Below, piece after piece: positions 1 through 58,751 of a DNA stretch of 58,751 nt; position 1 is the first letter of the stretch; the number at the start of each line of letters is the position of its first letter. The notes under the pieces are model-generated. The model was not told the origin of the DNA. It did no database searches and saw only the letters and a list, made by a program, of their open reading frames with translations. Position numbers and translations under genes: made by a program. Location: positions 1-58,751 of the IMG/VR virus record IMGVR_UViG_3300046168_000001; one strand, written 5' to 3'. Source of the DNA: a virus. Taxonomy: Duplodnaviria > Caudoviricetes.

Positions 1-67
1 GTCCCCAAGGTTCCTCATAGTCCTCTAACAGTACTCCTGATCGGGTAATAGTCTTAGTAAAGGGTTC

Positions 68-83
68 TATATACCCCTTATAG
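68..83 (+). promoter_or_regulatory. Putative phage RNAP promoter TATATACCCCTTATAG upstream of terminase
   Basis: 16-mer recurring at 6 unique intergenic sites; ends in TATAG like T7/SP6 promoters. Confidence 0.75.
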
Positions 84-196
84 ATACCATTAGTAGCTCT
101 ATAAGGCTCACTGACAGCCCTTAAAGGTACAAAGAGTAGGTATAGTACCTAAAAAGCCTAGCGGCGACTGAGCGAAGAGAGAAAGACACTATAAGT

Positions 197-209
197 ATCC
201 CGAAGGGAT
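197..209 (-). promoter_or_regulatory. ATCCC-GAA-GGGAT triloop hairpin (left DTR copy); candidate virion-RNAP promoter
   Basis: Same element as 58668-58680; covarying copy at 56115-56127. Confidence 0.5.
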
Positions 210-337
210 TCAAAGACATGATTGAATGATTAAGAGTACCCTGAGTGATTGAGGGGGTACGAAAGTAATCAGGGTACTCATATATATTGTTACTTTAATC
301 AGGCTTACTCAAAGACAATTAAGAGGACACAAGACAC

Positions 338-1990
338 ATGAACAAGAAAGAGCTATCTAAACTGCTCAAAGAAAAGCAGAGAAGGTCTAGGCTTAAGGAT
401 TATGAACATAACTTTACTAAGTTTGCAGAAGAACAAATACAAATCGTTACTAAGGACGTATCCAGGGGGTTTGTTCCATTTAAATTCAATAAAGCCCAAC
501 AGATAATTACAGAAAAATTAGAGGAACAACGGAATGCTACTGGAAAAGTTAGAGCAATTATTCTTAAAGCTAGGCAGCAGGGGATATCTACATACTGCGC
601 TGGACGAGTCTTCTGGAAGAGTTATTATACTCCCCATTCAAGATCAGTTGTCATGGCGCATGATTCGGCTACGTCAGATGCTCTATTTGCTATGTCCAAA
701 AACCTTATTAGAAACATGGAGGGAAACCTTGCACCCAATGAAATACGTAGTAATGCTAAAGAAATTATTATTAACAGTCCTGCTATGGGCGATAAAGACG
801 CTACAGCTTCCTATAGGCTTTATACAGCGGGGTCTCCAGAAGCTGGAAGAGGTACTACGCCGACTATAGCACACTGTTCTGAGGTAGCTTTCTGGCAACA
901 TGATGAGAAGATCCTAGCAGGACTCTTCCAAGGTATCTCACAGGCTGACGGTACTGAGGTTATCCTGGAGTCTACTGCTAATGGTGCTCAAGGGGAGTTT
1001 TACAGGCTCTGGAAGGGCGCTGAGATGGGGGAGAATGAATATCTACCTATCTTTCTACCGTGGTATATTACACCAGAATACACTAGAGAACCCCCAGAGA
1101 ACATGGAGTTGACAGTTGAAGAAGAAAAACTACGAGATAAACACGACCTCACAGACGGACAACTCTACTGGCGAAGACTTAAGATTGCAGAAGGAGGAGA
1201 ACTCAAGTTCAAACAAGAGTACCCCTCAACAGCTGACGAAGCGTTTATTATGTCAGGATCTAACGTCTTCAACCTGGAGCGTTTGGACGCACTAGTTCCA
1301 GAATCTTATCAAAGAAGGTCTGAGTGGGACCCTGCATCGAAGATGTTTGATGAGAATAAAGAAGGTTCTTTGTACATATACCAGTTTCCTGACTGGAATG
1401 AACCCTATGTGGTTGCTGCTGATGTAGCCTTGGGGGTTGGTCAGGACTATTCTGCTGCTGTTGTGTTAAATAAAAAGTATGAGATTGTAGCACACTATAG
1501 GAATAACAAGATTGACCCCAGTATGTGGGGTGATCTTCTGTTTTATTTAGGCCGTTATTATAATAATGCCCTATTAGCAGTAGAATCTAACAGTATGGGT
1601 ATTGCAACCCTGCAGAAACTAGACAGTACAGGCTACATAAACCTGTATAGACAGACAAAGATAGCTAATGTGTCCTCGGAAGAGGGTGTTAGGTTGGGTT
1701 TTAGAACGACATCTGCTACAAAACCAGCGATTATAGCTAATCTTAAAAACCTAATAGAGAATGAAGAGATACTTATCCCGTCTGTGCAGATAATTAAAGA
1801 ACTTAAGGACTATATTTCTACGGATACGGGTAAGACAGAAGCTGCACCCAACTGTTATGATGATTCGGTTATAGCATTAGCGATAGGTTGTGAAGTATTA
1901 CGCACACATTGGGACAGATTGGGGACTTCAAATGTTTCATGGAAACAAAAGATGTCTGGTATAGAACAACCAGAAGTAAACTGGATATAG
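338..1990 (+). CDS. terL: Terminase large subunit
   Basis: Walker A-like ILKARQQGIST, Walker B HCSEVAFW, ESTANG coupling motif, C-terminal RNase H-like nuclease (AADVALG..DYS, DDSVIALAI). Confidence 0.93.
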   Translation: MNKKELSKLLKEKQRRSRLKDYEHNFTKFAEEQIQIVTKDVSRGFVPFKFNKAQQIITEKLEEQRNATGKVRAIILKARQQGISTYCAGRVFWKSYYTPHSRSVVMAHDSATSDALFAMSKNLIRNMEGNLAPNEIRSNAKEIIINSPAMGDKDATASYRLYTAGSPEAGRGTTPTIAHCSEVAFWQHDEKILAGLFQGISQADGTEVILESTANGAQGEFYRLWKGAEMGENEYLPIFLPWYITPEYTREPPENMELTVEEEKLRDKHDLTDGQLYWRRLKIAEGGELKFKQEYPSTADEAFIMSGSNVFNLERLDALVPESYQRRSEWDPASKMFDENKEGSLYIYQFPDWNEPYVVAADVALGVGQDYSAAVVLNKKYEIVAHYRNNKIDPSMWGDLLFYLGRYYNNALLAVESNSMGIATLQKLDSTGYINLYRQTKIANVSSEEGVRLGFRTTSATKPAIIANLKNLIENEEILIPSVQIIKELKDYISTDTGKTEAAPNCYDDSVIALAIGCEVLRTHWDRLGTSNVSWKQKMSGIEQPEVNWI

Positions 1991-2006
1991 TATATACCCC
2001 TTATAG
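1991..2006 (+). promoter_or_regulatory. Putative phage RNAP promoter TATATACCCCTTATAG heading the capsid/tail operon
   Basis: Exact copy immediately after the terL stop. Confidence 0.8.
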
Positions 2007-2101
2007 AACATAAAGACCCCTAAGGGTCTAAGAGATCCGCGTTGTCCTCATGCGTCCGGTGGTACGCAGCGGTATACCACCACTTATTTACGGAGGATAG
2101 T

Positions 2102-2308
2102 ATGTCAGTAGAAACATTTCTCAAATGGAAGATACTACCTCGTTTTATGATGTTGGCTAGTACAGTAATGTCTTGGCGATGTGCTGAGTGGTTTATGGAT
2201 CTTCCTGATCCAACAGGAGCACAGTCAGCTTTTGTGTCCGTAGTAATGGGCGTAATGACGGGTGTTTTTGGAATTTGGATGGGTCACGAACATAAAGGGG
2301 ACAAATAA
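2102..2308 (+). CDS. Small two-TM membrane protein
   Basis: GGAGG RBS before ATG 2102; two hydrophobic segments. Confidence 0.7.
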   Translation: MSVETFLKWKILPRFMMLASTVMSWRCAEWFMDLPDPTGAQSAFVSVVMGVMTGVFGIWMGHEHKGDK

Positions 2309-3360
2309 TGCCACCAAGAAATCACAAGGATTGGAAGAAAGAACCTAATGTAGAATACATAAACTCTAGGATATATTCAGATTGGGATATATACAGCCAG
2401 GAACTAGAAACCATATTCTCTAAGGTATGGGTTCCTGTTTGCCATGAAAGCGAACTACCTGAAGACAACTGGTATCGGACCTCAACAATTGCACATACAC
2501 CAATTGCTGTAATAAAAAATAAACATGGTATTCATGTGTATAAAAACACAGGGCTTCATGGTGTATCAGGGCCAGTAGGTATTATAACTGGTAATCGACT
2601 ACATAGTGAAATAGGATACGGTGGGATGGTGTGGGCTACCCTTGATGATAACCCAACACAATCTCTAAAAGAATGGCTTAATGGATCATTTGATTGTATT
2701 ATAGATGCTATTGATGCTGAACCATTAGAGGTGTTTCATTACCACAAGGCTATTATAGATACGAATTACAAACTGTGGCATGACACTAACTCAGAGTTCT
2801 ACCACGACTTTATGCACTACTTTAATCGTGTGTCGGGGTTTAACGATGAATACTTTGCTAGAAAAAATATACCATTTGATAACGGACACGTTAATGTCAG
2901 CAGCTTCACAGTCAACTATGAGGAGTACGATGGGTTTGAGGATAGAGGAGAGCTTAGTTTCCCTAACCTTCCACCCAATCAATGGTATATGGTTGATTTG
3001 TTTCCTGGATTTAATTTTAATCTTAGGGGGAGTGCTTATAGAAGCGATAGTGTTACGCCTCTTGGACCAAACAAAGTTCTTATTGAGTTTCGTGGCTATG
3101 GTCTCAAAAGTGACTCACCAGAAGATAGGAAGACCCGTATAAACCACCACAACTCTATTTGGGGTCCATTCGGTAGAAACTTACACGAAGACCTTATTGG
3201 TGTCGCTGGTCAGGGCACAACAATGCGTCCAGGCACAGAAGATCGTTTCATACTTCATGGTCGGCATGAAAACAGAACCATACACGATGAAGTAGGCATG
3301 AGACATTATTATGAGGAGTGGGGGAAATGGATGGGGATAAATCCAAAAATAGCAGCATAA
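2308..3360 (+). CDS. Ring-hydroxylating oxygenase alpha subunit-like protein (MsmA-like), lacking Rieske CxH/CxxH ligands; auxiliary metabolic gene
   Basis: IYS...IFSKVWVPVCHESELP N-terminus; NYKLWHDTNSEFYHDFMH mononuclear-iron motif; LFPGF and distal EDL ligand. Confidence 0.8.
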   Translation: MPPRNHKDWKKEPNVEYINSRIYSDWDIYSQELETIFSKVWVPVCHESELPEDNWYRTSTIAHTPIAVIKNKHGIHVYKNTGLHGVSGPVGIITGNRLHSEIGYGGMVWATLDDNPTQSLKEWLNGSFDCIIDAIDAEPLEVFHYHKAIIDTNYKLWHDTNSEFYHDFMHYFNRVSGFNDEYFARKNIPFDNGHVNVSSFTVNYEEYDGFEDRGELSFPNLPPNQWYMVDLFPGFNFNLRGSAYRSDSVTPLGPNKVLIEFRGYGLKSDSPEDRKTRINHHNSIWGPFGRNLHEDLIGVAGQGTTMRPGTEDRFILHGRHENRTIHDEVGMRHYYEEWGKWMGINPKIAA

Positions 3361-3554
3361 AACCAGTAGCTTTAGAAGTAGGTGAAAATAGTTTTGAGCT
3401 TGTGTTACGTATATTAGGTAATGAGTTTATAGCAATACGAATAGGATCAACAAACTTTAGTGGTAAACTAATAGCAGGTGGTGTCTTATTACTTTTCTTT
3501 ACGTTTATGCTTCTGGAGGTATTTGGCCTGTCAAGGATTATGGGAGTTGAGTAA
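3318..3554 (+). CDS. Hypothetical membrane protein
   Basis: ORF with C-terminal TM helix, translationally coupled. Confidence 0.55.
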   Translation: MGEMDGDKSKNSSIKPVALEVGENSFELVLRILGNEFIAIRIGSTNFSGKLIAGGVLLLFFTFMLLEVFGLSRIMGVE

Positions 3555-3952
3555 TGCCCACCAGAGTCAATGAAAATACAGAAGTAGCTTTACCATTACG
3601 AAATATTATAAGCATGGTAGCAGCAGCTAGTGTTGCAACATGGGCGTACTTTGGAATTATAGAACGTCTTAATCAAATGGAAACAAACGTAACCATGATG
3701 GAAGCAGACGTAGGTCAGAACACAGAGTTTCGTATTAAATGGCCTCGTGGTGACATGGGAAGTCTACCCGCAGATAGTGAACAATATATGCTTATTGAAC
3801 ACCTTGCGGGAGAGTTAGAAAAACTACAAACCGATATTGAAAGTGGTAAGGCTCCGTATGATCAACAACAAAAGTTGACTTTAGAGTTCTATGAAAAACG
3901 AATAACTAGCTTAGAAGAAAACATAGAAAAACTAAGAAACGGAGATAAGTAA
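3554..3952 (+). CDS. Hypothetical TM plus coiled-coil protein
   Basis: N-terminal TM, heptad-rich C-terminus; TAATG coupling. Confidence 0.65.
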   Translation: MPTRVNENTEVALPLRNIISMVAAASVATWAYFGIIERLNQMETNVTMMEADVGQNTEFRIKWPRGDMGSLPADSEQYMLIEHLAGELEKLQTDIESGKAPYDQQQKLTLEFYEKRITSLEENIEKLRNGDK

Positions 3953-4161
3953 TGAAAGAAACTCTTTTCGTTCTATTCTTAACATTAGGTGGGGAACCTA
4001 TAGAATGGACACCTCATTTTTCCCTAAAGGATTGCTTAAGTATAAAACGAAAAATTGATCGTCTTTCAAAATCAGGTCACTTATACAGTTGTAAAAAAGA
4101 AACTGTGACTCTGGAACAAGATGGTGATAAATACGTTATAGTGGATTTTATAAATGAGTAG
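3952..4161 (+). CDS. Hypothetical small protein (signal-like N-terminus, two Cys)
   Basis: TAATG coupling with upstream gene. Confidence 0.55.
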   Translation: MKETLFVLFLTLGGEPIEWTPHFSLKDCLSIKRKIDRLSKSGHLYSCKKETVTLEQDGDKYVIVDFINE

Positions 4162-4312
4162 CCCATGTGTTGGTGTTTGTAGATTAGATAGCGAAGATAA
4201 ATATTGTGTTGGATGTGGACGAACAACCGATCAAATAAGAGATTATTATTTGGATGGACTAAAAAATGGTACACATACCTTATACTCAACCCAAAAGAAA
4301 AAGAAAACCTAA
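4154..4312 (+). CDS. DUF1289-like Cys-rich protein (52 aa; not in ORF track)
   Basis: Manual translation MSSPCVGVCRLDSEDKYCVGCGRTTDQIRDY... fits the SPC-x3-C...CxGCxRT pattern. Confidence 0.7.
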   Translation: MSSPCVGVCRLDSEDKYCVGCGRTTDQIRDYYLDGLKNGTHTLYSTQKKKKT

Positions 4313-4372
4313 AGAATACAAAAGCCCTATTGTGTGGTGGAACAGTGTTCGTTATAGTAATGGAGAATTGTC

Positions 4373-4651
4373 ATGTCAATCGAAAAAGCAGGAGAAACCT
4401 TCTCCGGTTACAACAAACCAAAGCGAACCCCTAACCACCCCAAAAAATCCCACGCTGTCCTTGCGAGGTCGGGTGGTAAAGAAAAACTAATACGGTTTGG
4501 TGAAAAAGGTGCGAGTACTGCAGGTAAACCAAAGGCTGGTGAATCTAGGCGTATGAAAATGAAACGTAAATCTTTTAAGGCTCGTCATGCTAAAAACATT
4601 GCTCGTGGTCCTTTAAGCGCAGCATATTGGGCTAATAAGGTTAAATGGTAG
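4373..4651 (+). CDS. Basic hypothetical protein typical of marine phages
   Basis: KLIRFG...RKSFKARH...SAAYWA..VKW; GGAG RBS. Confidence 0.75.
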   Translation: MSIEKAGETFSGYNKPKRTPNHPKKSHAVLARSGGKEKLIRFGEKGASTAGKPKAGESRRMKMKRKSFKARHAKNIARGPLSAAYWANKVKW

Positions 4652-4653
4652 AT

Positions 4654-4884
4654 ATGGAGGATAAATTGCTAGAAGCTGTTCGTAAACACGCAGAGGGTCA
4701 TGTGGCTAAGCACGTGGCAAATATTGAGGTCTATTTAGATAATCCTGTTGGTATTGGTGAACATAGTGATATTATTGATGCTATTGAAACTGAGTTAAGT
4801 CATATGGCTAAATGGCATGAAAAATTAGAAATGATTGACATATATATCACGGAGGTAAAGGATGGCTGTAAATGCGGCAGGTAA
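4654..4884 (+). CDS. Hypothetical protein
   Basis: NIEVYLDNPVGIGEHSDI motif seen in marine phage hypotheticals. Confidence 0.65.
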   Translation: MEDKLLEAVRKHAEGHVAKHVANIEVYLDNPVGIGEHSDIIDAIETELSHMAKWHEKLEMIDIYITEVKDGCKCGR

Positions 4885-5029
4885 CTACACAAAACCGACA
4901 ATGCGTAAAAACTTGTTTAATAAAATTAAAGCAGGTAGTAAAGGAGGTCGTCCAGGCCAATGGTCGGCGCGAAAGGCGCAAATGCTTGCTAAACAGTATA
5001 AAGCAAATGGTGGAGGCTATAGAGACTAA
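4862..5029 (+). CDS. Basic hypothetical protein (55 aa; not in ORF track)
   Basis: Manual translation MAVNAAGNYTKPTMRK...GQWSARKAQMLAKQYKANGGGYRD; GGAGG RBS. Confidence 0.75.
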   Translation: MAVNAAGNYTKPTMRKNLFNKIKAGSKGGRPGQWSARKAQMLAKQYKANGGGYRD

Positions 5030-5283
5030 TGCCAAAAAAACCGTCACAAAAGAGCCTAAGCAAATGGACTTCTCAGAAGTGGCGAACCAAAAGTGGTAAA
5101 AACTCTACTCAAGGTCCGTTGGCTACTGGAGAACGTTATATGCCAGCTTCAGCTGTGGCTAGTCTTACGCCAGCAGAACACGCTGCTACCACTAGGGCTA
5201 AGAGAAAAGCTACAAAAGCAGGAAAACAATTTAGTAAACAACCTAAAAAGGTTGCAAACAAAGTAAAACGACATAGAACGTAA
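5029..5283 (+). CDS. Basic hypothetical protein (DUF5872-like)
   Basis: SQKSLSKWTSQKWRTKSG...GERYMP...GKQF. Confidence 0.65.
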   Translation: MPKKPSQKSLSKWTSQKWRTKSGKNSTQGPLATGERYMPASAVASLTPAEHAATTRAKRKATKAGKQFSKQPKKVANKVKRHRT

Positions 5284-5298
5284 ACCCAGGAGTGGTAA

Positions 5299-5439
5299 AT
5301 GTCTAGATTTGTACAAGAAACACATAAACAAAAAGATGCTAAAAAACCTCAGCCAAAGTTACCTAAGGCTGGTTCTTATGATTTAAAAGCTTTAGAGAAA
5401 GCTAAGCCTATTTATTCAGGCACTGGAGGGAAACGATAA
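5299..5439 (+). CDS. Small basic protein (46 aa; not in ORF track)
   Basis: AGGAG RBS; MSRFVQETHKQ...GTGGKR; stop overlaps the portal ATG. Confidence 0.6.
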   Translation: MSRFVQETHKQKDAKKPQPKLPKAGSYDLKALEKAKPIYSGTGGKR

Positions 5440-7631
5440 TGGAACCCGAAGGATATAAAGAGGTTGTTAGTGATGAACAACTGATTAGCATGATAGAGTC
5501 TGGTGTACAGAACTCTACAGGCGATTGGTTAAATTCATCTGAACTAGCAAGAGAAAGATTAAAAGCTACCTACGAATATGCTGGAGTGGCTGACTACCAC
5601 TTATCACCTCAAGGTGTTAGTACAATTGTAGATACCTCTACAACAGAAGTAGTCGAAGCTTATACAGCCGTATTATCTGACTTGTTTCTTACAAATAAAA
5701 GACTAGCAAGGTTTATGCCTTGGGACAGTTCTCCTGCAGCAATTCAAGCTGCTAAAGATGCTTCTGATATAACTAACTATTGTTTGTTTAAAAAAAATAA
5801 TGGGTGGGAACTTATTCAACAATGGATGAAAGCAGCCTTACTGTGGAAGAATGCTGTGTGCCGTTGGGGGTATGTTGAAGATTACGATTATGTATTTGAA
5901 GAATACGAAAAGATTAGTCAACCAAATCTAGATAAACTATTATCAGAAGATAATGTTGAAATTGTTGGTGATCTAGAGTTTGAAAATGAGTTTCAATCAA
6001 CTGACTCTATAACTGAACAAAACGTAGAACTTATGTACGTTGATGTTCGTATTCGTAAACGTATTAATAAGTCTCGTGTTAAAGTGGAACTGGTCCCACC
6101 AGAAAACTTTCGTATATCAAGAGATGCTACCTGCATAACTGATGCAGCATTTGTTGGTATGCAAACAGAAATGACACGCTCAGAGATCCGTAAATACTAT
6201 CCTGAAATGGCTGACAGTATTGATGCCTGGGATGAACTTGGTGATGATACGTGGTCTGGTAGTTTAAAATACTCTCAAGATATTGCAGCACGTAAACAAG
6301 TTACAGGACAAGAGTATACTCAAGGATCCTTGCAGCAAGAAACCACACCGCTAGAGGCTAATCGTGAAGTAGCTGTTACAGAGTGCTGGATGCATGTTGA
6401 TCGTGATGGTGATGGTATTGCAGAGTTAAAACATTTTATTATAGCGGGTTCTCACATCTTATATGAAGAAGATTGTGATGAAGTCCCAATGGCTTCTATT
6501 GTTCCTATTGATATTCCATTTGAATTTTATGGTTTATCAATGGCAGATTTTACACGTAGTTCTACACTGGCATCGACCGCCATCCTACGTGGCTTTGTAG
6601 AGAATACATACCTCACTAACTATTCGCCTAAACTGGCTGATCCAAATGTGGTAGACTTCTCTGCATTGCAAAATATGAAGCCTAAACAGATTATACCAAC
6701 TAATGGTAGTCCTGTGGGTGCTGTTCAACAGTTACCTCCTGAGACAATCTCAACAGGTACAGTACCATTGCTTGAACATCTGCAAATGATTAAAGAACAA
6801 GCTACTGGTATGTCTAAAGCTGCTCAAGGTCTTAATGATACACTCTATGTGTCAGGAAACTCTGAGCAAAAACTATCAGCGGTTCAATCTGCCGCACAAA
6901 AACGTATTCAACATATTGCTCGTAGATTTGCTGAGACAGGGTTTAAACGTCTTTTGTCTGGTATTTATTCTACAATGCGTAGTAATATGAAAGGCAATAT
7001 AGATTACAATATTGCAGGTGCATTTAAATCTATTAATATGCAAAACCTACCTTCAACTATGGACTTAGAAGTTTTGTTAGATATTGGTGAAAATTCTAAT
7101 TCTTCATTAATAGGAAAGTATAGTCGTATTGCTGGAGAAATCCTCCCTGGACTAGCACAACAAGGTGCAGGTATGATTGTAAAACCAGAAGCCCCAGCTA
7201 TCCTTGCTACTAAACTTATTGAAGCAATGGATATAGATAGTAATGACTTCTTGCAAGATTACAATACAGACGACTTTAAACAAAAGGCAGCACAGGCTAT
7301 TCAAAGCCAACAACAAAAAGCTCAAGCAGAACAAGCATTGCAACAACGTAAGGTTGAGGCAGAAGCTGCTTTATCAGAAGCAAACGTTGTTTATACAGGT
7401 GCTCAAACTAAAAACACTATGGATGATAATGCAAAACAACTTGCAGTATCAATTGATAAACACTTTCAAGAATGGGCAGATCTTCAAATTAGAGCAACTA
7501 AAGAGGGTGCAGAGTTACCAGAACATCCTGGTTATGACCAGATTATTATGTTAGCTAGGCAAATCCTAAGCCCACCTCAACAACAGCCACAACCACAGAT
7601 GGGACCACAGGGACCTCAGGAGATAAGATAA
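5439..7631 (+). CDS. Portal protein
   Basis: 730 aa; VPPENFRI, ECW..VDRDGDGIAEL, FYGLSMAD, IARRFAETG motifs typical of P22-like podovirus portals; position before scaffold and capsid. Confidence 0.88.
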   Translation: MEPEGYKEVVSDEQLISMIESGVQNSTGDWLNSSELARERLKATYEYAGVADYHLSPQGVSTIVDTSTTEVVEAYTAVLSDLFLTNKRLARFMPWDSSPAAIQAAKDASDITNYCLFKKNNGWELIQQWMKAALLWKNAVCRWGYVEDYDYVFEEYEKISQPNLDKLLSEDNVEIVGDLEFENEFQSTDSITEQNVELMYVDVRIRKRINKSRVKVELVPPENFRISRDATCITDAAFVGMQTEMTRSEIRKYYPEMADSIDAWDELGDDTWSGSLKYSQDIAARKQVTGQEYTQGSLQQETTPLEANREVAVTECWMHVDRDGDGIAELKHFIIAGSHILYEEDCDEVPMASIVPIDIPFEFYGLSMADFTRSSTLASTAILRGFVENTYLTNYSPKLADPNVVDFSALQNMKPKQIIPTNGSPVGAVQQLPPETISTGTVPLLEHLQMIKEQATGMSKAAQGLNDTLYVSGNSEQKLSAVQSAAQKRIQHIARRFAETGFKRLLSGIYSTMRSNMKGNIDYNIAGAFKSINMQNLPSTMDLEVLLDIGENSNSSLIGKYSRIAGEILPGLAQQGAGMIVKPEAPAILATKLIEAMDIDSNDFLQDYNTDDFKQKAAQAIQSQQQKAQAEQALQQRKVEAEAALSEANVVYTGAQTKNTMDDNAKQLAVSIDKHFQEWADLQIRATKEGAELPEHPGYDQIIMLARQILSPPQQQPQPQMGPQGPQEIR

Positions 7632-7934
7632 ATGGCACATTCGACTATTAGTAAACTTGGTGTAGGAGGAACTCAGGCAGGAACTGCAGTAACAAGCACT
7701 TCAGGAAATAAAACAGTTGTATTTACAAATGAAACAGACTCTGTAATTACACTTGATCTTAAATGCGCTGGCTCAATTAACGCAGCTGATAAAGGCATTA
7801 AGGTTCCAGCCAAAGAATTTCTTAATTACACACATGTTGGTGGACACGGTGCTTGTGTAATGGAAAATGTTAAAACAGCACACGGTACAGCTGCTCAAAC
7901 TGATGAGCGTATCTATATCCACCATCGTGTGTAA
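7632..7934 (+). CDS. Hypothetical protein
   Basis: Tightly packed ORF with AGGAG RBS. Confidence 0.65.
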   Translation: MAHSTISKLGVGGTQAGTAVTSTSGNKTVVFTNETDSVITLDLKCAGSINAADKGIKVPAKEFLNYTHVGGHGACVMENVKTAHGTAAQTDERIYIHHRV

Positions 7935-7937
7935 GTA

Positions 7938-8273
7938 ATGGATAAGTATCGTAAGACAGCTGAGAAGAAGCTGGGAAACGAGAAATCATATGGTAATCAT
8001 AAAATTCATCCCGAAGAACTAGCAAGGCAAGCTCATGTTAAAGGGCACTTTGCAGCTAGAGAACGGGATGAGTTTTTTGATGAAGTATACGGTGAAGTTT
8101 TAATTGATTTCTTTTTAGAATGGTTAAAAACAGAACCGCATGAGACTAAATCTCGTGAGTTTCTCTACAGTTCTGCTATGGCACTAGGAAGTGTTAAGGA
8201 GAAAATGATGAACTTTGAGATGTACGGAAAAAATATTCCGCACCTACAGGAGGACAACAATGAGAACAATTGA
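7938..8273 (+). CDS. Hypothetical head-module protein
   Basis: WLKTEPHETKSREFLY; usual position between portal and scaffold. Confidence 0.65.
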   Translation: MDKYRKTAEKKLGNEKSYGNHKIHPEELARQAHVKGHFAARERDEFFDEVYGEVLIDFFLEWLKTEPHETKSREFLYSSAMALGSVKEKMMNFEMYGKNIPHLQEDNNENN

Positions 8274-8463
8274 TATTGATGCTCTTATAAATAACTACAA
8301 AGAGATGATTAATACGTTAGAATACGATTCTATGCGTAGTGCAGGTAAAGCAAAACTAAATTCTGAAAAACTTATACACATGCACTCGCTTGTTAATCAC
8401 TATTCTAAAATAAAAAATTCTGAAAAGGCTAGTCCTAAAAAGGAGATAGCAAATGGAAAGTAA
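8260..8463 (+). CDS. Hypothetical protein
   Basis: AGGAGG RBS before ATG 8260. Confidence 0.55.
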   Translation: MRTIDIDALINNYKEMINTLEYDSMRSAGKAKLNSEKLIHMHSLVNHYSKIKNSEKASPKKEIANGK

Positions 8464-9559
8464 TACCGAAGCACCTGTAAGCTCTACCCAATCGGATGAA
8501 CCTACTGCAGAGGTTAATAGTCAAACTGAAGAGGCTTTGCTGGCTGACATTGTACGAAACTCTGATTTCGTAGATACTCTACCCGATGAGCAAGTACCTG
8601 AGTTAGACGCGGAAGACTCTGATGATGAAGACCCAGAAGAATCAGAAGAATCCGATAATGAAGATGATGAAGAAGAGATTGAAGAAGAAGCTGAAGAAGA
8701 CACAGACGAAGAAGATGCCGATGAAGAATCCGCTACCGATGAACCTGATGTGTTTGCTACAGATGACTTGGATCTAGAAGCTAAAGTTGTAGTCAAAATA
8801 GATGGCGAACATACAGAAGTTTCTTTTGGTGACCTTATTAAAGGTTACTCTACTGAACAACATCTGTCTAAAAAGGGTCGTGAACTTGGTGATGCAAGAA
8901 AACAGTTAGAAGAAGAATACCAAGAAAAGGTTGGAGAAATCCAAAACCTATCTAAGGCATCTGCTGCTATACTGTACTCAAATGAACAAGCTCTTTCTAA
9001 AGAGTACCATGATATCGAAGCTCAAATTGATAAGGCTCGTAAAGATGGTGATACATATGAAGTTGGCGAGTTAAAAGATAAACGAGAACAAGCACAAAAA
9101 AAATACTGGGATGCACGTAATCAACGTGAAGCACTAGTAGAAACTCTTCAAAAGTCTGAACAGGAACAAAATCAAAAAGAATGGAATGAACAAATACAAT
9201 ATTTTAATCAAACCATTCCTGATATGATTCCTGACTTTAATGAAGAGACTGCTTCAGCAATTCGTGAGTTTGCTATTGAAGAAGGTATTTCTCCAGAAGT
9301 ATTAGACTCAATTGCCGATCCTGTAATTGTAAAGTTTGTCGATGACTATCGTAGACTAAAACAAGGTATCACTAAAGGTACTGCTAAAAGGAAAGCTACT
9401 CCAGCTAAAAAGGCTCCGCTTAAGAAAGCTAAAACTACAACTCGCAAAAAACAAGATAAAGCAGCTGAAGTTAGAGCTAGAGCGATGAGTCCTGATTCTT
9501 CTAATGAAGATCAAATGGAGTTTTTGAGAGGTCTTGCCAACCAATCTTTAAATCTTTAA
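8453..9559 (+). CDS. Capsid scaffolding protein
   Basis: Very acidic N-half, VKIDGE..VSFGDLIKGY motif, coiled coil; directly upstream of capsid. Confidence 0.85.
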   Translation: MESNTEAPVSSTQSDEPTAEVNSQTEEALLADIVRNSDFVDTLPDEQVPELDAEDSDDEDPEESEESDNEDDEEEIEEEAEEDTDEEDADEESATDEPDVFATDDLDLEAKVVVKIDGEHTEVSFGDLIKGYSTEQHLSKKGRELGDARKQLEEEYQEKVGEIQNLSKASAAILYSNEQALSKEYHDIEAQIDKARKDGDTYEVGELKDKREQAQKKYWDARNQREALVETLQKSEQEQNQKEWNEQIQYFNQTIPDMIPDFNEETASAIREFAIEEGISPEVLDSIADPVIVKFVDDYRRLKQGITKGTAKRKATPAKKAPLKKAKTTTRKKQDKAAEVRARAMSPDSSNEDQMEFLRGLANQSLNL

Positions 9560-9579
9560 TACCTTGGAGGTATAATTAA

Positions 9580-10749
9580 ATGGCTAATAATCTTGGTGTT
9601 CGCGGAACTGGTGGCCCTCAGGGACCAGCCCGTGGAACTGGCAAAGATGTTTCCCAACGGGAAGATCTAGCAAACTTTATCACGATGATTACTCGTGATG
9701 AAACTCCTTTTACATCGTCTATCGGTAAAGCTAAAGCAACCGCTATCTACCACGAGTGGCAGACAGATCAGCTAGAAGCTCCAGGCAACTCACGGATTGG
9801 TGAGGGTACTGACTGGATTGCTCCTGATGCAACAGGCTCTGGTGGTACTGGTGCAACTCCAGCAACTGGCGCTAAATTTGCTATTACTGGACCTTATCGT
9901 ACTCGTTTGGGTAACTACACTCAAATTAACGGTAAGACTATCGCTGTGTCAGGTACACGCCGCGCAGTAGATCAAGCAGGTGTTGCAGACGAATATGCAT
10001 ACCAGCTTAAAAAGCGTGGAACTGAGCTACGCCGTGATGTGGAATTTGATATGATCCACTCATACAACACAGCTAACGCTGTGGGTGTACAAAACGCTAA
10101 CTCACGTTCAGCTGGTGGATACCAGTCTTTTATTAACTCAGCAACTACATGTAACTATGTAGGTGAGTTCGAAGCTCCTTCAGCTTCTTCCTCTAATGCT
10201 GGTACTGATGCACAAGGTACAGACACTGTACGTGGATCAATCAATGGTGGTACTACTGCTCCTGCACGTGGAACTCTTGCACTGACAGACATTGATGCTG
10301 TTATGCAGAAGATCTATGAGCAAGGTGGTAAGGCAACTAAAGTTATGTTGTCACCAAAACTACGCCGTGATTTCTCAGATCTAATGGTCTCAGACACTGG
10401 TGTTGTTCGTAACATTGATGCTGGTGGAAAACTCCGTCAGTCAGTTGATGTATACATGTCAGACTTTGGAGATCTTATGGTAGTTCCTAACTACATCATG
10501 GGTCTGTCAAACTCTGTTGCACTGAAAGGTGATAACGGTACTGCATTCTCAGGCGCAGGTATCCCTGACGTTGCTGACTTTGCAGCATTGATCTATGACC
10601 CAATGTGGTTCGCTACAGCTTACCTACGTCCTATGCAGGAAGTAGACGTAGGCCAGCAGGGTGACTCAACCAAAGGAATGATGGTTGAAGAATGCACCTT
10701 GGAAGTACGCAACCCACTTGGTTGTGGTGCTATCTACGGTCTTAACTAG
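9580..10749 (+). CDS. Major capsid protein (DUF5309-type HK97 fold)
   Basis: REDL..I..ETPF.S.IG, HEWQTD.L, NYTQI..K, ELRRDVE, VDVYMSDFG, E.TLEVRNP; strong RBS; terminator follows. Confidence 0.92.
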   Translation: MANNLGVRGTGGPQGPARGTGKDVSQREDLANFITMITRDETPFTSSIGKAKATAIYHEWQTDQLEAPGNSRIGEGTDWIAPDATGSGGTGATPATGAKFAITGPYRTRLGNYTQINGKTIAVSGTRRAVDQAGVADEYAYQLKKRGTELRRDVEFDMIHSYNTANAVGVQNANSRSAGGYQSFINSATTCNYVGEFEAPSASSSNAGTDAQGTDTVRGSINGGTTAPARGTLALTDIDAVMQKIYEQGGKATKVMLSPKLRRDFSDLMVSDTGVVRNIDAGGKLRQSVDVYMSDFGDLMVVPNYIMGLSNSVALKGDNGTAFSGAGIPDVADFAALIYDPMWFATAYLRPMQEVDVGQQGDSTKGMMVEECTLEVRNPLGCGAIYGLN

Positions 10750-10759
10750 ACTATTTGTT

Positions 10760-10792
10760 AGGGGAGGTCTTTATGGCTTCCCCTTTCTTTTT
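10760..10792 (+). terminator. Rho-independent terminator after capsid gene
   Basis: AGGGGAGGTC-TTTAT-GGCTTCCCCT followed by TTCTTTTT. Confidence 0.85.
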
Positions 10793-10802
10793 AGGAGGTA
10801 AT

Positions 10803-11015
10803 ATGGCTTATTCAATGTCCGGTAAAGATTTTAAAAAAGCTGAGTCTGGAAAAATAAATAAAGATTTTAAAGAGGCTAAACCAGCAACGGGTAACCCTTT
10901 TAAGAAAAGAAAAGAAGATCCTGCACAACAATATGCAATGGGCGGCAATGTAGCAAAATACTACAATACAGGTGGTAAGGTTGCTGGATGCGGTCCTGCT
11001 CAAAACAAATCATAA
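10803..11015 (+). CDS. Small basic protein with YxxGGxV repeats
   Basis: AGGAGG RBS before ATG 10803. Confidence 0.65.
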   Translation: MAYSMSGKDFKKAESGKINKDFKEAKPATGNPFKKRKEDPAQQYAMGGNVAKYYNTGGKVAGCGPAQNKS

Positions 11016-11033
11016 ATTAAAGGAGTACAGTAA

Positions 11034-11252
11034 ATGCTAGTTATAAGAACAGCAAACGGGAATACTTACCCCGCAGAAACATGTGTATGGCGTACCGCAG
11101 CAGTTGCTGCAGGTGGCTATAAGCTAACACACTTAGATATTAACTCACCTAACGTAGCGACTAATGGTAATCCTACAGCAGCACCATCTGGCGCTGAGTT
11201 AGGTTATATTGGAAAATCAGGACGTTTTGTATCTTATACAGAACCTGCCTAA
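11034..11252 (+). CDS. Hypothetical virion protein
   Basis: AAGGAG RBS; position after capsid. Confidence 0.6.
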   Translation: MLVIRTANGNTYPAETCVWRTAAVAAGGYKLTHLDINSPNVATNGNPTAAPSGAELGYIGKSGRFVSYTEPA

Positions 11253-11269
11253 TTAAGTAAGAGGACACA

Positions 11270-11611
11270 ATGGCAAAAGAAAATGAATTTAAATTTCGCA
11301 GTTCAACTGTGGAAGCCACAAAAGATATTCATGCTGGTTTTGATCTTCAATCTGGAGATTGGGAAGCTAAGCAAGACATTACACAATATAAAGAAGCTGC
11401 TAAACTTGATAGAGATAAAGAAGCATATTATGGTCGTACTAAAAATGGTTACCGTAAGTTAGCAACTATTCCTGATATTGTAGCAATTAAGATTTTGCAA
11501 GAGCATCATCTGGATTTGCATGATCCAAATTTTATGCAAGATCCTAATAATCTTAAAAAGCTTAAAACAATTTTGATGTCTGAATATTCTGATTTGGTAG
11601 TCAATACTTAA
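11270..11611 (+). CDS. Conserved hypothetical virion-module protein
   Basis: RKLATIPDIV motif; GAGG RBS. Confidence 0.65.
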   Translation: MAKENEFKFRSSTVEATKDIHAGFDLQSGDWEAKQDITQYKEAAKLDRDKEAYYGRTKNGYRKLATIPDIVAIKILQEHHLDLHDPNFMQDPNNLKKLKTILMSEYSDLVVNT

Positions 11612-11625
11612 TTAGGAGGCCAAAC

Positions 11626-12513
11626 ATGGCAATGACATATACGGAACTTGTTGCTAAAGTTCGTAGTTGGTCTAACCGCGATGAAGAAGTAGTAAGTGAC
11701 GACATTATTAAGGATGCTCTTAAATATGCAGCAGATAAAGCATACAGAATTTTAAGAGTCCCTCCATTAGAAAATGTTGCTATTTATGAAAAGTCTTTGT
11801 TACAGGCTGGAACTACAGCAGCTAATAGTTTACAGGGTAGTATTACAGAAATACAATTACCCTATGATCTTATAGAATTTATTCAAATTAGAGAAGTAGA
11901 TTCTGCTGGATTAACCACACGTGTATTTAATGAAAAATTAGACATACGAACATTTAATGATGCTTTAAGTGAAAAGTATACAAACCTTAACTACTGGGCA
12001 AGACAACAAAATGTTGTATACCTTACTCCAGGGTTTGGTGCTGGATCAACAAGCAATCAAGCGAACACAATAGAACTTTATTATTATCGTAGACTACCTG
12101 CATTAGATGCGGTATACGCTGTGACTGTTCTTAACTACAATGCGGGATTTCTTACTACAACAGGTGCAGGATCAGGTGTAGCTAATTCTAAACAATTATA
12201 CTTTAATAGTAATACAGGAACAACAGCATACGCAACAAGTGCAGACGCACAGGCAGCTAGTGCTGGTGGTACTGTAACAAACGCTTACTACATTGGTATT
12301 GCAACCCCTAACTGGCTACGTGATGAAAACCAAAGGATTCTTTTGTTTGGGGCATTAGCAGAGGTGTTTGCTTATGTTCAAGATGATCAACAAGCAGCAA
12401 AATACAATCAAGCATTCTTATCAGAAATTACAGAAGCAAATGATGAAGATGCTAAACGTAACGCTTCAGGCGGTAATTTACAAGTAAACTTTAATGGACG
12501 AGGGTTAATATAA
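11626..12513 (+). CDS. Head-tail adaptor / tail tubular protein A-like
   Basis: MTYTELV..V..W..R N-terminus, IELYYYRRLPAL, NWL...LLFGAL.E. Confidence 0.75.
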   Translation: MAMTYTELVAKVRSWSNRDEEVVSDDIIKDALKYAADKAYRILRVPPLENVAIYEKSLLQAGTTAANSLQGSITEIQLPYDLIEFIQIREVDSAGLTTRVFNEKLDIRTFNDALSEKYTNLNYWARQQNVVYLTPGFGAGSTSNQANTIELYYYRRLPALDAVYAVTVLNYNAGFLTTTGAGSGVANSKQLYFNSNTGTTAYATSADAQAASAGGTVTNAYYIGIATPNWLRDENQRILLFGALAEVFAYVQDDQQAAKYNQAFLSEITEANDEDAKRNASGGNLQVNFNGRGLI

Positions 12514-13829
12514 TGACTACACCAGCAAGACCTGGCTCCTTTACAGGAGCTACTGATAATGCCGCCAGTGGTGGATTATTTACAGATACCCTTATTGACG
12601 GTATCCCCGATATTATAGGGGCCGATGTAGCATCTGCAGAAGCAGCCGCCGCAGCCGCAAAGGTATCAGAAACAAACGCTGCAACCTCAGCCACTGGTGC
12701 AGCTACAAGCGCAACTAACGCTGGAACTAGCGCCACGGCTGCAGCAAGTAGTCAAACAGCAGCAGCAAGTAGCGCCACAGCAGCTGCTAGTTCTGCTAGT
12801 AGTGTGGCAGCAGATGCCGCTACAGCGACAACTAAGGCAGCTGAAGCAAGTACGTCTGCAACAAACGCAGCGGCTTCACAATCAGCAGCAGCAGCGTCAC
12901 AAACTTCAGCAGCATCTAGTGCAACTTCAGCTACTGGGTCTGCTAACAGTGCAACAACCTCTGCTACAGCGGCAGGTAACAGTGCTACAGCAGCGGCTAA
13001 TAGTGCTACTGCAGGAGCAAGCAGCGCAACGGCAGCAGCCAATAGTGCTACAGCAGCAGCAACGTCAGAAACTAATGCAGCAAGTTCGGCTACTTCAGCA
13101 ACCACTAGTAAAAATACAGCTACTACTCAAGCTACTAATGCGGCAACAAGTGCAACGAATGCAGCCACGAGTGCAACGACTGCGACAACTCAAGCAAGTA
13201 GTGCAACAACGTCAGCTGCAACAGCTACGACACAGGCTACTAAAGCAGAAGACTATGCTGTAAAAGTAAACGGAGTTGTCCCTAGTACTTCAGATTATTC
13301 ATCTAAAGCATGGGCTGTGGGTGGTACAGGTGTAGATCAAGCTTCAGGCGGTGGTAACGCTAAAGACTGGGCTACTGAAACAACAACAACTGCTGATAAC
13401 ACAGAATACTCAGCTAAAGAATATGCTATTGGTGTACAGGCAGGGAATACTAACGGTTCTGCTAAACAATGGGCTTTAGGTGGCGGTAACTTTGTTATGT
13501 CCACAGCAGTAACAGGATCAGGCGGTACAGCACAATATTCGGCTAAGTACTGGGCAGATCAAGCTGCTAGTAGTGTAGCTAACTTTGATGAAAAATATTA
13601 TGGTAGTTATGCAAGTGATGCAGCAGCCGAAAACGCACATGAAGCAGCAGGTAAAACAGTAGCAGTAGGTGACTTGTATTATAATACAGGTGATCAAGCT
13701 GTTAAATATTGCACAGTTGCTCCGTCTGGAACAGGCGCACCAGTAGGAACATGGGTAGCAATTGAAGCAACAGACACTAGCGGTTTTGCAACAAACGGGT
13801 TTTCAATTGCAATGTCAATCGCATTATAG
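12513..13829 (+). CDS. Tail fibre protein with Ala/Ser/Thr heptad repeats
   Basis: Many SATxAAx repeats, repeated SAKxWA motifs, GDLYYNT, C-terminal FSIAMSIAL. Confidence 0.8.
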   Translation: MTTPARPGSFTGATDNAASGGLFTDTLIDGIPDIIGADVASAEAAAAAAKVSETNAATSATGAATSATNAGTSATAAASSQTAAASSATAAASSASSVAADAATATTKAAEASTSATNAAASQSAAAASQTSAASSATSATGSANSATTSATAAGNSATAAANSATAGASSATAAANSATAAATSETNAASSATSATTSKNTATTQATNAATSATNAATSATTATTQASSATTSAATATTQATKAEDYAVKVNGVVPSTSDYSSKAWAVGGTGVDQASGGGNAKDWATETTTTADNTEYSAKEYAIGVQAGNTNGSAKQWALGGGNFVMSTAVTGSGGTAQYSAKYWADQAASSVANFDEKYYGSYASDAAAENAHEAAGKTVAVGDLYYNTGDQAVKYCTVAPSGTGAPVGTWVAIEATDTSGFATNGFSIAMSIAL

Positions 13830-13838
13830 GAGGTCTTT

Positions 13839-14192
13839 ATGGCACAAAATTTTAGAAGGTACGTTGAAAAGTCCATTGGAACCTCGGCAACTGATATTCC
13901 TGATGGCGCTAATTTCGACTCATACGACACAATTGTAGGAATAAATTTAGCAAATAGAATTGCTCAACAGATTACAGTATCAGTATATATGTTAGCTGGA
14001 GGAGCAACAGATAGTCTAGCCAATCGGTACTACGTTGTAAAAGATGCACCGATTCCAGCAGGATCAACACTTCAAGCATTAGATGGTGGTGCTAAAATTG
14101 TAGTACAATCAGGGGATAGGCTTTGGATTGTATCTGACACTGCAAGCTCACTTGACGCTTGGGTATCTGCTGTTGACGCTATTAGTACATAG
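13839..14192 (+). CDS. Virion structural protein (tail fibre partner)
   Basis: VVKDAPIPAGSTL...KIVVQSGD motif; follows the IAMSIAL-ending fibre. Confidence 0.7.
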   Translation: MAQNFRRYVEKSIGTSATDIPDGANFDSYDTIVGINLANRIAQQITVSVYMLAGGATDSLANRYYVVKDAPIPAGSTLQALDGGAKIVVQSGDRLWIVSDTASSLDAWVSAVDAIST

Positions 14193-14203
14193 GAGGATTA
14201 GTT

Positions 14204-14689
14204 ATGGGTTACATTGGTAATCAAGCAAATAGTAATTTTTCCTCTCTAGCTAAACAAGATATTACAGGTAACGGGGGTACAGGCTATACGTTAAGCACAG
14301 CAGTAGCAAACGCTAACGAAATAGAAGTATTTGTGAACAACGTTAGACAAGAACCAGCAGTAGCTTATAACGTTTCTGGTACAACACTTACCATGACAGG
14401 TAACGTAGTAAGTACAGATGACTTTTATGTAGTCTATCAAGGTAAGGCAGTTCAAACAACTACTCCTTCACCAGCATCGGTGACAGCAGCAATGCTTGCT
14501 CAAGGTGCTGCAGGATCATACCTTGGTGACGCTACACAACTCGGTAATATTATTAGAGTACATGAAAAAGAGCTAAACACTTCAGTAACAGTAGCCGCAA
14601 ACACTAATGGTATGTGCGCTGGCCCATTAACCCTAGCTTCAGGAGTCACCATCACAGTTAGTGCTGGTGCAACATTGGTGGTAGCATGA
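14204..14689 (+). CDS. Tail fibre adaptor-like protein (paralog of 18142-18609)
   Basis: MGYIGNQ, VFVNNVRQEP..AYNVSG, C-terminal AGPLTL...TV..GATLVV. Confidence 0.7.
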   Translation: MGYIGNQANSNFSSLAKQDITGNGGTGYTLSTAVANANEIEVFVNNVRQEPAVAYNVSGTTLTMTGNVVSTDDFYVVYQGKAVQTTTPSPASVTAAMLAQGAAGSYLGDATQLGNIIRVHEKELNTSVTVAANTNGMCAGPLTLASGVTITVSAGATLVVA

Positions 14690-15057
14690 GTACGGTACAT
14701 TGTAATACAATACAAACTAGTTCTGGTGGTCCTGTTACGCTGACTAAGCAGAGTGCGGCAAAGGCAAGAGCAACAGTTAGAGGATTAGATACGTTTCAAA
14801 TCCATGAAAGTTTCGGTGTCAGTTCTGCAAGTGACGAAGGAGCAGGGCATCATAACATTGCATTAACATCAGCAATGTCGAGTATTTCTTATCAACCGCA
14901 AATTGCTACTGGTTACGCGGATGGAAACCCAGGCAACACGATTTCAACTTGTTGGTCAGAAACATCTACCAATGTTGAGTTTGAAACCAGTTCTGCCGCA
15001 GGTGCAAATCAAGATATTACAAAAGATTACTTGGTTGTTTTTGGAGACTTAGCATGA
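14686..15057 (+). CDS. Tail fibre/tip module protein
   Basis: N-terminal MSTVHCNTIQTSSG motif; C-terminal GDLA. Confidence 0.65.
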   Translation: MSTVHCNTIQTSSGGPVTLTKQSAAKARATVRGLDTFQIHESFGVSSASDEGAGHHNIALTSAMSSISYQPQIATGYADGNPGNTISTCWSETSTNVEFETSSAAGANQDITKDYLVVFGDLA

Positions 15058-15563
15058 GTAAAATACTTGTAAACGAAATAGGTAATAACAACGGCACTAC
15101 GGGTATGACTGTAGCAACAACAGGCGTTGCTAGTTTTCCAGTATCGGCTCCTTTAACACCTGCTAGACCAGCTTTTCTTGCAAGACGAAACGGAACAAAT
15201 TTACAACTTAACAATCAAATAATGCCCTTTGACAGCAAAACTATTTACGGAGGATTTGATACTGCTAATGGGTATAATACAAGTACATATACATATACTT
15301 GCCCAATAGCAGGGTTATATTGGTTTCATGTATCTAGTATTCTCGGTTCTATAGCGGTTGATAATGGTCAATGGAAAATTCAATTAAACAGCAGTGATTA
15401 TGAACAAAGGCATTTTACAAATAAAACCACTGAGTTTTACACACACAGCATAGACACATACATAAACGCCTCGGCAAATGACACTGTCAGAGTAAAAATG
15501 GGATCTAATATTTATTTTTATGGCAATCAATGGGCTGTGTTTATGGGACATTTAATAGGGTAG
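15054..15563 (+). CDS. C1q-like receptor-binding tip protein
   Basis: RPAFLA...FD...YNTSTYTYTCPIAGLYWF...FMGHLIG. Confidence 0.7.
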   Translation: MSKILVNEIGNNNGTTGMTVATTGVASFPVSAPLTPARPAFLARRNGTNLQLNNQIMPFDSKTIYGGFDTANGYNTSTYTYTCPIAGLYWFHVSSILGSIAVDNGQWKIQLNSSDYEQRHFTNKTTEFYTHSIDTYINASANDTVRVKMGSNIYFYGNQWAVFMGHLIG

Positions 15564-15572
15564 GAGGGTATT

Positions 15573-15983
15573 ATGGCAAATGGAAAAATAAAAGCAGATA
15601 CCCTAGAACACAGCACCGCTGGGTCACTTGATACACAGTACGTTGTGAATGGTACGCTAAAAATGTGGGCTGATTTGTCAGGTGGTGCAACACCAGCTAT
15701 TGATGACAGCGCCAACACTTCTTCTGTGACTGATGTAGGACCAGGCGAAAGACGTATAAATTTAACAAACAGCATGTCTAGCACAAATTATATGGTCATT
15801 GCTGGAATGATTAATGATGGCAACAGTGGTGGTGCTAGGGGTGCGGCAGGACATCATCTTGGGACACAGGCTACAGGCTCTGTACAATATAAAACAATGT
15901 ACGGATCTACTGCCAGTTCAGATGGTAACCTCACTGATTCGCACACTCAAGAAGGTGCTGGAATAGCAGGAGACCTAGCATAA
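15573..15983 (+). CDS. Tail fibre/tip module protein
   Basis: KIKADTLEHSTAG N-terminus; DS.NTSSVTD.G.G; C-terminal GDLA (paralog of 14686). Confidence 0.65.
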   Translation: MANGKIKADTLEHSTAGSLDTQYVVNGTLKMWADLSGGATPAIDDSANTSSVTDVGPGERRINLTNSMSSTNYMVIAGMINDGNSGGARGAAGHHLGTQATGSVQYKTMYGSTASSDGNLTDSHTQEGAGIAGDLA

Positions 15984-16444
15984 TGGACACACCAGAATTT
16001 CAAGGCACACACCTATTCGACAGACTATGCTGGGCTAAAGAAAATCTAGACGGTGTACAGTCTGACTATCGTGTAGTGTACGAGGACAACATTGACGAGT
16101 GCGCTAAGATACTTGTACCAGATCCTAATTGGATGGCTTGCGCTTTACAAGGCAATATTCTTCCACCTGTATGGGTGTACTGGGAGTTAGCCAAGGATGA
16201 AGCAGAAGAAGGGTTTACTAAACACACTCGCGGAAATTTATTGCACGAAACAAAACCTATAGGTCCAATGACAGAAGAAGAGGCGATAGAATATCTTATA
16301 AAGAAAGATTGTCCTCCAGATGTGTGGCAAACATATAACGAAGGTAATCGTCAAAAGATGGTTATCTGTAAGAAAGAACAATTACCTAAAACTAGAGAGT
16401 GGCGAAACGCATGGAAGATCAACCAAGAGTTGCTTGCCGCATAG
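15983..16444 (+). CDS. Tail-associated hypothetical protein
   Basis: KILVPDPNW...MTEEEAIEYLIKKD..LP..REWRNAW. Confidence 0.6.
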   Translation: MDTPEFQGTHLFDRLCWAKENLDGVQSDYRVVYEDNIDECAKILVPDPNWMACALQGNILPPVWVYWELAKDEAEEGFTKHTRGNLLHETKPIGPMTEEEAIEYLIKKDCPPDVWQTYNEGNRQKMVICKKEQLPKTREWRNAWKINQELLAA

Positions 16445-16453
16445 GAGAAATTA

Positions 16454-16825
16454 ATGGTAGATACATATATTAAAGTAGGTGATCAGACTCCTCTTGCGGA
16501 CTCTGTTACTGTACCTGCAGATCGTAGCTTTCGTGACGCTTGGGTTCTTGATAGTGATAAAAAAGTAATTAGCGAAGATGTTGCAAAAGCTAAAGATATG
16601 TTTAAAGACAAGATCAGAGAGGTGCGTAAACCACTTCTTGAAGCAGAGGATGTAGTTTATATGAAAGCGCTAGAAGCTGATAATGCTTCTGCTAAGACTG
16701 CAAGTGTTAATAAAAAGAAATCTCTTAGAGATGCACCTGCAGCTTCAGCTATCAGTAGCGCAGATACAATTACAAAGCTAAAGGCAGCGTGGGATACATC
16801 ATTACTTGGTGATAGCCCTTACTAA
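16454..16825 (+). CDS. Tail fibre assembly chaperone-like protein
   Basis: RSFRDAW...IREVRKPLL..D...LRDAP resembles the Tfa-type C-terminus. Confidence 0.6.
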   Translation: MVDTYIKVGDQTPLADSVTVPADRSFRDAWVLDSDKKVISEDVAKAKDMFKDKIREVRKPLLEAEDVVYMKALEADNASAKTASVNKKKSLRDAPAASAISSADTITKLKAAWDTSLLGDSPY

Positions 16826-16837
16826 TAGGAGGCTATG

Positions 16838-17959
16838 ATGGCATTAAGTAAAATACGAAGTGATAGCATGGATGATGTTGCTATCCAAAGTAACAAGAAT
16901 TTAATTATTAATGGCGATCTGCAGGTTTGGCAACGAGCCACCTCTGCCACGGCAGTAACAAACGCTTATGCTACTGTTGATAGATTTAGATTTGTTGAAG
17001 GAACGGCTGGTGCATACACTAGCGAAAAGTCTAGTGATTCACCAATAGGGTCAGGCAGCTCATTAAAGCTACAAGTTACAACTGCTGACACAAGTATGGC
17101 GGCAGGAGATTATGCTTATTTCCAGCAAGTTATAGAGGCACAAAATCTTCAATCCTTGCAATATGGAACTTCATCTGCAAAAACATTAACTCTTTCATTT
17201 TGGGTTAAGTCTAGCAAGACAGGAACTTATACAATTGCTTTAATAAAGGCAGATAGTACTCAATACAACTTTGTGCATGAATATACTATTTCATCAGCAA
17301 ACACATGGGAAAAGAAAACCATTACTATAAGCCCTACGGCTGGTAGTACATCATTTATTACCTCTGCTGCTGGGGCTATTAACAATGACAATGGTGTTGG
17401 TTTTTATGTAGTCTGGATGTTGTGTTCTGGCACAGATCTTAATGGTTCTACGAACAACGCTTGGTCTAGTAATGGTTTACACTACACCACAACTAATCAA
17501 GTAAACTGGATGGATAACACAAGCAACAATTTTTACCTATCTCAAGTGCAACTTGAAATCGGAGACCTAGCATCACCCTTTGAATTTGAGGACTATGGAA
17601 CCACGTTAGCTAAGTGTCAGAGGTATTTTGAAAACGTAAACTGGTTGGGTTATGTTTTATCAGGAAACTCATATTCAACGACTCAATGGGTATTAGCGCA
17701 AGTTCTTTGGAAGGTGGAAAAAAGAACTGTTCCAACATTAACCTTTCCAACAATAGGTAATTCATCTGGCAATGTAGGGATTACAGACTCTACCGCAAAC
17801 CTTGTTACTCAGGGTAGTACAATAAGGTCGCAAACTACAACAACAGGTGCATCTCTCTATAATAACAACGCAGATGGTTATTCGGGTTTAGATGATGATA
17901 CAGTTTGCATGTTGTATTCATATGGCGACACAACCCTTAAAGTAGATGCGGAGTTATAA
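16838..17959 (+). CDS. Tail fibre protein with carbohydrate-binding-like domain
   Basis: KNLIINGD.QVWQR, TLSFWVKS, VQLE.G..ASPFE, L.KCQRYF, C-terminal DAEL. Confidence 0.75.
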   Translation: MALSKIRSDSMDDVAIQSNKNLIINGDLQVWQRATSATAVTNAYATVDRFRFVEGTAGAYTSEKSSDSPIGSGSSLKLQVTTADTSMAAGDYAYFQQVIEAQNLQSLQYGTSSAKTLTLSFWVKSSKTGTYTIALIKADSTQYNFVHEYTISSANTWEKKTITISPTAGSTSFITSAAGAINNDNGVGFYVVWMLCSGTDLNGSTNNAWSSNGLHYTTTNQVNWMDNTSNNFYLSQVQLEIGDLASPFEFEDYGTTLAKCQRYFENVNWLGYVLSGNSYSTTQWVLAQVLWKVEKRTVPTLTFPTIGNSSGNVGITDSTANLVTQGSTIRSQTTTTGASLYNNNADGYSGLDDDTVCMLYSYGDTTLKVDAEL

Positions 17960-18142
17960 ATGATTATTGAAAACGCAAAGTGGTCAAAAGGACCACCGGG
18001 GCAAGATGATGTAATAGTCGGTTTTCTTGCAACTATTGATGGTAAGAAAGTGGTTGTTCCAAAGGAAATTGGGAATAGACAATATGACGAGGCTATGCGT
18101 CAAGTAGACGCTGGCACTCTAACAATAGAGGAGGCTGACTAA
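17960..18142 (+). CDS. Small tail fibre partner protein
   Basis: VP...GNRQY...G..IEEAD; coupled to the upstream fibre. Confidence 0.6.
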   Translation: MIIENAKWSKGPPGQDDVIVGFLATIDGKKVVVPKEIGNRQYDEAMRQVDAGTLTIEEAD

Positions 18143-18609
18143 TGCCATATGTAGGCAAACAACCCCTCGCAGGGGACTTTAAAAAACTAGGATCACTCAC
18201 AGCGTCTGCTACAGCTACGTATGCACTTACTTACAACAGTGCTGCATTTACGCCAGCTAACGCAGAGTCTTTGATTGTGTCTCTTAACGGTGTAACACAA
18301 GCACCTAATGACGCTTATAGTGTCAGTGGTAGTAACATTGTGTTCGCCTCTAACCTTTCTTCTTCAGACAGCATTGATTATATTCTTGCATTAGGAGAAG
18401 TAGGTAATCATACAGTACCGTCAGATAACTCAGTTACTACAGCAAAGCTTAGTAGCACTATTAGTCGTGGTGGTGTAGCTAATATTCGTGTTAACCCTAA
18501 CAGCCTAACAGATAATACAACAATTGCCAGTGGTGAGAACGCTCTTGTAGCAGGACCGTTCACACTTGCAGCTACGTTGACTGTCAACGGCACATTTACG
18601 GTGGTGTGA
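18142..18609 (+). CDS. Tail fibre adaptor-like protein (paralog of 14204-14689)
   Basis: MPYVGKQP, VSLNGVTQAP..AYSVSG, AGPFTL...LTVNG..TVV. Confidence 0.7.
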   Translation: MPYVGKQPLAGDFKKLGSLTASATATYALTYNSAAFTPANAESLIVSLNGVTQAPNDAYSVSGSNIVFASNLSSSDSIDYILALGEVGNHTVPSDNSVTTAKLSSTISRGGVANIRVNPNSLTDNTTIASGENALVAGPFTLAATLTVNGTFTVV

Positions 18610-18610
18610 T

Positions 18611-19165
18611 ATGAGTAAGTTATATGTAGATGAAATAGCCAGTAAAACTTCTGGTAATAAAATTATGATGCCTCAAGGCGGCATTATCCAAGTCCAATAC
18701 ACACAAGTAATAGCTACAAGCACTCATACTTCTGCAAGTGCTTTATCCACAACTACTGTTACACCATTAAACGTAAACATTACTCCATTATCTTCTTCTT
18801 CAATTATCATGCTTACAGCGGGAGTAACTGGTGAATGGAGTAGGGATGGCGCATCATGGGATAGCACTTGGTTTTTCTTACGAGACAGCACTAAATTATC
18901 TTCTCCTCCTGATGGGACTAGAAACGTAGGTATTCATATGGGAACCAATATAACGATTTATGCTGCTGATAATAATTCAACACCAGACAACGCTCAATAC
19001 ACATACTTTGACACACCTTCAACTACTTCAACTATTAATTATAAAGTAGCATTTTCTGATAATGGCACAGGAACTTGGCATTTAAATAAAACTGTTTCTG
19101 ATACTAATGTAGCGGGACATGAGCGTGGAATTTCATTTATTATGGCACAGGAAATAGCAGGATAG
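18611..19165 (+). CDS. Tail fibre/tip module protein
   Basis: MSKLYVDEI N-terminus; G.IIQV, ITP...SS.I, DTPSTTS.I.YK, EIAG end. Confidence 0.7.
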   Translation: MSKLYVDEIASKTSGNKIMMPQGGIIQVQYTQVIATSTHTSASALSTTTVTPLNVNITPLSSSSIIMLTAGVTGEWSRDGASWDSTWFFLRDSTKLSSPPDGTRNVGIHMGTNITIYAADNNSTPDNAQYTYFDTPSTTSTINYKVAFSDNGTGTWHLNKTVSDTNVAGHERGISFIMAQEIAG

Positions 19166-19174
19166 GAGGAAAAC

Positions 19175-19753
19175 ATGGCTTCAATTATAGGAGTGGAAAC
19201 CCTCCAGCATACTAACGGTACGTCAGCGGCAACCATAGCTTCAACAGGCGTAGTAACTTTTGCAAAACCACAACCACCTTTAGTTGGTTCACCTGTCGCT
19301 TTGTCAGGCTTATCAAACAAAACTTTCACAGGAATCCCAGCGGGAACAAATAGATTTACTGTAGTGCTTGATGATGTTTCAGGGCCAACTAGCGGTTATC
19401 TAAAATTACAGCTTGGGACTGCTAGTGGTTTAGAAACTGGCACAAATTACTTAGTTAATGACTCAAATGGAACAGCAGGAAATTCGTTTGCTGGATATGG
19501 AAATGGTACGGCTAACGACTTCAGACTAACAGCTTGGACAAATGATAATGCAAATATGAGTGGAACAATTACATTTACACATCTTGGCGGCAACAAATGG
19601 ATGATGGGTTCTCATTTAATTTCAAGAGCCTACAGTGCCTATTTTATCTCACTCACAGGCCAAGTCAATCTAAGCGCAGAGTGTACACAGGTTAAAGTAT
19701 TCCCCGCTACAGGAAACTTTGATGCTGGCAATGTAAACCTTTTGTTAGGATAG
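19175..19753 (+). CDS. Tail fibre/tip module protein
   Basis: MASIIGVETLQHTNG N-terminus; FTGIP, FDAG. Confidence 0.65.
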   Translation: MASIIGVETLQHTNGTSAATIASTGVVTFAKPQPPLVGSPVALSGLSNKTFTGIPAGTNRFTVVLDDVSGPTSGYLKLQLGTASGLETGTNYLVNDSNGTAGNSFAGYGNGTANDFRLTAWTNDNANMSGTITFTHLGGNKWMMGSHLISRAYSAYFISLTGQVNLSAECTQVKVFPATGNFDAGNVNLLLG

Positions 19754-19762
19754 GAGATACAA

Positions 19763-20350
19763 ATGACAAGTATATTAAAAGTAGACTCCATCCTAAAAGC
19801 AGATGGCAGCGCACATGATTTTGTAAGCTCTAACATATTAGAAACATTTACAGTGGTTTGTAACGGTGAAGCTATCACAGTACCGTCTGGTACTTATACC
19901 CCAACGAATGTAACAGCTAGTTATGCTTTAACTGATAGCCATGTAGTTACTACTGGTTCTAGTATTTCTTATACCCCACCGACAGGAACAACTAGCGTAA
20001 TTTATGAATTTCAATATAAAGTTGCATGGGAAAATACATCATATCCGGGAATTATTCATACAGCAATGAGAATAGACGGAACGCAAATTACAGGCTCAAG
20101 ACAAACCTCTGGATACGCTGGTACATATGACCAAATGCATAATCATTTTAAGTGGCGTATCCCCATTGGTGGTACTGCTTCTTCAGCAACAGGGCGTGTT
20201 GCTAGTTGGACATCAGCAAAAACAATTGATATGACAGCTAGAAGATATAATTCCAGTTATCCGGGAAAGGTGCATCATACTCATTATTGGGACGGTGGCA
20301 ACGCTGGTTTTCCTGACCTGCCAATTTTATCTATTACAGCATTAAAGTAG
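19763..20350 (+). CDS. Tail fibre/tip module protein
   Basis: MTSILKVDSI N-terminus; GSSISYTPP.G...VIYEF. Confidence 0.65.
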   Translation: MTSILKVDSILKADGSAHDFVSSNILETFTVVCNGEAITVPSGTYTPTNVTASYALTDSHVVTTGSSISYTPPTGTTSVIYEFQYKVAWENTSYPGIIHTAMRIDGTQITGSRQTSGYAGTYDQMHNHFKWRIPIGGTASSATGRVASWTSAKTIDMTARRYNSSYPGKVHHTHYWDGGNAGFPDLPILSITALK

Positions 20351-20359
20351 GAGACAGAT

Positions 20360-20863
20360 ATGGCATTAACAAAATTAAACAATCAGTCTCTTAGCGCAGT
20401 TACATCGGCTGGTATTCCTATTCGTAGTGGTAGTGTGTTGCAGGTTTTAAACACAACATTTAATACTCAAGTGGCGACTACATCTCAAACGCCATCAGCA
20501 ACTGGATTGGCGCAGACCATTACTCCTAATTTTGCCAACAGCAAGTTATTAGTCCATATAGACGCTTCTGTTTACAACAACACTGCTTCTAAAGGTGTTG
20601 ATTTATATCTTTATAGAGATGGAAGTGCAGTAACTTTAGTCTCAGGAACTGCTGGTGGAAGATTTGCTTATGTTCATTCCTACAATACCGGCGGTCAATC
20701 AATTACGAGTAGTAGTTTTAGTTTTTTAGCAGATGCTGGAAGTACATCAGCAACAACATTTCAACTTTACTTTGCAAATGGCATTGCTGGCGGAACTGCC
20801 TATGTCAATGTGAATGGCGCAAGTGATACTGCTGCAATAACTGTAATGGAAATCGCTGGATAA
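20360..20863 (+). CDS. Tail fibre/tip module protein (paralog of 18611)
   Basis: GSVLQV, TGL..TITP..ANSK, ITVMEIAG end. Confidence 0.65.
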   Translation: MALTKLNNQSLSAVTSAGIPIRSGSVLQVLNTTFNTQVATTSQTPSATGLAQTITPNFANSKLLVHIDASVYNNTASKGVDLYLYRDGSAVTLVSGTAGGRFAYVHSYNTGGQSITSSSFSFLADAGSTSATTFQLYFANGIAGGTAYVNVNGASDTAAITVMEIAG

Positions 20864-21066
20864 TGAAAACGGTACAAGAAGTTTCACCAGAATTACGAGT
20901 TGCTATAGAGCTAGAAGCACACGAAAAAGAATGTGCTGTACGTTATAAAGCAGTGGAAGATAAACTATCAGGTCTCGACAAAAGACTGTGGAGACTTGAA
21001 GCAATGATAATGGGATCAACGGTTATAGTCGTTGGCCTAGCATCCTCTCTCTTAATGAAAATGTGA
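20863..21066 (+). CDS. Small coiled-coil plus TM protein (lysis-region)
   Basis: HEKECAVRY..., C-terminal TM. Confidence 0.6.
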   Translation: MKTVQEVSPELRVAIELEAHEKECAVRYKAVEDKLSGLDKRLWRLEAMIMGSTVIVVGLASSLLMKM

Positions 21067-21073
21067 GGTTAAA

Positions 21074-21559
21074 ATGATCGCGGAAACAATGGCAGGTATA
21101 GCACTAGTTAAAGGCGCGGTTGACGGTATCAAAAGTATGATCGGTACTGCCAATGATGTAAGCGAAATAGCTGGGTATATAGATAAGTTGTTTGAGGGCG
21201 AAAAACAAGTACAACAACAAAGAAATAAAAAAGCTGGAGTAGATAACTTTGGGGGTATCGGAGGTGTTGCATCTGAAGTTATAGATGCTAGACTGGCTAA
21301 AGAAAAACTTCAAGAAGTAGCTACATTAGTTGATATGCGATTTGGTCATGGAACATGGAAATCTATTCTTGATGAAAGAGCTAAAAGACTTAGAGAAGAA
21401 AAAGAAAGAATAGCAGCTTTTAAAAAAGCACAAAGAATAAAAGCACAAGAAAGAGAAGATTTAATAAAACAAATATTAATTGCTGGTGGATGTGTTGCTG
21501 CTGTTATAGTAATAATAATTGCTATGGCGGTATCAATATCTCGTGCACCAGTAACTTAG
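21074..21559 (+). CDS. Hypothetical membrane-anchored protein
   Basis: Coiled coil then C-terminal TM. Confidence 0.6.
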   Translation: MIAETMAGIALVKGAVDGIKSMIGTANDVSEIAGYIDKLFEGEKQVQQQRNKKAGVDNFGGIGGVASEVIDARLAKEKLQEVATLVDMRFGHGTWKSILDERAKRLREEKERIAAFKKAQRIKAQEREDLIKQILIAGGCVAAVIVIIIAMAVSISRAPVT

Positions 21560-21570
21560 AGGAGACTAAA

Positions 21571-21780
21571 ATGTTTGAAGTATTAGTACTGGTTTGTTTG
21601 GCATCAAACCCTAACACATGTTTTGAGTTAGAAGACACAAGAGGGCCATATGAAACAAGAGAACAATGTGTAGAACGTTCAATAGAAATGCGTGAATTTA
21701 TAAATGAAATGCCAGATCATATACCTCAAGCATATAAGTGTGTACACCATGATATAAAAACTCCAGGAGTAGCAACATGA
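21571..21780 (+). CDS. Small secreted-like Cys protein
   Basis: GAGGAG RBS before ATG 21571; MFEVLVLVCL...C..GPY.T.EQC. Confidence 0.55.
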   Translation: MFEVLVLVCLASNPNTCFELEDTRGPYETREQCVERSIEMREFINEMPDHIPQAYKCVHHDIKTPGVAT

Positions 21781-22172
21781 TATCTGCATTAATAGGCCCT
21801 GTTACAGGACTACTAGATAAGTTTATTCCTGACGCTGATGAAAAAGCAAGGATTGCCCATGAGCTTGCTACGATGGGAGAAAAACATGCCCAAGAACTAG
21901 CACTTGCTCAAATAGAAGTAAACAAAGCAGAGGCAGCTTCAGGCTCTATATTTAAGGGCGGCTGGAGACCAGCAGTTGGTTGGGTATGTGCGTCTGCTTT
22001 TGCCTATCACTTTGTTTTACAGCCCGTCCTGCTCTTTGTAGTAGCCTTAACGGGCACTCAGCTACCTACCCTACCTGAATTTGATATGGGCACGTTGTTG
22101 CCCGTTCTAGGCGGCATGTTGGGGATTGGTGGACTCAGGACATATGAAAAACAAAAGAGGCTAACTAAATGA
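21777..22172 (+). CDS. Holin (3TM / GTA-holin-like)
   Basis: LLDKFIPD, GGWRPAVGWVC, LGGMLGIGGLRTYEK; adjacent to endolysin. Confidence 0.8.
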   Translation: MISALIGPVTGLLDKFIPDADEKARIAHELATMGEKHAQELALAQIEVNKAEAASGSIFKGGWRPAVGWVCASAFAYHFVLQPVLLFVVALTGTQLPTLPEFDMGTLLPVLGGMLGIGGLRTYEKQKRLTK

Positions 22173-22609
22173 ATATAGATAAACTAAGAGAAGAACTTAA
22201 GGCTGATGAGGGATGTAAGTATGAAATCTACTTGGATCATCTTAACCTCCCTACACACGGTATTGGTCATCTTATTCTTGACAGCGATCCTGAGTATGGA
22301 CAAGAAGTTGGCACACCAGTCTCGGAAAATAGAGTTAATGAGTGTTTCGCTAAAGATGTCGAAACGGTGTTATCGGAGTGCAAGAAGTTATATTCCAACT
22401 TCGAACTTTTGCCTGAAGAAGTCCAATTAATTATTGCTAATATGATGTTTAATATGGGCAGACCTCGGCTTAGTAAGTTTGTAGGGATGAGAGCAGCTGT
22501 AGACTCTGGTGATTGGCACAGGGCTGCAGTAGAAATGGTTGATAGTAAATGGTATCAACAAGTAACAAATCGTGCTGATCGGCTTGTACAAAGGATGAGA
22601 GCAGTTTAA
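22169..22609 (+). CDS. Endolysin, T4-lysozyme-like (GH24)
   Basis: DEG...YLD.L..PT.GIGH, NMMFNMG, AA.EM.DSKWY.Q..NRA. Confidence 0.9.
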   Translation: MNIDKLREELKADEGCKYEIYLDHLNLPTHGIGHLILDSDPEYGQEVGTPVSENRVNECFAKDVETVLSECKKLYSNFELLPEEVQLIIANMMFNMGRPRLSKFVGMRAAVDSGDWHRAAVEMVDSKWYQQVTNRADRLVQRMRAV

Positions 22610-22612
22610 TAG

Positions 22613-22628
22613 TATATACCCCTTATAG
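22613..22628 (+). promoter_or_regulatory. Putative phage RNAP promoter TATATACCCCTTATAG upstream of nrdJ and the ejection module
   Basis: Exact intergenic copy of the 16-mer. Confidence 0.8.
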
Positions 22629-22661
22629 GAAAAATCTATTCAAATAAGAGGTAATAATATT

Positions 22662-24407
22662 ATGAGAAATGTAGAATACGCTGGACCAGTCACATCTATT
22701 TCTGAAGAGATTGATGCAATGAAGTATCGTCAAGAAGGTGAGTCCTTTGATGATAAAGTAAAACGCATGGCAGGAGCACTTAATGATACTCCTGAACATC
22801 AATTAGAACTAGAAGACATTTTTGGGAATATGAGATTTCTACCAGCAGGTAGAGTCCAAAATGCTATGGGAAGTAGGCGTATTACTACAGCTTTTAATTG
22901 TTTTGTTAGTGGTATTATTGATGACAATATGAAGTCTATAATGAAACGTGCTGCAGAAGCTGCAGAGACTATGCGTAAAGGTGGTGGTATTGGGTATGAT
23001 TTTAGTAGACTCAGACCAAGGGGCGATCATATTAACTCTCTCGACTCTCAGTCTTCTGGTCCTGTTTCTTTTATGGGGATCTTTGATGCAGTGTGCCAAA
23101 CAATTGCTTCTAGCGGTCACAGGAGAGGAGCACAAATGGGTGTCCTTAGGGTTGACCATCCTGATATACTCGACTTTATTCGCGCTAAACGTAACAGTGA
23201 TAAACTCACCGGATTTAATATCTCCGTTGGGATTACAGATGCCTTTATGGAAGCTTTGGATAACGATACCGAGTACGATCTTTTGTTTGACGGTGTTGTG
23301 CGTGGCACTTTATCAGCCCAAATGGTATGGGACGAGATAATGAACTCGACCTGGGATTGGGCAGAGCCTGGAGTTCTGTTTATTGACCGTATACAAGAGA
23401 TGAATAACTTATGGTACTGTGAGACCATTGAAGCCACTAACCCATGTGGTGAGCAGCCGTTGCCCCCGCAAGGTGCATGTTTGTTAGGTTCTTTTAATTT
23501 AGTAAAGTATCTTGATGAAAGTGCTGGTAACTATACATTTAATTTTACACAGTTTAAGAAAGACATTCCACATGTAGTACGTGCAATGGATAACATTATT
23601 GATCGTACTATATACCCGCTTAAAGAACAGTCTGATGAGGCTAAAGATAAAAGACGTATGGGGCTAGGTGTTACTGCACTAGCTAACGCTGGTGAGCTTC
23701 TAGGATACCCTTATGCTTCTCCTGAGTTTCTTAACTGGACTGAAAAAGTCTTTGCTTGTTTAAGAGACAATTGTTATAAAGCATCTGCTTTGTTAGCAAA
23801 AGAAAAAGGTGCATTCCCTATGTATCGTCCAGAGTATTTAAAGTCTAACTTTGTACGTACATTACCTGCATCTGTTAAGAAGGAGATTAGAGAACATGGC
23901 ATACGCAACAGCCACCTCACTAGTATTGCTCCTACTGGTACTATCAGCCTTGTGGCAGATAATGTCACTGGTGGCATAGAGCCTGTATTCAGCCATTACT
24001 ATGATCGTACTATCCAGACATTTGAAGGACCCCGTGTTGAACGTGTAGAAGACTATGCGTACTCTAGAGGGGTAGAAGGGAGGACATCATCTGATATTTC
24101 AGTTCAAGATCATTTAGCAGTATTGCTGTTGTCTCAACACTATATTGACTCAGCATGTTCTAAAACTTGTAATGTGGGGGAAGATGTGTCATATGAGGAT
24201 TTTAAACAAGTGTATGTTGATGCCTGGAAGGGCGGGGCGAAGGGATGCACTACGTTCAGGATCAGTGGAAAACGATTTGGTATCTTCAACGAAACCGTGG
24301 AAACGGAAGAGAAGGTATCTGGCACGAATGAGGAAATGGTTGAAGAAAAGGGAAAGGTTGAAGCTTGCTTCATCGACCCGCTTACAGGCCAGAAAGAGTG
24401 CGCTTAG
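22662..24407 (+). CDS. nrdJ: Ribonucleotide reductase, class II (adenosylcobalamin-dependent)
   Basis: NCFV, GGGIG, RRGAQM, TNPCGEQ, CLLGS, IAPTGTIS, KGCTTFR; no NrdB beta-subunit gene seen; C-terminal Cys pair. Confidence 0.88.
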   Translation: MRNVEYAGPVTSISEEIDAMKYRQEGESFDDKVKRMAGALNDTPEHQLELEDIFGNMRFLPAGRVQNAMGSRRITTAFNCFVSGIIDDNMKSIMKRAAEAAETMRKGGGIGYDFSRLRPRGDHINSLDSQSSGPVSFMGIFDAVCQTIASSGHRRGAQMGVLRVDHPDILDFIRAKRNSDKLTGFNISVGITDAFMEALDNDTEYDLLFDGVVRGTLSAQMVWDEIMNSTWDWAEPGVLFIDRIQEMNNLWYCETIEATNPCGEQPLPPQGACLLGSFNLVKYLDESAGNYTFNFTQFKKDIPHVVRAMDNIIDRTIYPLKEQSDEAKDKRRMGLGVTALANAGELLGYPYASPEFLNWTEKVFACLRDNCYKASALLAKEKGAFPMYRPEYLKSNFVRTLPASVKKEIREHGIRNSHLTSIAPTGTISLVADNVTGGIEPVFSHYYDRTIQTFEGPRVERVEDYAYSRGVEGRTSSDISVQDHLAVLLLSQHYIDSACSKTCNVGEDVSYEDFKQVYVDAWKGGAKGCTTFRISGKRFGIFNETVETEEKVSGTNEEMVEEKGKVEACFIDPLTGQKECA

Positions 24408-24430
24408 TAATTAATTAACGGAGGAGTAAC

Positions 24431-27400
24431 ATGGCAGAAGAAACAATTTCTGTTACCGATATCGCATCTCAAGGGGTTATCATTGATACTCCTCCTGTTG
24501 CTTTAGCACCAAATGTATTTACAAATGTACGTAACGTTAGATTTAAAGATGGTGCGGTTCGTAAGATATCAGGAGAGCTATTACTTAATAATATTGTAGA
24601 AGATCTTGTACCAGCAAATGAGTTGTTTGGTCAGGTTAGATACTTTGCAGTTTGGGAAAACCCTAACAAAGCACCGCATGGTTGTTATTATGTTTGGGTA
24701 GTAGATTATGTTCGTGCTGGTATTACTGTGGGTCAAAAGGTTTACATACAAGATCACACAGGGACAAAGAAAGATATTACACCTGCTAGTATGACTGATG
24801 GGTTTGCTTTTACAACACATGGTTGGCAGCATACTTTATTTAGTGGTGGATTTTCTTTTATTATTAATAATGGAATTGATAAACCGCATTATATATTAGA
24901 CGCTCCAGGAAATACTAATATAAATAATATCACTTTAGCAGAACTTCCTGGATGGGACAGTTATAATGTACAACAAATAGTACATAGCGATACTTATTTA
25001 TCTGGAAATAGTACTGTATTTGATCTTGGTCAAAAGGTAGATTTTACTGCAAACGAAATTTTAGTTACAGGTACACACGTTAAAACCGCACAAGCAGGTA
25101 GCCCTGCGGGTTCTGGAACAGTTAACGGAACTAACTTTGTCCCTGGAGCATTGCCAGGAACTATACCTACAGTAAGTGGAAATAATTTTCAAATATATAC
25201 CGATACAAATACTAACACAACAGTAATTGTAATTGGAAACCTAACAGCTAATGATACACTTACGGCTACAATTAAATCTAGAAACCCTGTAAATGTACGA
25301 GCAGGTATTGTTCAATCGTTTGGCGATTTGCTTGTTGCAGGTGATTTAACTGAAGTTGATTCTGTTACACCAACTACTATTATTCGTAGACTATCTGGTG
25401 TAGTTCGTACATCTGATGTAGCAGTTCCTGGATCAGTTCCTAATAACTGGAATCCTTTTGCTGCTGGCGTTAGTACTGCTGATGAATTTACTTTGTCAGA
25501 AACTAACGTTATTCAAGAAATGAAATCACTACAAGGTAATATGTATATCTATAGTTCAGACAGTATACACGTTATGCGTCTTACTGGTAATACTACAGCG
25601 CCTGTGTCTTTTGCACCTAATACAGATGAGTATGGGTGTCTTACTACAGGGGCCGTAGTTGAATATGACGGTAAACATTTTGTGGTGGGGACTAATGATA
25701 TTTACACATTTGCTGGAAACCCAGGAAATATACAGTCGCTTTCAGGTAAAAGAGTCACCCAATACTTTTATAATAACCTAAATCCTATACATGAACGCCA
25801 ACTGTTCACCCTTCAGAATCATCAAGAAGAAGAAATATGGGTGTGTTACCCTACACTAAACTCAACTGGAGGGGAATGTGATGAAGCTCTTATCTGGAAT
25901 TATAGAGACAATACGTGGACTATCAGAGACCTTGATGCAGTTGCAGCTGGAGATGTGGGTCCAATTAAGGGTGGTGGCATACCGACTGCAACAATTGCCG
26001 CAACAGGCAATAGCGGTAATGCAGGATATACTAATCGCGGTAAAAAAGAAGTTCAAGCAGTAACAATTAATGGTGCTACACCAAGAGTTACAACAGGTAC
26101 TAAAGCTGCTAAAACAGTTGCAGTAAGTACGTTTAGTAACTTTACTACTGATGTGTTAGAGGTAGTAGACCTTTCAGTTACAGGTGATACTGGACCAAAC
26201 ACAGTTAATGCTGCAAGCACACTTACATACCCTTCAAGTTCTACATTTACTTATGACAGAAATAAAACTACACATCTTGATGGTGGAGCTAGTGCTGTTA
26301 TAAATGGTGACAGTACTATTGGTAATGTTAGTTTTCCTGCTAGTGCTATACTTGGTACAAGTTATGCAGACGGTGCTACAATTACTATGACACAGTTTGT
26401 TGCAGCAATACGTGATTATATTAACGCAAACAATGCACTTGCTGATTTTACAGCTTCTGCATCTTCTAATGTTCTTACACTAACTTCAGATGTTCCTGGA
26501 CCTCGTGCATTTAGTACTTCTACTTTTGCAGTTTCAGGAAGTGGATCTACAACTAACATATCACCTAACTCTACAGTTACAGGTGTTGGTGTGTATGGTA
26601 TTACTGCAGCACTTAGCCCTGCTATTTCAATGACAATAACGGCTCCTGCCGTAAGTGGGGTGCAAGGTGCAATCAACGAGACAATTACTCTTGCAAAAGG
26701 TCTTACGGCTCAAACAGCGATTAGAGATGATATCATTACTAAGCTATCTGCTCTTGCTGTCTTTAATGGTTCTGCTAGTGCTATCTATAGTGTTGCAGCT
26801 AACGGAAATAATGTAAGGTTTACTTCTGTAAACGGTGGTAATCATAGTGCTTTGTCAATTGCATTTGCAACTAGCTATAGTGGTACGTCTTATACAGAAA
26901 CTACTTTTGGTGGTAATCTTACTGATTCAGTTACAGTAGTAACCACAGGTGTGGATAACAGTATACCACAACCTGTTCTTACAGTAACCTTTCCAGACTC
27001 TACAACAAGCTCTACAATTCTTAGTGGTACTCAGACAAGGGCAACAGTTGTAACGGCTGTCAGTGGGCTTATAAACGCCAACAGTGGATGGTCTACAACT
27101 ACAGGCACAGGGCTTGTAACAGCCACTTCTGCTACAGTAGGTGTAATAACTAATAATTTTAGTGTAGCAATAACAAGTGCAGGAACATTACCTTCTGGTT
27201 TTAGTAGTAGTAATTTTACAGGTGCTCAAACAATAGCAGGTGTAGCAGCACACACAACAACGGATCGTGTAACTCTTACACCACCTTTAGGTAATCCGAT
27301 TACAATAAACTTTGATAACACAAGCACCTATCCCGCTTACAATCCAGGCACTCAAAACACAGCTGAAGTTACTGCTATACAAATAGCTACAGCTTTGCAA

Positions 27401-28681
27401 GCAGCATGGACAGATACAACTCATTTTACTGTAACTCGTTCTAATGCTGTGTTAACTTTTACAGCTGTAGATCGAAAAGCTATTACAGGTGCATTTGCTT
27501 ACACAGTAGTTAATGGCGATACAAGGACAGGCACATTAGTGTCTCCTCTTATTGCTAATTCTACAGGAAGTGATATTGCAGTTACTGATGGTGTAGATCC
27601 TATCTATGCAAAAATGACAAGGGTTACGATTACAATTAACACAACAAGTGGTAGTAGTGTAATCTTTGATAGGCATTATGGTGAAGGCCCAGGCCGACTG
27701 CTTGATCCTAGTTTTACTGCAGCAGCTAATGATGACACTTATGGTGACTCAGGGGCAGCTAGTGACTCAGCTTATCTTGCCTTGTATTATAATGCTGATG
27801 CAACTCAAAATGCTGCAGAGTTAGCTAAACCAAATGGTACTGTAGCTACTCTGCAAAGCGCATTACTAGCAGCTTTAGCAGAGATTAGTACTAACAATGC
27901 ATTGATTGTAACACCTGATAGTACATCAGCACCTACAAGTATTGTAATTAGTCCTAGTCAGTTTAGTTCTACAGCTAACTATGTTACTGCGTTTAGCCCT
28001 GCTACACAAGTAGTATCGGCTAGTGTTGCTCCAACAACAACAGCGTTAACTAATGCAGCTGAAGGAACCTTAGTAGCAGCTAGTAGTCCAACTCAAAGCA
28101 CTACAGGAACGTCTATTAGTACTACGTTTGATATTGTAAGACCGTGGTCAAGTGGTCAAACTAACCCTAATAAAATATTTCCTATCTTTGCAGAAAGCGG
28201 ATACACATCTGGTACATTGTTTAATCGTATCAGGTCGGCTGATCTAGGTTTTGATTTTGGTGGCACACCATACATATCTTATGCAGAACGAGAACAGTTA
28301 TCTATAACGCCTAACTTTGATACTGAAACACTAAGCAGTATTGCTTTATGGGCTGATGGTGGAACAATTGCTACTGTAGGTGGTGAGCCTCAAAGAGCAA
28401 CCTTACAAATACGTGCAAGGTCTACTAATAACCCTGGAGAGTTAGCTTACTTAACAACGCCTGAAGATAATACACAAACAGGTTCTAAAGCAAATAAGTT
28501 AACTGTAAATGATTTTACTGTTGCAGGTTCTTATAAAACTGATGTTCGTATTACAGGTCGTTTCTTAAACTACAGAGTTGATGATGCGGCTGCAGATACT
28601 AGTAGTAGTTATTCAGGTACTAATACAAAAGCGTGGAACATATCTGGTATGCAGTTAGGTATTATGAAAGGAGGCTGTTAA
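24431..28681 (+). CDS. Tail nozzle / tubular protein B (P22 gp10-like) with very large Thr/Ser-rich insertion
   Basis: NVRF.DG N-terminus, GCL..GAVVE, EIWVCYP...ALIWNY..NTW, C-terminal DVRITGRF. Confidence 0.75.
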   Translation: MAEETISVTDIASQGVIIDTPPVALAPNVFTNVRNVRFKDGAVRKISGELLLNNIVEDLVPANELFGQVRYFAVWENPNKAPHGCYYVWVVDYVRAGITVGQKVYIQDHTGTKKDITPASMTDGFAFTTHGWQHTLFSGGFSFIINNGIDKPHYILDAPGNTNINNITLAELPGWDSYNVQQIVHSDTYLSGNSTVFDLGQKVDFTANEILVTGTHVKTAQAGSPAGSGTVNGTNFVPGALPGTIPTVSGNNFQIYTDTNTNTTVIVIGNLTANDTLTATIKSRNPVNVRAGIVQSFGDLLVAGDLTEVDSVTPTTIIRRLSGVVRTSDVAVPGSVPNNWNPFAAGVSTADEFTLSETNVIQEMKSLQGNMYIYSSDSIHVMRLTGNTTAPVSFAPNTDEYGCLTTGAVVEYDGKHFVVGTNDIYTFAGNPGNIQSLSGKRVTQYFYNNLNPIHERQLFTLQNHQEEEIWVCYPTLNSTGGECDEALIWNYRDNTWTIRDLDAVAAGDVGPIKGGGIPTATIAATGNSGNAGYTNRGKKEVQAVTINGATPRVTTGTKAAKTVAVSTFSNFTTDVLEVVDLSVTGDTGPNTVNAASTLTYPSSSTFTYDRNKTTHLDGGASAVINGDSTIGNVSFPASAILGTSYADGATITMTQFVAAIRDYINANNALADFTASASSNVLTLTSDVPGPRAFSTSTFAVSGSGSTTNISPNSTVTGVGVYGITAALSPAISMTITAPAVSGVQGAINETITLAKGLTAQTAIRDDIITKLSALAVFNGSASAIYSVAANGNNVRFTSVNGGNHSALSIAFATSYSGTSYTETTFGGNLTDSVTVVTTGVDNSIPQPVLTVTFPDSTTSSTILSGTQTRATVVTAVSGLINANSGWSTTTGTGLVTATSATVGVITNNFSVAITSAGTLPSGFSSSNFTGAQTIAGVAAHTTTDRVTLTPPLGNPITINFDNTSTYPAYNPGTQNTAEVTAIQIATALQAAWTDTTHFTVTRSNAVLTFTAVDRKAITGAFAYTVVNGDTRTGTLVSPLIANSTGSDIAVTDGVDPIYAKMTRVTITINTTSGSSVIFDRHYGEGPGRLLDPSFTAAANDDTYGDSGAASDSAYLALYYNADATQNAAELAKPNGTVATLQSALLAALAEISTNNALIVTPDSTSAPTSIVISPSQFSSTANYVTAFSPATQVVSASVAPTTTALTNAAEGTLVAASSPTQSTTGTSISTTFDIVRPWSSGQTNPNKIFPIFAESGYTSGTLFNRIRSADLGFDFGGTPYISYAEREQLSITPNFDTETLSSIALWADGGTIATVGGEPQRATLQIRARSTNNPGELAYLTTPEDNTQTGSKANKLTVNDFTVAGSYKTDVRITGRFLNYRVDDAAADTSSSYSGTNTKAWNISGMQLGIMKGGC

Positions 28682-28684
28682 GTA

Positions 28685-28852
28685 ATGTCAATTCAAAACC
28701 CTCCTATCACAGAGCAACCTGCTTTAGATTTTACATTGCTTGAGATGGTAAGATTAATAAACGATCTTGAACAACAAAACATAAAGCTGCTTAAAGATAT
28801 TAGAGAGTCTACTAACTTTGCTGATTTGCAATCAAAGGTAAACCAACAATGA
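28685..28852 (+). CDS. Small coiled-coil protein (55 aa; not in ORF track)
   Basis: GGAGG RBS; MSIQNPPITEQ...SKVNQQ; ATGA overlap with next gene. Confidence 0.65.
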   Translation: MSIQNPPITEQPALDFTLLEMVRLINDLEQQNIKLLKDIRESTNFADLQSKVNQQ

Positions 28853-29333
28853 TAAAACTTATAGAGGACAATGACGTATTTGAAGCTATACAGCTTATGA
28901 ATAAGTCAACTAAGAAAATCTATACGGTGGATACGAAAGAAACGAAGCCATATGGATTTCTTTTTTCTTAAAAATTGTAGCCAAACAAAAAGAAAACAAT
29001 CCACATTATATTGCTATTGGTGATTATAAAGATAATAAACTTATTGGGTTTCTTTTAGCTTCTACATTTAAAAGTTATTATAATAACATATATACTATGG
29101 ATGTTAAGGATTGTATTGTAGATAAAGATACAGCAACTCCTTTTACTGTAACTAAATTATTCGATGCGATGATTAATCATGTAAAGGTTCATGGTGGATC
29201 ACGATGGAGAGCAGACTCTATTCGGATGATAGAACATTCAGAAAACTATGTTAATTTACTAAAGTTAAAATACGGTGCAGAGACTTACTACTCAGCACAT
29301 GGTATTATAAATCAGGAGAATGCAAATGAGTAG
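28849..29333 (+). pseudogene. Frameshifted gene (GNAT-like fold suspected); -1 shift near 28912-28918
   Basis: Frame from ATG 28849 stops at 28971; the frame of ORF 29097-29333 is open from 28914. Joined, they read MIKLIEDNDV...STK/ENLYGGYERNEAIW...KLIGFLLA... Confidence 0.7.
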
Positions 29334-29865
29334 TGGCGGCGGCGGTGGTCAAACACAAACTTCAGGAATCCCAGAAGAGTTTAAACCTCAAGTTAAAGAA
29401 GGTCTAGATATTAACCTAGCAAGACTTAGGGAAACACAAAAAGATCCTAATCAATTAGTAGCAGGTCTTAATGCACCACAACAACGTGCTCTTGCTTACC
29501 AACAACAACTAGGTGAACAAGCTGTTCGGGGTACTGGTATTTATGACACTCGTGCTGCAGAAGAACGTGCTCTTAAAAACCTTATGGGTTCTTCTCTTGG
29601 AATGGCCTCAGGTGCTGGATCGTTAGGGTCAGCACGTAGTCAAGCAGCAATGCAAGGTGCACTAGCAGATCGTGCTGGTAAATACCAATCAGATCGTCAA
29701 GCAATGGCTGGTATGGGTGTTGAACAAATCGGTCAAGCTGGTACGACATTCCAGCAACAAGCACAAAAAGAAGCTGAAGCTAAAGACACATCTCTTGCTA
29801 ACTTCTTTGCTAATCTTGCAGGTGCTGGTACAGAGACTAAAACTACTAGTAGTGGAGGTAAGTAA
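29326..29865 (+). CDS. Internal virion (ejection) protein
   Basis: SSGGGGGQTQTS N-terminus, Q/A/G-rich, GSLGSARS. Confidence 0.7.
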   Translation: MSSGGGGGQTQTSGIPEEFKPQVKEGLDINLARLRETQKDPNQLVAGLNAPQQRALAYQQQLGEQAVRGTGIYDTRAAEERALKNLMGSSLGMASGAGSLGSARSQAAMQGALADRAGKYQSDRQAMAGMGVEQIGQAGTTFQQQAQKEAEAKDTSLANFFANLAGAGTETKTTSSGGK

Positions 29866-30425
29866 TGGCGGTTAGAGTTGCAACGGCTGGTGATAAAGCT
29901 AGAAGAAATAATTTAAAATACAACACTCCTCCTCTAGCAGGAAGACCACAAGACCCCACATTAGAACAACAAGCAGCTGCTATAGCAAAAAAGAAAGCTA
30001 TGGCAAAAGGTGAAGAGGTTGCAATGCCAATGTTTGAAAACGCTTTGGCTAAAATTAAAACTGCATTTTCTCCTACTTCAACAGCAACATCTGCTGCTCC
30101 AATCGCAGAAGGTGCAACAATGGCTGAGGTAGCTGCAGGTGCAGGTGGTAACGCTATTGGTACTGTTGGTACTGGACTAACCGAAGCTGCTGCTGCTAAT
30201 GCTGCTTCAGGGGCTGCTGGATCAGGTATGATGGCTGGTCTTGGTGCTGCCGCGCCGTGGTTGCTTGGTGGTTATTTTGGTGGTAAAGCTCTTGGTTTAT
30301 TTAATCGGGGTGGTTATGTTAACGGTCCGTTATCGTTATCTAAGGTTCGCTATAAAAAATCAGGTGGACCTGTCAATGAAGAGATCGAAGTATCCTATGG
30401 TGGACCTTTATCTAAAGGAGTTTAG
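29865..30425 (+). CDS. Internal virion (ejection) protein
   Basis: Ala/Gly-rich with hydrophobic segment; position in ejection module. Confidence 0.65.
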   Translation: MAVRVATAGDKARRNNLKYNTPPLAGRPQDPTLEQQAAAIAKKKAMAKGEEVAMPMFENALAKIKTAFSPTSTATSAAPIAEGATMAEVAAGAGGNAIGTVGTGLTEAAAANAASGAAGSGMMAGLGAAAPWLLGGYFGGKALGLFNRGGYVNGPLSLSKVRYKKSGGPVNEEIEVSYGGPLSKGV

Positions 30426-30427
30426 TT

Positions 30428-31693
30428 ATGTCAATACCCTATCAACCAACTTTTAAGTTGCAACCTAAAACAGGTTTCCGGTATGCTTCACAACCTTTTG
30501 TACCACCAACACAACCAATTAATGCACCCCCTCCTCTTGGACTAGACGGGAGTGGTGCTGCTCCTCCACCTGTTATGGGAGCACAACAAGGTCCTGCTTA
30601 TGCTAATGACCCTTTTGGTGGTGGTGATAATCAGTTTCAAGCAAATTATAAACCTGCTGCTCAAAGCTTAGGGTACACACAGGGTACACAAAACCCAATG
30701 AATATGCTCCGAGGGGTTCCAGTTTTAGGGACAGCTATGAGTGCTATGGGTGCTTTTGATAATTTACCAGATCAAACCTATGGTACTTACGGAACTTATG
30801 ATAACTCTGGTAATGTGTTTGGTAGAGAGGGTCGTGCTTATAATCCAGTTACTGGTCGAGCCGCACAATCTTATGCAAAACCAAGTGACTGGTATGGAAG
30901 TTGGCTTGGAATTGGCACACCTGAAGGACTTGGTGGTTCTAGTAGTAGCTATGGTAAACTTAGAGCAGCAGGAGAAGGGCCAATTCAATCTGCATTAGGT
31001 AGTTATGAAAACTCTCTTTATAGACAGCAAGAGTTAAACCCTAATCTTAACACAGCACAAGCAAGAGCCGCAATGTTAAGAGGAACTGCAGACGCTAGTG
31101 GTGTTCCAACTATGCAAGGAGTAATAGAAGCTAATACTGCAATGTATGATCCAGCATATGCAGCAGCACAGGGTTTTGCAGATGACGATTTAGATCGTAT
31201 GGGTGGAACTGAAGTTACTAAAGAAATGTTAGGTTTTACAGATGCAAGACCTGATCCTGGCAAAATCAGTGGCAGGTTTGGAACTCAAGCTGGAGATGTA
31301 GCCCGTACTCAAATGGGTCTTGGAGTTATAAATCAATCAGGGCAAATAGAAACACCTACTGGAACTGTTGTTGCTATAAGTGATCCATATAATCCTGGAA
31401 AAAATATTTCATTGTTAGGAAGTACTCTTAACTCAACTGATGGTCGCTCAACTTTAAGCGCACAAAACGAATTAGCAAGAAACCAAGCATTAGATGCTCG
31501 TGCTAACCCAGAAGGTTCGGGTATGTCTGGCTTTAATGTTAGTGACGGAGATGGCGGTAGTTATCAAACAAGCTCTACAGGAGCTTCAAAAGGTATGGGC
31601 AGTCAAGCAGGACAAACTATTTACGGCATGGAAGATGAGTATGATGATCCTCCCCCTACTACTAATGATGATAATAATTCAGGAGGTAAATGA
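30428..31693 (+). CDS. Internal virion protein
   Basis: Gly/Pro-rich 421 aa; position in ejection module. Confidence 0.6.
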   Translation: MSIPYQPTFKLQPKTGFRYASQPFVPPTQPINAPPPLGLDGSGAAPPPVMGAQQGPAYANDPFGGGDNQFQANYKPAAQSLGYTQGTQNPMNMLRGVPVLGTAMSAMGAFDNLPDQTYGTYGTYDNSGNVFGREGRAYNPVTGRAAQSYAKPSDWYGSWLGIGTPEGLGGSSSSYGKLRAAGEGPIQSALGSYENSLYRQQELNPNLNTAQARAAMLRGTADASGVPTMQGVIEANTAMYDPAYAAAQGFADDDLDRMGGTEVTKEMLGFTDARPDPGKISGRFGTQAGDVARTQMGLGVINQSGQIETPTGTVVAISDPYNPGKNISLLGSTLNSTDGRSTLSAQNELARNQALDARANPEGSGMSGFNVSDGDGGSYQTSSTGASKGMGSQAGQTIYGMEDEYDDPPPTTNDDNNSGGK

Positions 31694-34600
31694 TGAAGCT
31701 TAAAAGTTTTACAAACAAAGATCGTTACGGCAACATGACCTCCTTTGAGTTTTATGAAGATTCAAATGTACCTATGATGGAAGGTATACCTGATCATCCA
31801 GGGAACCCTAAAGGCACTGACACAGTACCTGCATGGCTAACCCCTGGTGAGTTTGTAATGAACGCTGAAGCTACTCGTATGTTTGAGCCACAGATAGAAC
31901 AGATGAACAATGTTGGTCGTGCTGTACAGGCAAAACAAGGGGGTACAATCCCTGAGTATTCTGCACACGGTGGCCCTGTGTATATGGAGACAGGTGGTTT
32001 CTTAGACAAACTATTAGGGATGTTTACTAGCAGTTCAAATGAACCTACTAGAACAGCTAAAGAAGTTTTTGATGAAAGAATTCCTGCTCTTCAAAATAAA
32101 ACTAACCCCCCAACCCCTACAAGACCAGATCCGTTTATATCTAATAAGATGTATATGGATTTTCTTAAAGACAAAGAAGGGTTTCGTAATGAAGCTTATC
32201 TTGACTCTGCAGGTGTCCCAACAATTGGTTATGGGTTTACTGAAGGTGTTAAGATGGGTGACACTATTTCTGAAGAAGAAGCTAATAAAAGACTTCTTAG
32301 AGAAATGGCTAGGACCGATCAAGATTATAACAATCTTGTTTCAGCTGATCTTAATCCTAACCAACAAGCTGCTGTTAAATCATTACTATATAATATTGGT
32401 GGTCCACAGTTTGAAGTTAGTAAAGCTCGTGCTGCTCTTAATTCAGGTGACTTTGAAACCTTTAAGAAAGAAGCTGCAGAGTTTCGAATGGCTGATGGTA
32501 AGGTAATCCCAGGATTAGAAAACCGTAGGCGTGATGAGCTAGAGTTGTTCTTTAAGCCTTATAGTTCTTCTAAAGATGACTCTGATGATTATGGCGATGA
32601 TACTGCTTTGTCAGGGCCTGAAATACTTAAACAAATAGTAGATAGAGAAACCGGACCTGTTGATCCAAATGCTCCAGATATGCCTGTAGATCCAGGACTT
32701 CTTGCTGCAGTTGAAGCACAAAAAGCACAGGTCCCGCCAATGGATGGTGTTCCTCCAAAGGGTAAACCAGTAGGGGAAGGTAATAAATTTGATATCGATG
32801 GCGATGGATTTCTTTCAAAAGAAGAACTGTTAGCTGCAAGAAATCAAATGATTCCAAGTAAGGATAATGTTAAAGGAAGTGCATCTACACCTCTTAACAT
32901 TATGCCATCAGGTAATCAAATAGTTATCCAAGGCCCAGACTCTCTTATTGCTAGACAAGAGCAAATACTTCAAGATATGATTGCTGCTAATGCACCACCA
33001 TCTGAAATTTATGCTCAACAACAAAAGATTGATCGTATTAATAATATAGCTCCTAGACAAGAAGCTTTTTCTAATGTTGTAAAAGCACAAAATAAAGTAG
33101 AACCAATTAATAATCAAATAGAAGATCTTGAAACTCAAATCCAAAGGCTTGAAGCAGCAGGATTATATGACAGAGCAAATTCATTACGTTCAGAAGTAGC
33201 AAATCTTAAAGCAGAAAAACCAAAACTACAAGCAGAACTAGATGCAGCTAATGCTGCTCAAGATGATTTGTATAGAGATGCAACCTTAAGCGATGGTACT
33301 GTTATCCCTGATGTAGGAAAAGTTACTGCTGATCAACTTGAAGGGGATGGAACTATTCCTCCTCCTCCACTTGATCTAGAAGGTGGTGTAGCGCAAGGCA
33401 TGGATGATGTTCCTGCAATAAATGAGCCTCCTAAACCAGAAGAAAAATCTTCTGCAACATCTGTAACAGGGATGGATAATGAATACGATGAAGAGTTAGA
33501 TTCTACAACTCAAACTATAATTGATCGTATTATTGCTGATGAAAACTTTAAGGATGATGGAACAACATCTGGTCAAACTGAAAACAGTGCTATTAAAACT
33601 GGAGAAAATGCTGATCCTAAAGATGTAAGCAAAGCTGAGTCTTTCTTATCAGATATCTTTGGTGACCTTTTTGATAAAGACGAACTTAAACGTATGGCTA
33701 TTATGTATGTTGGTTCTCGCATGATGGGTGGATCTCATAACGGCTCTATGAACTTTGCTGCTAAACAATACGTATCACGTGTTGATAAGAAAGTAGCGAC
33801 TAAAAAAGCTGAAGAGAAAGCCTTAGCTGAAGAAAAGCGTCTTGATAAAAAGGCATTAGCTAAAGAGCGTAGGCAACTAGTTGATGATCTTATTAAAGCA
33901 GATAAAAGAACACCAGAATCAATTTCTGCTTTTGAAAAATCTGGTGACGCTAGAGATCTTGTAACTAAACCTGTTCTTACTAAACCTCCTACTTCTACAG
34001 GTAAAACTTTTACTTTTTACGATAAAGGTGGAAGAGGTAAAGTTACTGCTTTACAAATGAAAGATGATAATGGAAACATCTTTTATGTAAACTCTCAAGG
34101 TAAACAGCTTAATCCTTTTGCTTTTCATCAAGATCCATCTTTGGTTCCAAACACTCCAGAGTATGAGGATAGAGAATTAAAAATTAGTAAACAAATGAGT
34201 GATTCTCTTGAAGACTTAATTAAACGAGATACTGTTGTAGTTAATGGTAAGGAAGTAAAACCTGTTGGGTTTGCTACTGGATCTCAGGGTATGGAAGTAG
34301 CTCGTTGGATGAACAGAAATAAAATACCTGCAAACTACATGGGTAGTATTCTTGAATCCGCATATGCAGCTGCTGCAGCAGAACAGAAAGCAACTGGTAA
34401 TAAGGTTACTAACATTACTTCATATCTTGACAAAGCGTTTATTGATCGTATCCCAGGGAATGAAGGTATCTTTACACGTGAAGATGGAGAGCGTGTTGAC
34501 TCTGGAAAGGTAATGAACCTGATTGGTCAAGGTGTTTCTATCCTCAGGTCTAAACCTGGGCAAGAAAGCAAGTCTGATGAACAACTTCAGAATGATATGC

Positions 34601-34740
34601 TTGCTGCAATGCGTAAAGAATGGTTTGCTCTTGATGATAAAGTCCGTGGTGAATATAACACCAAGGGTACTAATGAGGGTGAAACAGGCTTTATGGTATT
34701 TATGCAACAGCAGATTGCTGAAGATGTAAAACAATCTTAA
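31690..34740 (+). CDS. Internal virion protein with GH24 lysozyme domain
   Basis: EGFRNEAYLDSAGVPTIGYG, YNIG, PGLENRR..E; GTDTVPAWLTPGEFV; coiled coils. Confidence 0.85.
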   Translation: MMKLKSFTNKDRYGNMTSFEFYEDSNVPMMEGIPDHPGNPKGTDTVPAWLTPGEFVMNAEATRMFEPQIEQMNNVGRAVQAKQGGTIPEYSAHGGPVYMETGGFLDKLLGMFTSSSNEPTRTAKEVFDERIPALQNKTNPPTPTRPDPFISNKMYMDFLKDKEGFRNEAYLDSAGVPTIGYGFTEGVKMGDTISEEEANKRLLREMARTDQDYNNLVSADLNPNQQAAVKSLLYNIGGPQFEVSKARAALNSGDFETFKKEAAEFRMADGKVIPGLENRRRDELELFFKPYSSSKDDSDDYGDDTALSGPEILKQIVDRETGPVDPNAPDMPVDPGLLAAVEAQKAQVPPMDGVPPKGKPVGEGNKFDIDGDGFLSKEELLAARNQMIPSKDNVKGSASTPLNIMPSGNQIVIQGPDSLIARQEQILQDMIAANAPPSEIYAQQQKIDRINNIAPRQEAFSNVVKAQNKVEPINNQIEDLETQIQRLEAAGLYDRANSLRSEVANLKAEKPKLQAELDAANAAQDDLYRDATLSDGTVIPDVGKVTADQLEGDGTIPPPPLDLEGGVAQGMDDVPAINEPPKPEEKSSATSVTGMDNEYDEELDSTTQTIIDRIIADENFKDDGTTSGQTENSAIKTGENADPKDVSKAESFLSDIFGDLFDKDELKRMAIMYVGSRMMGGSHNGSMNFAAKQYVSRVDKKVATKKAEEKALAEEKRLDKKALAKERRQLVDDLIKADKRTPESISAFEKSGDARDLVTKPVLTKPPTSTGKTFTFYDKGGRGKVTALQMKDDNGNIFYVNSQGKQLNPFAFHQDPSLVPNTPEYEDRELKISKQMSDSLEDLIKRDTVVVNGKEVKPVGFATGSQGMEVARWMNRNKIPANYMGSILESAYAAAAAEQKATGNKVTNITSYLDKAFIDRIPGNEGIFTREDGERVDSGKVMNLIGQGVSILRSKPGQESKSDEQLQNDMLAAMRKEWFALDDKVRGEYNTKGTNEGETGFMVFMQQQIAEDVKQS

Positions 34741-34758
34741 CATAGTAAGGAGAATAGT

Positions 34759-37700
34759 ATGTCAATATTCGATAGGATTGCTGAGAAACCTTCTAATTTT
34801 ATTGAAGGAACTAACATGTCCCTTTTGGATGGAGATACTGCTGTAGATAACGACACTGGTGAAAAATACAGACTTGCCAGTGTCGATACTGCAGAGATTG
34901 ATCGCTATGTTGGTGGTGAGTTTCAGGCAGGTACTGCAGGTGGTTCAACATCAACAGCGGAAGTCTCTAAACTTATGAATGAGTTTGGATATAATAATGT
35001 AAAGCCTAGACTAGATGAGAATGGAGAGATCTTAAGAGACCCAAATGGTCGTATCATTGCTGACTTTGTTAATGATCAAGGTGAAACATTTTCTAGTCGC
35101 TTACTATCTGAGGGTGTTCTTAAACCTACAAAGTGGTCTTCTAATATTGAAGCAGATATCTATCAACTTGGTCAACTTAGAAGGGATCAAAAGAATCTTC
35201 AAGAGATGGATCTTGAAAATGCACCTACTGAATCTTCATGGGATCTTGCTCGTACAAACATTGAAGAAGCCATGCGTAAAGAGGGCTTCCGTCAGTATGG
35301 TTTAAAGAAAGTTGCCCACAATGAAGAAGAACTAGCTCGTGCTCAAGCGTCTGGTGTGTCTAGTTACTATGACATGAACAGGGTTGCAAGCAGAGCTAAG
35401 GATAGGACACTTCTTAATGAAGCCCTTAACCCTTATTCTGATTCATGGGAACAGGCTTGGATTGGTGTAGATGAAGCTATGGCTGGCCTTCAAAACATGT
35501 GGGGTGATCTTACAGATAACGAATATCATTCCCGTGTAGGCAAGATGGGTGTTGAACGTAATCGCAGAAGACTTGCAGAGTATGCCACTCGTATTGTTGA
35601 TTGGCGTGATGTGGACGATATCTCTAGTGGTATTGATTACGTTGTTAACAATGCTGCTATGTCTCTCCCATACATGATGATTGCTGCAGGATCTGCTTTA
35701 GCTGCTCCTCTTGTAGGAACCGCTGCAGGTGTTGCTGGTGCAGGTGCTGCTGTAACAGGTGCTGTAACGCTAGGGGCTAGTATGCTTGCACCCTCTGCAA
35801 TTTATGCAGGTCAAACTTATAATGAAATGGAAGGTGAAAAGAATATTGGTGTTGCTGTAACTTCTGGTATTCTACAAGGTACTCTTGATCGTATTGGTGT
35901 TGGTCTTATATTTAAAACTGGTACACCAACTAAAGAAGTTCTTAACAAAGCCTTAAAAGAATTAACAAAACCTGTAGCAAAAGGTGGTAAAGGATTAACT
36001 CTTGAAGCTGCACAAGATCTATTATCTAATGCTAGTAAAAAGACTATTGCTGATTTTACCAAAGATGCTGCTAATGCTGCTAGGTCACAACTTACAGGTA
36101 AGGCTATCTTTAAAGATTTAGCAACTCGTGGAATTATTGGTGGTGCTGGTGAGGCAGTCACTGAAGGACTTCAAGAAGCCACTGCATACACTGCAGCTAC
36201 TCTTGGTTCTGATAAGGTCTTTGACTATAATGAACTTACAGACAGGATGATTGATGGTGCTATTGCAGGTGGTGTTCTTGGTACATCTTTTTCAGCCCCA
36301 GGAGCCGCTGTTAACGCAGGGATCTGGGCAGACATTGCAGTACGTCAAGCACCAGCAGACGCTAAAAGGTTGTCTGATGCTGGTCGATACGCTGAAGAAG
36401 AACGTGCTAGAAGTTCTGATAATCGTATTATTTCTATTGAAGAAGGATTAGATAATATATATGATGGTACTCAACCAACTGAAACTGTAGATCGTGAAAC
36501 AGGAGAAATAACAGAGTATGATGGTAACTATTTTGAACCCTTAGACATACGAGAACAAGAACACAAGGGTAAAAAGGTAGACCGTAGCATTGGGCAATCA
36601 ATTGCTGCAGGATTAGCTAAACTTCCTAAGTTTTGGAGAGGCTCTGTTAATTACTTATTTCCTGATGAGGTTCTTGATAAGTCAAGGTCTGCTAGATTTC
36701 TAAAAGAAGCAATGGGTGGTGGTCTTCAAAAAGTATTTAGTGGTAATGGATTTGAAAACTTTAAGTTTAACCTAGTAGCCACATATAAAAACATGGTTCC
36801 AGAGCCATCAAGTTTTTACAGTATTTGGAATGATGGTAAAATGTCCAGTGCTACAAGAAGAAAAGAAATAAGTAATGAAATATATTCTATTCTTCGTAGT
36901 GCAATTAACAATGAAACAAAAACATTCGATCCTTCTGTAATTGAAAACATGACTTTACCACAACATAAAAAGCAAGCACTTATTCTTTTAGGTTCTCAAA
37001 TGAATGAGATGTCTGATACAATGTACACAGATCAGAATAAATATGTAAAACGTGAAGGTAAGGGAAAAGAGCTTGGTTATGTTGATAACTATCTTTTAAG
37101 ATTTAAATCTCTTGATAAGGTAGCTATTAAAAAGAATCGTGCAGGTTTTGAAGCAGCCCTACAACAAGAGGCTAACCTTAGTGTTCCTCAAGCTAAAGAA
37201 CTAACTGATCAGATTTTAGATAATCCTGAGGTAAATGATCTTAGTTTACTTGATGATAGTTTTTCTGTCACTAAAGGGGGTATTGTTCCTACAGCACATA
37301 GAGAAAGGACTCTTGGGTTGTCTGAAAGGGATGCTTTTAATGAGTTTATGGAGCAAGACATCTTTGCTAACATGTCTACTGCTGCTAAGTCTGCTGCACG
37401 TTTTGTAACACATCGTAAATACATTGGTAAGAATGGTGAAATGCTAGCAGCACAATTACAACAGATGGAAAATGAGGGTGTTCCTAGAGAAAAAGTAAAT
37501 GAAATAGCTATGGGCCTTAAAGATTTTCTAGATGCTGAATCAGGAAACTATAAACGTCCAACAAGCAAAGACGGTAAGCTAGCAGTTGGAATCCAAAAGA
37601 ATCTTATGTTTGTTACAACAATAGCAACTCTAGGTCTTGCCACAGTAGCTTCTATTGTAGAGCTTGCGTTAGCAGGTCGTGCTCTTACGGCAGAACAAAT

Positions 37701-38871
37701 ATATGGTCGTAAGGGGGCTACGTCTGGTGATACAAGCTTAGCGTCTTTTGGTAAAGAATTAGCAAAGGTTATTTCAGATGCTGTTAGGTTTGCAGGGAAT
37801 ACTGCTGTTCTTAAAGATCCAGGAGTAACCAGTGAGTCACGTGGTCAAGAACTGATACGTAGTCTTGGTTATTATGAATGGGATGTTGGTGCTGCTACAG
37901 TTACTGGTGTTACAGAAATGAACCCAGTGCATGAAAAGTACTATAAGTTGTTCTTTAAAATGACAGGTCTTACAGGTTGGACAAATATGACTCGTGCTAT
38001 TCGTGGGTCTATCGCTGCTGATTATATGTTTGATCACACAAAAACTATAGCTGAAGCTAGAGAAACGGGTTTGCCTAAAACCAATGAAGTTCAAGAAGCA
38101 GAAGAAGCTTTAAGAAACATTGGTGTAAACGTTGATGATGCTGTAGAAGTCTATCGTGCAGATCAAAGGGCAGGACCTAATGAACTTCTGTCTCCAGAGT
38201 TAGAGGCAAAACGTGAAGCTAATATGAGAACAGGTGCATTTAATTTTATTAATGACGCTGTTGCTTTACCTATGGTGGCTAACAGACCAATGATCTATCA
38301 AGACCCAAGGTTTGCTTTGTTCACACAGTTTCAAGGATTTATTGCTACATTTACAGCTAATCATATCCCTAAGTTATGGGGTGAGTATGTTAAACGTGGT
38401 ACTCCTTCAATGAAGTACAATGCTTTTGCTATTATGTGTACAATGATTATGCTTGGATTTGCATCTCAATATCTTAAAGACTTGATTAAGTTTGGAGATA
38501 GAGATGAAGATGAATTGAAAACACTTGGTAATCCATACCTTGATACAGGTGAGTATGTCCAACGTGGTATACGTGCGTCTGGATTGATGGGTGTTGGAGA
38601 ACGTGTCTTTGATCAGTTCTTTCCTTTGTATGAACAAAGGTCTGATAATGCATTAGAGTGGGCTTGGAATACAGTAAGTGGTGAAGCACCTGCTGCAGGA
38701 ACAGTTAAACGTGTTGCAAAGACATTAACTAATCTCGGCACTGGTGATTTTGGTGGTGCTGCTCAACAGGCAAGTAAACTAGTTCCGTTTATTGGTATCG
38801 TTGGTGGTGCTGAAAGACTTTCAAACTTATACGATTGGGATTATAAAGGGGAAGAGAATGGCAGTAATTAG
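34759..38871 (+). CDS. Large internal virion protein with N-terminal SNase/thermonuclease-like domain
   Basis: LLDGDT, YRLASVDTAE, DPNGRIIA, LLSEG; Gly/Ala TM-like region and GEAVTEGLQE motif typical of ejection proteins. Confidence 0.7.
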   Translation: MSIFDRIAEKPSNFIEGTNMSLLDGDTAVDNDTGEKYRLASVDTAEIDRYVGGEFQAGTAGGSTSTAEVSKLMNEFGYNNVKPRLDENGEILRDPNGRIIADFVNDQGETFSSRLLSEGVLKPTKWSSNIEADIYQLGQLRRDQKNLQEMDLENAPTESSWDLARTNIEEAMRKEGFRQYGLKKVAHNEEELARAQASGVSSYYDMNRVASRAKDRTLLNEALNPYSDSWEQAWIGVDEAMAGLQNMWGDLTDNEYHSRVGKMGVERNRRRLAEYATRIVDWRDVDDISSGIDYVVNNAAMSLPYMMIAAGSALAAPLVGTAAGVAGAGAAVTGAVTLGASMLAPSAIYAGQTYNEMEGEKNIGVAVTSGILQGTLDRIGVGLIFKTGTPTKEVLNKALKELTKPVAKGGKGLTLEAAQDLLSNASKKTIADFTKDAANAARSQLTGKAIFKDLATRGIIGGAGEAVTEGLQEATAYTAATLGSDKVFDYNELTDRMIDGAIAGGVLGTSFSAPGAAVNAGIWADIAVRQAPADAKRLSDAGRYAEEERARSSDNRIISIEEGLDNIYDGTQPTETVDRETGEITEYDGNYFEPLDIREQEHKGKKVDRSIGQSIAAGLAKLPKFWRGSVNYLFPDEVLDKSRSARFLKEAMGGGLQKVFSGNGFENFKFNLVATYKNMVPEPSSFYSIWNDGKMSSATRRKEISNEIYSILRSAINNETKTFDPSVIENMTLPQHKKQALILLGSQMNEMSDTMYTDQNKYVKREGKGKELGYVDNYLLRFKSLDKVAIKKNRAGFEAALQQEANLSVPQAKELTDQILDNPEVNDLSLLDDSFSVTKGGIVPTAHRERTLGLSERDAFNEFMEQDIFANMSTAAKSAARFVTHRKYIGKNGEMLAAQLQQMENEGVPREKVNEIAMGLKDFLDAESGNYKRPTSKDGKLAVGIQKNLMFVTTIATLGLATVASIVELALAGRALTAEQIYGRKGATSGDTSLASFGKELAKVISDAVRFAGNTAVLKDPGVTSESRGQELIRSLGYYEWDVGAATVTGVTEMNPVHEKYYKLFFKMTGLTGWTNMTRAIRGSIAADYMFDHTKTIAEARETGLPKTNEVQEAEEALRNIGVNVDDAVEVYRADQRAGPNELLSPELEAKREANMRTGAFNFINDAVALPMVANRPMIYQDPRFALFTQFQGFIATFTANHIPKLWGEYVKRGTPSMKYNAFAIMCTMIMLGFASQYLKDLIKFGDRDEDELKTLGNPYLDTGEYVQRGIRASGLMGVGERVFDQFFPLYEQRSDNALEWAWNTVSGEAPAAGTVKRVAKTLTNLGTGDFGGAAQQASKLVPFIGIVGGAERLSNLYDWDYKGEENGSN

Positions 38872-41800
38872 AGGTGCTCCAAGCACAACACAAAAAGCTG
38901 TAGAGAAACTACAAGAAAGTATGGTAACTGCAGCCCCTGAAGTAGATCCTAAGATGGTACAGCAAGAAGGGGAGGCTCCGGTCTCTCCTACTTCTGGAAG
39001 TATTTTTGATAGGATTGCTGCACAACCTGTGGCTGAGGCTACACAAGACAACGTAGAACAACAAGCAGAGCAAGTAGGTGAACAAGTACAAGAGGCTGTA
39101 GTAGAGGGATCTCCTGTAGCCCCTGAACTTGCTGCTATTGCAACTGCTGAGTTAGAGTCCAACCCTAAACGTCTTAATCAAAAACAACTAGAACGGGCTG
39201 AAGCAAAAAAGAATATTGTTAAACCGCTTAATGAACGTACTAAAGAAGATTCAGGTCAGTGGTTTTATAATGCTGTTATAGCAGAAGATGCTGCTTCGGA
39301 TGTAACATCTGGGCCTATGTCAGACGGTGGCCTTATAGCTCGTGCTAGGAATTTGTCTAATGGTGTTTATGGTGGTACAGCTTCTCAAGTTCAAGCTGAA
39401 ATCGAACAAAACGGTAAACCTCCAAATGGGCTGTTTGGTATTGCTGGATTAACAGAAGCAGCGACAAACAATGTTGCTCTTAATGTTTTAGAACGTCTTA
39501 ATGCTGTAGATAGAAATGCTGGTAAACCAACAAGAGATTTTCTTCAAACAATGTCTGTTGTTGCTGAAGATACTATTTCACAACTATCATTTAGTGAGCC
39601 GACATCTCTTGATATAAACCCTGGAGAAACTGCTATCAATGATGATGGTGAAGTTCAAAACGTAACAGAAGAAGAGATAGCCCAATCGACACCCTTTTCA
39701 AAAGCTAAAGCCAATCGTGATTTAGGAACACGAATAAGCAGAGAGTTCCAAAGGTTGCGTAATAAAGCAGAGGGTAGGCCAACAGATGAATACCAAGACA
39801 TAAGCGCAGATGAGGCTATTGCTCTTGGAGATATGGCAAAGGAGTTATATTGGGCAGCAAATAAAACTGTTGATGGTAAAAACTTTCTTGTAAGACAAAA
39901 AGCAAATGATGGTCAAGTGTATTTTACTTTAACCAAACATGGTTCTGATATGCTAAAGCAAGGGGCAGCTAGACGTAAACGCATGTTCCCTGGAAAACAA
40001 GTAAGGACACAAAAGAATTCAGGTGTAAAACTTACAGGTGAAGCAGAAAAAGCTACTCGTAAAGTGTCTTCTAGAGCAGGTCGTCTTACAGGAACCCAAG
40101 AGCTTAATCAAGCAATGGCTAATCTAAACAAGGTAGCTAACGTTGTTGATCCTCGTAGGCTTAAGATTCTATATCTTACAGCACTCCCTGTGTTACTTGG
40201 ACAAGCGGCCCCTGATACTCTTTATGCATCTCTAAATCATGTTGGTCAAGATAAATTAAATAAGTTTCTAGCTAAGGCTGCTGCTAAAACAGGAAGCCCA
40301 ACAGAACAAGAGACTGCAAACGCAACACAAGAATATAATGATTTAATAAATGATTTGGCTCAAGACTTGCGTGGTATTGCCTTAGAGCGTAAGGGGGCTA
40401 ATTACCTTACATATTATGTTCAAGCATTCAATACTCGCATTGCTCCGCAACAATCCACTCTTGATCCTACAACATCTAAAACTGCTAGGTTTGTAACTCG
40501 TAATGCTAAACCTTCATTGGTAGATTCAAAGACAGGAACGGGAAGACGTATTGAACGTAACCTTCGACAGATGTATGCTATGCATCTTGTAAAAGGGGCG
40601 GGGCCTAAGTTTCCAGCAGAAAGAGAAAGTATGCTAGAGATTGCTACACCACAACTAGTTAAGTGGGGCATATCCTTACGGGCTGCTCTTGATGGTGTAC
40701 CTGATTCTAAAATTGAAGAAATATCTCAAGCTATTGAAGATGGGATTTCAGTTAATGATCCAAATTTTCCACAGATCCCACAGCTACCTTCTGATTTAGA
40801 TCCAGAGTTGTTAGAAACGATTAAGAAACAAGGGGAAGATGGTCAAGCATATATTGATGGACTTATTGACTTTGCAAATTATTATGAAGTAAAGACTCGT
40901 GCTGCTTCGGATAAATTAGCAGGTAGGTCAGACGGTAACTATCAGTTTCCTTCTTTCTTTAATGCGTATATGGATGGTAAGACTAATGGTCTAGCATCTA
41001 ATGGTATGCAAATGGGATCTATGTCTGTTGCTCAAAGAACAGGTGTACTAAGAAGTCAAAACACTTCTGCTATTGATAATAATGAAGACATACGTGACGA
41101 GTTAGCAAACCTTTTATTAGCTAGTTTAGATGATGGATTTGATGGGCATACAGGTGAAGTTGGTGATTACTTGCATAATATTGCAACTGAAGTGTTTAGT
41201 ATTCGTGCATTGAATAAGGCCACCACCATGACGTTTGGTTATGGGAAAGAATTAAATTCTTTTAAACGTGACATTCGTGAATACTTAGATCTTATGGAAC
41301 AAGAAAAAGCAGCAGAAGGATCTAACTATAATGAGGTAGCATTAGCTGTTGAAGCCCTTACGTCTGATACTAAAGATGGAAGAGATGCCTTGGTTGAAAT
41401 ACTTCATGCTAAGTATGTACCATCTCTTGTTCAGGTTCTTGACAAGAGGGCCTTGCAGTCTCGTAATATTATGCGTGGGGCTGCTATGCTTCATGCTCTT
41501 TCTAATGAGTTGTTTACTATTGAATCTCCTACAGGGACTTCTCTTAATCTTGGTGGATCTGCTACTACAGGATACATTGAGGGAGATGCTTACAAGGTTT
41601 GGTCTGATGGTAAATATAGCTTAAGAAAGGTAGGGCGTTTTGGAGATGAACTAACTGCAGCTGCTCCAAGGCTTATGGATGACGTAAGTGTTCCTGGAGA
41701 AAGGGCGTATGGTGGATCTGTACCAGCCCCTGTTCAATCTCTAGATGCTGCTACGGTCATTCGTACAGCTAGTGGGAAGTCTTGGTCTAGGCTTGAAGCA

Positions 41801-42415
41801 GCTTCTGGTGGTGCTCCATATCTTCATACTATCTATGATGCCTTTAAGGTTGATGCTATGGGATATGATGTTGTATTTGAAGAAGTCAATCAAAACTGGT
41901 TAGATTTAAATATGCAGTGGTCATATCTTGAAAAGACTTCTGATGCATTAAACAATCTTAGATCTAAGTTTGCTGAAAGATACAGTGGACGAGACCCTAA
42001 TGATGTTCTTACAGCAAACGAATGGAGCATGGCTGGATACCTTTTAGAACAAACAAAAGTAGAAGGTAAGTCAATAAGCTCAAACCTTATGAATAAACTT
42101 TCTAAGGTGCTTGATCTACCCGTGGTTGATAAGAATAATAAACTTATTGAAAAACATCCAGAAGTAGAGGAAGCTACAAAGCGAATTGAAGACGCTATGA
42201 TTGCTGCTGGTTATAACCCTAAAAGCCCACCTGCACAACCTACTGTGCGACACATAAGGGCTTTTGTTCAGGCGTTTAGTAAAGAACTAAACATGCAAGG
42301 CAGACTTAATAAGATGATTGCAGAGACTAACAGAGATAAGGCTGTTCTCAAATCTGAAATAGAAAAGCAGATTTCAGACGGTAACTTTGGTGTGGCCCAA
42401 TATATGGATCACTAA
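38858..42415 (+). CDS. Second single-subunit (T7-superfamily) RNA polymerase, probably virion-encapsidated
   Basis: Motif A YMDGKTNG, motif B RALNKATTMTFGYG, VQSLDA, motif C HTIYDAF in correct order; last gene of the ejection module; start placed at MAVIRG. Confidence 0.85.
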   Translation: MAVIRGAPSTTQKAVEKLQESMVTAAPEVDPKMVQQEGEAPVSPTSGSIFDRIAAQPVAEATQDNVEQQAEQVGEQVQEAVVEGSPVAPELAAIATAELESNPKRLNQKQLERAEAKKNIVKPLNERTKEDSGQWFYNAVIAEDAASDVTSGPMSDGGLIARARNLSNGVYGGTASQVQAEIEQNGKPPNGLFGIAGLTEAATNNVALNVLERLNAVDRNAGKPTRDFLQTMSVVAEDTISQLSFSEPTSLDINPGETAINDDGEVQNVTEEEIAQSTPFSKAKANRDLGTRISREFQRLRNKAEGRPTDEYQDISADEAIALGDMAKELYWAANKTVDGKNFLVRQKANDGQVYFTLTKHGSDMLKQGAARRKRMFPGKQVRTQKNSGVKLTGEAEKATRKVSSRAGRLTGTQELNQAMANLNKVANVVDPRRLKILYLTALPVLLGQAAPDTLYASLNHVGQDKLNKFLAKAAAKTGSPTEQETANATQEYNDLINDLAQDLRGIALERKGANYLTYYVQAFNTRIAPQQSTLDPTTSKTARFVTRNAKPSLVDSKTGTGRRIERNLRQMYAMHLVKGAGPKFPAERESMLEIATPQLVKWGISLRAALDGVPDSKIEEISQAIEDGISVNDPNFPQIPQLPSDLDPELLETIKKQGEDGQAYIDGLIDFANYYEVKTRAASDKLAGRSDGNYQFPSFFNAYMDGKTNGLASNGMQMGSMSVAQRTGVLRSQNTSAIDNNEDIRDELANLLLASLDDGFDGHTGEVGDYLHNIATEVFSIRALNKATTMTFGYGKELNSFKRDIREYLDLMEQEKAAEGSNYNEVALAVEALTSDTKDGRDALVEILHAKYVPSLVQVLDKRALQSRNIMRGAAMLHALSNELFTIESPTGTSLNLGGSATTGYIEGDAYKVWSDGKYSLRKVGRFGDELTAAAPRLMDDVSVPGERAYGGSVPAPVQSLDAATVIRTASGKSWSRLEAASGGAPYLHTIYDAFKVDAMGYDVVFEEVNQNWLDLNMQWSYLEKTSDALNNLRSKFAERYSGRDPNDVLTANEWSMAGYLLEQTKVEGKSISSNLMNKLSKVLDLPVVDKNNKLIEKHPEVEEATKRIEDAMIAAGYNPKSPPAQPTVRHIRAFVQAFSKELNMQGRLNKMIAETNRDKAVLKSEIEKQISDGNFGVAQYMDH

Positions 42416-42472
42416 AATAAAAAAAAATACCCCTACTAGAATCCAATTAAGGAAACTAGTAGGGGCTTTTTT
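42416..42472. terminator. Bidirectional terminator between convergent arms
   Basis: A-run, CCCCTACTAG...CTAGTAGGGG stem (42430-42465), T-run. Confidence 0.88.
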
Positions 42473-42720
42473 ATTTAAGCATACCGTTTTTAGCCAGTAG
42501 CTCTCTGATGTCACGCTCAGCATCTTTCTTTATCTGTGCAGCTGTTTCTGGTTCCATACCTTCTTCTACTGCTCGTTTATAATTATACTGTAACATGTCT
42601 TCGTTAATCTTGTTTGAATATGCAGACCCAGGGTCTAGCCCAAAGGTCTCTACATACTCCATGTCATCTACTGGTGCTCCGCGTAGAGCCAAGTAGTTGT
42701 ACGATTTCTTATCGCTCATT
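42471..42720 (-). CDS. Hypothetical protein downstream of RNAP
   Basis: AGGAG RBS before MSDKKSYNY. Confidence 0.65.
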
Positions 42721-42729
42721 AATTTCTCC

Positions 42730-45048
42730 TTAGGCAAAGAAGTAATCAGATTCATAGATCTGTGTTACGTCTAGGTTGCCTAGCTCTGGTTGCTCTACGT
42801 CAAGGTTAGTAGCATCAGTAATGATGTTTTGTTGTATCAAGTCGTAGTAATTTTCTTTATCATACATTTCGATAAAGCTCTGTTTAGTCCTTGCTAATAG
42901 TGCTTCGACATCACATGCATGAGTGCTAAAGGAATCATGGACTGCTCCGAAATCACCGTTCCATTCCTCAATAACCAATGCCATATGACTGGCATCCTGA
43001 CTGTGAATGTAGTTAGGACTGACACCACACATAAATCCGCGAATGTCTGGGGTCTTCGTAGGTACTCTTGCCACATGGTTCACTCCTTTGTGTCCTTTAG
43101 ACTGAGACTTATAGCCACTTATAGTACCTCTACATTTTCGTGTAGCTGTAGTATAGTTCTGATAGATTACCTTAAACCCTGATGGTGTTACCCATGAGAG
43201 GTCGCTTCTACCGTTGCCATGTATCAGTTTACTTTTGTACGATCTAAGAAGTACTGTGAGTGTGTTGAGGTGTTCAATCTCTTCATCAGTTTTATCTTTC
43301 TTTGTGTACAATTCTTTCTGATCCTTGACCAGTTGTTTGTATTCTGGCCCAGCAGGTTCATTTTGATTATTGTATTTTAAATATTCACCTATCTCATACT
43401 GTGCTAGTTTTTGCAAGTATGCCATAGTATGCAGGGGTCCTGGGCATACAAGGTTGATTGCTTTAATTAGTAGCTTAGCTAGTTTATCACAGTCATCTTG
43501 TGTTATCCCATACTCTATGTGAAAGTCCTCTGCTTTACAATCAAAGAACATATTCTCAGCAATCTTCTTTGCACCTGCTGAGTATGCTCTTGTCATACTA
43601 CCACGTTTAGATATAGCTTTTCTAATATGTTTCATTGGCATCTGATCAAGAATGTCTTTAAGTCTTTCATCAGTTGTCAAATGGTACAGCTGCTTAGCAG
43701 TCTGAACATAGAAGTCATGTTGTATATCTACTGGTATTAGCCCTACAAGCCTCCCTGTCTGGCTGTCTTTAGAAATAGCACCTAGATGCTGCCAACCATT
43801 GTTAGACCCGTCTATGGGCACTGGAAGGTGGCTAACGTGGATTCTATTATCTTTGACTGCTCTTTGGTAATCAAACCACTCAAAGCAACAGGCTAGGAAT
43901 GACACAGATTTCTCTGCTATATCTGCTACGATACCTCTCCTACCCATTTCGACAATAACTTCCATGTTATCGTTAGTCCACCTTACCCTGTCCTCAAGGG
44001 TAAACTTATCTACGCTTATAGACTCTAGCTTTTCTTCTTCTAGGTATCCTGCGTAGTCAGCCTCACACCAGTCAGGTATCTCATCTATGTTATAACTCTG
44101 GTTGAATGTATTGGCTGTGTGTACAGCTAACCAGAAGAGACCGTCCTCTGTCATAGGTTTACCTCTAGCAAAGGTCATCATACCTCTGGCTAGGTCAGAC
44201 CCTTGATAGTTTAGGAAGGACTCTGAGTAGTATAGCCTACCCCTATAGTCTGCTTGCATGAACTGATAGAAGACATCGTGATCATATAGCAGCTTAGCTT
44301 TAGTAGTAATGAAACCCCACTCTACTAGTTTGCTTCTTCGTTTCATTTCTTTAGCGTCATTATCATCTATTGGTGTTGATGACACAAATGAATCTTTGTT
44401 TTCTATAAGAGTATCATACACACGCTGGTTAATTCTCCATCCAGTGCGTTGTAGTTTGTTTACTGAAGTAACCCAGGGGGTTCCAATCATAGGTTCAAAC
44501 CTTGCGTTGTCCTCTTCAGTCCACTCTTTAATTACAGGTTCACCATCTGGCTGTATGATTTTTGATATTCTATCCGGTCTTTCTAACACAGTATGTGTCA
44601 AAGAAATCCTCATCATTGCCTCTGGTATGTCAGCAAGATCTATCCACTTAGCTGTAGCTGATACAATATAACTAGTATCCCTTGTCTTTGGGTAGTATAT
44701 ATCTATGTACCCACAGTTATAGAATGCCTCTATGAAGAGATCACCCAACCTCACATGCATGTTCCAGGGTAACCCAGGGGGTTCCCTTTTGATTACACGT
44801 GCTATGCGTTGACCTATTGCTGTAGATACAGCTGTCAACTGTGCAGTCCCTGCAGGACTATCTGAGGTATCGTAGGTGAATCTCATTTGTATTGTTTGGA
44901 AAGCCACATTTATTAGTCGTGGCATTTCCTCTTTGTATTCTTTATACAATCTCAGAAGTACACCACCTGAGTTTGCCTTAGGGTTATTCGGATTAACCCT
45001 TGAGACCTTATCAACTAGGTACTCTGAGATGTTGTCGAATGGATTCAT
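42730..45048 (-). CDS. T7-like DNA-directed RNA polymerase (772 aa)
   Basis: DYRGRLY, QGSDLARG, PIDGSNNGWQHL, RKAISKRGSMTRAYS, WVTPSGF, PNYIHSQDA, VHDSF. Confidence 0.96.
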   Translation of the reverse strand: MNPFDNISEYLVDKVSRVNPNNPKANSGGVLLRLYKEYKEEMPRLINVAFQTIQMRFTYDTSDSPAGTAQLTAVSTAIGQRIARVIKREPPGLPWNMHVRLGDLFIEAFYNCGYIDIYYPKTRDTSYIVSATAKWIDLADIPEAMMRISLTHTVLERPDRISKIIQPDGEPVIKEWTEEDNARFEPMIGTPWVTSVNKLQRTGWRINQRVYDTLIENKDSFVSSTPIDDNDAKEMKRRSKLVEWGFITTKAKLLYDHDVFYQFMQADYRGRLYYSESFLNYQGSDLARGMMTFARGKPMTEDGLFWLAVHTANTFNQSYNIDEIPDWCEADYAGYLEEEKLESISVDKFTLEDRVRWTNDNMEVIVEMGRRGIVADIAEKSVSFLACCFEWFDYQRAVKDNRIHVSHLPVPIDGSNNGWQHLGAISKDSQTGRLVGLIPVDIQHDFYVQTAKQLYHLTTDERLKDILDQMPMKHIRKAISKRGSMTRAYSAGAKKIAENMFFDCKAEDFHIEYGITQDDCDKLAKLLIKAINLVCPGPLHTMAYLQKLAQYEIGEYLKYNNQNEPAGPEYKQLVKDQKELYTKKDKTDEEIEHLNTLTVLLRSYKSKLIHGNGRSDLSWVTPSGFKVIYQNYTTATRKCRGTISGYKSQSKGHKGVNHVARVPTKTPDIRGFMCGVSPNYIHSQDASHMALVIEEWNGDFGAVHDSFSTHACDVEALLARTKQSFIEMYDKENYYDLIQQNIITDATNLDVEQPELGNLDVTQIYESDYFFA

Positions 45049-45066
45049 ACAATCCTCTTTCTGTTA

Positions 45067-46698
45067 TTATACTGTAAAGTATTCGTCAAAGCCACCAGAA
45101 GCTATTAGCCTAGTGGTTTTGTTGTTGTATGTAGCGGAACCTGCAGGTCCAGTGAGTCCTGTAAATCTGGACTTGAGTACTTTGAACTTGATTGTGTTTC
45201 GTTCAGACTCTGACTCTGCAACGAGGTTCCTTGAAAAGGCAACGATGTCGAACGAGATCTGCTTGATCGATCCACTGCCTTTGATATCATCGATAGATGC
45301 GAGATGTCCTTCCTCAAAGCTTTTACCCCCTTGTGATTTACGTAGGTGACTGATAAGTCCTAGCCACACATTGTGTTTCTTTACAACCTTAAGAAGGTCA
45401 GACATTACTTTGTCTATCGCTTCGTTACCAGACAACCCCTCAGAACCTTCCGATACCGCGATAGTAATGTGGTCAAGAACGAGGTACTTGCAACCCATAA
45501 GGGCCATGTATTCGATCTTGTCGATAAGAGATGCGTCCCCAACGGAGCCTTGGTGATCCAAGAGAACCAGTCGCTCGTCACCAAACACAGCTTCGTATCC
45601 TCTGCGGAGTTCATTCTCATCAGTTGTTGGAGGGTCCATGATGTTACGTTTAAGCTGCATGGAGATAAACTTTTCGGCTGTATCTCCAACACTTTCTTCC
45701 AGACTAATGAGTCCAACCTTATCACTTGTCTTAGAAAGAAGGTCAAGAACAATCTCTTTAATGACAGTAGACTTACCACTACCAGTGCCAGAGGTAAACA
45801 GAGTAATCTCACCATATCTTATCCCCTTAAGTTTTTCATTGAGTCCTGCAAGGCAATCAGGGTAAGGAACCGACTCAACATTCTGGCGTTCCTTGAGCTT
45901 TTCCCAGACTGCTTCGCCCATGACAATTCCTGCAGGGGACCACGTTTTAGCGCCCCATATACTCTCCACGACAGCATCGGATCCATGCTTAAGGAAGAGT
46001 TCTGATGGATCCTTGCACCCCTTAAGCGTTGCCACCTTGCATCTGCCCGTACCCACAATTCGTGCCGCTTTTTCCACTGCTTGTGAACCAGCTTCGTCCG
46101 AGTCGAACATGAGTATGACAGATTCATATTTAGATAACCATTCCCGTTGCGCCAAAAGGTTATTGACTCCTGAAGCACTGGGAAGCGATACAACAGGGTA
46201 GATCCTATTGTACTTTTGTTTATATGCCTGAGCAACAGCGAGTGCATCCAACTCCCCTTCGGTGATGACGAGCATCTTGCTACCCACCGACTGTTCCTGC
46301 CCGAATAGTTCCACATCTTTAAAATCTCCATGAACACTAAATGTTTTAGGTAGTTTTCGTTCTTTGTATGCTACGATCTTACCGTTCTTTGTGTATGGGT
46401 AATAGTGTGATTCCGGTAATCCTTCTGGAGTTATACTCATTTTTACATTAAAGTAATCTACTACTTCTTTAGAGATACCACGAGAAGAAATACCATAGCT
46501 ACGATAAGAATCGATATCGGAGAATCTAGTAAGCTCATTAAAGGTGGCGGGTTCATAACTGTCCATTTCTGTTTCTACTTTCTTTGATTTGCCACAGCTG
46601 AAGCAGTGTCCTACTCCATCACTGTATGTTGTAAATGCATCGGAGCTACCACATCCAGGGAATGGGCAGGGTCCTCTAGTATATCTTTTATCATCCAT
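45067..46698 (-). CDS. DNA primase/helicase (T7 gp4-like)
   Basis: Zn finger CP..GC...CFSC, TOPRIM ITEGELDAL / FDSDEAG, Walker A GTGSGKS, VLDH, GSGSIKQ. Confidence 0.95.
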   Translation of the reverse strand: MDDKRYTRGPCPFPGCGSSDAFTTYSDGVGHCFSCGKSKKVETEMDSYEPATFNELTRFSDIDSYRSYGISSRGISKEVVDYFNVKMSITPEGLPESHYYPYTKNGKIVAYKERKLPKTFSVHGDFKDVELFGQEQSVGSKMLVITEGELDALAVAQAYKQKYNRIYPVVSLPSASGVNNLLAQREWLSKYESVILMFDSDEAGSQAVEKAARIVGTGRCKVATLKGCKDPSELFLKHGSDAVVESIWGAKTWSPAGIVMGEAVWEKLKERQNVESVPYPDCLAGLNEKLKGIRYGEITLFTSGTGSGKSTVIKEIVLDLLSKTSDKVGLISLEESVGDTAEKFISMQLKRNIMDPPTTDENELRRGYEAVFGDERLVLLDHQGSVGDASLIDKIEYMALMGCKYLVLDHITIAVSEGSEGLSGNEAIDKVMSDLLKVVKKHNVWLGLISHLRKSQGGKSFEEGHLASIDDIKGSGSIKQISFDIVAFSRNLVAESESERNTIKFKVLKSRFTGLTGPAGSATYNNKTTRLIASGGFDEYFTV

Positions 46699-47143
46699 CT
46701 AGTTCCATCTTTCTTCTTTCGCTTGACGATTCAGTTTTCTCTTGTAACTCGCTTCTCGTTTCTTGTTGAGTCTCTTTTGTTTGATCATTTTCATACTCTC
46801 GTACTCTGATGTCAAGGAACTCTCCTCCTCGTTTAACGATTCGCTTTTCAAGTTTGATGTTGTAAACTTTATTGTCATTGAATTCCTCATATACTCCTTG
46901 ATATGTATCTAATATTGGTTTAATTACATTATCTAGATCTGCCCCTCTATTGGACAGACCTGCTGTGATATCAAAGGTAACTTGACCAGCCTTGAAAGGC
47001 CAGTCAGTACCTATAAGTTCATCACGAATCTGGTTCTGATACTCCAGGTAATCCGCTGACTTGAACGTTGTCTTCCCTCTTCGGTTCCACATCTTGTTCG
47101 CACTCAGGGGTTTGATTGAGAAGTAATGACTCATCTGGTTCAT
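46691..47143 (-). CDS. rusA: RusA-like Holliday junction resolvase
   Basis: PLSAN..W, ADLDNVIKPILD, NDNKV. Confidence 0.8.
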   Translation of the reverse strand: MNQMSHYFSIKPLSANKMWNRRGKTTFKSADYLEYQNQIRDELIGTDWPFKAGQVTFDITAGLSNRGADLDNVIKPILDTYQGVYEEFNDNKVYNIKLEKRIVKRGGEFLDIRVREYENDQTKETQQETRSELQEKTESSSERRKMELDG

Positions 47144-47828
47144 TCTTACTCACCTCCTTTAGTTCATCCCATGTAGTCAGCATAGTAAGTAGTTTACGAC
47201 TAACCCAAGGATCACCTGCATTGTTTTCTTTCCAAGCTTTTTCAACAGCTGTCCATCGTTGTCCCATAGGGACACCCTCTAGTATTTTAGCAGCTTTCTT
47301 TGGTCCAATACCATTGATCCCTGGGATGTTATCACTAGTATCACCAGTCAAGCATTGTAACATTAAGTTTAGATCTGCTTGATCATCGTTAACAAACTCA
47401 TGGGTTTTCTTAGTATAGTTGTAGTGATGACCTGGGATTTGTTTAAGGTCTTTATCAATACCACAGATAACAAAGTCCAGTTCCATTTCACGAGCTTCAT
47501 AGGCCCAGATACAAACTAAATCATCTGCTTCCATACCATCTGCTTCTACTCCACCCCACTTTTCTTTCATATAGTTGTGACCGTAGTTGAGGGACTCTTT
47601 TATTTCCTCTTTTAAAGCGGGTCTCGTGCCCTTGTAGGGGGTGTAAAGGTCTTTCCGGTAGTTCCCCCTACCTTTAAGTGCTACACGGCACTCCTGAGGC
47701 CCTGAGAAGGCGTATGCGATACATTGATTTACAGTAGTATCGATTACTTTTCTGATCTCTGCTTTATCAGAGTTGCTATAAGCAGCCCTGAAGTAGATAG
47801 AGTCAGCGTCAATTAAGGCTAATGCCAT
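47022..47828 (-). CDS. 5'-3' exonuclease (T7 gp6-like)
   Basis: IDADS, YKGTR, MEADD, DKDLKQIPG, GDTSDNIPG..GIGPKKA. Confidence 0.92.
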   Translation of the reverse strand: MALALIDADSIYFRAAYSNSDKAEIRKVIDTTVNQCIAYAFSGPQECRVALKGRGNYRKDLYTPYKGTRPALKEEIKESLNYGHNYMKEKWGGVEADGMEADDLVCIWAYEAREMELDFVICGIDKDLKQIPGHHYNYTKKTHEFVNDDQADLNLMLQCLTGDTSDNIPGINGIGPKKAAKILEGVPMGQRWTAVEKAWKENNAGDPWVSRKLLTMLTTWDELKEVSKNEPDESLLLNQTPECEQDVEPKREDNVQVSGLPGVSEPDS

Positions 47829-47840
47829 TATCTTTTCCTT

Positions 47841-48125
47841 TTATCTGTAGACCACATCGATACCCCATGCCTTTACTTTATTTTCTAAAGGGTAGGGGTC
47901 GAATGGGTCTCTTTCAAATTGAACTGCTGCGAGTAGATGGAGAATGATGTATCCATTTGTAGTATAGTGGTAACGCAATACATCAAACCATTCTCTCGGT
48001 TCAATATCGTCTGGTTTTGGGTGGAAGGATACAGCGTACCCTGGGTATTCAATTGATGGTTCATAAGGCACTTCCTCTATATTAGTGGACATCTGCATAG
48101 CTAGTTCCGATAACATAATCACCAC
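47841..48125 (-). CDS. Hypothetical protein (true start probably near 48072)
   Basis: Fills the gap between polymerase and exonuclease. Confidence 0.5.
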   Translation of the reverse strand: MVIMLSELAMQMSTNIEEVPYEPSIEYPGYAVSFHPKPDDIEPREWFDVLRYHYTTNGYIILHLLAAVQFERDPFDPYPLENKVKAWGIDVVYR

Positions 48126-49908
48126 CTTCCATACAAGTTACACCAAACATTTCTGGACCTTTCTTAAAAGATTCCTGAAGTATTTCACCAACACGATCAG
48201 CATCGTCTGGATGTGCAACGTAAGCTATCTCATCATGGTAGAATAACCGTGGCTCTGCACGTAACCCTTCTTCATCAATTTTATTCATAGAATAAGACAA
48301 AGCAGATTTACATGTAATACCTTCTGCAGTTTGCAATAGGTAGTTAAGAGCTTGGTATTCACCAGACACAAACACAGGTCTACCGTCAAGTCCAGGGAAC
48401 CATCCCTCACCTGAAGCATATTGTGTGCTGCGCCATACTTCACCTAGTTTATCTTTAAGTTCTTTCAACCCTTTGATTCCTTTAGCAAAGTCTTCACGTG
48501 ACTTCTTGCCAGCATTAGCGTTGGGTTTACCAGTTAGGATAGAACCTAGTTTAGCATCACCAGCACCAAACAGATAAGCGTAAAGATAGTTCTTTGCGAT
48601 AGGTCTAGAACAACCAAGTGCATCTGCATTACGTTGGTGTTGATCACCATAGATTACTTCATTAGTAAACTCATCGTTGTTTACATAGTGACACAGACCA
48701 CGTAGTTGGTTGCCAGAACTATCTGCACCTACAACTTTCCAATCTTCATCAGGTATGAATAACTCACGTAACTCTTTACCCCAGGGGGCATTGACTCCTG
48801 GAAGATTTACGATTACTTCATGTCTGCAACGGAATGTTTGAGTACCAATAGTCCACATGTTACCATGTATACGTCCACCTTCTAGGGTTTCAAGCCAGCC
48901 TTTGATTACAGATGTACGGTTACGTAAAGTATAATACTCGCTGATCATTTTACCCATATCACCTAGTTTCTCTAGAGATGTATCAGTAATCTTTGGTCCT
49001 ACAGTCACCCAGTCACGCCCAATCTTCTTTCGATTGTATTCGTCTGGCTTCCAACCGATAGTTAGTAACCATTCTTTTACAAGTTCCATAGATCCTAATG
49101 TGATCTGCTCTACTGTAAATCGTTGGAACTCTTTGTTTACCGGATGTACATGTGTATCTTCTGGTTTTACTTCTTTTTCATAGAAGTCTGAAAGTAAACG
49201 TGCAGTTACAGCAGTGTAGTCACCATTCTTTTTGTATTTAGGTGTCTTAGGTGTTTTATCAATGTATACCTTATGCGTACCTAATTGAGGATGTAGTACT
49301 TTTTCAATCTCGTCCATCCTAGTTTGCATAAGCTTAAGATTCTTGACTGCTTTAGGTCTATCAAACTTCCAACCACGGGTCTTTACACGGGCATTAAACT
49401 TTGCAGTATCATGCTCAATTAGTAAACCCTCTTTAATTGTTGGACGCTTAGCAGCAATTCGTTTGTACTCTTCTATAAGTTGATTAAACACAGCTACATT
49501 TAGCATCACATCTTGTACACAGTAGCGTAGCATTTCTTTAGAGTACCCATCCCAATCATCAAATTCAATCTTTGAGTTGTTAAGATGTTCACCCCAACCC
49601 TTTAAGCCATGCTTGTGGGGTCTTTTGTATTGCAATACTTGAGACATAATCCAAGTATCATATATTTTCTTATTATTTAGTTTCAAATCATACAGTTTTT
49701 CCATAACTAAATTATCAAATCCGATAATGTTATGACCAATCAACACTTCTGCGTTGTTTAATACTGCACAACCATCATCCATTCCTGGAAGAGAGTCATC
49801 ATAATCACTAAATTTGTATGTTGTACCAGTGTCTATGTTGTGTGCTACAAGACACCATACTTTAGTTGCATCAAAACCATCTGTTTCAATATCATACACT
49901 AATTTCAT
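48082..49908 (-). CDS. DNA polymerase, family A (T7 gp5-like)
   Basis: Exo DIETDG, HNIIGFD, YCVQDV; motif A GADSSGNQLR, motif B RPIAKNYLYAYLFG, motif C YHDE. Confidence 0.95.
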   Translation of the reverse strand: MKLVYDIETDGFDATKVWCLVAHNIDTGTTYKFSDYDDSLPGMDDGCAVLNNAEVLIGHNIIGFDNLVMEKLYDLKLNNKKIYDTWIMSQVLQYKRPHKHGLKGWGEHLNNSKIEFDDWDGYSKEMLRYCVQDVMLNVAVFNQLIEEYKRIAAKRPTIKEGLLIEHDTAKFNARVKTRGWKFDRPKAVKNLKLMQTRMDEIEKVLHPQLGTHKVYIDKTPKTPKYKKNGDYTAVTARLLSDFYEKEVKPEDTHVHPVNKEFQRFTVEQITLGSMELVKEWLLTIGWKPDEYNRKKIGRDWVTVGPKITDTSLEKLGDMGKMISEYYTLRNRTSVIKGWLETLEGGRIHGNMWTIGTQTFRCRHEVIVNLPGVNAPWGKELRELFIPDEDWKVVGADSSGNQLRGLCHYVNNDEFTNEVIYGDQHQRNADALGCSRPIAKNYLYAYLFGAGDAKLGSILTGKPNANAGKKSREDFAKGIKGLKELKDKLGEVWRSTQYASGEGWFPGLDGRPVFVSGEYQALNYLLQTAEGITCKSALSYSMNKIDEEGLRAEPRLFYHDEIAYVAHPDDADRVGEILQESFKKGPEMFGVTCMEGGDYVIGTSYADVH

Positions 49909-50191
49909 AAGCTTTTCTTTCTAGGTAGTGTTTCTCTTTTACTGACCTGATTGTGTGACAATTAGCGCAACGTATGTCGCACTTACGAGCCTCTTTGATA
50001 ATGTTCTTGATACTACAAGAAGCCATTCTATGAGGCGTATATATTTTATCTGTTGGATCTCTGTGATCCCATTGAAGAGCATAGGGGTTTTCATTGTAAC
50101 CGCAATCAATACAGCCTTTAGCAATTTTGTATCGGTCTAGTATTTTTCTACGTCTTCTTATTTTTAGTATTTGTTTTTGGTTGCAAGTCAC
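49892..50191 (-). CDS. HNH-type Zn-binding endonuclease
   Basis: GCIDCG...LQWDHRDP...KCDIRCANCH. Confidence 0.75.
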   Translation of the reverse strand: MTCNQKQILKIRRRRKILDRYKIAKGCIDCGYNENPYALQWDHRDPTDKIYTPHRMASCSIKNIIKEARKCDIRCANCHTIRSVKEKHYLERKAYEISV

Positions 50192-50394
50192 TTATCGTTC
50201 CCTTCTGGCATGTCGCATTTAGGACAAATAGTATACTTTGAATCAATGCTCATAATGGAAAACTCCTTTCCGCAAATGTCGCATATGATTGTTTTAAACG
50301 GTTTGTCGGTTATGTGATCTTGTTTGCTTCTGTCCGATCTCATGCTCCAAAGTATCCCTCGTTGTTTACAGTCCTGTGTTCTTTTGGACCCCAT
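50188..50394 (-). CDS. Small Zn-ribbon protein
   Basis: CDICG...CPKC; start uncertain. Confidence 0.5.
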   Translation of the reverse strand: MGSKRTQDCKQRGILWSMRSDRSKQDHITDKPFKTIICDICGKEFSIMSIDSKYTICPKCDMPEGNDK

Positions 50395-50555
50395 TTTTCC
50401 ATAAGTAAATCAATATTACTTATAGGTTTAGATCTGTCCATGTAGTCATCATATAAACATTCATATGCATAATCGTATACAGATTCAGTAGGCCAAGAGT
50501 GTAACATGTCTTTAATAGCCTCTACGATATCTTCTTCATTATATTTTTCAATCAT
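50340..50555 (-). CDS. Hypothetical protein
   Basis: Coupled ORF in operon. Confidence 0.55.
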   Translation of the reverse strand: MIEKYNEEDIVEAIKDMLHSWPTESVYDYAYECLYDDYMDRSKPISNIDLLMEKWGPKEHRTVNNEGYFGA

Positions 50556-50874
50556 TTCTAGACCTTTCTATTTGTTTCTGAAGGTTTGCTAAGGCTCTCC
50601 AAGCTACTTGTGCCCAGTCCTCATCAATTAAATGCCGCATCATAGCGTCTAACTCATCACCAGATTTAGATCTATCCCAGTGTAGTGTTTCTGGTGTTTG
50701 ACCATGTTGGATACCACCTTTGAGAGATACTTTTGAGACCTCTACGATTGCGTCAGGGAAGTATTTTATAAATCCTGTATACACTGGAATAGCTTTACGT
50801 TCTTTTGCGTCAGTTGGTAGTGTAGATTTTAGTTGTCTTTTCATGTATTCTTCATGTCTTTCGTTAGCGATCAT
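50548..50874 (-). CDS. dATP/dGTP diphosphohydrolase-like protein (DUF5664-like)
   Basis: FPDAIVEVSKVS..G..H...W...DAMMRHL...VAWRALA. Confidence 0.65.
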   Translation of the reverse strand: MIANERHEEYMKRQLKSTLPTDAKERKAIPVYTGFIKYFPDAIVEVSKVSLKGGIQHGQTPETLHWDRSKSGDELDAMMRHLIDEDWAQVAWRALANLQKQIERSRND

Positions 50875-51199
50875 CTCCAGACCCTTTCAATGTGTTTGCT
50901 TCTGCTCTTGCTTTTAGTTTATCCAGATTAGAAATAGCAATAAGATCAAGGTCAGTATCCAACTCTGAGGCAAGGACAGCGATATACCAAAGAGTATCAC
51001 CAAGTTCCATAGTAATAGCGTTAAGGGCTTCCTCGGCTTTTTCTGGGTCATTGTCGTAATCTCCACGAAGAATCTTCTTCACTTTGTTTGCGACCTCAGC
51101 AGCCTCTCCTGACAAACCTAATGCCAAGTACGGAAGTGCGTTATCTTTTGGATAGACAGCCGTTGTAACAGCCTTTGATTGGTAGTCATTTAGTTTCAT
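50864..51199 (-). CDS. mazG: MazG-like nucleotide pyrophosphohydrolase
   Basis: YQ..A..TA, LGLSGEAAEVANKVKK, ELGDTLWY, NLDKL..R...GSGDDR. Confidence 0.88.
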   Translation of the reverse strand: MKLNDYQSKAVTTAVYPKDNALPYLALGLSGEAAEVANKVKKILRGDYDNDPEKAEEALNAITMELGDTLWYIAVLASELDTDLDLIAISNLDKLKARAEANTLKGSGDDR

Positions 51200-51205
51200 A
51201 GTGTT

Positions 51206-51221
51206 TATATACCCCTTATAG
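51206..51221 (+). promoter_or_regulatory. Phage RNAP promoter copy pointing at the terS-like gene
   Basis: Exact TATATACCCCTTATAG. Confidence 0.75.
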
Positions 51222-51270
51222 AATTAATACCTTATTGATGACGAGGCTTGTCCTCGGCATAAAGATATAC

Positions 51271-51286
51271 CTATAAGGGGTATATG
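51271..51286 (-). promoter_or_regulatory. Phage RNAP promoter copy pointing at the replication operon
   Basis: Reverse complement reads CATATACCCCTTATAG (15/16). Confidence 0.75.
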
Positions 51287-51304
51287 GAATTTATGGAGAG
51301 AACA

Positions 51305-51709
51305 ATGCCTTTTAATCCAAAAAGTCTCAAGAACTTAAATGGTTCTTGGACTACTGAGTCTGCTAGAAAAGCACAGGCCAAGGGTGTAGAAACCCGCAAG
51401 GCCAATAAAGAAGCTAGAGAAGCTGCTAAAATGTCTATGGCTGAATGGAAGCTATACAAAACAGATGTTCTTGATCAGACTAATATGACATCTTTGGATG
51501 TCCTTAAGATAATGATGATTAAGGCTGTGTCAAAAGATGACATGGATACTGCAGTAGACATTGCAAAAACTTTAGCAGAATTTGAAGCACCTAAACTTGC
51601 ACGTGTCGATCAGACCAATGTAGAAATACAGGCTGAAGATTTATCTGATGAAGAACTGCAAGAACTATTAGATCAAGCAAGTGCCGAGGCGAGTGCCCCG
51701 CGACACTGA
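51305..51709 (+). CDS. Terminase small subunit-like protein (inverted single-gene island)
   Basis: NPKSLKNL...E.ARKAQAKG..RKA N-terminus, AEFEAPKL, LSDEEL; own promoter and terminator. Confidence 0.6.
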   Translation: MPFNPKSLKNLNGSWTTESARKAQAKGVETRKANKEAREAAKMSMAEWKLYKTDVLDQTNMTSLDVLKIMMIKAVSKDDMDTAVDIAKTLAEFEAPKLARVDQTNVEIQAEDLSDEELQELLDQASAEASAPRH

Positions 51710-51757
51710 TGCATTTTGTCGGTTACCCAAAAAAGATGCCTATGCGTTTTGTCGGTT
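51709..51757. repeat. Tandem ATGCRTTTTGTCGGTT motif (51709-51724, 51742-51757); third copy at 55988-56003
   Basis: Three intergenic copies with 15-16/16 identity. Confidence 0.8.
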
Positions 51758-51761
51758 AGCT

Positions 51762-51816
51762 AAAAGAAAATAAAAGAGTCCCTAGATACACATTGTAGTG
51801 TACCTAGGGGCTTTTT
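51762..51816. terminator. Bidirectional terminator
   Basis: A-rich run, AGTCCCTAG-ATACAC...GTGTAC-CTAGGGGCT, T-run; between convergent genes. Confidence 0.82.
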
Positions 51817-51821
51817 GGTTA

Positions 51822-52022
51822 TTATACGTGTGCTTTAGGGCGGCTACAAAAGTTACCACCAGTACCGTTTGGGCTACCTGCAGCTAACCGTGATACAGAT
51901 AAGTATCCTTGGTTGCTTGAGAATGAACCCTTGGGACCATATTGATCAGTAGTCCTACGGAACTGCAGGTTTTGCCGACCAATTGGGTTAACGATAATTT
52001 TTGCTTTAACTGCTTTTTGCAT
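51822..52022 (-). CDS. Hypothetical early protein
   Basis: ATG ORF ending at the terminator. Confidence 0.6.
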   Translation of the reverse strand: MQKAVKAKIIVNPIGRQNLQFRRTTDQYGPKGSFSSNQGYLSVSRLAAGSPNGTGGNFCSRPKAHV

Positions 52023-52034
52023 GTTTTTAACTTT

Positions 52035-52190
52035 CTACTGTACTGTACGAGATTGATCAAGATCTTGAAGGACAAACCCAAGATCGATATAAAGAGTGAT
52101 TGCTTCTTCTTCTGTTAGAAGCACTTCTTCACCACCAAAGTCAATGGCAATTTTACCATCGGCTTCAGCGTATACATCTTCTATAGTCAT
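52035..52190 (-). CDS. Small acidic protein (51 aa; not in ORF track)
   Basis: MTIEDVYAEADGKIAIDFGG...; TAATG coupling. Confidence 0.55.
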   Translation of the reverse strand: MTIEDVYAEADGKIAIDFGGEEVLLTEEEAITLYIDLGFVLQDLDQSRTVQ

Positions 52191-55100
52191 TACACATCAT
52201 CACTATCGTCTACAAAACCATCTTTGAAAGCATCGTGTAGGACTGAGACATTTTCTGTATCTATAGAACCATAGACATTGTAATGAACTAGATCTGAATT
52301 ATACCGTTTACCTTTACCTAATCTAAGGCTTTCACCACAAACAGCGTCTAGTTTTGTATATGCTTCTGTAGCTTTATCTAGGTGTCTTGTATATACATCG
52401 AATGATATTTTCATGTCATACCCCATATGTGTTATTAATTGCGTTTTCTACCATGCCTTGGATTTCTTGTTGTGACATGGATAATCCAAGTTTCTGTAGT
52501 TCAAAGTTTACAAGGTCTTTGACATGCACTGTGATATATTGTTTTGATTCTTCAATATAATTATCTACCATGCACCATTCGTTGTATACTTCTTGTTCTA
52601 CTATTTCTTCTATTGAGATAGCGATTTCTTTCATTTTACCCATTACATAGCCTTTAGTTTGTTATAACGAGTCCACCACATTTGCCAAGAGAATTGGTCA
52701 TTACGTTTTTTGAATAACTCTAGTAATTCTGTGATAGCTTCATCGGGTAATTTGTAATCTACAGCGAACTTAGCAAAGAACTCAAAGTCTTGTTTAGTCA
52801 TACTATTAGCCAGACACCAACAATTACATGGATCCATCCAATAGTAGCAATCATTTTATCAATATCAATATTCATCATTATCCTCGTAATAATCAATTGT
52901 GTCAGGACGTTTGAAATCGTGTTCCCAATCGTCACATTCAGCATCAAAGGTCATTGTTGTACCATCAGTGAATGTAATACCACCATCAGCCCATTTGACA
53001 TATAGCTCATCGATATCATCAACTTCCATACTTTCTGGCAAATTGACAAAGACTTGACCGTATGTACTGTAAGATAGTTCTACTCTGATTCTGGTCATCA
53101 ACAAGTCTCCAGTTGTTCAATATGTGGGTCATAGTATTCTTCTAGGTATTCACATACTTGATCCCAGTTTTCTGGGTAGAAATCTAAATCACCAGCCCAG
53201 ATACCATCGTTGTATTCGTTTTTACATACAACAGAGAAGTTACTGTCTTCTTGAATAGTACCATAACACCAAGTTTCTCCACCATCTTTACGTTTGTATA
53301 CATGTTTATCAAGCATAGTTAAACCTCACTGATATCTCTTGAGTGGTTGACATGACACATTTTTCATTACGTTTGAATAGTTCAGCCTCAATTAGATTGA
53401 GACCAGAGAATGTGGGATCGTCAGATATAACACGAACAATCCAGACTTCTTCACGCATTTGGACAGAGTTTGTAGTGCCGTCAGTGTTAGTACCTTCATT
53501 ATTCCAGTGACCGACACCGTTGTATGCTGTGCAGCCGCCATGAATATTAGTTAGAAGTGTCTTGGCATCTTCAAAGGTTTGTCTACCCACTGCACATGGG
53601 ATATATACTTCATGTATGTAGTTCATTGTTCTAGTACCACTTCTGCATTAGTTTCTATCCAGACTTTAGCACCACATGATAGTGGTTTGTCAGGGCTGTA
53701 TACGACTGTACTACCGCCCATGATATGAACAGCGTGTGCATACTCGTTAGACTTATTGGTTTTGACAGTGATTACAGGGTTACGATTACCAGACTTTGCA
53801 TTGGCTTTGATAACATGTTGGTTGATATGAATACGTTTAAGTGTCATTATCAATCTCCCATAAGTCATCTACATCAATACCGTCACAAAGATATGAGTAA
53901 TCATAGTTAGGTACGTTAAACAGTTTGACAGTTCCATCTTTATTGCGGATGTAATCTTCTGTTTCATCATCCACTACACATATAGGCATATCCCATACAT
54001 GTATTGTATAAGTTTTATTTGGGTCAAAGATCATCCTGTCTCTCCACACAAAAGCATTGTTGGTTTGGGTGGTCAAAACCACGTTCAGTTGCAGAGACAT
54101 GGCATTGAGACATGTATTTATGTTCTGACCATATTTCTGTCTGTACTTCAATAGGTGTGATTGTAGTTACACAGGCAAGCACCCATTTATATACTATTGG
54201 GTTCATCGTCATACACCTCACCAAAGTCTTGCCATTCTTGTTCCCAAGTAGGCTGACCATCATCGTAGTCGTTTTCATCTTCATACCAATGTGGTTCTGT
54301 GCCAACTACGATTTGTGCAATAGCTGCACAGTATATATCATCACCTTGCTTTATAACATTGTACATTTCTTGGGCATGTTCCCATGTTTCAGAGACTTGC
54401 CAGTGATCTACAAGTGTAGGTTTGTTGTCAATTGTTTGTCTGACATTCCAAGATACAATATACATGCTCATAGTATTTCTTCCCAATCGTTTACAAGGTG
54501 CTCTACATCGTAGCATTCCATGCTGTCATGGTGTGTGACTAATTCAACTCTTAGATCACCATCTTTCCATTCTTGTGCATGTACCTCGTGAAAGTCCCAA
54601 TCAGTTGGTGTATTAAATCTTAAGTGCATATTACCAGAGCCAGTAATGTGTTCTTTCCATGCATTGGAAGAGAACAGATCGTCTCGTCTAGCAAGTTTAA
54701 TAAACTCTTTACCAGAAGTTTTAGTTAGTTGTAATACTACTTCACCGTATCCATTAGAGCATATATCTTCAATATCATCCATTGTAAATTGATATGGTAG
54801 TTTACAATGTAGGTCGAGTTCATAGTATTCTGTACATCGTACATCAATTCTGATTTGAGTTGACATCTTTAAGATACTCCTGTTTCCATTCTGAGAATGC
54901 ATAACCGCCCATTTGACTGAATTGGTGCAGAATGTGATTGTTTACCATGAGAGCAAGAACAGTAGCATATGCTTTGTATTCAAAGGTCTCAATGTAATCT
55001 TGTATATCATCCCAAGATTCTGGGGTGATTACTAGTTTTTGATTTGATAGATCCATCAGTGACCAGCCTTTCCTGCATATCCTTTACCGTTTAGTTTGTG

Positions 55101-55780
55101 TCTGCGATCACTGGCTTCTTGCCTATCGATACGCTCAACATCTTCCATTTGGTCACGCAAGAAATGATACAGCTGAGTCATTTGCTCTGCAGGTGTTTTG
55201 TCATCGTATGGTACAAAACAAGTCTGCATGAATTGATAGTTATCTATCATTCTTTGTATTTTCTTTTCTGTAAGTGTCATTAGATTTCTTTCTGTTGTAA
55301 ATCTTTTTTGACTGTACAACCTTTTTACTTTGCCTGTTCATAAGCATGGCACGAGCAATACGGTTGACTGGTTTGATTGGATCCATCGTTATCTCTCTGT
55401 TGCTATATATTTTACAATGTTTAGTACAATGAACAATAGCAATATGATGATATAGATAGATCCGAACAACATTATATACTTACCACATCTTTATCATATT
55501 GAATTTCATATTCAGTGATATGTCTGATAAGTGCTACTTGTTCAATGACAAGAGCATCTGCAAGAATACCAGTAGCTTCATCAACATAGTCTGCTGCTGT
55601 TGATATGATTCTTCTGGATTTACTAACAGTGGTTTTGATACCCCTGTGTTTTGCACAGGATAACACAAGCATTACTTCAGCTTCTGTTAGTTTATCTTTA
55701 AGAGTAAACTCTACAGTATTATGAACGATAGCATTGATATCTTCTGTATCACTGTCACGCCATTCGTTGTCATTAGACAT
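52190..55780 (-). other. Dense cluster of roughly 15-20 small early hypothetical genes (e.g. 52190-52426, 52416-52643, 52865-53104, 53098-53316, 53309-53626, 53623-53868, 54187-54516, 54468-54902, 54844-55056, 55472-55780)
   Basis: Overlapping or coupled minus-strand ORFs, mostly acidic, no recognisable catalytic motifs. Confidence 0.75.
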
Positions 55781-55979
55781 GTTTCCAAATCCTCTCTTCA
55801 TGGTGACCTGCCCATGAACTAGCGTTGTTTTCAGCAAACTCAAAGATTGTCCACTCTACATCATCGTTAGTTCCTTCAGCAACTGTTCTGCGTCTGTCGG
55901 CTATAGAAAGTAAACGTTTGTAGACTCTGGCTTCAAAGGAATCTTTGAGAGCATCTGGTTCTGTAAATAGATTAATCGT
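55773..55979 (-). CDS. 68-aa ORF with non-canonical (ACG) or mutated start
   Basis: GGAGACTT-ACG ATT AAT CTA TTT ACA GAA CCA...TGG AAA CAT GTC TAA; in-frame stop upstream and no ATG. Confidence 0.5.
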   Translation of the reverse strand, partial: TINLFTEPDALKDSFEARVYKRLLSIADRRRTVAEGTNDDVEWTIFEFAENNASSWAGHHEERIWKHV

Positions 55980-56114
55980 AAGTCTCCATGCATTTTGTCG
56001 GTTCGACTAAAATTATCCGAGAGTAGCCCAAGGTTTCCCAAGGCTATCTCTGATGTTTGTACAAGGCTCCAATAGAGCAGGGTGGGCTACTATTTAGCCC
56101 TGCGAACATAAAGT

Positions 56115-56127
56115 GTCCCGAAGGGAC
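56115..56127 (-). promoter_or_regulatory. GTCCC-GAA-GGGAC triloop hairpin; candidate virion-RNAP promoter
   Basis: 21-mer AAGTGTCCCGAAGGGACTCAA matches the DTR element with one compensatory pair. Confidence 0.6.
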
Positions 56128-56139
56128 TCAATAATAAAT

Positions 56140-56730
56140 ATACAAGCGCCTCTGGTGCTTCAAGGCTAACTAAGACCGAGCACACAGAGTCGCTATACGA
56201 AACTGGCGAGATGTGGTGTAACAGTGTGACGGGATATGTTCCAGTTTAGTATGTTACAAACGCTGTCAGTGCATATAATTCTGTACAGGCCAAGACAGAC
56301 TCACTCGGCACAGTTGAAGCTGTACCACTACCCTCGCAAGGCAGCATTGCAATTTGAAGATGCGTGATCTGTAATTAGACCACGACTAGCTGTTTTCACC
56401 GGAATTGGTGCATACGGGACGCTTCTCTCCCCGTCTTGACTATATGCAGCACTGAACATCCGAGTCTTACTCTGCGATGTGCCCCACCATACTTATAAGT
56501 GTACCGCGCTTTGGGTTCTTTTGATGTATACTACGCTCTCACCGAGCTTCCACGTTTTTTCATTCTGTTACCATGTGTCCTATTGCTAGGCTAGACGCTT
56601 TTCCAATATGCTAGTCGTAGTTTGCAACACAGTGGGTACAGGCTATTGTGCCTGAGTTTCAGAGATAAACTGCAGCGGTTCTGCAGCACGTAGTATATGA
56701 AGAAAGCAGTTTAGTGTCATGCTAAGGACA
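56140..56730 (-). ncRNA. Candidate large structured non-coding RNA (unidentified)
   Basis: ORF-free; four nested long-range helices, two with minus-strand G-U pairs; GNRA-capped hairpin; crossing 7+7 bp helices. Confidence 0.55.
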
Positions 56731-56735
56731 TAGAA

Positions 56736-57248
56736 TTAGAACAGATCGCTAGGTGACCCTTGAACTTCTGCAGTTGGCTCAATAGAACCTACAGCTTCAA
56801 AGTCTACACCACCAGTTGGTGCATAGACTACAAGGTCTGTGATCTGAATAGCTGTGAGTGAGCTTGCAACGCCCTTACGACCAGCAGTGTCATATGGGTA
56901 TTGAAACACAATCACGTTAGCTTTGGAACCATTACCGATTGTGGTAACAGACTCCATAGGTGTGAGATCAGAGTTGACCACACGTACCTTGCCGTTAGTA
57001 TCACCATTTGCCTTGTGAGCTTTACGCTTAAGACTAGCAGTGAACATACCAGCAGCATCTTTGACCAATGCTCCATCTTTCCTACGGAACATGACATAGT
57101 TCTCTTCAAGCTCTTGGACTTTAGTTTCATCAGCAGTAGCAATTTGTAGCTCATACTGTTCAGTACCAAAAGGATTGACAGGCTTGTCAAGTTTAGGATA
57201 GTTGATAGTTACGTCATTGATCTTGAAATTACGTACTTCTGTTAGCAT
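56736..57248 (-). CDS. ssb: Single-stranded DNA-binding protein (T7 gp2.5/Enc34-like)
   Basis: YPKLDKP, IGNGSKANV, GVASSLTAIQITDLV, C-terminal acidic tail ending in Phe (SDLF). Confidence 0.8.
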   Translation of the reverse strand: MLTEVRNFKINDVTINYPKLDKPVNPFGTEQYELQIATADETKVQELEENYVMFRRKDGALVKDAAGMFTASLKRKAHKANGDTNGKVRVVNSDLTPMESVTTIGNGSKANVIVFQYPYDTAGRKGVASSLTAIQITDLVVYAPTGGVDFEAVGSIEPTAEVQGSPSDLF

Positions 57249-57515
57249 GGGATATTACCTTCCTAGCAAGTTACACAATATTGTGTTGATGATCAGATAT
57301 TGTAACGTGCACCCCTCCGCAAGCAATCTTATTTCTGGCTTTCACAGATTCATCAAGGGTAGTCTACATTTTTAAGTACACACCTGTTTACCCACATGAG
57401 GTTCTAATTAAAGCTGAATCATGTATGGTTACAGTATCTGAAGAGGTAAGATGTCAGTTCATTGTTCTGTACCATCTTACCAATTTGAGGACGCAGCTTG
57501 TCTGCGGCCTTCTTG

Positions 57516-57677
57516 TTATTTGAAAGACTCTATAAGAACTATGAAAGATATCACAGTTCCTATGGTCACAAGCTCTTTGTGTCTCAATACCCAAGGTCCA
57601 TTACCGATTGTAACGTACTGGCATAGACACAGCATGATATACATAAAGAGCGTCAATAGGGTGATAGCTGTAATCAT
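57516..57677 (-). CDS. Small membrane protein (53 aa)
   Basis: Manual translation MITAITLLTLFMYIMLCLC...ISFIVLIESFK. Confidence 0.5.
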   Translation of the reverse strand: MITAITLLTLFMYIMLCLCQYVTIGNGPWVLRHKELVTIGTVISFIVLIESFK

Positions 57678-57838
57678 TTGCTGAAGTCCACAAGTGTCAA
57701 TGCATAAGTAACGACACCAGTTACAGTCATAATACCACAGATGGCAATTATGAATACGTGTGTGTCAGACACAGCAGCAAGGAATGACATAACAAACCCT
57801 ACAAGAGTAAGTATTAAACCGACAATAGTATTATCCAT
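57674..57838 (-). CDS. Small two-TM membrane protein (54 aa)
   Basis: AGGAG RBS; MDNTIVGLILTLVGFVMSFLAA... Confidence 0.6.
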   Translation of the reverse strand: MDNTIVGLILTLVGFVMSFLAAVSDTHVFIIAICGIMTVTGVVTYALTLVDFSK

Positions 57839-57839
57839 T

Positions 57840-57956
57840 TTAGTCTCCTAACCATTCGTTGAGTGCATGGATCAAAGGTGACAGGCACATGAATAAGAGA
57901 CCTGCCAGTGACGTTGCGAGACATACGGCAACAATAGCGAACACAATATCATACAT
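57840..57956 (-). CDS. Small membrane peptide (38 aa)
   Basis: MYDIVFAIVAVCLATSLAGLLFMCLSPLIHALNEWLGD. Confidence 0.55.
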   Translation of the reverse strand: MYDIVFAIVAVCLATSLAGLLFMCLSPLIHALNEWLGD

Positions 57957-58164
57957 TGTATTGACCTTTCCAGAATACAGTGATTACAACAGTAACCTCT
58001 GAGTTAGTGACAACATACATACCAGTAGAGTTGTCAATGAATGTGAACTTGTTGGGGTCAGTACGGTTGACCATCTTGACACCGTTGTTGGTAGTGTTGA
58101 TGATATCCTGTACTGTGCCACCACGCTCTGATAAGCGAGCTTTAGCATGTTTAGTGATATGCAT
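57949..58164 (-). CDS. DUF4258-like small protein
   Basis: ITKHAKARL.ERG...DI...G...VVITVF; AAAGGA RBS before ATG 58164. Confidence 0.65.
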   Translation of the reverse strand: MHITKHAKARLSERGGTVQDIINTTNNGVKMVNRTDPNKFTFIDNSTGMYVVTNSEVTVVITVFWKGQYNV

Positions 58165-58215
58165 GACAGATCCTTTCTGAGATCTTTGAGTGATGATGAG
58201 TATCCCTAAGGACAC

Positions 58216-58287
58216 TCAACGCTCTTTAGCAGCTAGAGCTTCTTTATGGTTGAAGTAAACGACTCCATTGACAACATAGTATGTCAT
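58216..58287 (-). CDS. First early micropeptide (23 aa)
   Basis: AGGAG RBS; MTYYVVNGVVYFNHKEALAAKER. Confidence 0.5.
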   Translation of the reverse strand: MTYYVVNGVVYFNHKEALAAKER

Positions 58288-58443
58288 GTGAGACTCCTGT
58301 GTTAGGACAAGAGGATTCTTATCCATTGTGAAGACAAACCGAGGTACGAGTGTTTGGCTCTTATAGTACTCTATGGTTACTTTAAGTACTCTATGTATCT
58401 ATAGATACTTATATGTATATAGAGTTACATTCCAAAGAGGTTT

Positions 58444-58459
58444 CTATAAGGGGTATATA
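58444..58459 (-). promoter_or_regulatory. Phage RNAP promoter copy pointing into early genes
   Basis: Reverse complement is exact TATATACCCCTTATAG. Confidence 0.75.
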
Positions 58460-58471
58460 CAATTGAACATC

Positions 58472-58751
58472 GTCCCCAAGGTTCCTCATAGTCCTCTAAC
58501 AGTACTCCTGATCGGGTAATAGTCTTAGTAAAGGGTTCTATATACCCCTTATAGATACCATTAGTAGCTCTATAAGGCTCACTGACAGCCCTTAAAGGTA
58601 CAAAGAGTAGGTATAGTACCTAAAAAGCCTAGCGGCGACTGAGCGAAGAGAGAAAGACACTATAAGTATCCCGAAGGGATTCAAAGACATGATTGAATGA
58701 TTAAGAGTACCCTGAGTGATTGAGGGGGTACGAAAGTAATCAGGGTACTCA
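58472..58751. repeat. Right direct terminal repeat (280 bp)
   Basis: Identical to 1-280. Confidence 0.97.
58668..58680 (-). promoter_or_regulatory. ATCCC-GAA-GGGAT hairpin in right DTR; candidate first virion-RNAP promoter
   Basis: C-GAA-G triloop on the + (template) strand upstream of all early minus-strand genes. Confidence 0.6.

Follow-up and report, generated by a model that had tools for sequence, protein, structure and literature searches.

Why does one podophage encode two single-subunit RNA polymerases (RNAPs), and could one of them enter the host cell together with the phage DNA? The question is raised by the window, i.e. the whole stretch of 58,751 nt analysed here, which represents the complete genome of a marine podophage, ~58.5 kb in size and distantly related to roseophage CRP-7. 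When the terminal repeat is accounted for, the genome unit amounts to 58,471 bp. The two RNAPs comprise 1185 aa (divergent) and 772 aa (T7-like), and both ORFs were found where the initial annotation of this DNA had placed them. The relevant features are:

1-280 and 58472-58751: exact terminal repeat of 280 nt
29320-31693, plus strand: three Cys-free genes (181, 186 and 421 aa), head of a Cys-poor block
31690-34740, plus strand: internal virion protein of 1016 aa without Cys, phage lysozyme domain at residues 161-283
34759-38871, plus strand: internal-virion ejection-type protein, IVP-D/gp16-like, 1370 aa, 1 Cys
38858-42415, plus strand: divergent single-subunit RNAP, candidate virion RNAP, 1185 aa
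42429-42463, no strand assigned: bidirectional terminator-like hairpin between the convergent arms, read from the sequence
42471-42755, minus strand: ORF located 3' of the T7-like RNAP gene, 94 aa
42730-45048, minus strand: T7-like RNAP, 772 aa, last large gene of the replication arm

Two polymerase genes at the junction of the virion and replication arms

The identity of the 772-aa protein as a T7-like RNAP, proposed before, was confirmed by matches to PF00940 (E 1.7e-56; Pfam RNA_pol, 192 bits vs. a gathering cut-off of 22) and phrog_414 (E 3.4e-101). It carries the motifs DGSNNG, RKAISKRGSMTRAYSAG and HDSF and is the window's true PF00940 member. Its gene had been described as the last of the replication operon, about 13 kb from the right end. 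The distance is in agreement (13.7-16 kb) and the gene is indeed the last large one of this arm, but it is followed by the conserved 94-aa ORF, which is present in 43 of 52 related loci and has no family match.

The divergent RNAP gene closes the virion arm on the plus strand; between it and the opposing replication arm lies the terminator-like hairpin, which has a 10-bp stem (CCCCTACTAG/CTAGTAGGGG) with an A-run on the 5' side and a T-run on the 3' side. In RNA library X19, one contig stops at 42425 and another begins at 42484, a weak hint of termination. The ATG at 38858 is preceded by a Shine-Dalgarno-like site (AAGGGG, 6-12 nt upstream), and the reading frame overlaps the end of the 1370-aa gene (38871) by 14 nt. 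As stated earlier for this locus, the gene follows those of apparent internal virion or ejection proteins: the 1016-aa product has a lysozyme domain (Pfam E 1.5e-32) and the 1370-aa ejection-type product matches PHROG 'virion structural protein' families (E 1e-21) as well as CRP-7 gp34. The 181-, 186- and 421-aa products are presumed to be small ejection or internal proteins; a family scan of the latter two yielded no match.

Fold and active site of the 1185-aa protein

The 1185-aa protein had no Pfam match at E up to 0.01, PF00940 included, and neither its single sequence nor its profile matched PDB chains. A PHROG RNAP match was marginal (phrog_414, E 9e-4), and the ESM Atlas feature neighbours include PF00940 clusters (score 0.95). 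In the predicted model, residues 102-1183 adopt an RNAP fold, consisting of a right-hand polymerase fold and the RNAP-specific N-terminal domain, while the ~100 N-terminal residues are predicted to be disordered. Motifs A, B and C are present in the order reported by the initial annotation, i.e. YMDGKTNG (703-710), RALNKATTMTFGYG (783-796) and HTIYDAF (990-996). Key residues are R527, D706 in motif A, R783, K787, Y795 and G796 in motif B, and D994 in motif C. Both catalytic Asp residues (D706, D994) are present. According to DSSP, a strand ends with D706 and a β-hairpin carries Y993-D994 at its tip, both within blocks of high pLDDT.

An alignment of 46 family members with a mean column identity of 33% revealed that D706-G-K-T-N-G, K787, M791-T-F, Y795-G796, Y993-D994-A995 and R527 are invariant, with R783 being conserved in ≥90% of the sequences. 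Because they are invariant at such low identity, motifs A, B and C do not reflect chance. Alignment with the T7-like family by hhalign (E 1.2e-3) pairs D706 with T7 D537, D994 with D812 and R527 with R425. For calibration, the T7-like family and N4 mini-vRNAP, which are known homologues, give an E-value of 0.084 by the same method. At the T/DxxGR motif of T7, the family consensus FNGRIAPQQS is aligned to DWRGRVYA. G526 is kept in at least 90% of the family, but the 1185-aa protein itself carries T at 526 and lacks a T/D at position -3. The match of motif B rests on its pattern, because hhalign misaligned this stretch: RALNKATTMTFGYG has the exact spacing R-x3-K-x7-Y-G, the T7 residues of which we take to be R627, K631, Y639 and G640.

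Given the predicted fold and the invariant catalytic residues, it is strongly supported that the 1185-aa protein is a genuine compact single-subunit RNAP, as initially suspected, and it is probably active. The model and the conserved residues show it to be a very divergent member of the single-subunit RNAP fold superfamily with an intact catalytic site. The PF00940 enzymes of T7, the Autographiviridae and mitochondria are shorter by ~300 residues, and T7-type RNAPs are encoded among early or replication genes, whereas the divergent RNAP is encoded in a virion operon, lacks Cys and has no PF00940 match.

Relatives, cysteine content and comparison with N4 gp50

The divergent polymerase has at least 392 representatives at 50% identity, the homologues encountered are all unnamed 'hypothetical proteins', and family members measure ~1070-1350 aa. 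Synteny was assessed in 52 IMG/VR loci carrying a homologue. The convergent T7-like RNAP, the primase/helicase and the rest are present in all of them. An IVP-D-like gene is located upstream in 39 loci, and the remaining 13 begin at or within ~840 nt of the RNAP match.

No Cys is found among the 1185 residues of the divergent RNAP, and the block 29320-42415 encodes a single Cys in 4359 aa, as compared to 0.71% genome-wide. This extends to the family, in which 5 Cys occur among 53,118 residues and 41 of the 46 sequences contain none, whereas the T7-like RNAPs of the same contigs contain 468 Cys in 33,837 aa (1.4%) and none of 45 is Cys-free. Median identities to the window in the 52 loci are 34% for the divergent RNAP and 39% for IVP-D, compared to 56% for the T7-like RNAP, 66% for the primase and 65% for DNAP. 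In two loci (L004 and L050) the T7-like RNAP is 98% identical, while the divergent RNAP is only 44% and 39% identical, respectively. These sequence comparisons show that the divergent RNAP diverges with the ejection module and not with the replication module.

The closest cultured relative of the window phage is CRP-7 (MK613349; gp30, gp33), whose gp33 is the positional counterpart of the divergent RNAP. There is no significant sequence or profile similarity between gp33 and the 1185-aa RNAP, and modelling of gp33 gave low confidence (pLDDT 60.8) with a poor palm; we regard it as a probable, even more divergent member of this kind. In the CRP-7 paper (PMC6918029; Zhang et al. 2019, mSystems), one RNAP is annotated and gp33 is hypothetical.

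Like the divergent RNAP gene, gp50 of N4 (Schitoviridae) terminates the virion arm beside the ejection proteins, and its product has 0 Cys in 3500 aa; absence of Cys from N4 vRNAP is also stated in PMC10747016. Structures are available for mini-vRNAP (PDB 2po4, 3c2p, 3c3l, 3c46) and for whole gp50 (9pnq, 9pnt). However, the polymerase of gp50 (~3500 aa) is flanked on both sides by N- and C-terminal domains, which the N4 literature links to ejection, packaging and regulation (PMC13434306; Hardies 2016); the divergent RNAP lacks these domains and has one third of the size of gp50. The part resembling IVP-D is encoded by its own gene upstream of the divergent RNAP, but forms a C-terminal fusion in N4 gp50 according to Hardies 2016. 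A fused long form, i.e. a homologue of 2075-5000 aa, was not found, which is weak evidence, and similarity between the divergent RNAP and gp50 was not detectable by BLASTP (E >3) or hhalign (E 0.26). As partner of the divergent RNAP, the window encodes a T7-like RNAP in one piece, as compared to the split gp15/gp16 RNAPII in N4, and the phage backbone is not N4-like, being that of a ~58-kb relative of CRP-7. Finally, packaging, hairpin promoters (short stem, 3-nt loop) at the entering genome end and dependence on SSB and gyrase characterise the N4 enzyme and are putative for the divergent RNAP.

Proposed packaging and early transcription, and alternative roles

As its gene is the last of the operonic ejection cluster, like that of N4 gp50, and as the protein is Cys-free, co-diverges with this module and shows the same layout in 52 of 52 relatives, the divergent RNAP is, on this indirect evidence, probably packed in the virion and ejected with the DNA. 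The explanation that we favor as a whole, with a probability of roughly 65%, is that the injected divergent RNAP starts early transcription and the T7-like RNAP takes over, by analogy with the polymerase module of N4 gp50. Accordingly worded as a sequence of steps, the divergent RNAP would be made late as last cistron of the ejection-protein operon, packed into the capsid beside the internal virion proteins and released into the host along with the DNA. It would transcribe the early genes on the minus strand at the right end before phage protein synthesis and perhaps help to pull the genome into the cell. The 772-aa T7-like RNAP, made from the replication arm, would then take over and most likely read the operons headed by the 16-nt motif TATATACCCCTTATAG. 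The T7-like RNAP gene is located 13.7-16 kb from the presumed entering end and its expression would demand a long early transcript, an observation that speaks against this explanation. To account for the late position of the T7-like RNAP gene by an injected RNAP, as proposed earlier, is a weak argument, since this gene is likewise found at the end of the early/DNA-metabolism region in phiKMV-like phages, which have no second RNAP and rely on host RNAP to read their early and middle genes.

Candidate promoters are the following:

68-83, plus strand: 16-nt motif TATATACCCCTTATAG, candidate promoter of the T7-like RNAP
1991-2006, 22613-22628, 51206-51221 and 58539-58554 (terminal-repeat duplicate), plus strand: further copies of this motif
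58444-58459, 51271-51286 (1 mismatch) and 50028-50043 (2 mismatches), minus strand: further copies of this motif
58664-58684, plus strand: GAA-triloop DNA hairpin (ATCCC-GAA-GGGAT) with 5-bp stem, in the terminal repeat, also at 193-213

The window contains 8 matches to TATATACCCCTTATAG, with 0.79 expected. Exact copies occur in 7 loci, in all of which the identity of the T7-like RNAP is at least 85%, and more distant relatives have their own variants ending in TTATAG, TTTAG or CTATAG. The T7-type motif is additionally found ahead of the first early genes (58444, minus strand), so that it is not obvious how the two enzymes would share the work. The GAA-triloop hairpins stand upstream of two early gene blocks, and in the copy at 56111-56131 the outer A-T pair is replaced by G-C, a compensatory change in the stem. 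As a promoter of the divergent RNAP, the hairpin is no more than a candidate. It was absent from the presumed early regions of all four more distant relatives and is confined to close relatives of the early arm, including phages with a divergent RNAP of ~38% identity; it may alternatively represent a 5'-UTR or terminator-like element. A conserved promoter of the divergent RNAP was not found family-wide.

This latter result would also fit a packaged enzyme that, once ejected, serves chiefly as primase or DNA-end transcriptase in initiating replication or circularising the genome, leaving the early genes to host RNAP as in T7 and phiKMV. Host RNAP and the T7-like RNAP alone might suffice for the T7-type motif and the early genes, as in known Autographiviridae. 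On the other hand, the right end shows no enrichment of sigma-70-like sites (8 vs. 6.9 expected, none before the first early gene), which is a weak argument, and N4 vRNAP, the sole known ejected enzyme of this fold, is an early transcriptase; we therefore regard such a role as improbable. Somewhat less remote, albeit still unlikely, is an intracellular, non-virion enzyme acting as late or auxiliary transcriptase of the same infection cycle, which might boost late transcription, prime replication or read a special gene set. The conserved active site points to an enzyme and the flanking domains of gp50 are missing; two intracellular transcription systems, RNAPII and host RNAP, co-exist in N4 (review PMC4496689). 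However, as last cistron of a ~20-kb operon behind the ejection proteins, the protein would appear only late in the cycle. The near-absence of Cys in the family, as opposed to 1.4% in cytoplasmic T7-like RNAPs, resembles N4 gp50 and the ejection proteins, and in exchange as well as divergence the RNAP goes along with the ejection module.

Alternatively, the protein might have retained the fold of an RNAP but no longer polymerise RNA, being instead a structural or ejection protein that serves e.g. as DNA-binding plug, or as motor or anchor for genome entry. Its extreme divergence without Pfam match and its fast evolution, as observed for structural proteins, would agree with this idea, as would the altered motifs in the CRP-7 gp33 family, which has D-A-R-Q-S-N for D-G-x-x-x-G and swapped basic residues in motif B. 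Yet, the catalytic Asp residues, Lys/Tyr/Gly of motif B and the Arg of the GR motif are invariant in 46 of 46 sequences at 33% identity, and such an invariant active site is hard to explain without catalysis. Even the gp33 family retains the motif A Asp, H-D-A in motif C and Y-G-K in motif B in 22 of 22 sequences, and a loss of catalysis has little to recommend it.

Returning to early transcription by an injected divergent RNAP, a wider version is tentative and may well fail: a relay of two RNAPs without host RNAP could operate across a widespread clade of marine podophages, probably including CRP-7. In this relay, an ejected Cys-free RNAP of 1.1-1.3 thousand residues would initiate early transcription at structured sites in the DNA close to the entering end and pull the genome inside, the T7-like RNAP would read the rest, and giant N4 gp50 would represent a special, fused form of a design that is older and more common, with the ejection scaffold (IVP-D) and the polymerase as separate proteins. 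To our knowledge, experimental evidence of single-subunit RNAPs carried in virions is limited to the giant gp50 of N4-like phages. The initial annotation cautioned that marine podoviruses with two RNAPs may already be described; none was found in the literature searched, CRP-7 having been published with one RNAP, and our search returned no description of a compact second phage RNAP of this kind. By analogy, the divergent RNAP may represent a compact, free-standing variant of the N4-type virion RNAP, new to the literature searched. Annotation by sequence profiles misses this entire polymerase family. If the packaging reading is true, injection of a transcriptase would be a more general podovirus strategy, present in unrelated and abundant marine phages, and the ~130 kDa enzyme would provide a minimal model for packing a folded enzyme and its passage through the tail channel. 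It would also offer biochemistry and biotechnology a new and compact Cys-free RNAP family, and if CRP-7 gp33 is of the same kind, the idea of a virion RNAP would be directly testable in a cultured phage.

Genome layout and the second polymerase gene

Nucleotides 1-280 and 58472-58751 of the window form an exact 280-nt terminal repeat, and since both ends match exactly the window represents a complete phage genome with a unit of 58,471 bp. The repeat is located in the non-coding gap between two divergent arms, so the record may stop at the real ends of the genome and not at an arbitrary point where a circular assembly was opened. G+C content is ~40%; searches of the window detected no tRNAs and no Rfam match. 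The relevant features are as follows.

Features of the window
338-42415 (+): plus-strand arm, beginning with terL (338), followed by portal, scaffold, capsid, tail, fibre and ribonucleotide reductase genes and then genes for very large proteins
34759-38871 (+): 1370-aa ejection-type protein (IVP-D/gp16-like)
38858-42415 (+): 1185-aa protein, the second RNAP
42429-42463: junction hairpin where the two arms meet, 10-bp stem, A-run on one side and T-run on the other
right end inward to 42471 (-): minus-strand arm, with small early ORFs, gp2.5-like SSB, MazG, DNA polymerase, exonuclease, primase/helicase and T7-like RNAP
42730-45048 (-): 772-aa T7-like RNAP
56736-57248 (-): early gp2.5-like ssDNA-binding protein (phrog_112, E 1.1e-15)

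The gene for the large subunit of ribonucleotide reductase (22662-24407, +) lies within the late/virion arm, immediately behind a copy of a 16-nt motif, and its homologue is placed in the replication arm instead in some relatives.

The 772-aa product matched Pfam RNA_pol (E 1.7e-56) and phrog_414 (E 3.4e-101), in agreement with the initial annotation, which had called a T7-like RNAP here. The initial annotation had also read polymerase motifs A, B and C in the 1185-aa protein, and all three strings are indeed present in that order. This protein gave only a marginal RNAP match in PHROG (E 9e-4), no match in Pfam, no RNAP among PDB sequences in single-sequence and profile searches, and nothing at E 1e-5 when 50,697 phage records were searched by tblastn. 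BLASTP against the T7-like RNAP of the window, gp33 of Roseobacter phage CRP-7 and gp50, the virion RNAP of N4, found nothing significant, and hhalign of its family against the single sequences of T7 RNAP, N4 mini-vRNAP, N4 gp15 and gp16 was likewise insignificant. The 1185-aa protein nevertheless heads a sizeable unannotated family: 263 proteins were retrieved at E <=1e-3 (candidates scored within a collection of 5.8 billion proteins), and an exhaustive profile search yielded 392 representatives at 50% identity, 233 of them with E <=1e-30. Full-length members mostly comprise 1070-1350 aa, and every named one is annotated as hypothetical. Across 46 aligned sequences, whose mean column identity is 33%, the residues that never vary include R527, D706-G-K-T-N-G, K787, M791-T-F, Y795-G796 and Y993-D994-A995. 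One MAG-derived cluster member carries the label 'Bacteroidetes bacterium', which was not adopted as a host call; the genes have Shine-Dalgarno-like sites and the host of the nearest isolate is a roseobacter.

An AlphaFold2 model based on the 46-sequence alignment reached a pLDDT of 82.6 and a pTM of 0.80, values below 50 being confined to residues 1-88 and two short loops. A Foldseek search of the PDB yielded 73 matches at E <=1e-3, and among the matches listed (ranks 1-50) all are single-subunit RNAPs, including those of T7 (E 3.2e-13), N4 (mini-vRNAP, E 1.2e-10) and yeast and human mitochondria. All VIA-align alignments cover model residues ~102-1185, and as three references tied, the structure does not single out a nearest branch. 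Alignments of the two enzymes are not reliable at such divergence; when profiles were compared, the family of the 1185-aa protein aligned collinearly over 549 columns (E 1.2e-3) with T7 and the T7-like RNAPs of this phage group, pairing D706 with T7 D537, D994 with D812 and R527 with R425. Weak sequence signals are to be expected in this superfamily, since even two accepted homologues, the T7-like family and N4 mini-vRNAP, reach only E 0.084 by the same method. According to DSSP, D706 ends a strand and is followed by a helix, while Y993-D994 occupies the tip of a beta-hairpin, both blocks having pLDDT values of 86-90. In the model this arrangement is the usual palm geometry, and D706 and D994 are predicted from secondary structure and alignment to be close in space. 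A palm with both Asp residues, on which the initial annotation had made its reading depend, is thus present in the model of the 38858-42415 product. Neighbours by language-model features in the ESM Atlas include clusters with 88-100% PF00940 members (score 0.95). Taken together, the window almost certainly encodes a second, intact RNAP.

Proposed packaging and ejection of the second RNAP

Four independent kinds of indirect evidence point to the second RNAP being a virion protein, namely operon position, layout, lack of cysteine and co-divergence. Its gene starts at an ATG behind a Shine-Dalgarno-like site and shares its first 14 nt with the end of the 1370-aa gene, and the closest promoter-like motif copy upstream is at 22613, so the enzyme is made alongside, and later than, the tail and ejection proteins. 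Ahead of it are the genes for a 1016-aa protein carrying a lysozyme domain and for the 1370-aa protein, which belongs to PHROG 'virion structural protein' families, has no Pfam match at E <=0.01 and is homologous to CRP-7 gp34, its N-terminus (34759-35200, +) being conserved with gp34 (LxDGDT...). All 52 IMG/VR loci with a second-RNAP homologue carry the convergent T7-like RNAP, the primase/helicase and the rest; a homologue of the 1370-aa protein lies upstream in 39 of them, and the other 13 loci begin at, or no more than ~840 nt from, the RNAP match.

The second RNAP contains no cysteine, and the six proteins encoded by 29320-42415 contain one in 4359 residues, compared with a genome average of 0.71% and with 1.3-2.1% in the T7-like RNAP, primase, DNA polymerase and ribonucleotide reductase of the window. 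Across the second-RNAP family there are 5 Cys in 53,118 residues (41 of 46 sequences are Cys-free), as against 468 in 33,837 residues of the T7-like RNAPs from the same contigs, of which none of 45 is Cys-free. N4 gp50 has 0 Cys in 3500 residues, a property of N4 vRNAP also mentioned in PMC10747016. We interpret this as avoidance of cysteine by ejected proteins. Median identities to the window over the 52 loci are 34% for the second RNAP and 39% for the 1370-aa protein, but 56%, 66% and 65% for T7-like RNAP, primase/helicase and DNA polymerase, respectively, and the T7-like RNAP is the better conserved polymerase in 49 of the 52. In the related loci L004 and L050 the T7-like RNAP is 98% identical, whereas the second RNAP has dropped to 44% and 39% and the 1370-aa protein to 53% and 45%. 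Judged from these identities, the second RNAP gene travels with the ejection module.

The layout resembles that of N4, in which gp50 is also the last gene of the virion arm, comes after gp53, gp52 and gp51 and points towards the end of the replication arm; of these, PMC13434306 describes gp51 and gp52 as ejection proteins. What counts against the virion reading is that the large portions flanking the polymerase in gp50, N- and C-terminal, are missing from the second RNAP. The C-terminal domain of gp50 is an IVP-D homologue according to Hardies et al., whereas in the window the IVP-D-like protein is encoded by a separate upstream gene. A weak search for fused second-RNAP forms of 2075-5000 aa found none, and neither BLASTP nor hhalign detected sequence similarity between the second RNAP and gp50. 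By size, domain make-up and sequence the second RNAP falls outside the gp50 family, although by analogy it would be predicted to work like N4 mini-vRNAP. The initial annotation had further proposed that an injected RNAP explains the late position of the T7-like RNAP gene. This argument is weak, as phiKMV-like phages show such a placement without any need for an injected enzyme. Its observation of a polymerase at 38858-42415 stands, and the model shows the RNAP fold with both Asp residues, while its interpretation as an injected stand-alone mini-vRNAP is partly supported, the packaging part indirectly. We estimate a probability of roughly two in three that the second RNAP is packaged and ejected to start infection.

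Candidate promoters of the two polymerases

The 16-mer TATATACCCCTTATAG occurs eight times in the window (<=3 mismatches; 0.79 expected), at operon heads and on both strands. Exact copies are present in seven related loci, in every one of which the T7-like RNAP is at least 85% identical, while in six of the seven the second RNAP is only ~37-44% identical. More distant relatives have repeated variants of their own (...GTCCCTTTAG, ...GTTCCTTATAG, ...GTCCCTATAGG). Such a distribution would fit a promoter of the T7-like RNAP, and in its TATAG end the motif is similar to T7 and SP6 promoters. At 51206-51286 two copies face each other 50 nt apart, a pair that is retained in seven related loci and flanks 51284-51709, the sole plus-strand gene inside the minus-strand arm, for which there is no family match.

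Upstream of the two early gene blocks, and oriented for leftward transcription, are two GAA-triloop hairpins, one in the terminal repeat (ATCCC-GAA-GGGAT) and one at 56111-56131 (GTCCC-GAA-GGGAC), with a compensatory change between them. Both are similar to the N4 vRNAP promoters, hairpins with a 3-nt loop as described in PMC4496689. Nevertheless, the link of the hairpin to the second RNAP as its promoter is weak. The exact hairpin motif occurs in 17 IMG/VR stretches, all of which but one (L060) are near-identical to the window in their flanks too, and phages with the exact hairpin include some whose second RNAP is only ~38% identical. One copy scores terminator-like in the minus-strand reading, and that in the terminal repeat also lies within the 5' leader of the terL transcript. 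A role as family-wide promoter was not supported: the exact CCCGAAGGG core is missing from five more distant genomes, with one-mismatch matches at control level. Of four more distant relatives, none has a hairpin like that of the window in its early region; a C-GNA-G triloop on a stem of >=5 bp is absent from three of these regions and occurs once, unrepeated, in the fourth (L082).

The link is weakened further by the distant relative L084 (G005), whose early region carries a different GC-rich palindromic hairpin motif (core CACGCAAGCGTG) three times, at 6869, 8382 and 11751, with one copy 25 nt past a T7-type promoter-like motif. The window itself carries a 24-nt motif with core GTAACCGACAAA, in minus-strand reading, at these positions:
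51709-51732
51742-51765
55988-56011
This core is found twice each in the distant relatives L083 and L084, whose T7-type promoter motif differs; the motif could serve as an origin, as a promoter or as a conserved site for a regulator.

Between the early gene blocks lies an ORF-free stretch of ~750 nt (55990-56735), which is kept in close relatives, is covered by RNA-library contigs and has no Rfam match. The gp2.5-like SSB gene next to it has the top contig depth in three of four RNA libraries. N4 vRNAP requires SSB at its hairpin promoters (PMC4496689), and by analogy a pairing of SSB with the second RNAP may be worth testing.

Occurrence, novelty and the CRP-7 counterpart

The phage or near relatives of it were detected in many seawater metagenomes and also in metatranscriptome libraries, whose contigs span the replication and early arm. 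Two runs from a single study cover this arm and leave the second RNAP gene bare, save for a trace in one bin; nothing is inferred from the gap, since relatives conserve that gene far less well and expression cannot be read from contigs. One contig of the RNA library X19 crosses from the ejection-protein gene into the second RNAP gene and stops at 42425, and the next starts at 42484, weakly suggesting that the junction hairpin is where both arms end.

The pair of a free-standing compact virion-type RNAP and a T7-like RNAP seems new, as no description was found in the literature covered, which included few subscription journals. A survey of N4-like viruses dropped vRNAP-like matches below 2500 aa (PMC10654107) and would thus have missed the second-RNAP family.

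The nearest cultured phage is CRP-7, with a 38% identical RNAP, a 58.1-kb genome and the same two-arm layout. PMC6918029 presents it as a podovirus belonging to a new group, with ORF30 as its one RNAP. The position of the second RNAP is matched there by the following gene.

Counterpart in CRP-7 (L001)
17859-21566 (-): gp33, 1235 aa, annotated as hypothetical

No significant similarity between gp33 and the second RNAP was detected, either directly or with the family profiles in hhalign, and the gp33 family gave no significant hhalign match to N4 or to the T7-like family either. Within the 22-member gp33 family, D-A-R-x-S-N, K-x3-R-x7-Y-G-K and H-D-A are invariant and similarly spaced, and 21 of the 22 members are Cys-free. 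On these grounds gp33 is probably a further diverged single-subunit RNAP of the same functional kind. If so, CRP-7 would provide a cultured test system.

What the first reader, a model, noticed from the sequence alone, without database searches (positions are those of the whole stretch)
56111..58684. Covarying C-GAA-G DNA triloop hairpins: likely promoters for the virion RNAP
Seen: AAGTATCCCGAAGGGATTCAA (193-213 and 58664-58684, in the DTR) and AAGTGTCCCGAAGGGACTCAA (56111-56131) differ only at two positions, which swap an A-T stem pair for G-C. The stem closes a 3-nt loop and does not fit a UUCG RNA tetraloop register on the other strand. Known: d(C-GAA-G) triloop hairpins are exceptionally stable, and N4 vRNAP recognises such a hairpin on the template strand. 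Inference: with + as template, both sites fire leftward into the minus-strand early genes. A degenerate relative may lie at 58198-58217 (GAGTATCC-CTAA-GGACACTC).
Basis: partly seen in the sequence, partly recalled or inferred. Interest (0 to 1): 0.85.

Follow-up and report, generated by a model that had tools for sequence, protein, structure and literature searches.

The report
Hairpin promoters for a compact virion polymerase
A marine phage carries tiny, strand-specific DNA hairpins at the head of its early genes that are most likely start signals for a small RNA polymerase it appears to bring along in its particle, a stripped-down version of the unusual strategy known from coliphage N4.

Summary
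The 21-mer occurs at 193-213, 56111-56131 and 58664-58684, with 0 matches expected by chance. The copies differ only by one compensatory stem pair.

The window is a complete 58.5-kb phage genome with a 280-bp terminal repeat. The 1185-aa late-operon protein folds as a T7/mitochondrial/N4-type single-subunit RNA polymerase. A separate 772-aa T7-like polymerase has its own 16-bp promoters.

In 51 non-redundant related loci, perfect C-GNA-G hairpins number 37 on the template strand of the early genes and 3 on the other strand. Each lineage has its own covarying stems. The hairpins lie in intergenic DNA, twice just after canonical terminators. A template pyrimidine sits 14 nt from the loop centre.

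Best reading (about 0.6): N4-style template-strand hairpin promoters read by a compact virion polymerase, firing leftward. Transcript starts and virion packaging were not shown; the RNA contigs were uninformative.

The "degenerate relative" at 58198-58217 is a different element.

This scan noted similar hairpins in crAss-like and other phages, but none in relatives of this genome.

The parts
58664..58684 (+). Hairpin element P1 (AAGT-ATCCC-GAA-GGGAT-TCAA) in the right terminal repeat, 68-88 nt from the right genome end. The + strand is the proposed template strand; transcription would run leftward.
   Evidence: Flank-defined homologous sites in IMG/VR are fully paired in 10 of 10, one with the compensatory stem ATTCC/GGAAT.
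193..213 (+). The same element in the left copy of the terminal repeat. On a linear molecule it would fire off the left end; on a concatemer it is the same site as P1.
56111..56131 (+). Hairpin element P2 (AAGT-GTCCC-GAA-GGGAC-TCAA), between the ORF-free stretch 56140-56735 and the next minus-strand genes.
   Evidence: Flank-defined homologous sites in metagenome contigs are fully paired in 15 of 15 (14 GAA, 1 GTA loop). Alignment A3.
56107..56107 (-). Inferred transcription start of P2 (template C, RNA G, 14 nt from the loop centre at 56121).
   Evidence: Inference only. Template C at this offset in 15 of 15 P2 homologues. A pyrimidine at this offset in 26 of 35 unique elements across lineages. 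LUZ7 early starts lie 13-14 nt from the hairpin centre (PMC9163698, passages).
58660..58660 (-). Inferred transcription start of P1 (template C, 14 nt from the loop centre at 58674).
   Evidence: Inference only. Template C at this offset in 10 of 10 P1 homologues.
38858..42415 (+). 1185-aa single-subunit RNA polymerase and last gene of the late (+) operon; candidate virion RNA polymerase.
   Evidence: No Pfam family. Weak phrog_414 hit, E 9.5e-4. Invariant DGKTNG, R..LNK.TTMTFGYG and YDAF blocks in 25 homologues. AF2 model pLDDT 77. Foldseek E 1e-13 to 1e-12 to mitochondrial, T7 and N4 mini-vRNAP structures. VIA Z 25.2 (T7), 24.0 (yeast mitochondrial), 22.4 (N4 mini-vRNAP).
31690..38871 (+). 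Two large virion/ejection-type proteins directly upstream of the polymerase gene: 1016 aa with a lysozyme domain, and 1370 aa.
   Evidence: PF00959 E 1.5e-32. phrog_6958 and phrog_30152 'virion structural protein'.
42730..45048 (-). 772-aa T7-like RNA polymerase, last large gene of the minus-strand early/replication block.
   Evidence: PF00940 E 1.7e-56. phrog_414 E 3.4e-101. 38% identical to the Roseobacter phage CRP-7 RNAP.
58444..58459 (-). 16-bp T7-type double-strand promoter TATATACCCCTTATAG, pointing into the early genes between P1 and the first early ORF. Other copies: 68, 1991, 22613, 51206, 58539 (+); 51271 (-); and 50028 (-, 2 mismatches).
Evidence: 8 matches at <=2 mismatches against 0.03 expected.
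56075..56103 (-). Invariant stem-loop immediately downstream (leftward) of P2. It would form the 5' end of a P2 transcript, inside a structured leader (55985-56110).
   Evidence: Alignment A3. RNA fold of 55985-56135(-): -49.9 kcal/mol, z -3.7.
1..280 (.). Direct terminal repeat (equal to 58472-58751), which holds P1.

Best explanation
The two sites are N4-style early promoters. Each is a small DNA hairpin (5-bp stem, G-N-A triloop closed by C:G) that forms on the + strand, which is the template for the leftward early genes. It is recognised by the phage's compact 1185-aa single-subunit RNA polymerase. That enzyme is made late with the virion and ejection proteins, and is presumably packaged and ejected with the DNA. 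P1 lies 68-88 nt from the right genome end, inside the terminal repeat, so the first DNA to enter could be transcribed at once. P2 re-initiates 2.5 kb further on, after the SSB gene and a non-coding stretch. Transcription would start about 14 nt from the loop centre, at a template C (56107 and 58660). The early block ends with a conventional T7-like RNA polymerase, which then uses the separate 16-bp double-strand promoters for the early/middle and late operons. Shown here: the elements, their conservation and covariation, their strand bias in relatives, and the polymerase fold. Inferred: hairpin extrusion, start sites, packaging of the enzyme, and which polymerase reads which signal.
For: (1) Repetition and covariation. 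Three copies against 0 expected. P1 and P2 differ by one compensatory pair. A relative's P1 has a second compensatory change, ATTCC/GGAAT. Sites defined by flanks alone are fully paired in 15 of 15 (P2) and 10 of 10 (P1).
(2) Loop signature. G and A of the loop and the C:G closing pair never change, while the middle base does: GAA 30, GCA 4, GTA 2, GGA 1 of 37. This matches the requirement given for N4 promoter hairpins (5'G, 3'A, C:G closing pair; sheared G:A pair) in PMC4496689 (passages).
(3) Strand bias. In 51 non-redundant SSB-anchored loci (399 kb), perfect C-GNA-G hairpins with stem >=5 number 37 on the template strand of the early genes and 3 on the other strand. With families defined by flanks only, full pairing occurs in 9 of 9 (A), 10 of 23 (B) and 7 of 160 (C) matches on that strand, and in 0 on the other.
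(4) Lineage-specific stems with conserved flanks. L207 has five copies carrying five different compensating stem variants.
(5) Context. In L207 two hairpins follow canonical GC-stem/T6 terminators and precede an RBS and ATG by 40-50 nt. In the 36-kb record G003 the three family copies (8688, 16964, 22634) all lie on the template strand along the early block, one just upstream of the primase and T7-like RNAP genes. In G002 four tandem copies sit between terL and the early block.
(6) Start-like box. The template strand is purine-rich from 8 to 13 nt from the loop centre and has a pyrimidine at 14 nt in 26 of 35 unique elements, and a C in 25 of 25 lineage-A sites. LUZ7 early starts lie 13-14 nt from the hairpin centre (PMC9163698, passages).
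(7) The enzyme. RNAP fold and late-operon position beside virion proteins. 5 of 5 long related records that have SSB-anchored loci also encode it.
(8) P1 lies upstream of every known minus-strand promoter and gene, so no known minus-sense transcript reaches it. P2 has no nearby + strand promoter.
Against: There is no transcript-start evidence. The only RNA libraries holding the region are assembled contigs, and one record spans P2 (56059-56209), which fits read-through or DNA carry-over as well.
Packaging of the polymerase is inferred from gene position only. The positional counterpart in the nearest isolate, CRP-7 gp33, is not detectably homologous (hhalign probability 0.2%), and tblastn against 50,697 phage records found nothing.
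28 of 51 related loci show no perfect C-GNA-G hairpin of >=4 bp in the stretch fetched. At 4-bp stems there is no enrichment (4 versus 14).
The N4 contact base -8G is C here. The central loop base is a pyrimidine in 6 of 37 relatives' hairpins, whereas N4 needs a purine.
The sense strand after the hairpin is pyrimidine-rich, and the terminator scan flags P2 on the minus strand.
In L194 one hairpin lies about 20 nt downstream of a T7-promoter-like CCCTATAG, so it could act in RNA there.
Only two sites serve a 16-kb block, and the T7-like RNAP gene lies 13 kb beyond P2.
Folding energies are modest.
Confidence: 0.6

Rival explanations
1. The hairpins act in RNA on the minus-sense early transcripts (UNC triloop), as weak intrinsic terminators or attenuators, processing sites or stabilisers between early transcription units.
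For: The consensus scan flags P2 on the minus strand as terminator-like (GTCCCTTCGGGAC followed by ACTTTATGTT). The sense strand after the hairpins is pyrimidine-rich in all lineages. In L194 one copy lies just downstream of a T7-promoter-like sequence and would therefore be transcribed.
Against: P1 lies upstream of the first minus-strand promoter (58444-58459) and of all early genes, so no known minus-sense transcript contains it. P1 is not flagged as a terminator. The stems are only 5-8 bp, while the same loci hold canonical long GC stems with T6 tails, twice immediately upstream of a hairpin. Strict conservation of G..A plus C:G with a free middle base points to the complementary DNA strand; I know of no special UNC RNA triloop (recalled, not tested).
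Confidence: 0.12
2. They are hairpin promoters or regulatory sites for a different enzyme: the 772-aa T7-like polymerase (as proposed for LUZ7 RNAPII middle promoters) or a host or phage DNA-binding factor, and not for the 1185-aa enzyme.
For: LUZ7 middle promoters, attributed to its T7-like RNAPII, also show GC-rich hairpins (PMC9163698, passages). The 772-aa enzyme also matches the 'N4-like RNA polymerase' phrog_2166, E 4.9e-29. Nothing here links a particular polymerase to the hairpins directly.
Against: A separate 16-bp T7-type promoter with 8 copies heads the early, middle and late operons and is the natural partner of the T7-like enzyme. The hairpins occur only at the head of, or within, early blocks. 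The gene for the 772-aa enzyme lies downstream of them, so it cannot provide the first round of transcription.
Confidence: 0.12
3. They are DNA-level signals for replication or packaging: a priming or origin hairpin, a terminal-repeat processing signal or a terminase recognition signal.
For: P1 lies in the terminal repeat next to an 11-bp-arm inverted repeat that ends 1 nt from the genome end. P2 borders a 600-nt ORF-free stretch. G002 has four tandem copies between terL and the early genes.
Against: In L207 five copies precede five successive small early genes. In G003 copies are spread over 14 kb of the early block. The strict orientation relative to early-gene direction (37 versus 3) and the conserved start-like box are not expected of packaging or origin signals.
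Confidence: 0.08
4. The copy at 193-213 acts as an RNA hairpin in the 5' leader of the late (+) operon, downstream of the + strand promoter at 68-83.
For: The T7-type promoter at 68-83 points at terL (338), and the hairpin lies in that leader. A weak GP20-b-like match lies in the same leader: 58576-58631, equal to 105-160, E 0.055, below the gathering score.
Against: P2 has the same 21-mer but no + strand promoter within 4.9 kb (the nearest is 51206). Relatives place the class inside early blocks on the early-gene template strand.
Confidence: 0.05

Closest known systems
Early promoters P1-P3 of coliphage N4, read by the virion RNA polymerase gp50 (Schitoviridae)
   Same: Short template-strand DNA hairpin with a 3-nt loop whose 5'G and 3'A and C:G closing pair are required (PMC4496689, passages). 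A few copies sit at the genome end that carries the early genes, next to a terminal repeat. The partner is a T7-family single-subunit polymerase encoded among the virion genes, about the size of the 1106-aa N4 mini-vRNAP domain. A second, T7-like polymerase is encoded in the early region.
   Different: The polymerase is 1185 aa, not about 3500 aa, with no giant N- and C-terminal domains, and no sequence-level match to N4. The stem base at -8 is C, not G. The conserved template C lies 14 nt, not 11 nt, from the loop centre. The second polymerase is one 772-aa chain with T7-type double-strand promoters rather than a heterodimer. The genome is 58.5 kb with an SU10-type portal. In the nearest group studied, N4, the late genes depend on the host polymerase; here they carry phage T7-type promoters.
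Early promoters of Pseudomonas phage LUZ7 mapped by ONT-cappable-seq
   Same: Stem of >=4 bp, conserved 3-nt loop, preferred G start 13-14 nt from the hairpin centre, and tandem copies (PMC9163698, passages). The offset matches the conserved template C at 14 nt found here.
   Different: LUZ7 is a true N4-like phage with a 3398-aa vRNAP (PMC3715699, passages). In LUZ7 the starts were measured; here they are inferred.
d(GCGAAGC)/d(GCGNAGC) mini-hairpin DNA
   Same: The C-GNA-G core, with the middle base free (PMC13037366, abstract as shown in the listing). One lineage here uses C-GTAA-G, which fits the GNNA form named in that abstract.
   Different: That is a physical-chemistry motif, not a biological system. 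Its stability was not measured here, and ViennaRNA DNA parameters give only -2.7 to -3.8 kcal/mol.
GNA-triloop hairpin promoter candidates noted by this scan in crAss-like and 'two-barrel polymerase' phages
   Same: The same kind of strand-specific covarying triloop hairpin with a conserved box ahead of early genes (AI notes e1-5941615, e1-6158263, e1-5738920 and others; not checked by me).
   Different: Those phages carry a two-barrel (crAss/QDE-1-type) polymerase. Here the partner has the T7/N4 right-hand fold, the enzyme class for which hairpin promoters are experimentally established.
T7-group double-strand promoters
   Same: The genome also has this class (TATATACCCCTTATAG, 8 copies).
   Different: The hairpin elements share no sequence with it and are restricted to the head of the early genes.

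Membership tests
N4-type virion-RNAP hairpin promoter | Inverted repeat able to form a 5-7 bp stem with a 3-nt loop | tested here: met
   5-bp stem and 3-nt loop at both sites. Actual extrusion in supercoiled DNA was not tested.
N4-type virion-RNAP hairpin promoter | Loop 5'G and 3'A with a C:G closing pair on the template strand (PMC4496689) | tested here: met
   C-GAA-G on the + strand, which is template for the minus-strand early genes. The feature is invariant in 37 of 37 hairpins of that strand in relatives, but there it was a selection criterion. The unselected checks are 15 of 15 and 10 of 10 flank-defined sites.
N4-type virion-RNAP hairpin promoter | Purine at the loop centre (-11 A/G) | tested here: met
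   A in both window sites. In relatives, 31 of 37 are A or G and 6 of 37 are C or T. The requirement is therefore looser than in N4.
N4-type virion-RNAP hairpin promoter | G at -8 in the stem, contacted by the specificity loop | tested here: not met
   The position is C (stem [A/G]TCCC). Different stem specificity is expected for a different enzyme.
N4-type virion-RNAP hairpin promoter | Start at a template C 11 nt from the loop centre | tested here: inconclusive
   At 11 nt the template base is A (P2) or T (P1). A conserved C lies at 14 nt in 25 of 25 sites. No start sites were measured.
N4-type virion-RNAP hairpin promoter | A few copies in the first part of the genome to enter, upstream of early genes | tested here: inconclusive
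   P1 is 68-88 nt from the right end and P2 2.6 kb from it, both upstream of minus-strand early genes. Which end enters first cannot be told from sequence.
N4-type virion-RNAP hairpin promoter | Read by a virion-packaged T7-family RNA polymerase | tested here: inconclusive
   The T7/N4 fold is shown, as is the late-operon position beside virion proteins. Packaging and promoter use are not testable with these tools.
N4-type virion-RNAP hairpin promoter | Dependence on negative supercoiling (gyrase) and host SSB | not testable with these tools
   Needs biochemistry.
Schitoviridae (N4-like phages) | Giant vRNAP of about 2,800-3,800 aa (PMC10654107, passages) | tested here: not met
   1185 aa. The homologues listed are 788-1345 aa, but that search only considered lengths of 651-2074 aa.
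Schitoviridae (N4-like phages) | Heterodimeric T7-like RNAPII | tested here: not met
   A single 772-aa PF00940 protein.
Intrinsic (rho-independent) terminator | GC-rich stem followed directly by a U-run on the transcribed strand | tested here: inconclusive
   P2 passes a loose consensus scan on the minus strand and P1 does not. Canonical terminators in related loci look quite different and lie beside the hairpins.
T7-family single-subunit RNA polymerase (for 38858-42415) | Right-hand polymerase fold with motifs A, B and C | tested here: met
   Foldseek probability 1.00, E 7.6e-14 to 1e-11. VIA Z 25.2 with rmsd 5.0 over 539 aligned residues (T7), and Z 22.4 with rmsd 7.5 over 753 (N4 mini-vRNAP). 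Invariant DG..NG, R...K......YG and YDA blocks; naming these as motifs A, B and C is from my recall. Sequence searches failed: Pfam 0 families, PDB phmmer and profile searches 0 relevant hits.

The most novel reading that the evidence does not exclude
A widespread, unannotated family of marine podophages runs a minimal N4-type programme. A free-standing polymerase of about 1100-1200 aa, the size of N4's catalytic core alone, is delivered with a T7-like set of ejection proteins. It starts early transcription at C-GNA-G mini-hairpins on the template strand, about 14 nt from the loop centre. Stems and flanks have co-diverged with the enzyme into at least five mutually distinct promoter 'dialects'. 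This would give a natural set of compact, possibly orthogonal, single-strand-promoter polymerases. It would also show that hairpin-promoter recognition does not need the giant N4 protein.
Probability: 0.45. Interest if true: 0.72.

Novelty: new variant of a known kind. Interest (0 to 1): 0.62.

Why it matters
Hairpin promoters read by an injected polymerase have been shown experimentally only for N4-like phages with their 3500-aa enzyme. If this reading is right, the same logic exists in a much smaller and simpler form in an abundant group of marine phages. At least 263 homologues of the polymerase were found, none carrying a Pfam domain or a functional name. I found no paper that links this phage group to a virion polymerase. 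An 1185-aa enzyme with a 21-nt promoter is easy to test in vitro. The lineage-specific stems offer a natural experiment on how such enzymes read DNA shape and sequence. The reading also explains how these phages could start infection without host-type promoters. Finally, it gives a rule for annotating early transcription units in related metagenomic genomes.

Tried and rejected
RNA evidence. Four RNA-library runs (X15-X18) were laid on 55000-58751. All are assembled contigs of low depth, with no start or strand information. No contig covers 58556-58751, and one 151-nt record spans P2. Nothing can be concluded about starts, and an uncovered part is not evidence.

Sequence-level links of the polymerase to known structures failed: phmmer gave 0 hits and the 25-sequence profile gave only a spurious 0.13 hit. 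Only the fold search worked.

blastn of 55400-58751 and tblastn of the polymerase against 50,697 phage records found nothing.

CRP-7, the nearest isolate. A scan for perfect triloop hairpins gave no clear counterpart. An imperfect CCCGAAGGG core lies about 95 nt before the record end and pairs better on the sense strand. Its gp33 is not detectably homologous to the polymerase. CRP-7 therefore neither supports nor contradicts the reading.

One candidate (L105, loop GGA) was not followed up.

Rfam: no family reached its gathering score in 55400-58751.

The sigma-70-like promoter count equals the shuffle expectation (10 versus 8.7), so it does not settle whether the host polymerase reads the early genes.

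A covariation count on hairpins that were selected for pairing would be circular, so I replaced it with flank-only definitions.

I considered and rejected the 58198-58217 hairpin as a third promoter.

Supplementary files of the cited papers were not opened. LUZ7 and N4 promoter sequences given only in figures or supplements were not seen.

Full report
WHAT THE WINDOW IS. The window is a complete linear phage genome. Bases 1-280 are repeated exactly at 58472-58751, giving 58,471 unique bases plus a 280-bp direct terminal repeat. Genes on the + strand (338-42415) encode terminase, an SU10-type portal, the major head protein, a ribonucleotide reductase, tail proteins and three very large proteins. 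Genes on the minus strand run from about 58326 down to 42471. They encode small early proteins, a gp2.5-like SSB (56736-57248), DNA polymerase, exonuclease, primase-helicase and, last, a 772-aa T7-like RNA polymerase (PF00940, E 1.7e-56). The nearest isolate is Roseobacter phage CRP-7 (58.1 kb). Its RNA polymerase is 38% identical and its gene order is the same. The paper describing CRP-7 names only the T7-like polymerase (PMC6918029, passages).

THE OBSERVATION. The 21-mer is present exactly as described, with three matches against none in shuffles. Two of the three are the same site in the terminal repeat. The two independent sites differ only in the outermost stem pair (A-T versus G-C). No other fully paired C-GNA-G triloop exists in the 58.7 kb on either strand. 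Thermodynamic scores are unremarkable, so the case rests on comparison with relatives.

THE POLYMERASE. The 38858-42415 product has no Pfam family and no sequence match in the PDB, either alone or as a profile. It has only a borderline PHROG hit. It does have at least 263 homologues of about 1100-1300 aa in metagenomes. An alignment of 25 of these shows invariant DGKTNG, R..LNK.TTMTFGYG and YDAF blocks. The AlphaFold model (pLDDT 77) matches mitochondrial, T7 and N4 mini-vRNAP structures with Foldseek probability 1.00 (E 1e-13 to 1e-11). VIA Z is 25.2 for T7, 24.0 for yeast mitochondrial and 22.4 for N4 mini-vRNAP, and the N4 entries give the longest alignments at 753-770 residues. The protein is therefore a second single-subunit RNA polymerase. 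It is the last gene of the late operon, directly after a 1016-aa lysozyme-domain protein and a 1370-aa 'virion structural protein'. A polymerase made together with the particle proteins is most simply explained as cargo for the next infection. That is an inference; no proteomics exist.

TWO PROMOTER CLASSES. It has 8 copies at <=2 mismatches against 0.03 expected. The copies lie ahead of the late operons (68, 1991, 22613), of the early block (58444, minus strand) and inside it (51271). This is the natural partner of the 772-aa enzyme. The hairpins are a second, unrelated class, found only at the head of the early genes.

RELATIVES. Exact and fuzzy searches in IMG/VR show that close relatives keep both sites. 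When the sites are defined by their flanks only, P2 is fully paired in 15 of 15 metagenome contigs (14 GAA, 1 GTA loop). P1 is fully paired in 10 of 10 viral contigs, one of which has the doubly changed stem ATTCC/GGAAT.

Using the neighbouring SSB gene as an anchor, I fetched 80 loci, which reduce to 51 non-redundant loci covering 399 kb. Perfect C-GNA-G hairpins with stems of 5 or more pairs number 37 on the strand that is template for the early genes and 3 on the other strand. My rough expectation, about 4 per strand, agrees with the 3.

The hairpins fall into lineage-specific families:
- A: AAGT-RTCCC-GAA-GGGAY-TCAA (the window's lineage).
- B: AAAGAGR-CACAC-GNA-GTGTG-GCTC.
- C: ATGT-n9-AGAGNC-GAA-GNCTCT, with five copies and five different compensating stem variants in L207.
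- D: four tandem GTTGC-GAA-GCAAC.
- E: the window's own stem with a GTAA loop.

With the families defined by flanks alone, matches are either fully paired or at random level. Full pairing occurs only on the template-like strand. The loop G, the loop A and the closing C:G never vary, while the middle base does. This is what PMC4496689 (passages) describes for the N4 promoter hairpin with its sheared G:A pair.

Two results run against the pattern. 28 of 51 loci have no such hairpin in the stretch fetched, and 4-bp stems show no enrichment (4 versus 14).

CONTEXT. In L207 the five hairpins lie in five successive intergenic gaps of the early region. Two of them sit just downstream of textbook terminators (long GC stem, T6) and 40-50 nt upstream of an RBS and ATG. 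In the 36-kb record G003 the three family copies lie along the whole minus-strand block, one directly upstream of the primase and T7-like polymerase genes. In the 60-kb record G002 four tandem copies lie between terL and the early genes. All five long related records tested encode the compact polymerase.

On the template strand the 6 positions from 8 to 13 nt from the loop centre are purine-rich. Position 14 is a pyrimidine in 26 of 35 unique elements and a C in all 25 flank-defined lineage-A sites. In LUZ7 the measured early starts lie 13-14 nt from the hairpin centre and prefer G (PMC9163698, passages). I therefore place the likely starts at 56107 and 58660. A P2 transcript would begin with an invariant stem-loop and a strongly structured leader.

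MECHANISM PROPOSED. The right end enters first. The ejected polymerase finds P1, 68-88 nt from the end, as an extruded template-strand hairpin and transcribes leftward. P2 restarts transcription after the SSB gene and the non-coding stretch. Once the 772-aa enzyme is made, the 16-bp promoters take over.

Weak points:
- Nothing shows starts or packaging.
- Only two sites serve 16 kb in this genome.
- The N4 contact base -8G is C here.
- The pyrimidine-rich tract after the hairpin gives P2 a weak terminator-like look on the minus strand.

The RNA-level rival fails mainly on P1, which lies upstream of every known minus-strand promoter, and on the GNA signature. The packaging/origin rival fails on the multi-copy arrangements in relatives.

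THE 'DEGENERATE RELATIVE'. The hairpin at 58198-58217 has a CTAA loop and an A.C mismatch on the + strand. It forms 9 pairs with a G-T wobble on the minus strand, directly after the stop codon of the first small ORF. It looks like an RNA-level intergenic hairpin and not like a member of this class.

COMPARISON AND NOVELTY. The system works like N4 early transcription but is not a member of the N4-like phages. It has no giant polymerase, no heterodimeric RNAPII, and a different portal and genome size. A survey of 'hidden N4-like viruses' discarded all candidates under 2,500 aa (PMC10654107, passages). Searches for CRP-7 together with vRNAP, and three related term sets, found no paper that describes a virion polymerase or hairpin promoters in this group. 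This holds only for the library searched. This scan has noted similar hairpins in crAss-like and two-barrel-polymerase phages but has no notes on relatives of this genome. I rate it a new variant of a known kind, of good interest because it is small, abundant and directly testable.

Noticed in passing
window 58705-58750 (equal to 234-279): A perfect 11-bp-arm inverted repeat (GAGTACCCTGA ... TCAGGGTACTC, 24 nt between the arms) ends 1 nt before the right genome end, which is also the inner boundary of the terminal repeat. It may be a signal for terminal-repeat processing or packaging.
   Followed up: partly
window 56140-56735: About 600 nt without ORFs between the SSB gene and P2. The stretch is well conserved in relatives and is held by contigs of four RNA libraries (56227-56704). 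A hairpin followed by a T-rich tail on the minus strand lies just before P2. Another note of this scan covers this stretch (e1-6283914).
   Followed up: partly
window 58576-58631 (equal to 105-160), + strand: Weak match to Rfam GP20-b (23.4 bits against a gathering score of 36.2, E 0.055), in the leader between the + strand promoter at 68-83 and terL.
   Followed up: no
L002 27271-28106 (CRP-7 record 57271-58106): About 800 nt of G+T-rich sequence almost devoid of A on the + strand, at the end of the CRP-7 record, annotated as gp72 on the other strand. It may be an odd terminal region or an assembly artefact.
   Followed up: no
L001 327-355 and 1128-1150 (CRP-7): Two early-region hairpins with the same loop, TGTAATG, and different compensating stems (CACACC/GGTGTG and CCTCC/GGAGG). 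Each lies ahead of a gene with the box TATATCTCG..AAAGGA. They may be CRP-7's own early signals.
   Followed up: no
L207 about 2565, 2745, 3640 and 4920: A second repeated element, CGACCTGAG(C/T)A(T/C)GTCGTTAAACTGC, lies 45-60 nt upstream of several early genes, downstream of the hairpins. Its function is unknown.
   Followed up: no
L194 4395-4405 and 9766-9780; L174 about 7756: CCCTATAG / CCCTTATAG sequences resembling the window's T7-type promoter end lie next to hairpin elements in other lineages. This suggests paired promoters of both classes.
   Followed up: no
window 22662-24407: A ribonucleotide reductase large-subunit gene (phrog_84, E 1.7e-132) sits inside the late + strand block, right after the promoter at 22613.
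   Followed up: no

What the first reader, a model, noticed from the sequence alone, without database searches (positions are those of the whole stretch)
56140..56700. About 600-nt ORF-free region folding into a large nested RNA structure
Seen: in an otherwise gene-dense genome, four nested helices close one domain: 56303-56312/56647-56657, 56318-56329/56631-56644, 56344-56352/56622-56630 and 56379-56390/56610-56621. The last two are continuous 9- and 12-bp helices only when read on the minus strand with G-U pairs (GUGUUGCAA/UUGCAAUGC; ACUACGACUAGC/GCUAGUCGUGGU), which is the transcribed strand. Inside are CCUA-GCAA-UAGG (GNRA loop, 56579-56590), ACAUC..GAGU-AAG-ACUC..GAUGU and UGCAUAU/GUAUGCA. 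Inference: an early-expressed structured ncRNA (decoy, anti-defence RNA, ribozyme or scaffold). I do not recognise it as tRNA, tmRNA or RNase P.
Basis: partly seen in the sequence, partly recalled or inferred. Interest (0 to 1): 0.82.

Follow-up and report, generated by a model that had tools for sequence, protein, structure and literature searches.

The report
Shuffled RNA hairpin modules behind phage SSB
The gene-free stretch behind the single-strand-binding protein gene of this marine phage is a conserved chain of small self-folding RNA modules that related phages swap and rearrange, not one large folded RNA, and what the modules do is still unknown.

Summary
The window is a complete 58.75-kb marine podophage, a distant relative of roseophage CRP-7. 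The stretch 55990-56735 has no ORF over 46 aa. Its substitutions show no codon periodicity (p 0.76-0.89, against 2.6e-17 in the SSB gene). It is conserved at least as well as the neighbouring gp2.5-like SSB gene.

They are not the conserved unit:
- 0 of 43 pairs show compensatory change.
- The pairing weakens in 9 relatives.
- The paired segments are absent or moved in most related phages.

What is conserved is a chain of local elements on the minus strand:
- a covarying "box" hairpin just after the SSB stop;
- module A1, closed by its own covarying helix;
- the multi-hairpin module A2;
- module B;
- an invariant C hairpin with a U-rich tail;
- a UUCG hairpin.

Modules are gained, lost, replaced or moved to the other side of SSB, with junctions at shared (UC)UUCA/CAUCA linkers. 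No Rfam, tRNA or tmRNA match was found. RNA-library contigs from four studies cover parts of the stretch.

Best reading: a modular structured-RNA island co-transcribed with SSB. This is probably new RNA families, and their function has not been tested.

The parts
56736..57248 (-). gp2.5-like single-stranded-DNA-binding/annealing protein gene (170 aa). It is the anchor gene of the locus.
   Evidence: It matches PHROG 112 with E 1.1e-15. 26 related loci were found with it. Its substitutions show codon periodicity, p 2.6e-17.
56698..56733 (-). 'Box': a 4-bp stem (56730-56727 with 56718-56715) around the conserved 8-nt loop CUKAGCAU, followed by AACUGCUYUCUUCA. It sits directly after the SSB stop codon.
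   Evidence: Across 21 distinct copies the stem is 100% paired. 3 of 4 pairs change on both sides, with up to 4 pair types. The covariation score is 0.441 against 0.140 in shuffles, reached by 0 of 500. It is single-copy in the window: the CM hit scores 52.7 bits and the next best 15.9. Some relatives carry 2-3 copies. It is thermodynamically weak by itself (-2.1 kcal/mol, z -0.07).
56527..56696 (-). Module A1, about 170 nt. It is closed by the helix AUACUACGU/GCGUAGUAU (56696-56688 with 56536-56528). Inside are the hairpins CUGCAG/CUGCAG (56686-56670), CAGGC/GCCUG (56654-56639) and the GNRA hairpin CCUA-GCAA-UAGG (56590-56579).
   Evidence: RNAalifold on 15 sequences places the closing helix, with two compensatory pairs (AU to UA and UA to CG in 5 of 15). 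The GCAA loop is GUAA in L083 and L132. The module is absent from L002-L006, L015-L019 and L023, and it lies upstream of SSB in L007-L013.
56354..56526 (-). Module A2, about 170 nt, with five hairpins. P1: 56515-56501 with 56492-56482. P2: 56480-56469 with 56465-56456. Then a variable middle hairpin pair, CACC/GGUG, and a 3' hairpin CGUGGUCU/AGAUCACG (56384-56377 with 56370-56363). It ends in CAUCUUCA.
   Evidence: On 31 distinct sequences 99.5% of cells are paired. 3 of 32 pairs change on both sides (29 cells against 9.7 in shuffles, 0 of 500), and the covariation score is 0.140 against 0.093. L014 shows two further compensatory pairs in the 3' hairpin. The middle hairpins are replaced by other hairpins in the L017 type. 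A2 is 82-96% identical where SSB is 76-88% identical.
56197..56353 (-). Module B, about 157 nt. It holds the hairpins CUGCC/GGUAG and GGUACAG/CUGUGCC (56326-56320 with 56313-56307), an optional sub-hairpin and UGUAACA/UGUUACA.
   Evidence: Compensatory changes are seen in L002 (U-A to G-C) and in L021/L120 (ACAG/CUGU to AUCGG/CCGU). B is absent in L007-L013 and L079, and is replaced by another module in L014, L040, L116 and L148.
56145..56194 (-). C hairpin: a stem of about 17 bp with two 1x1 internal loops and a 19-nt loop. It is followed by the U-rich tail UGUAUAUUUAUUAUU (56144-56128), so it looks like a terminator.
   Evidence: It is invariant in the 27 sequences of alignment A5. L007 (CUCUA/UAGAG) and L008 (CUCUG/UGGAG) keep the pairing. 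It folds at -21.7 kcal/mol, z -2.33. There were 0 matches in one genome for each of 185,579 prokaryote species.
56115..56127 (-). UUCG-loop hairpin GUCCC-UUCG-GGGAC followed by ACUUUAUGUU. It is a second terminator-like site.
   Evidence: The terminator scan found it. The same element, with a G-C to A-U compensatory difference, lies in the terminal repeat at 198-208 and 58669-58679. In L002-type relatives a different hairpin plus U-rich tail sits at the same place.
55988..56004 (-). Motif GAACCGACAAAAUGCAU, immediately upstream of the ribosome-binding site of the next gene. It marks the far end of the ORF-free stretch.
   Evidence: There are 4 copies on the minus strand of the window (50296, 51709, 51742, 55988), against 0.24 expected by chance. 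The GAACCGACAA core is conserved in all loci aligned there.
56303..56657 (-).
   Evidence: The complementarity is real with z -5.7. There is no covariation, 0 of 43 pairs, and the pairing is weaker in relatives.
57300..57445 (-). A further ORF-free module, M1, upstream of SSB. A homologous piece lies downstream of SSB in L014.
   Evidence: The blastn map matches L014 4542-4632 to window 57445-57339 (sequences). Its fold is not supported: z +0.19.

Best explanation
The ORF-free stretch is the non-coding tail of the SSB transcription unit. It is built as a chain of self-contained RNA folding units read on the minus strand.

The order of elements is: SSB stop; box hairpin with a conserved loop; module A1; module A2; module B; the invariant C hairpin with a U-rich tail; a UUCG hairpin; and then the control region of the next gene.

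The box, A2 and C are present in every related phage examined. A1, B and several other modules are optional cargo. They are gained, lost, replaced or moved to the other flank of SSB by recombination at the short shared linkers ((UC)UUCA/CAUCA) and at repeated box sequences.

Shown: the region is non-coding, strongly conserved, has compensatory base-pair changes in local helices and a mosaic distribution, and occurs in RNA libraries.

Inferred:
- The chain is co-transcribed with SSB from a conserved promoter-like motif about 1.2 kb upstream and ends at the C and UUCG hairpins.
- The modules act as RNAs in their own right. They would be binding or decoy RNAs, possibly released by processing at the linkers, rather than only as padding of the SSB messenger. 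The grounds are that their position relative to SSB is interchangeable while their sequences, including loops and single strands, are held almost invariant.
For: Non-coding. No ORF over 46 aa touches the stretch. Variable columns show no codon phase in A2, A2+B+C or A1+A2 (p 0.76, 0.89, 0.82). The SSB gene gives p 2.6e-17. Indels of 1, 2, 10 and 21 nt fall in hairpin loops.

Selection. Against L015, L017 and L019, SSB coding DNA is 76-88% identical in 50-nt bins (up to 96% at its two ends). A2, the 5' part of B, and C are 82-96% identical.

Local structure.
- Modules A1+A2 on 15 sequences: 98.5% of cells paired. 7 of 80 pairs have double changes, reached by 1 of 500 shuffles. Covariation score 0.092 against 0.061, reached by 0 of 500.
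- A2 on 31 sequences: 99.5% paired, score 0.140 against 0.093, 0 of 500.
- Box on 21 copies: stem 100% paired, 3 of 4 pairs with double changes, 0 of 500.
- Hairpins are replaced by different hairpins at the same place.

Strand. The consensus fold is better on the minus strand for module A (-70.5 against -56.9 kcal/mol, SCI 0.69 against 0.61) and for A2 (-24.3 against -14.5, SCI 0.53 against 0.37). Invariant G-U pairs sit inside helices.

Modularity.
- Window 56703-56354 lies downstream of SSB in the window, L001, L021 and L022, but upstream of SSB in L007-L013 at 87-93% identity.
- A1 is missing in L002-L006, L015-L019 and L023.
- B is missing in L007-L013.
- Window 57445-57339 lies downstream of SSB in L014.
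- Junctions fall at the shared linkers and at duplicated box ends.

Transcription.
- The motif TATATACCCCTTATAGA occurs on the minus strand at 58459, with no copy inside the island.
- The same sense-strand motif lies 1.05-1.6 kb upstream of SSB in 15 of 15 loci checked.
- A 151-nt contig from an RNA library (X2) bridges the SSB stop into A1 (56627-56770). Contigs of RNA libraries from 4 studies lie on parts of the island. 22 of the 24 runs listed are on record as RNA.
Against: Thermodynamic stability is ordinary. Region and module z-scores run from -0.3 to -2.3, and the plus strand scores as well or better for A1 and B+C.

The strand test is a tie for C and for the box.

The homologues are one close clade. 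The 23-29 compensatory cells trace to few independent events, and the tool itself warns that the shuffle control does not correct for relatedness. The tested structures were also derived from the same alignments.

The RNA-library data are contigs only. They give no strand, no ends and no level, and DNA carry-over cannot be excluded.

No promoter, processing site or terminator was shown experimentally. The terminator reading of C rests on its shape alone, and the scan tool did not call it.

Nothing tested here separates a trans-acting role from a purely cis-acting one.

The long-range complementarity between A1 and A2/B is highly non-random in this genome. The modular model does not explain it, except as an alternative pairing or a relic of an inverted duplication.
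Confidence: 0.5

Rival explanations
1. The modules are purely cis-acting untranslated-region elements. They would be processing sites, nuclease-resistant caps, terminators and translational operators that set the level and lifetime of the abundant SSB messenger and insulate it from the next gene. No module would have a job of its own.
For: Every module found is next to SSB, on one flank or the other. The box follows the SSB stop in all loci. C plus its U-rich tail and the UUCG hairpin look like tandem terminators. Two alternative hairpin types occupy the terminator position. Contigs from RNA libraries bridge SSB into the island. From my own knowledge, not from any call: T7 early messengers carry RNase III hairpins between genes that also stabilise 3' ends, and T4 gene 32 is autoregulated through a structured leader.
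Against: Generic stabilising hairpins would not need near-invariant loops and single strands over about 170 nt. Modules keep their sequence whether they sit in the 5' or the 3' flank. L007-L013 manage with only box and C downstream of SSB. About 600 nt is long for a 3' tail in a gene-dense 58.7-kb genome. A more distant relative (L024, SSB 55% identical) has genes directly after SSB.
Confidence: 0.3
2. One large ncRNA has a core domain closed by the four nested long-range helices between 56303-56390 and 56610-56657, with the inner hairpins as peripheral elements.
For: The 43 complementary pairs are present. The duplex is -50.3 kcal/mol, z -5.7, reached by 0 of 1000 shuffles. The constrained fold is within 5 kcal/mol of the MFE, and the MFE itself contains helix 4. 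8 of the 10 sequences that hold both partners have z below -1.2, and helices 1 and 3 are 93% and 99% paired.
Against: 0 of 43 pairs change on both sides, and the percentage paired does not exceed shuffles (383 of 500). Helix 2 is 81% paired. Helix 4 is 43% paired in register; by eye it survives only with a shift or bulge. Pair probabilities are 0.001-0.014. The A1 partner is absent in L002-L006, L015-L019 and L023. The B partner is absent in L007-L013. In both groups the 3' partner sequences stay invariant. A1 has its own covarying closing helix that crosses helix 4. L027 has an insertion of about 140 nt between A2 and B.
Confidence: 0.1
3. The element acts at the DNA level. It would be a replication origin, a primosome-loading or recombination hot spot whose hairpins form in single-stranded DNA, or a structured pre-primer transcript.
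For: It lies among replication genes: SSB here, with primase/helicase and DNA polymerase further along. Hairpin covariation alone does not tell RNA from single-stranded DNA. The strand test is a tie for C and the box. Module junctions are recombination points.
Against: The stretch is the most GC-rich 1-kb bin, not AT-rich. There are no iterons or repeated binding sites inside it. G-U-dependent helices and better consensus folds on the transcribed strand are seen for A and A2. An origin would not be expected to vary in module content and position among close relatives. Parts of the stretch occur in RNA libraries.
Confidence: 0.07
4. The stretch is decayed or unconventional coding sequence: gene remnants, small peptides, or a gene read with a non-standard start or code.
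For: Small ORFs of 31-43 aa exist on both strands. The next gene downstream does appear to use a non-standard ATT start, so odd starts occur in this phage.
Against: There is no codon periodicity of substitutions (p 0.76-0.89), against 2.6e-17 for SSB. Indels are not multiples of three and sit inside the candidate ORFs. ORFs of 60 aa or more in relatives are not shared between loci. Conservation is higher than that of flanking genes, which does not fit decay.
Confidence: 0.03

Closest known systems
PeSL cassettes (promoter-early stem-loops) of T4-type phages. I read the abstract and outline of PMC4122927. PMC2839356 I saw only in the search listing.
   Same: Short conserved stem-loop-containing sequences are repeated at the borders of variable segments. 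They serve as points of exchange between otherwise unrelated sequences in close relatives. Here, duplicated box ends and the (UC)UUCA linkers sit at the indel junctions.
   Different: By the abstract, PeSLs are composite terminator/promoter motifs that flank variable protein genes. They are scattered through hyperplastic regions of large myoviruses. Here the swapped cargo has no ORFs. A sigma-70-like promoter overlaps the box only in the window type (10 of 12 matches). The box is single-copy in this genome, and its stem covaries around a fixed loop, which points to an RNA or protein-recognition hairpin.
RNase III processing hairpins between the early genes of T7-like phages (from my own knowledge; no paper read here).
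   Same: The phage has a T7-type RNA polymerase. It has intergenic hairpins of 15-20 bp with internal loops on the sense strand of an early/middle operon. The C hairpin is an example.
   Different: T7 sites are single hairpins of about 60 nt between genes. They are not a gene-free chain of about 700 nt, and they are not known to me as mobile modules. Cleavage was not testable here.
Large phage-associated structured ncRNAs such as GOLLD and ROOL (Rfam families; their properties recalled from my own knowledge).
   Same: Several hundred nucleotides of ORF-free, GC-enriched, conserved, multi-hairpin RNA with GNRA loops in a phage genome.
   Different: There is no match to any of 4227 Rfam models, at gathering score over the window or at E up to 0.1 in 8 related loci. 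There is no evidence for one global fold. The unit here is the module, and module content varies.
3'-UTR-derived small RNAs of bacteria (from my own knowledge).
   Same: The conserved structured RNA lies between a stop codon and a terminator-like hairpin with a U-rich tail. It is co-transcribed with the upstream gene.
   Different: The tail is much longer and has many modules. No seed-target pairing was found within the phage genome beyond chance (10 complementary 12-mers). Host targets could not be searched because the host is unknown.
Phage tRNA gene clusters.
   Same: They are arrays of small, self-closed RNA units separated by short linkers. They vary in content among close relatives and are conserved like essential genes.
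   Different: ARAGORN finds no tRNA or tmRNA. The modules are 36-170 nt and show no cloverleaf.

Membership tests
Any Rfam 15 family (ribozymes, riboswitches, GOLLD, ROOL, 6S, Y RNA and so on) | Score at or above the family's gathering threshold | tested here: not met
   There were 0 matches at gathering score over the whole window. At E up to 10 over 55700-57000 there were 4 matches of 12-21 bits, against gathering scores of 53-124. There were 0 matches at E up to 0.1 in 8 related loci, 67,078 bases.
tRNA / tmRNA | Cloverleaf or tmRNA architecture detectable by ARAGORN | tested here: not met
   0 genes in the window.
PeSL (T4-type promoter-early stem-loop cassette) | Conserved stem-loop motif at the junctions of indels and replacements between close relatives | tested here: met
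   Box copies and (UC)UUCA linkers sit at the module borders. The L015 insertion is flanked by a duplicated CTGCTCTCTTCA, and L021 has an extra box between A1 and A2.
PeSL (T4-type promoter-early stem-loop cassette) | Composite of an early host-type promoter with a terminator stem-loop | tested here: not met
   A sigma-70-like match (10 of 12) overlaps the box only where A1 supplies TATACT. In the L002 and L007 types the -10 position is poor when read by eye. The stem is only 4-5 bp and has no U-tail.
PeSL (T4-type promoter-early stem-loop cassette) | Flanks variable protein-coding ORFs and is repeated many times per genome | tested here: not met
   The cargo modules are ORF-free. The window has one box, and relatives have up to 3 in the DNA held.
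Intrinsic (hairpin plus U-tail) terminator | Stable GC-rich hairpin immediately followed by a U-rich run | tested here: inconclusive
   The UUCG hairpin at 56127-56115 passes the scan. The C hairpin (-21.7 kcal/mol) is followed by UGUAUAUUUAUUAUU, but it was not called by the scan. Termination itself was not measured.
RNase III site of T7-type early messengers | Cleavage by RNase III within a hairpin of about 20 bp carrying an internal loop | not testable with these tools
   Only the shape of the C hairpin is compatible.
   0 of 43 pairs have double changes and the pairing is not above shuffles. One or other partner segment is absent in most loci.

The most novel reading that the evidence does not exclude
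The SSB flanks of this marine phage clade would be a hyperplastic 'RNA cargo island'. In it, self-folding non-coding RNA modules, rather than small protein genes, are the accessory units exchanged between phages at shared linker and box sequences. The modules would be expressed by riding on the abundant SSB transcript. They would work as decoys or binders against host factors such as nucleases, defence sensors or RNA-binding proteins. That would make them an RNA counterpart of the accessory and anti-defence gene islands of phage early regions.
Probability: 0.2. Interest if true: 0.85.

Novelty: new variant of a known kind. Interest (0 to 1): 0.55.

Why it matters
Phage accessory and anti-defence functions are almost always sought among small proteins. 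Here about 700 nt next to an essential, highly expressed gene is non-coding, yet it is conserved at least as well as that gene. It is built from RNA folding units that closely related, widely sampled marine phages shuffle like gene cassettes.

If the modules act as RNAs, they would define several new RNA families and a new mode of accessory-function exchange. They would also give concrete, short, testable RNAs: the box loop, A2 and C. If they are only messenger-control elements, they still give an unusually clear natural experiment on how untranslated-region modules are recombined.

The conserved unit is the module, not the nested 350-nt domain.

Tried and rejected
Folding energy as evidence. 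Region and module z-scores (-0.3 to -2.3, both strands) neither support nor exclude structure. I did not use them for the verdict.

Known families. Rfam and ARAGORN found nothing.

Phage collection. blastn of 55900-56800 against 50,697 phage records gave no match. The tool notes that near-identical records may be left out.

CRP-7. This is the closest cultured relative, with 38% RNA polymerase identity. Its annotated first 20 kb shows no comparable gene-free gap, so it gave no help.

Hosts and prophages. Two patterns, the C hairpin and the A2 core, gave 0 matches in one genome for each of 185,579 prokaryote species.

18-mer scans. Many hits were chance matches. Of the 159 loci then held, 74 matched the 636-nt query by blastn. 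Nine non-matching loci inspected by eye share only the 18-mer.

Antisense targets in the phage genome. There were only 10 complementary 12-mers, judged by eye to be about chance level and with no pattern.

Box as a pseudoknot. Pairing of the loop GAGCA with the downstream UGCUC is 97% paired but has no double changes, and 3 copies have U-U. This is left open.

Box as a promoter. The variable spacing (35-41 nt) and the covarying stem argue against a fixed polymerase site.

M1 module fold. Not supported, z +0.19.

Neighbouring small proteins. 4 of 10 proteins had no PHROG family. 9 of 10 had no Pfam family. The tenth had a sub-threshold DUF4258 hit. No RNA-binding or RNA-processing partner was found.

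RNA-library coverage gaps. In run X3 contigs lie on 56212-56716 (word depth up to 25) and none lie on SSB. In X4 and X8 the SSB contigs have the higher depth. These are contigs, so I draw nothing from the gaps or the depths.

Papers. Two searches for a description of such an element returned general structured-RNA surveys and nothing on this phage group. They were 'noncoding RNA / marine phage / intergenic region / covariation / structured RNA' and 'bacteriophage / noncoding RNA / anti-defense / structured RNA / intergenic'. This covers only the held library. Supplementary files of papers were not opened and might list such motifs.
Full report
Setting.
The window is a complete virus record of 58,751 bp with an exact 280-bp direct terminal repeat. 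It encodes a terminase and a portal on the plus strand. A minus-strand block runs from the right end. This block holds small ORFs, a gp2.5-like SSB (56736-57248), DNA polymerase, primase/helicase and a T7-type single-subunit RNA polymerase (42730-45048). The nearest cultured phage is Roseobacter phage CRP-7, with RNA polymerase 38.2% identical over 100% of the query. CRP-7 is 58.1 kb with 40.3% G+C and founds a widely distributed marine group (passages of PMC6918029 read). Its annotated early region shows no comparable gap.

The observation.
Between the SSB stop (56736) and the next gene (from about 55976) there is no ORF longer than 46 aa on either strand. The 1-kb bin 56001-57000 is the most GC-rich of 58 bins, at 0.461. 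The quoted inner hairpins are there too.

This long-range complementarity is not chance. RNAduplex of 56657-56610 against 56390-56303 gives -50.3 kcal/mol, against -27.7 +/- 3.9 for dinucleotide shuffles (z -5.7, 0 of 1000).

The fold as such is not favoured, however:
- Forcing the helices costs 5 kcal/mol, and their pair probabilities are 0.001-0.014.
- The 736-nt region folds with z -1.71 (minus) and -0.92 (plus).
- The single modules give z -0.3 to -2.3 with no consistent strand preference.

Relatives.
The SSB protein retrieved 26 IMG/VR loci. An 18-mer from the most conserved part retrieved 27 viral stretches and 107 metagenome stretches. Of the 159 loci then held, 74 matched the 636-nt query by blastn, and the other hits inspected were chance 18-mer matches. 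After removing duplicates this gave:
- 14 sequences for A1+A2;
- 30 for A2;
- 14 for B;
- 12 for C;
- 26 for A2+B+C.

The region is a mosaic.
The blastn map and the alignments show segments that behave independently.
- Window 56703-56354 (A1+A2) follows SSB in the window, L001, L021 and L022. In L007-L013 it precedes SSB at 87-93% identity, and there only the box and C follow SSB.
- A1 (56696-56527) is missing from L002-L006, L015-L019 and L023. Other sequences of 50-215 nt take its place.
- B (56353-56197) is missing from L007-L013 and L079. It is replaced by another module in L014, L040, L116 and L148, and it carries an optional sub-hairpin.
- L005, L027, L116 and L148 carry an extra module between A2 and B. 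L021 carries an extra box between A1 and A2.
- A module upstream of SSB in the window (57445-57339) lies downstream of SSB in L014.
- Junctions fall at short shared linkers ((UC)UUCA or CAUCA) or at duplicated box ends.

They therefore cannot exist in most relatives, yet their 3' partner sequences stay invariant in those relatives.

On 10 sequences, 0 of 43 pairs change on both sides. 75.7% of cells are paired, and 383 of 500 shuffles do at least as well. By helix the paired fractions are 93%, 81%, 99% and 43%. The duplex z-scores are:
- -5.85 for the window;
- -4.66 for L120;
- -2.96, -2.87, -2.51, -2.09, -2.03, -1.30, -1.12 and -0.58 for the other eight.

So there is a persistent but decaying complementarity. 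It is strongest in this genome and has no compensatory support. It may be an alternative pairing or the trace of an inverted duplication. It is not the conserved architecture.

What is conserved.
RNAalifold and pair counts support local elements.
- A1 is closed by AUACUACGU/GCGUAGUAU, with two compensatory pairs in 5 of 15 sequences.
- On modules A1+A2 (15 sequences), 98.5% of cells are paired. 7 of 80 pairs have double changes (1 of 500 shuffles). The covariation score is 0.092 against 0.061 (0 of 500).
- A2 on 31 sequences is 99.5% paired. 3 of 32 pairs carry 29 double-changed cells, against 9.7 in shuffles. The score is 0.140 against 0.093 (0 of 500).
- L014 adds two compensatory pairs in the A2 3' hairpin.
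- B shows U-A to G-C in L002, and ACAG/CUGU to AUCGG/CCGU in L021 and L120.
- C is invariant in 27 sequences. The L007 and L008 types change CUCUG/CAGAG to CUCUA/UAGAG and to CUCUG/UGGAG. The latter is paired only as RNA of the minus strand.
- Whole hairpins are replaced by other hairpins at the same place.
- The GNRA loop GCAA is GUAA in two relatives.

The clearest case is the box directly after the SSB stop. Across 21 distinct copies, a 4-5-bp stem takes four different Watson-Crick forms around the fixed loop CUGAGCAU. It is 100% paired, 3 of 4 pairs change on both sides, and the score is 0.441 against 0.140 (0 of 500). By itself the stem is weak (-2.1 kcal/mol). A stem this weak yet this well kept suggests that it is recognised by something.

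Caveats for all of this: the sequences form one close clade, the counted cells are not independent events, and the structures were derived from the same alignments.

Non-coding and selected.
Variable columns are evenly spread over the three phases in A2, A2+B+C and A1+A2 (p 0.76, 0.89, 0.82). In SSB they are 121, 46 and 27 by phase (p 2.6e-17). Against L015, L017 and L019, SSB DNA is 76-88% identical in 50-nt bins through most of the gene, and up to 96% at its two ends. A2, the start of B, and C are 82-96% identical.

Strand and transcription.
Consensus folds are better on the minus strand for module A (-70.5 against -56.9 kcal/mol) and for A2 (-24.3 against -14.5). They are tied for C and the box.

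A 15-17-nt motif, TATATACCCCTTATAGA, recurs at 68/58539, 1991, 22613 and 51206 on the plus strand and at 58459 and 51285 on the minus strand. I read it as the phage polymerase promoter; this is inference. The sense copy lies 1.05-1.6 kb upstream of SSB in 15 of 15 loci checked, and none lies inside the island.

The C hairpin (-21.7 kcal/mol, z -2.33) is followed by a U-rich run. Then comes a UUCG hairpin that passes the terminator scan. The UUCG hairpin has a copy in the terminal repeat that carries a compensatory G-C to A-U difference.

24 public runs hold part of 55900-57300. 22 of them are on record as RNA, from 13 studies. I laid 4 of the 24. Contigs from all four lie on parts of the island, and one contig bridges the SSB stop into A1 (56627-56770). 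These are contigs, so strand, ends and level are unknown and DNA carry-over is possible.

What it is not.
- No Rfam family matches.
- There is no tRNA or tmRNA.
- There is no copy in the genomes of 185,579 prokaryote species.
- There is no second box in the window.
- There is no antisense target in the phage genome beyond chance.
- No recognisable RNA-binding or RNA-processing protein lies next door.
- A more distant relative (L024, SSB 55% identical) has genes directly after SSB. The island therefore belongs to this clade.

Interpretation.
The best-supported reading is a modular island of structured RNA in the SSB transcription unit. It is bounded by the box and by terminator-like hairpins. 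It has universal elements (box, A2, C) and optional cargo (A1, B and others), exchanged at shared linkers.

The exchange pattern works like the PeSL cassettes of T4-type phages (abstract of PMC4122927). The cargo here is RNA, however, and two defining PeSL features are not met: the promoter component, and the flanking of ORFs.

I favour modules that act as RNAs in their own right, for two reasons. Their place relative to SSB is free, and their loops and single strands are fixed. A purely cis-acting role in SSB messenger control is nearly as likely, and nothing tested here separates the two.

Noticed in passing
window 55776-55976 (-): The conserved gene of about 66 codons just downstream of the island (protein motif ARVYKRLL) has no ATG, GTG or TTG start in the window. 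The frame opens at ATT (55976-55974), 7 nt after GGAG. L002-L005 share ATT AAT at the same place. L014, L015, L017 and L019 have ATG there, and L021 and L022 start with a different ATG-led N-terminus. It looks like a genuine AUU start, or some other non-standard initiation.
   Followed up: partly
window 50296-50312, 51709-51725, 51742-51758, 55988-56004 (-): The motif (T/G)AACCGACAAAAYGCAT occurs 4 times on the minus strand, against 0.24 expected. Two copies sit in tandem 33 nt apart at the end of the plus-strand ORF 51284-51709. One copy sits directly before the ribosome-binding site of the gene after the island. It could be an operator, a second promoter class or a termination signal.
   Followed up: partly
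window 68-84 (= 58539-58555), 1991, 22613, 51206 (+); 58459, 51285 (-): The 15-17-nt motif TATATACCCCTTATAGA recurs before gene blocks on both strands. It forms divergent pairs at 58459/58539 and at 51206/51285. It is a candidate promoter of the phage's own RNA polymerase, and it is conserved upstream of SSB in 15 of 15 related loci.
   Followed up: partly
window 1-280 and 58472-58751: An exact 280-bp direct terminal repeat. It contains a copy of the UUCG hairpin element (198-208 / 58669-58679) that also ends the island. The two copies differ by a compensatory G-C to A-U change.
   Followed up: partly
window 51284-51709 (+): A single plus-strand ORF (141 aa, no Pfam family) sits inside the minus-strand block. 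A promoter-like motif lies just upstream at 51206. The local GC skew is reversed in this bin (+0.075 in 51001-52000).
   Followed up: no
L005 4797-4813, L015 4552-4568 and 20 other loci: A hairpin with a fixed loop, CAGG-GAUGAUAAA-CCUG, opens two different optional modules that the window lacks. It is present in 22 of the 161 loci held. It is another recurring recognition-type hairpin of the same island.
   Followed up: no
window 57949-58215 (-): An 88-aa early protein has a weak DUF4258 match (E 1.2e-4, 22.7 bits, below the cut-off of 25).
   Followed up: no
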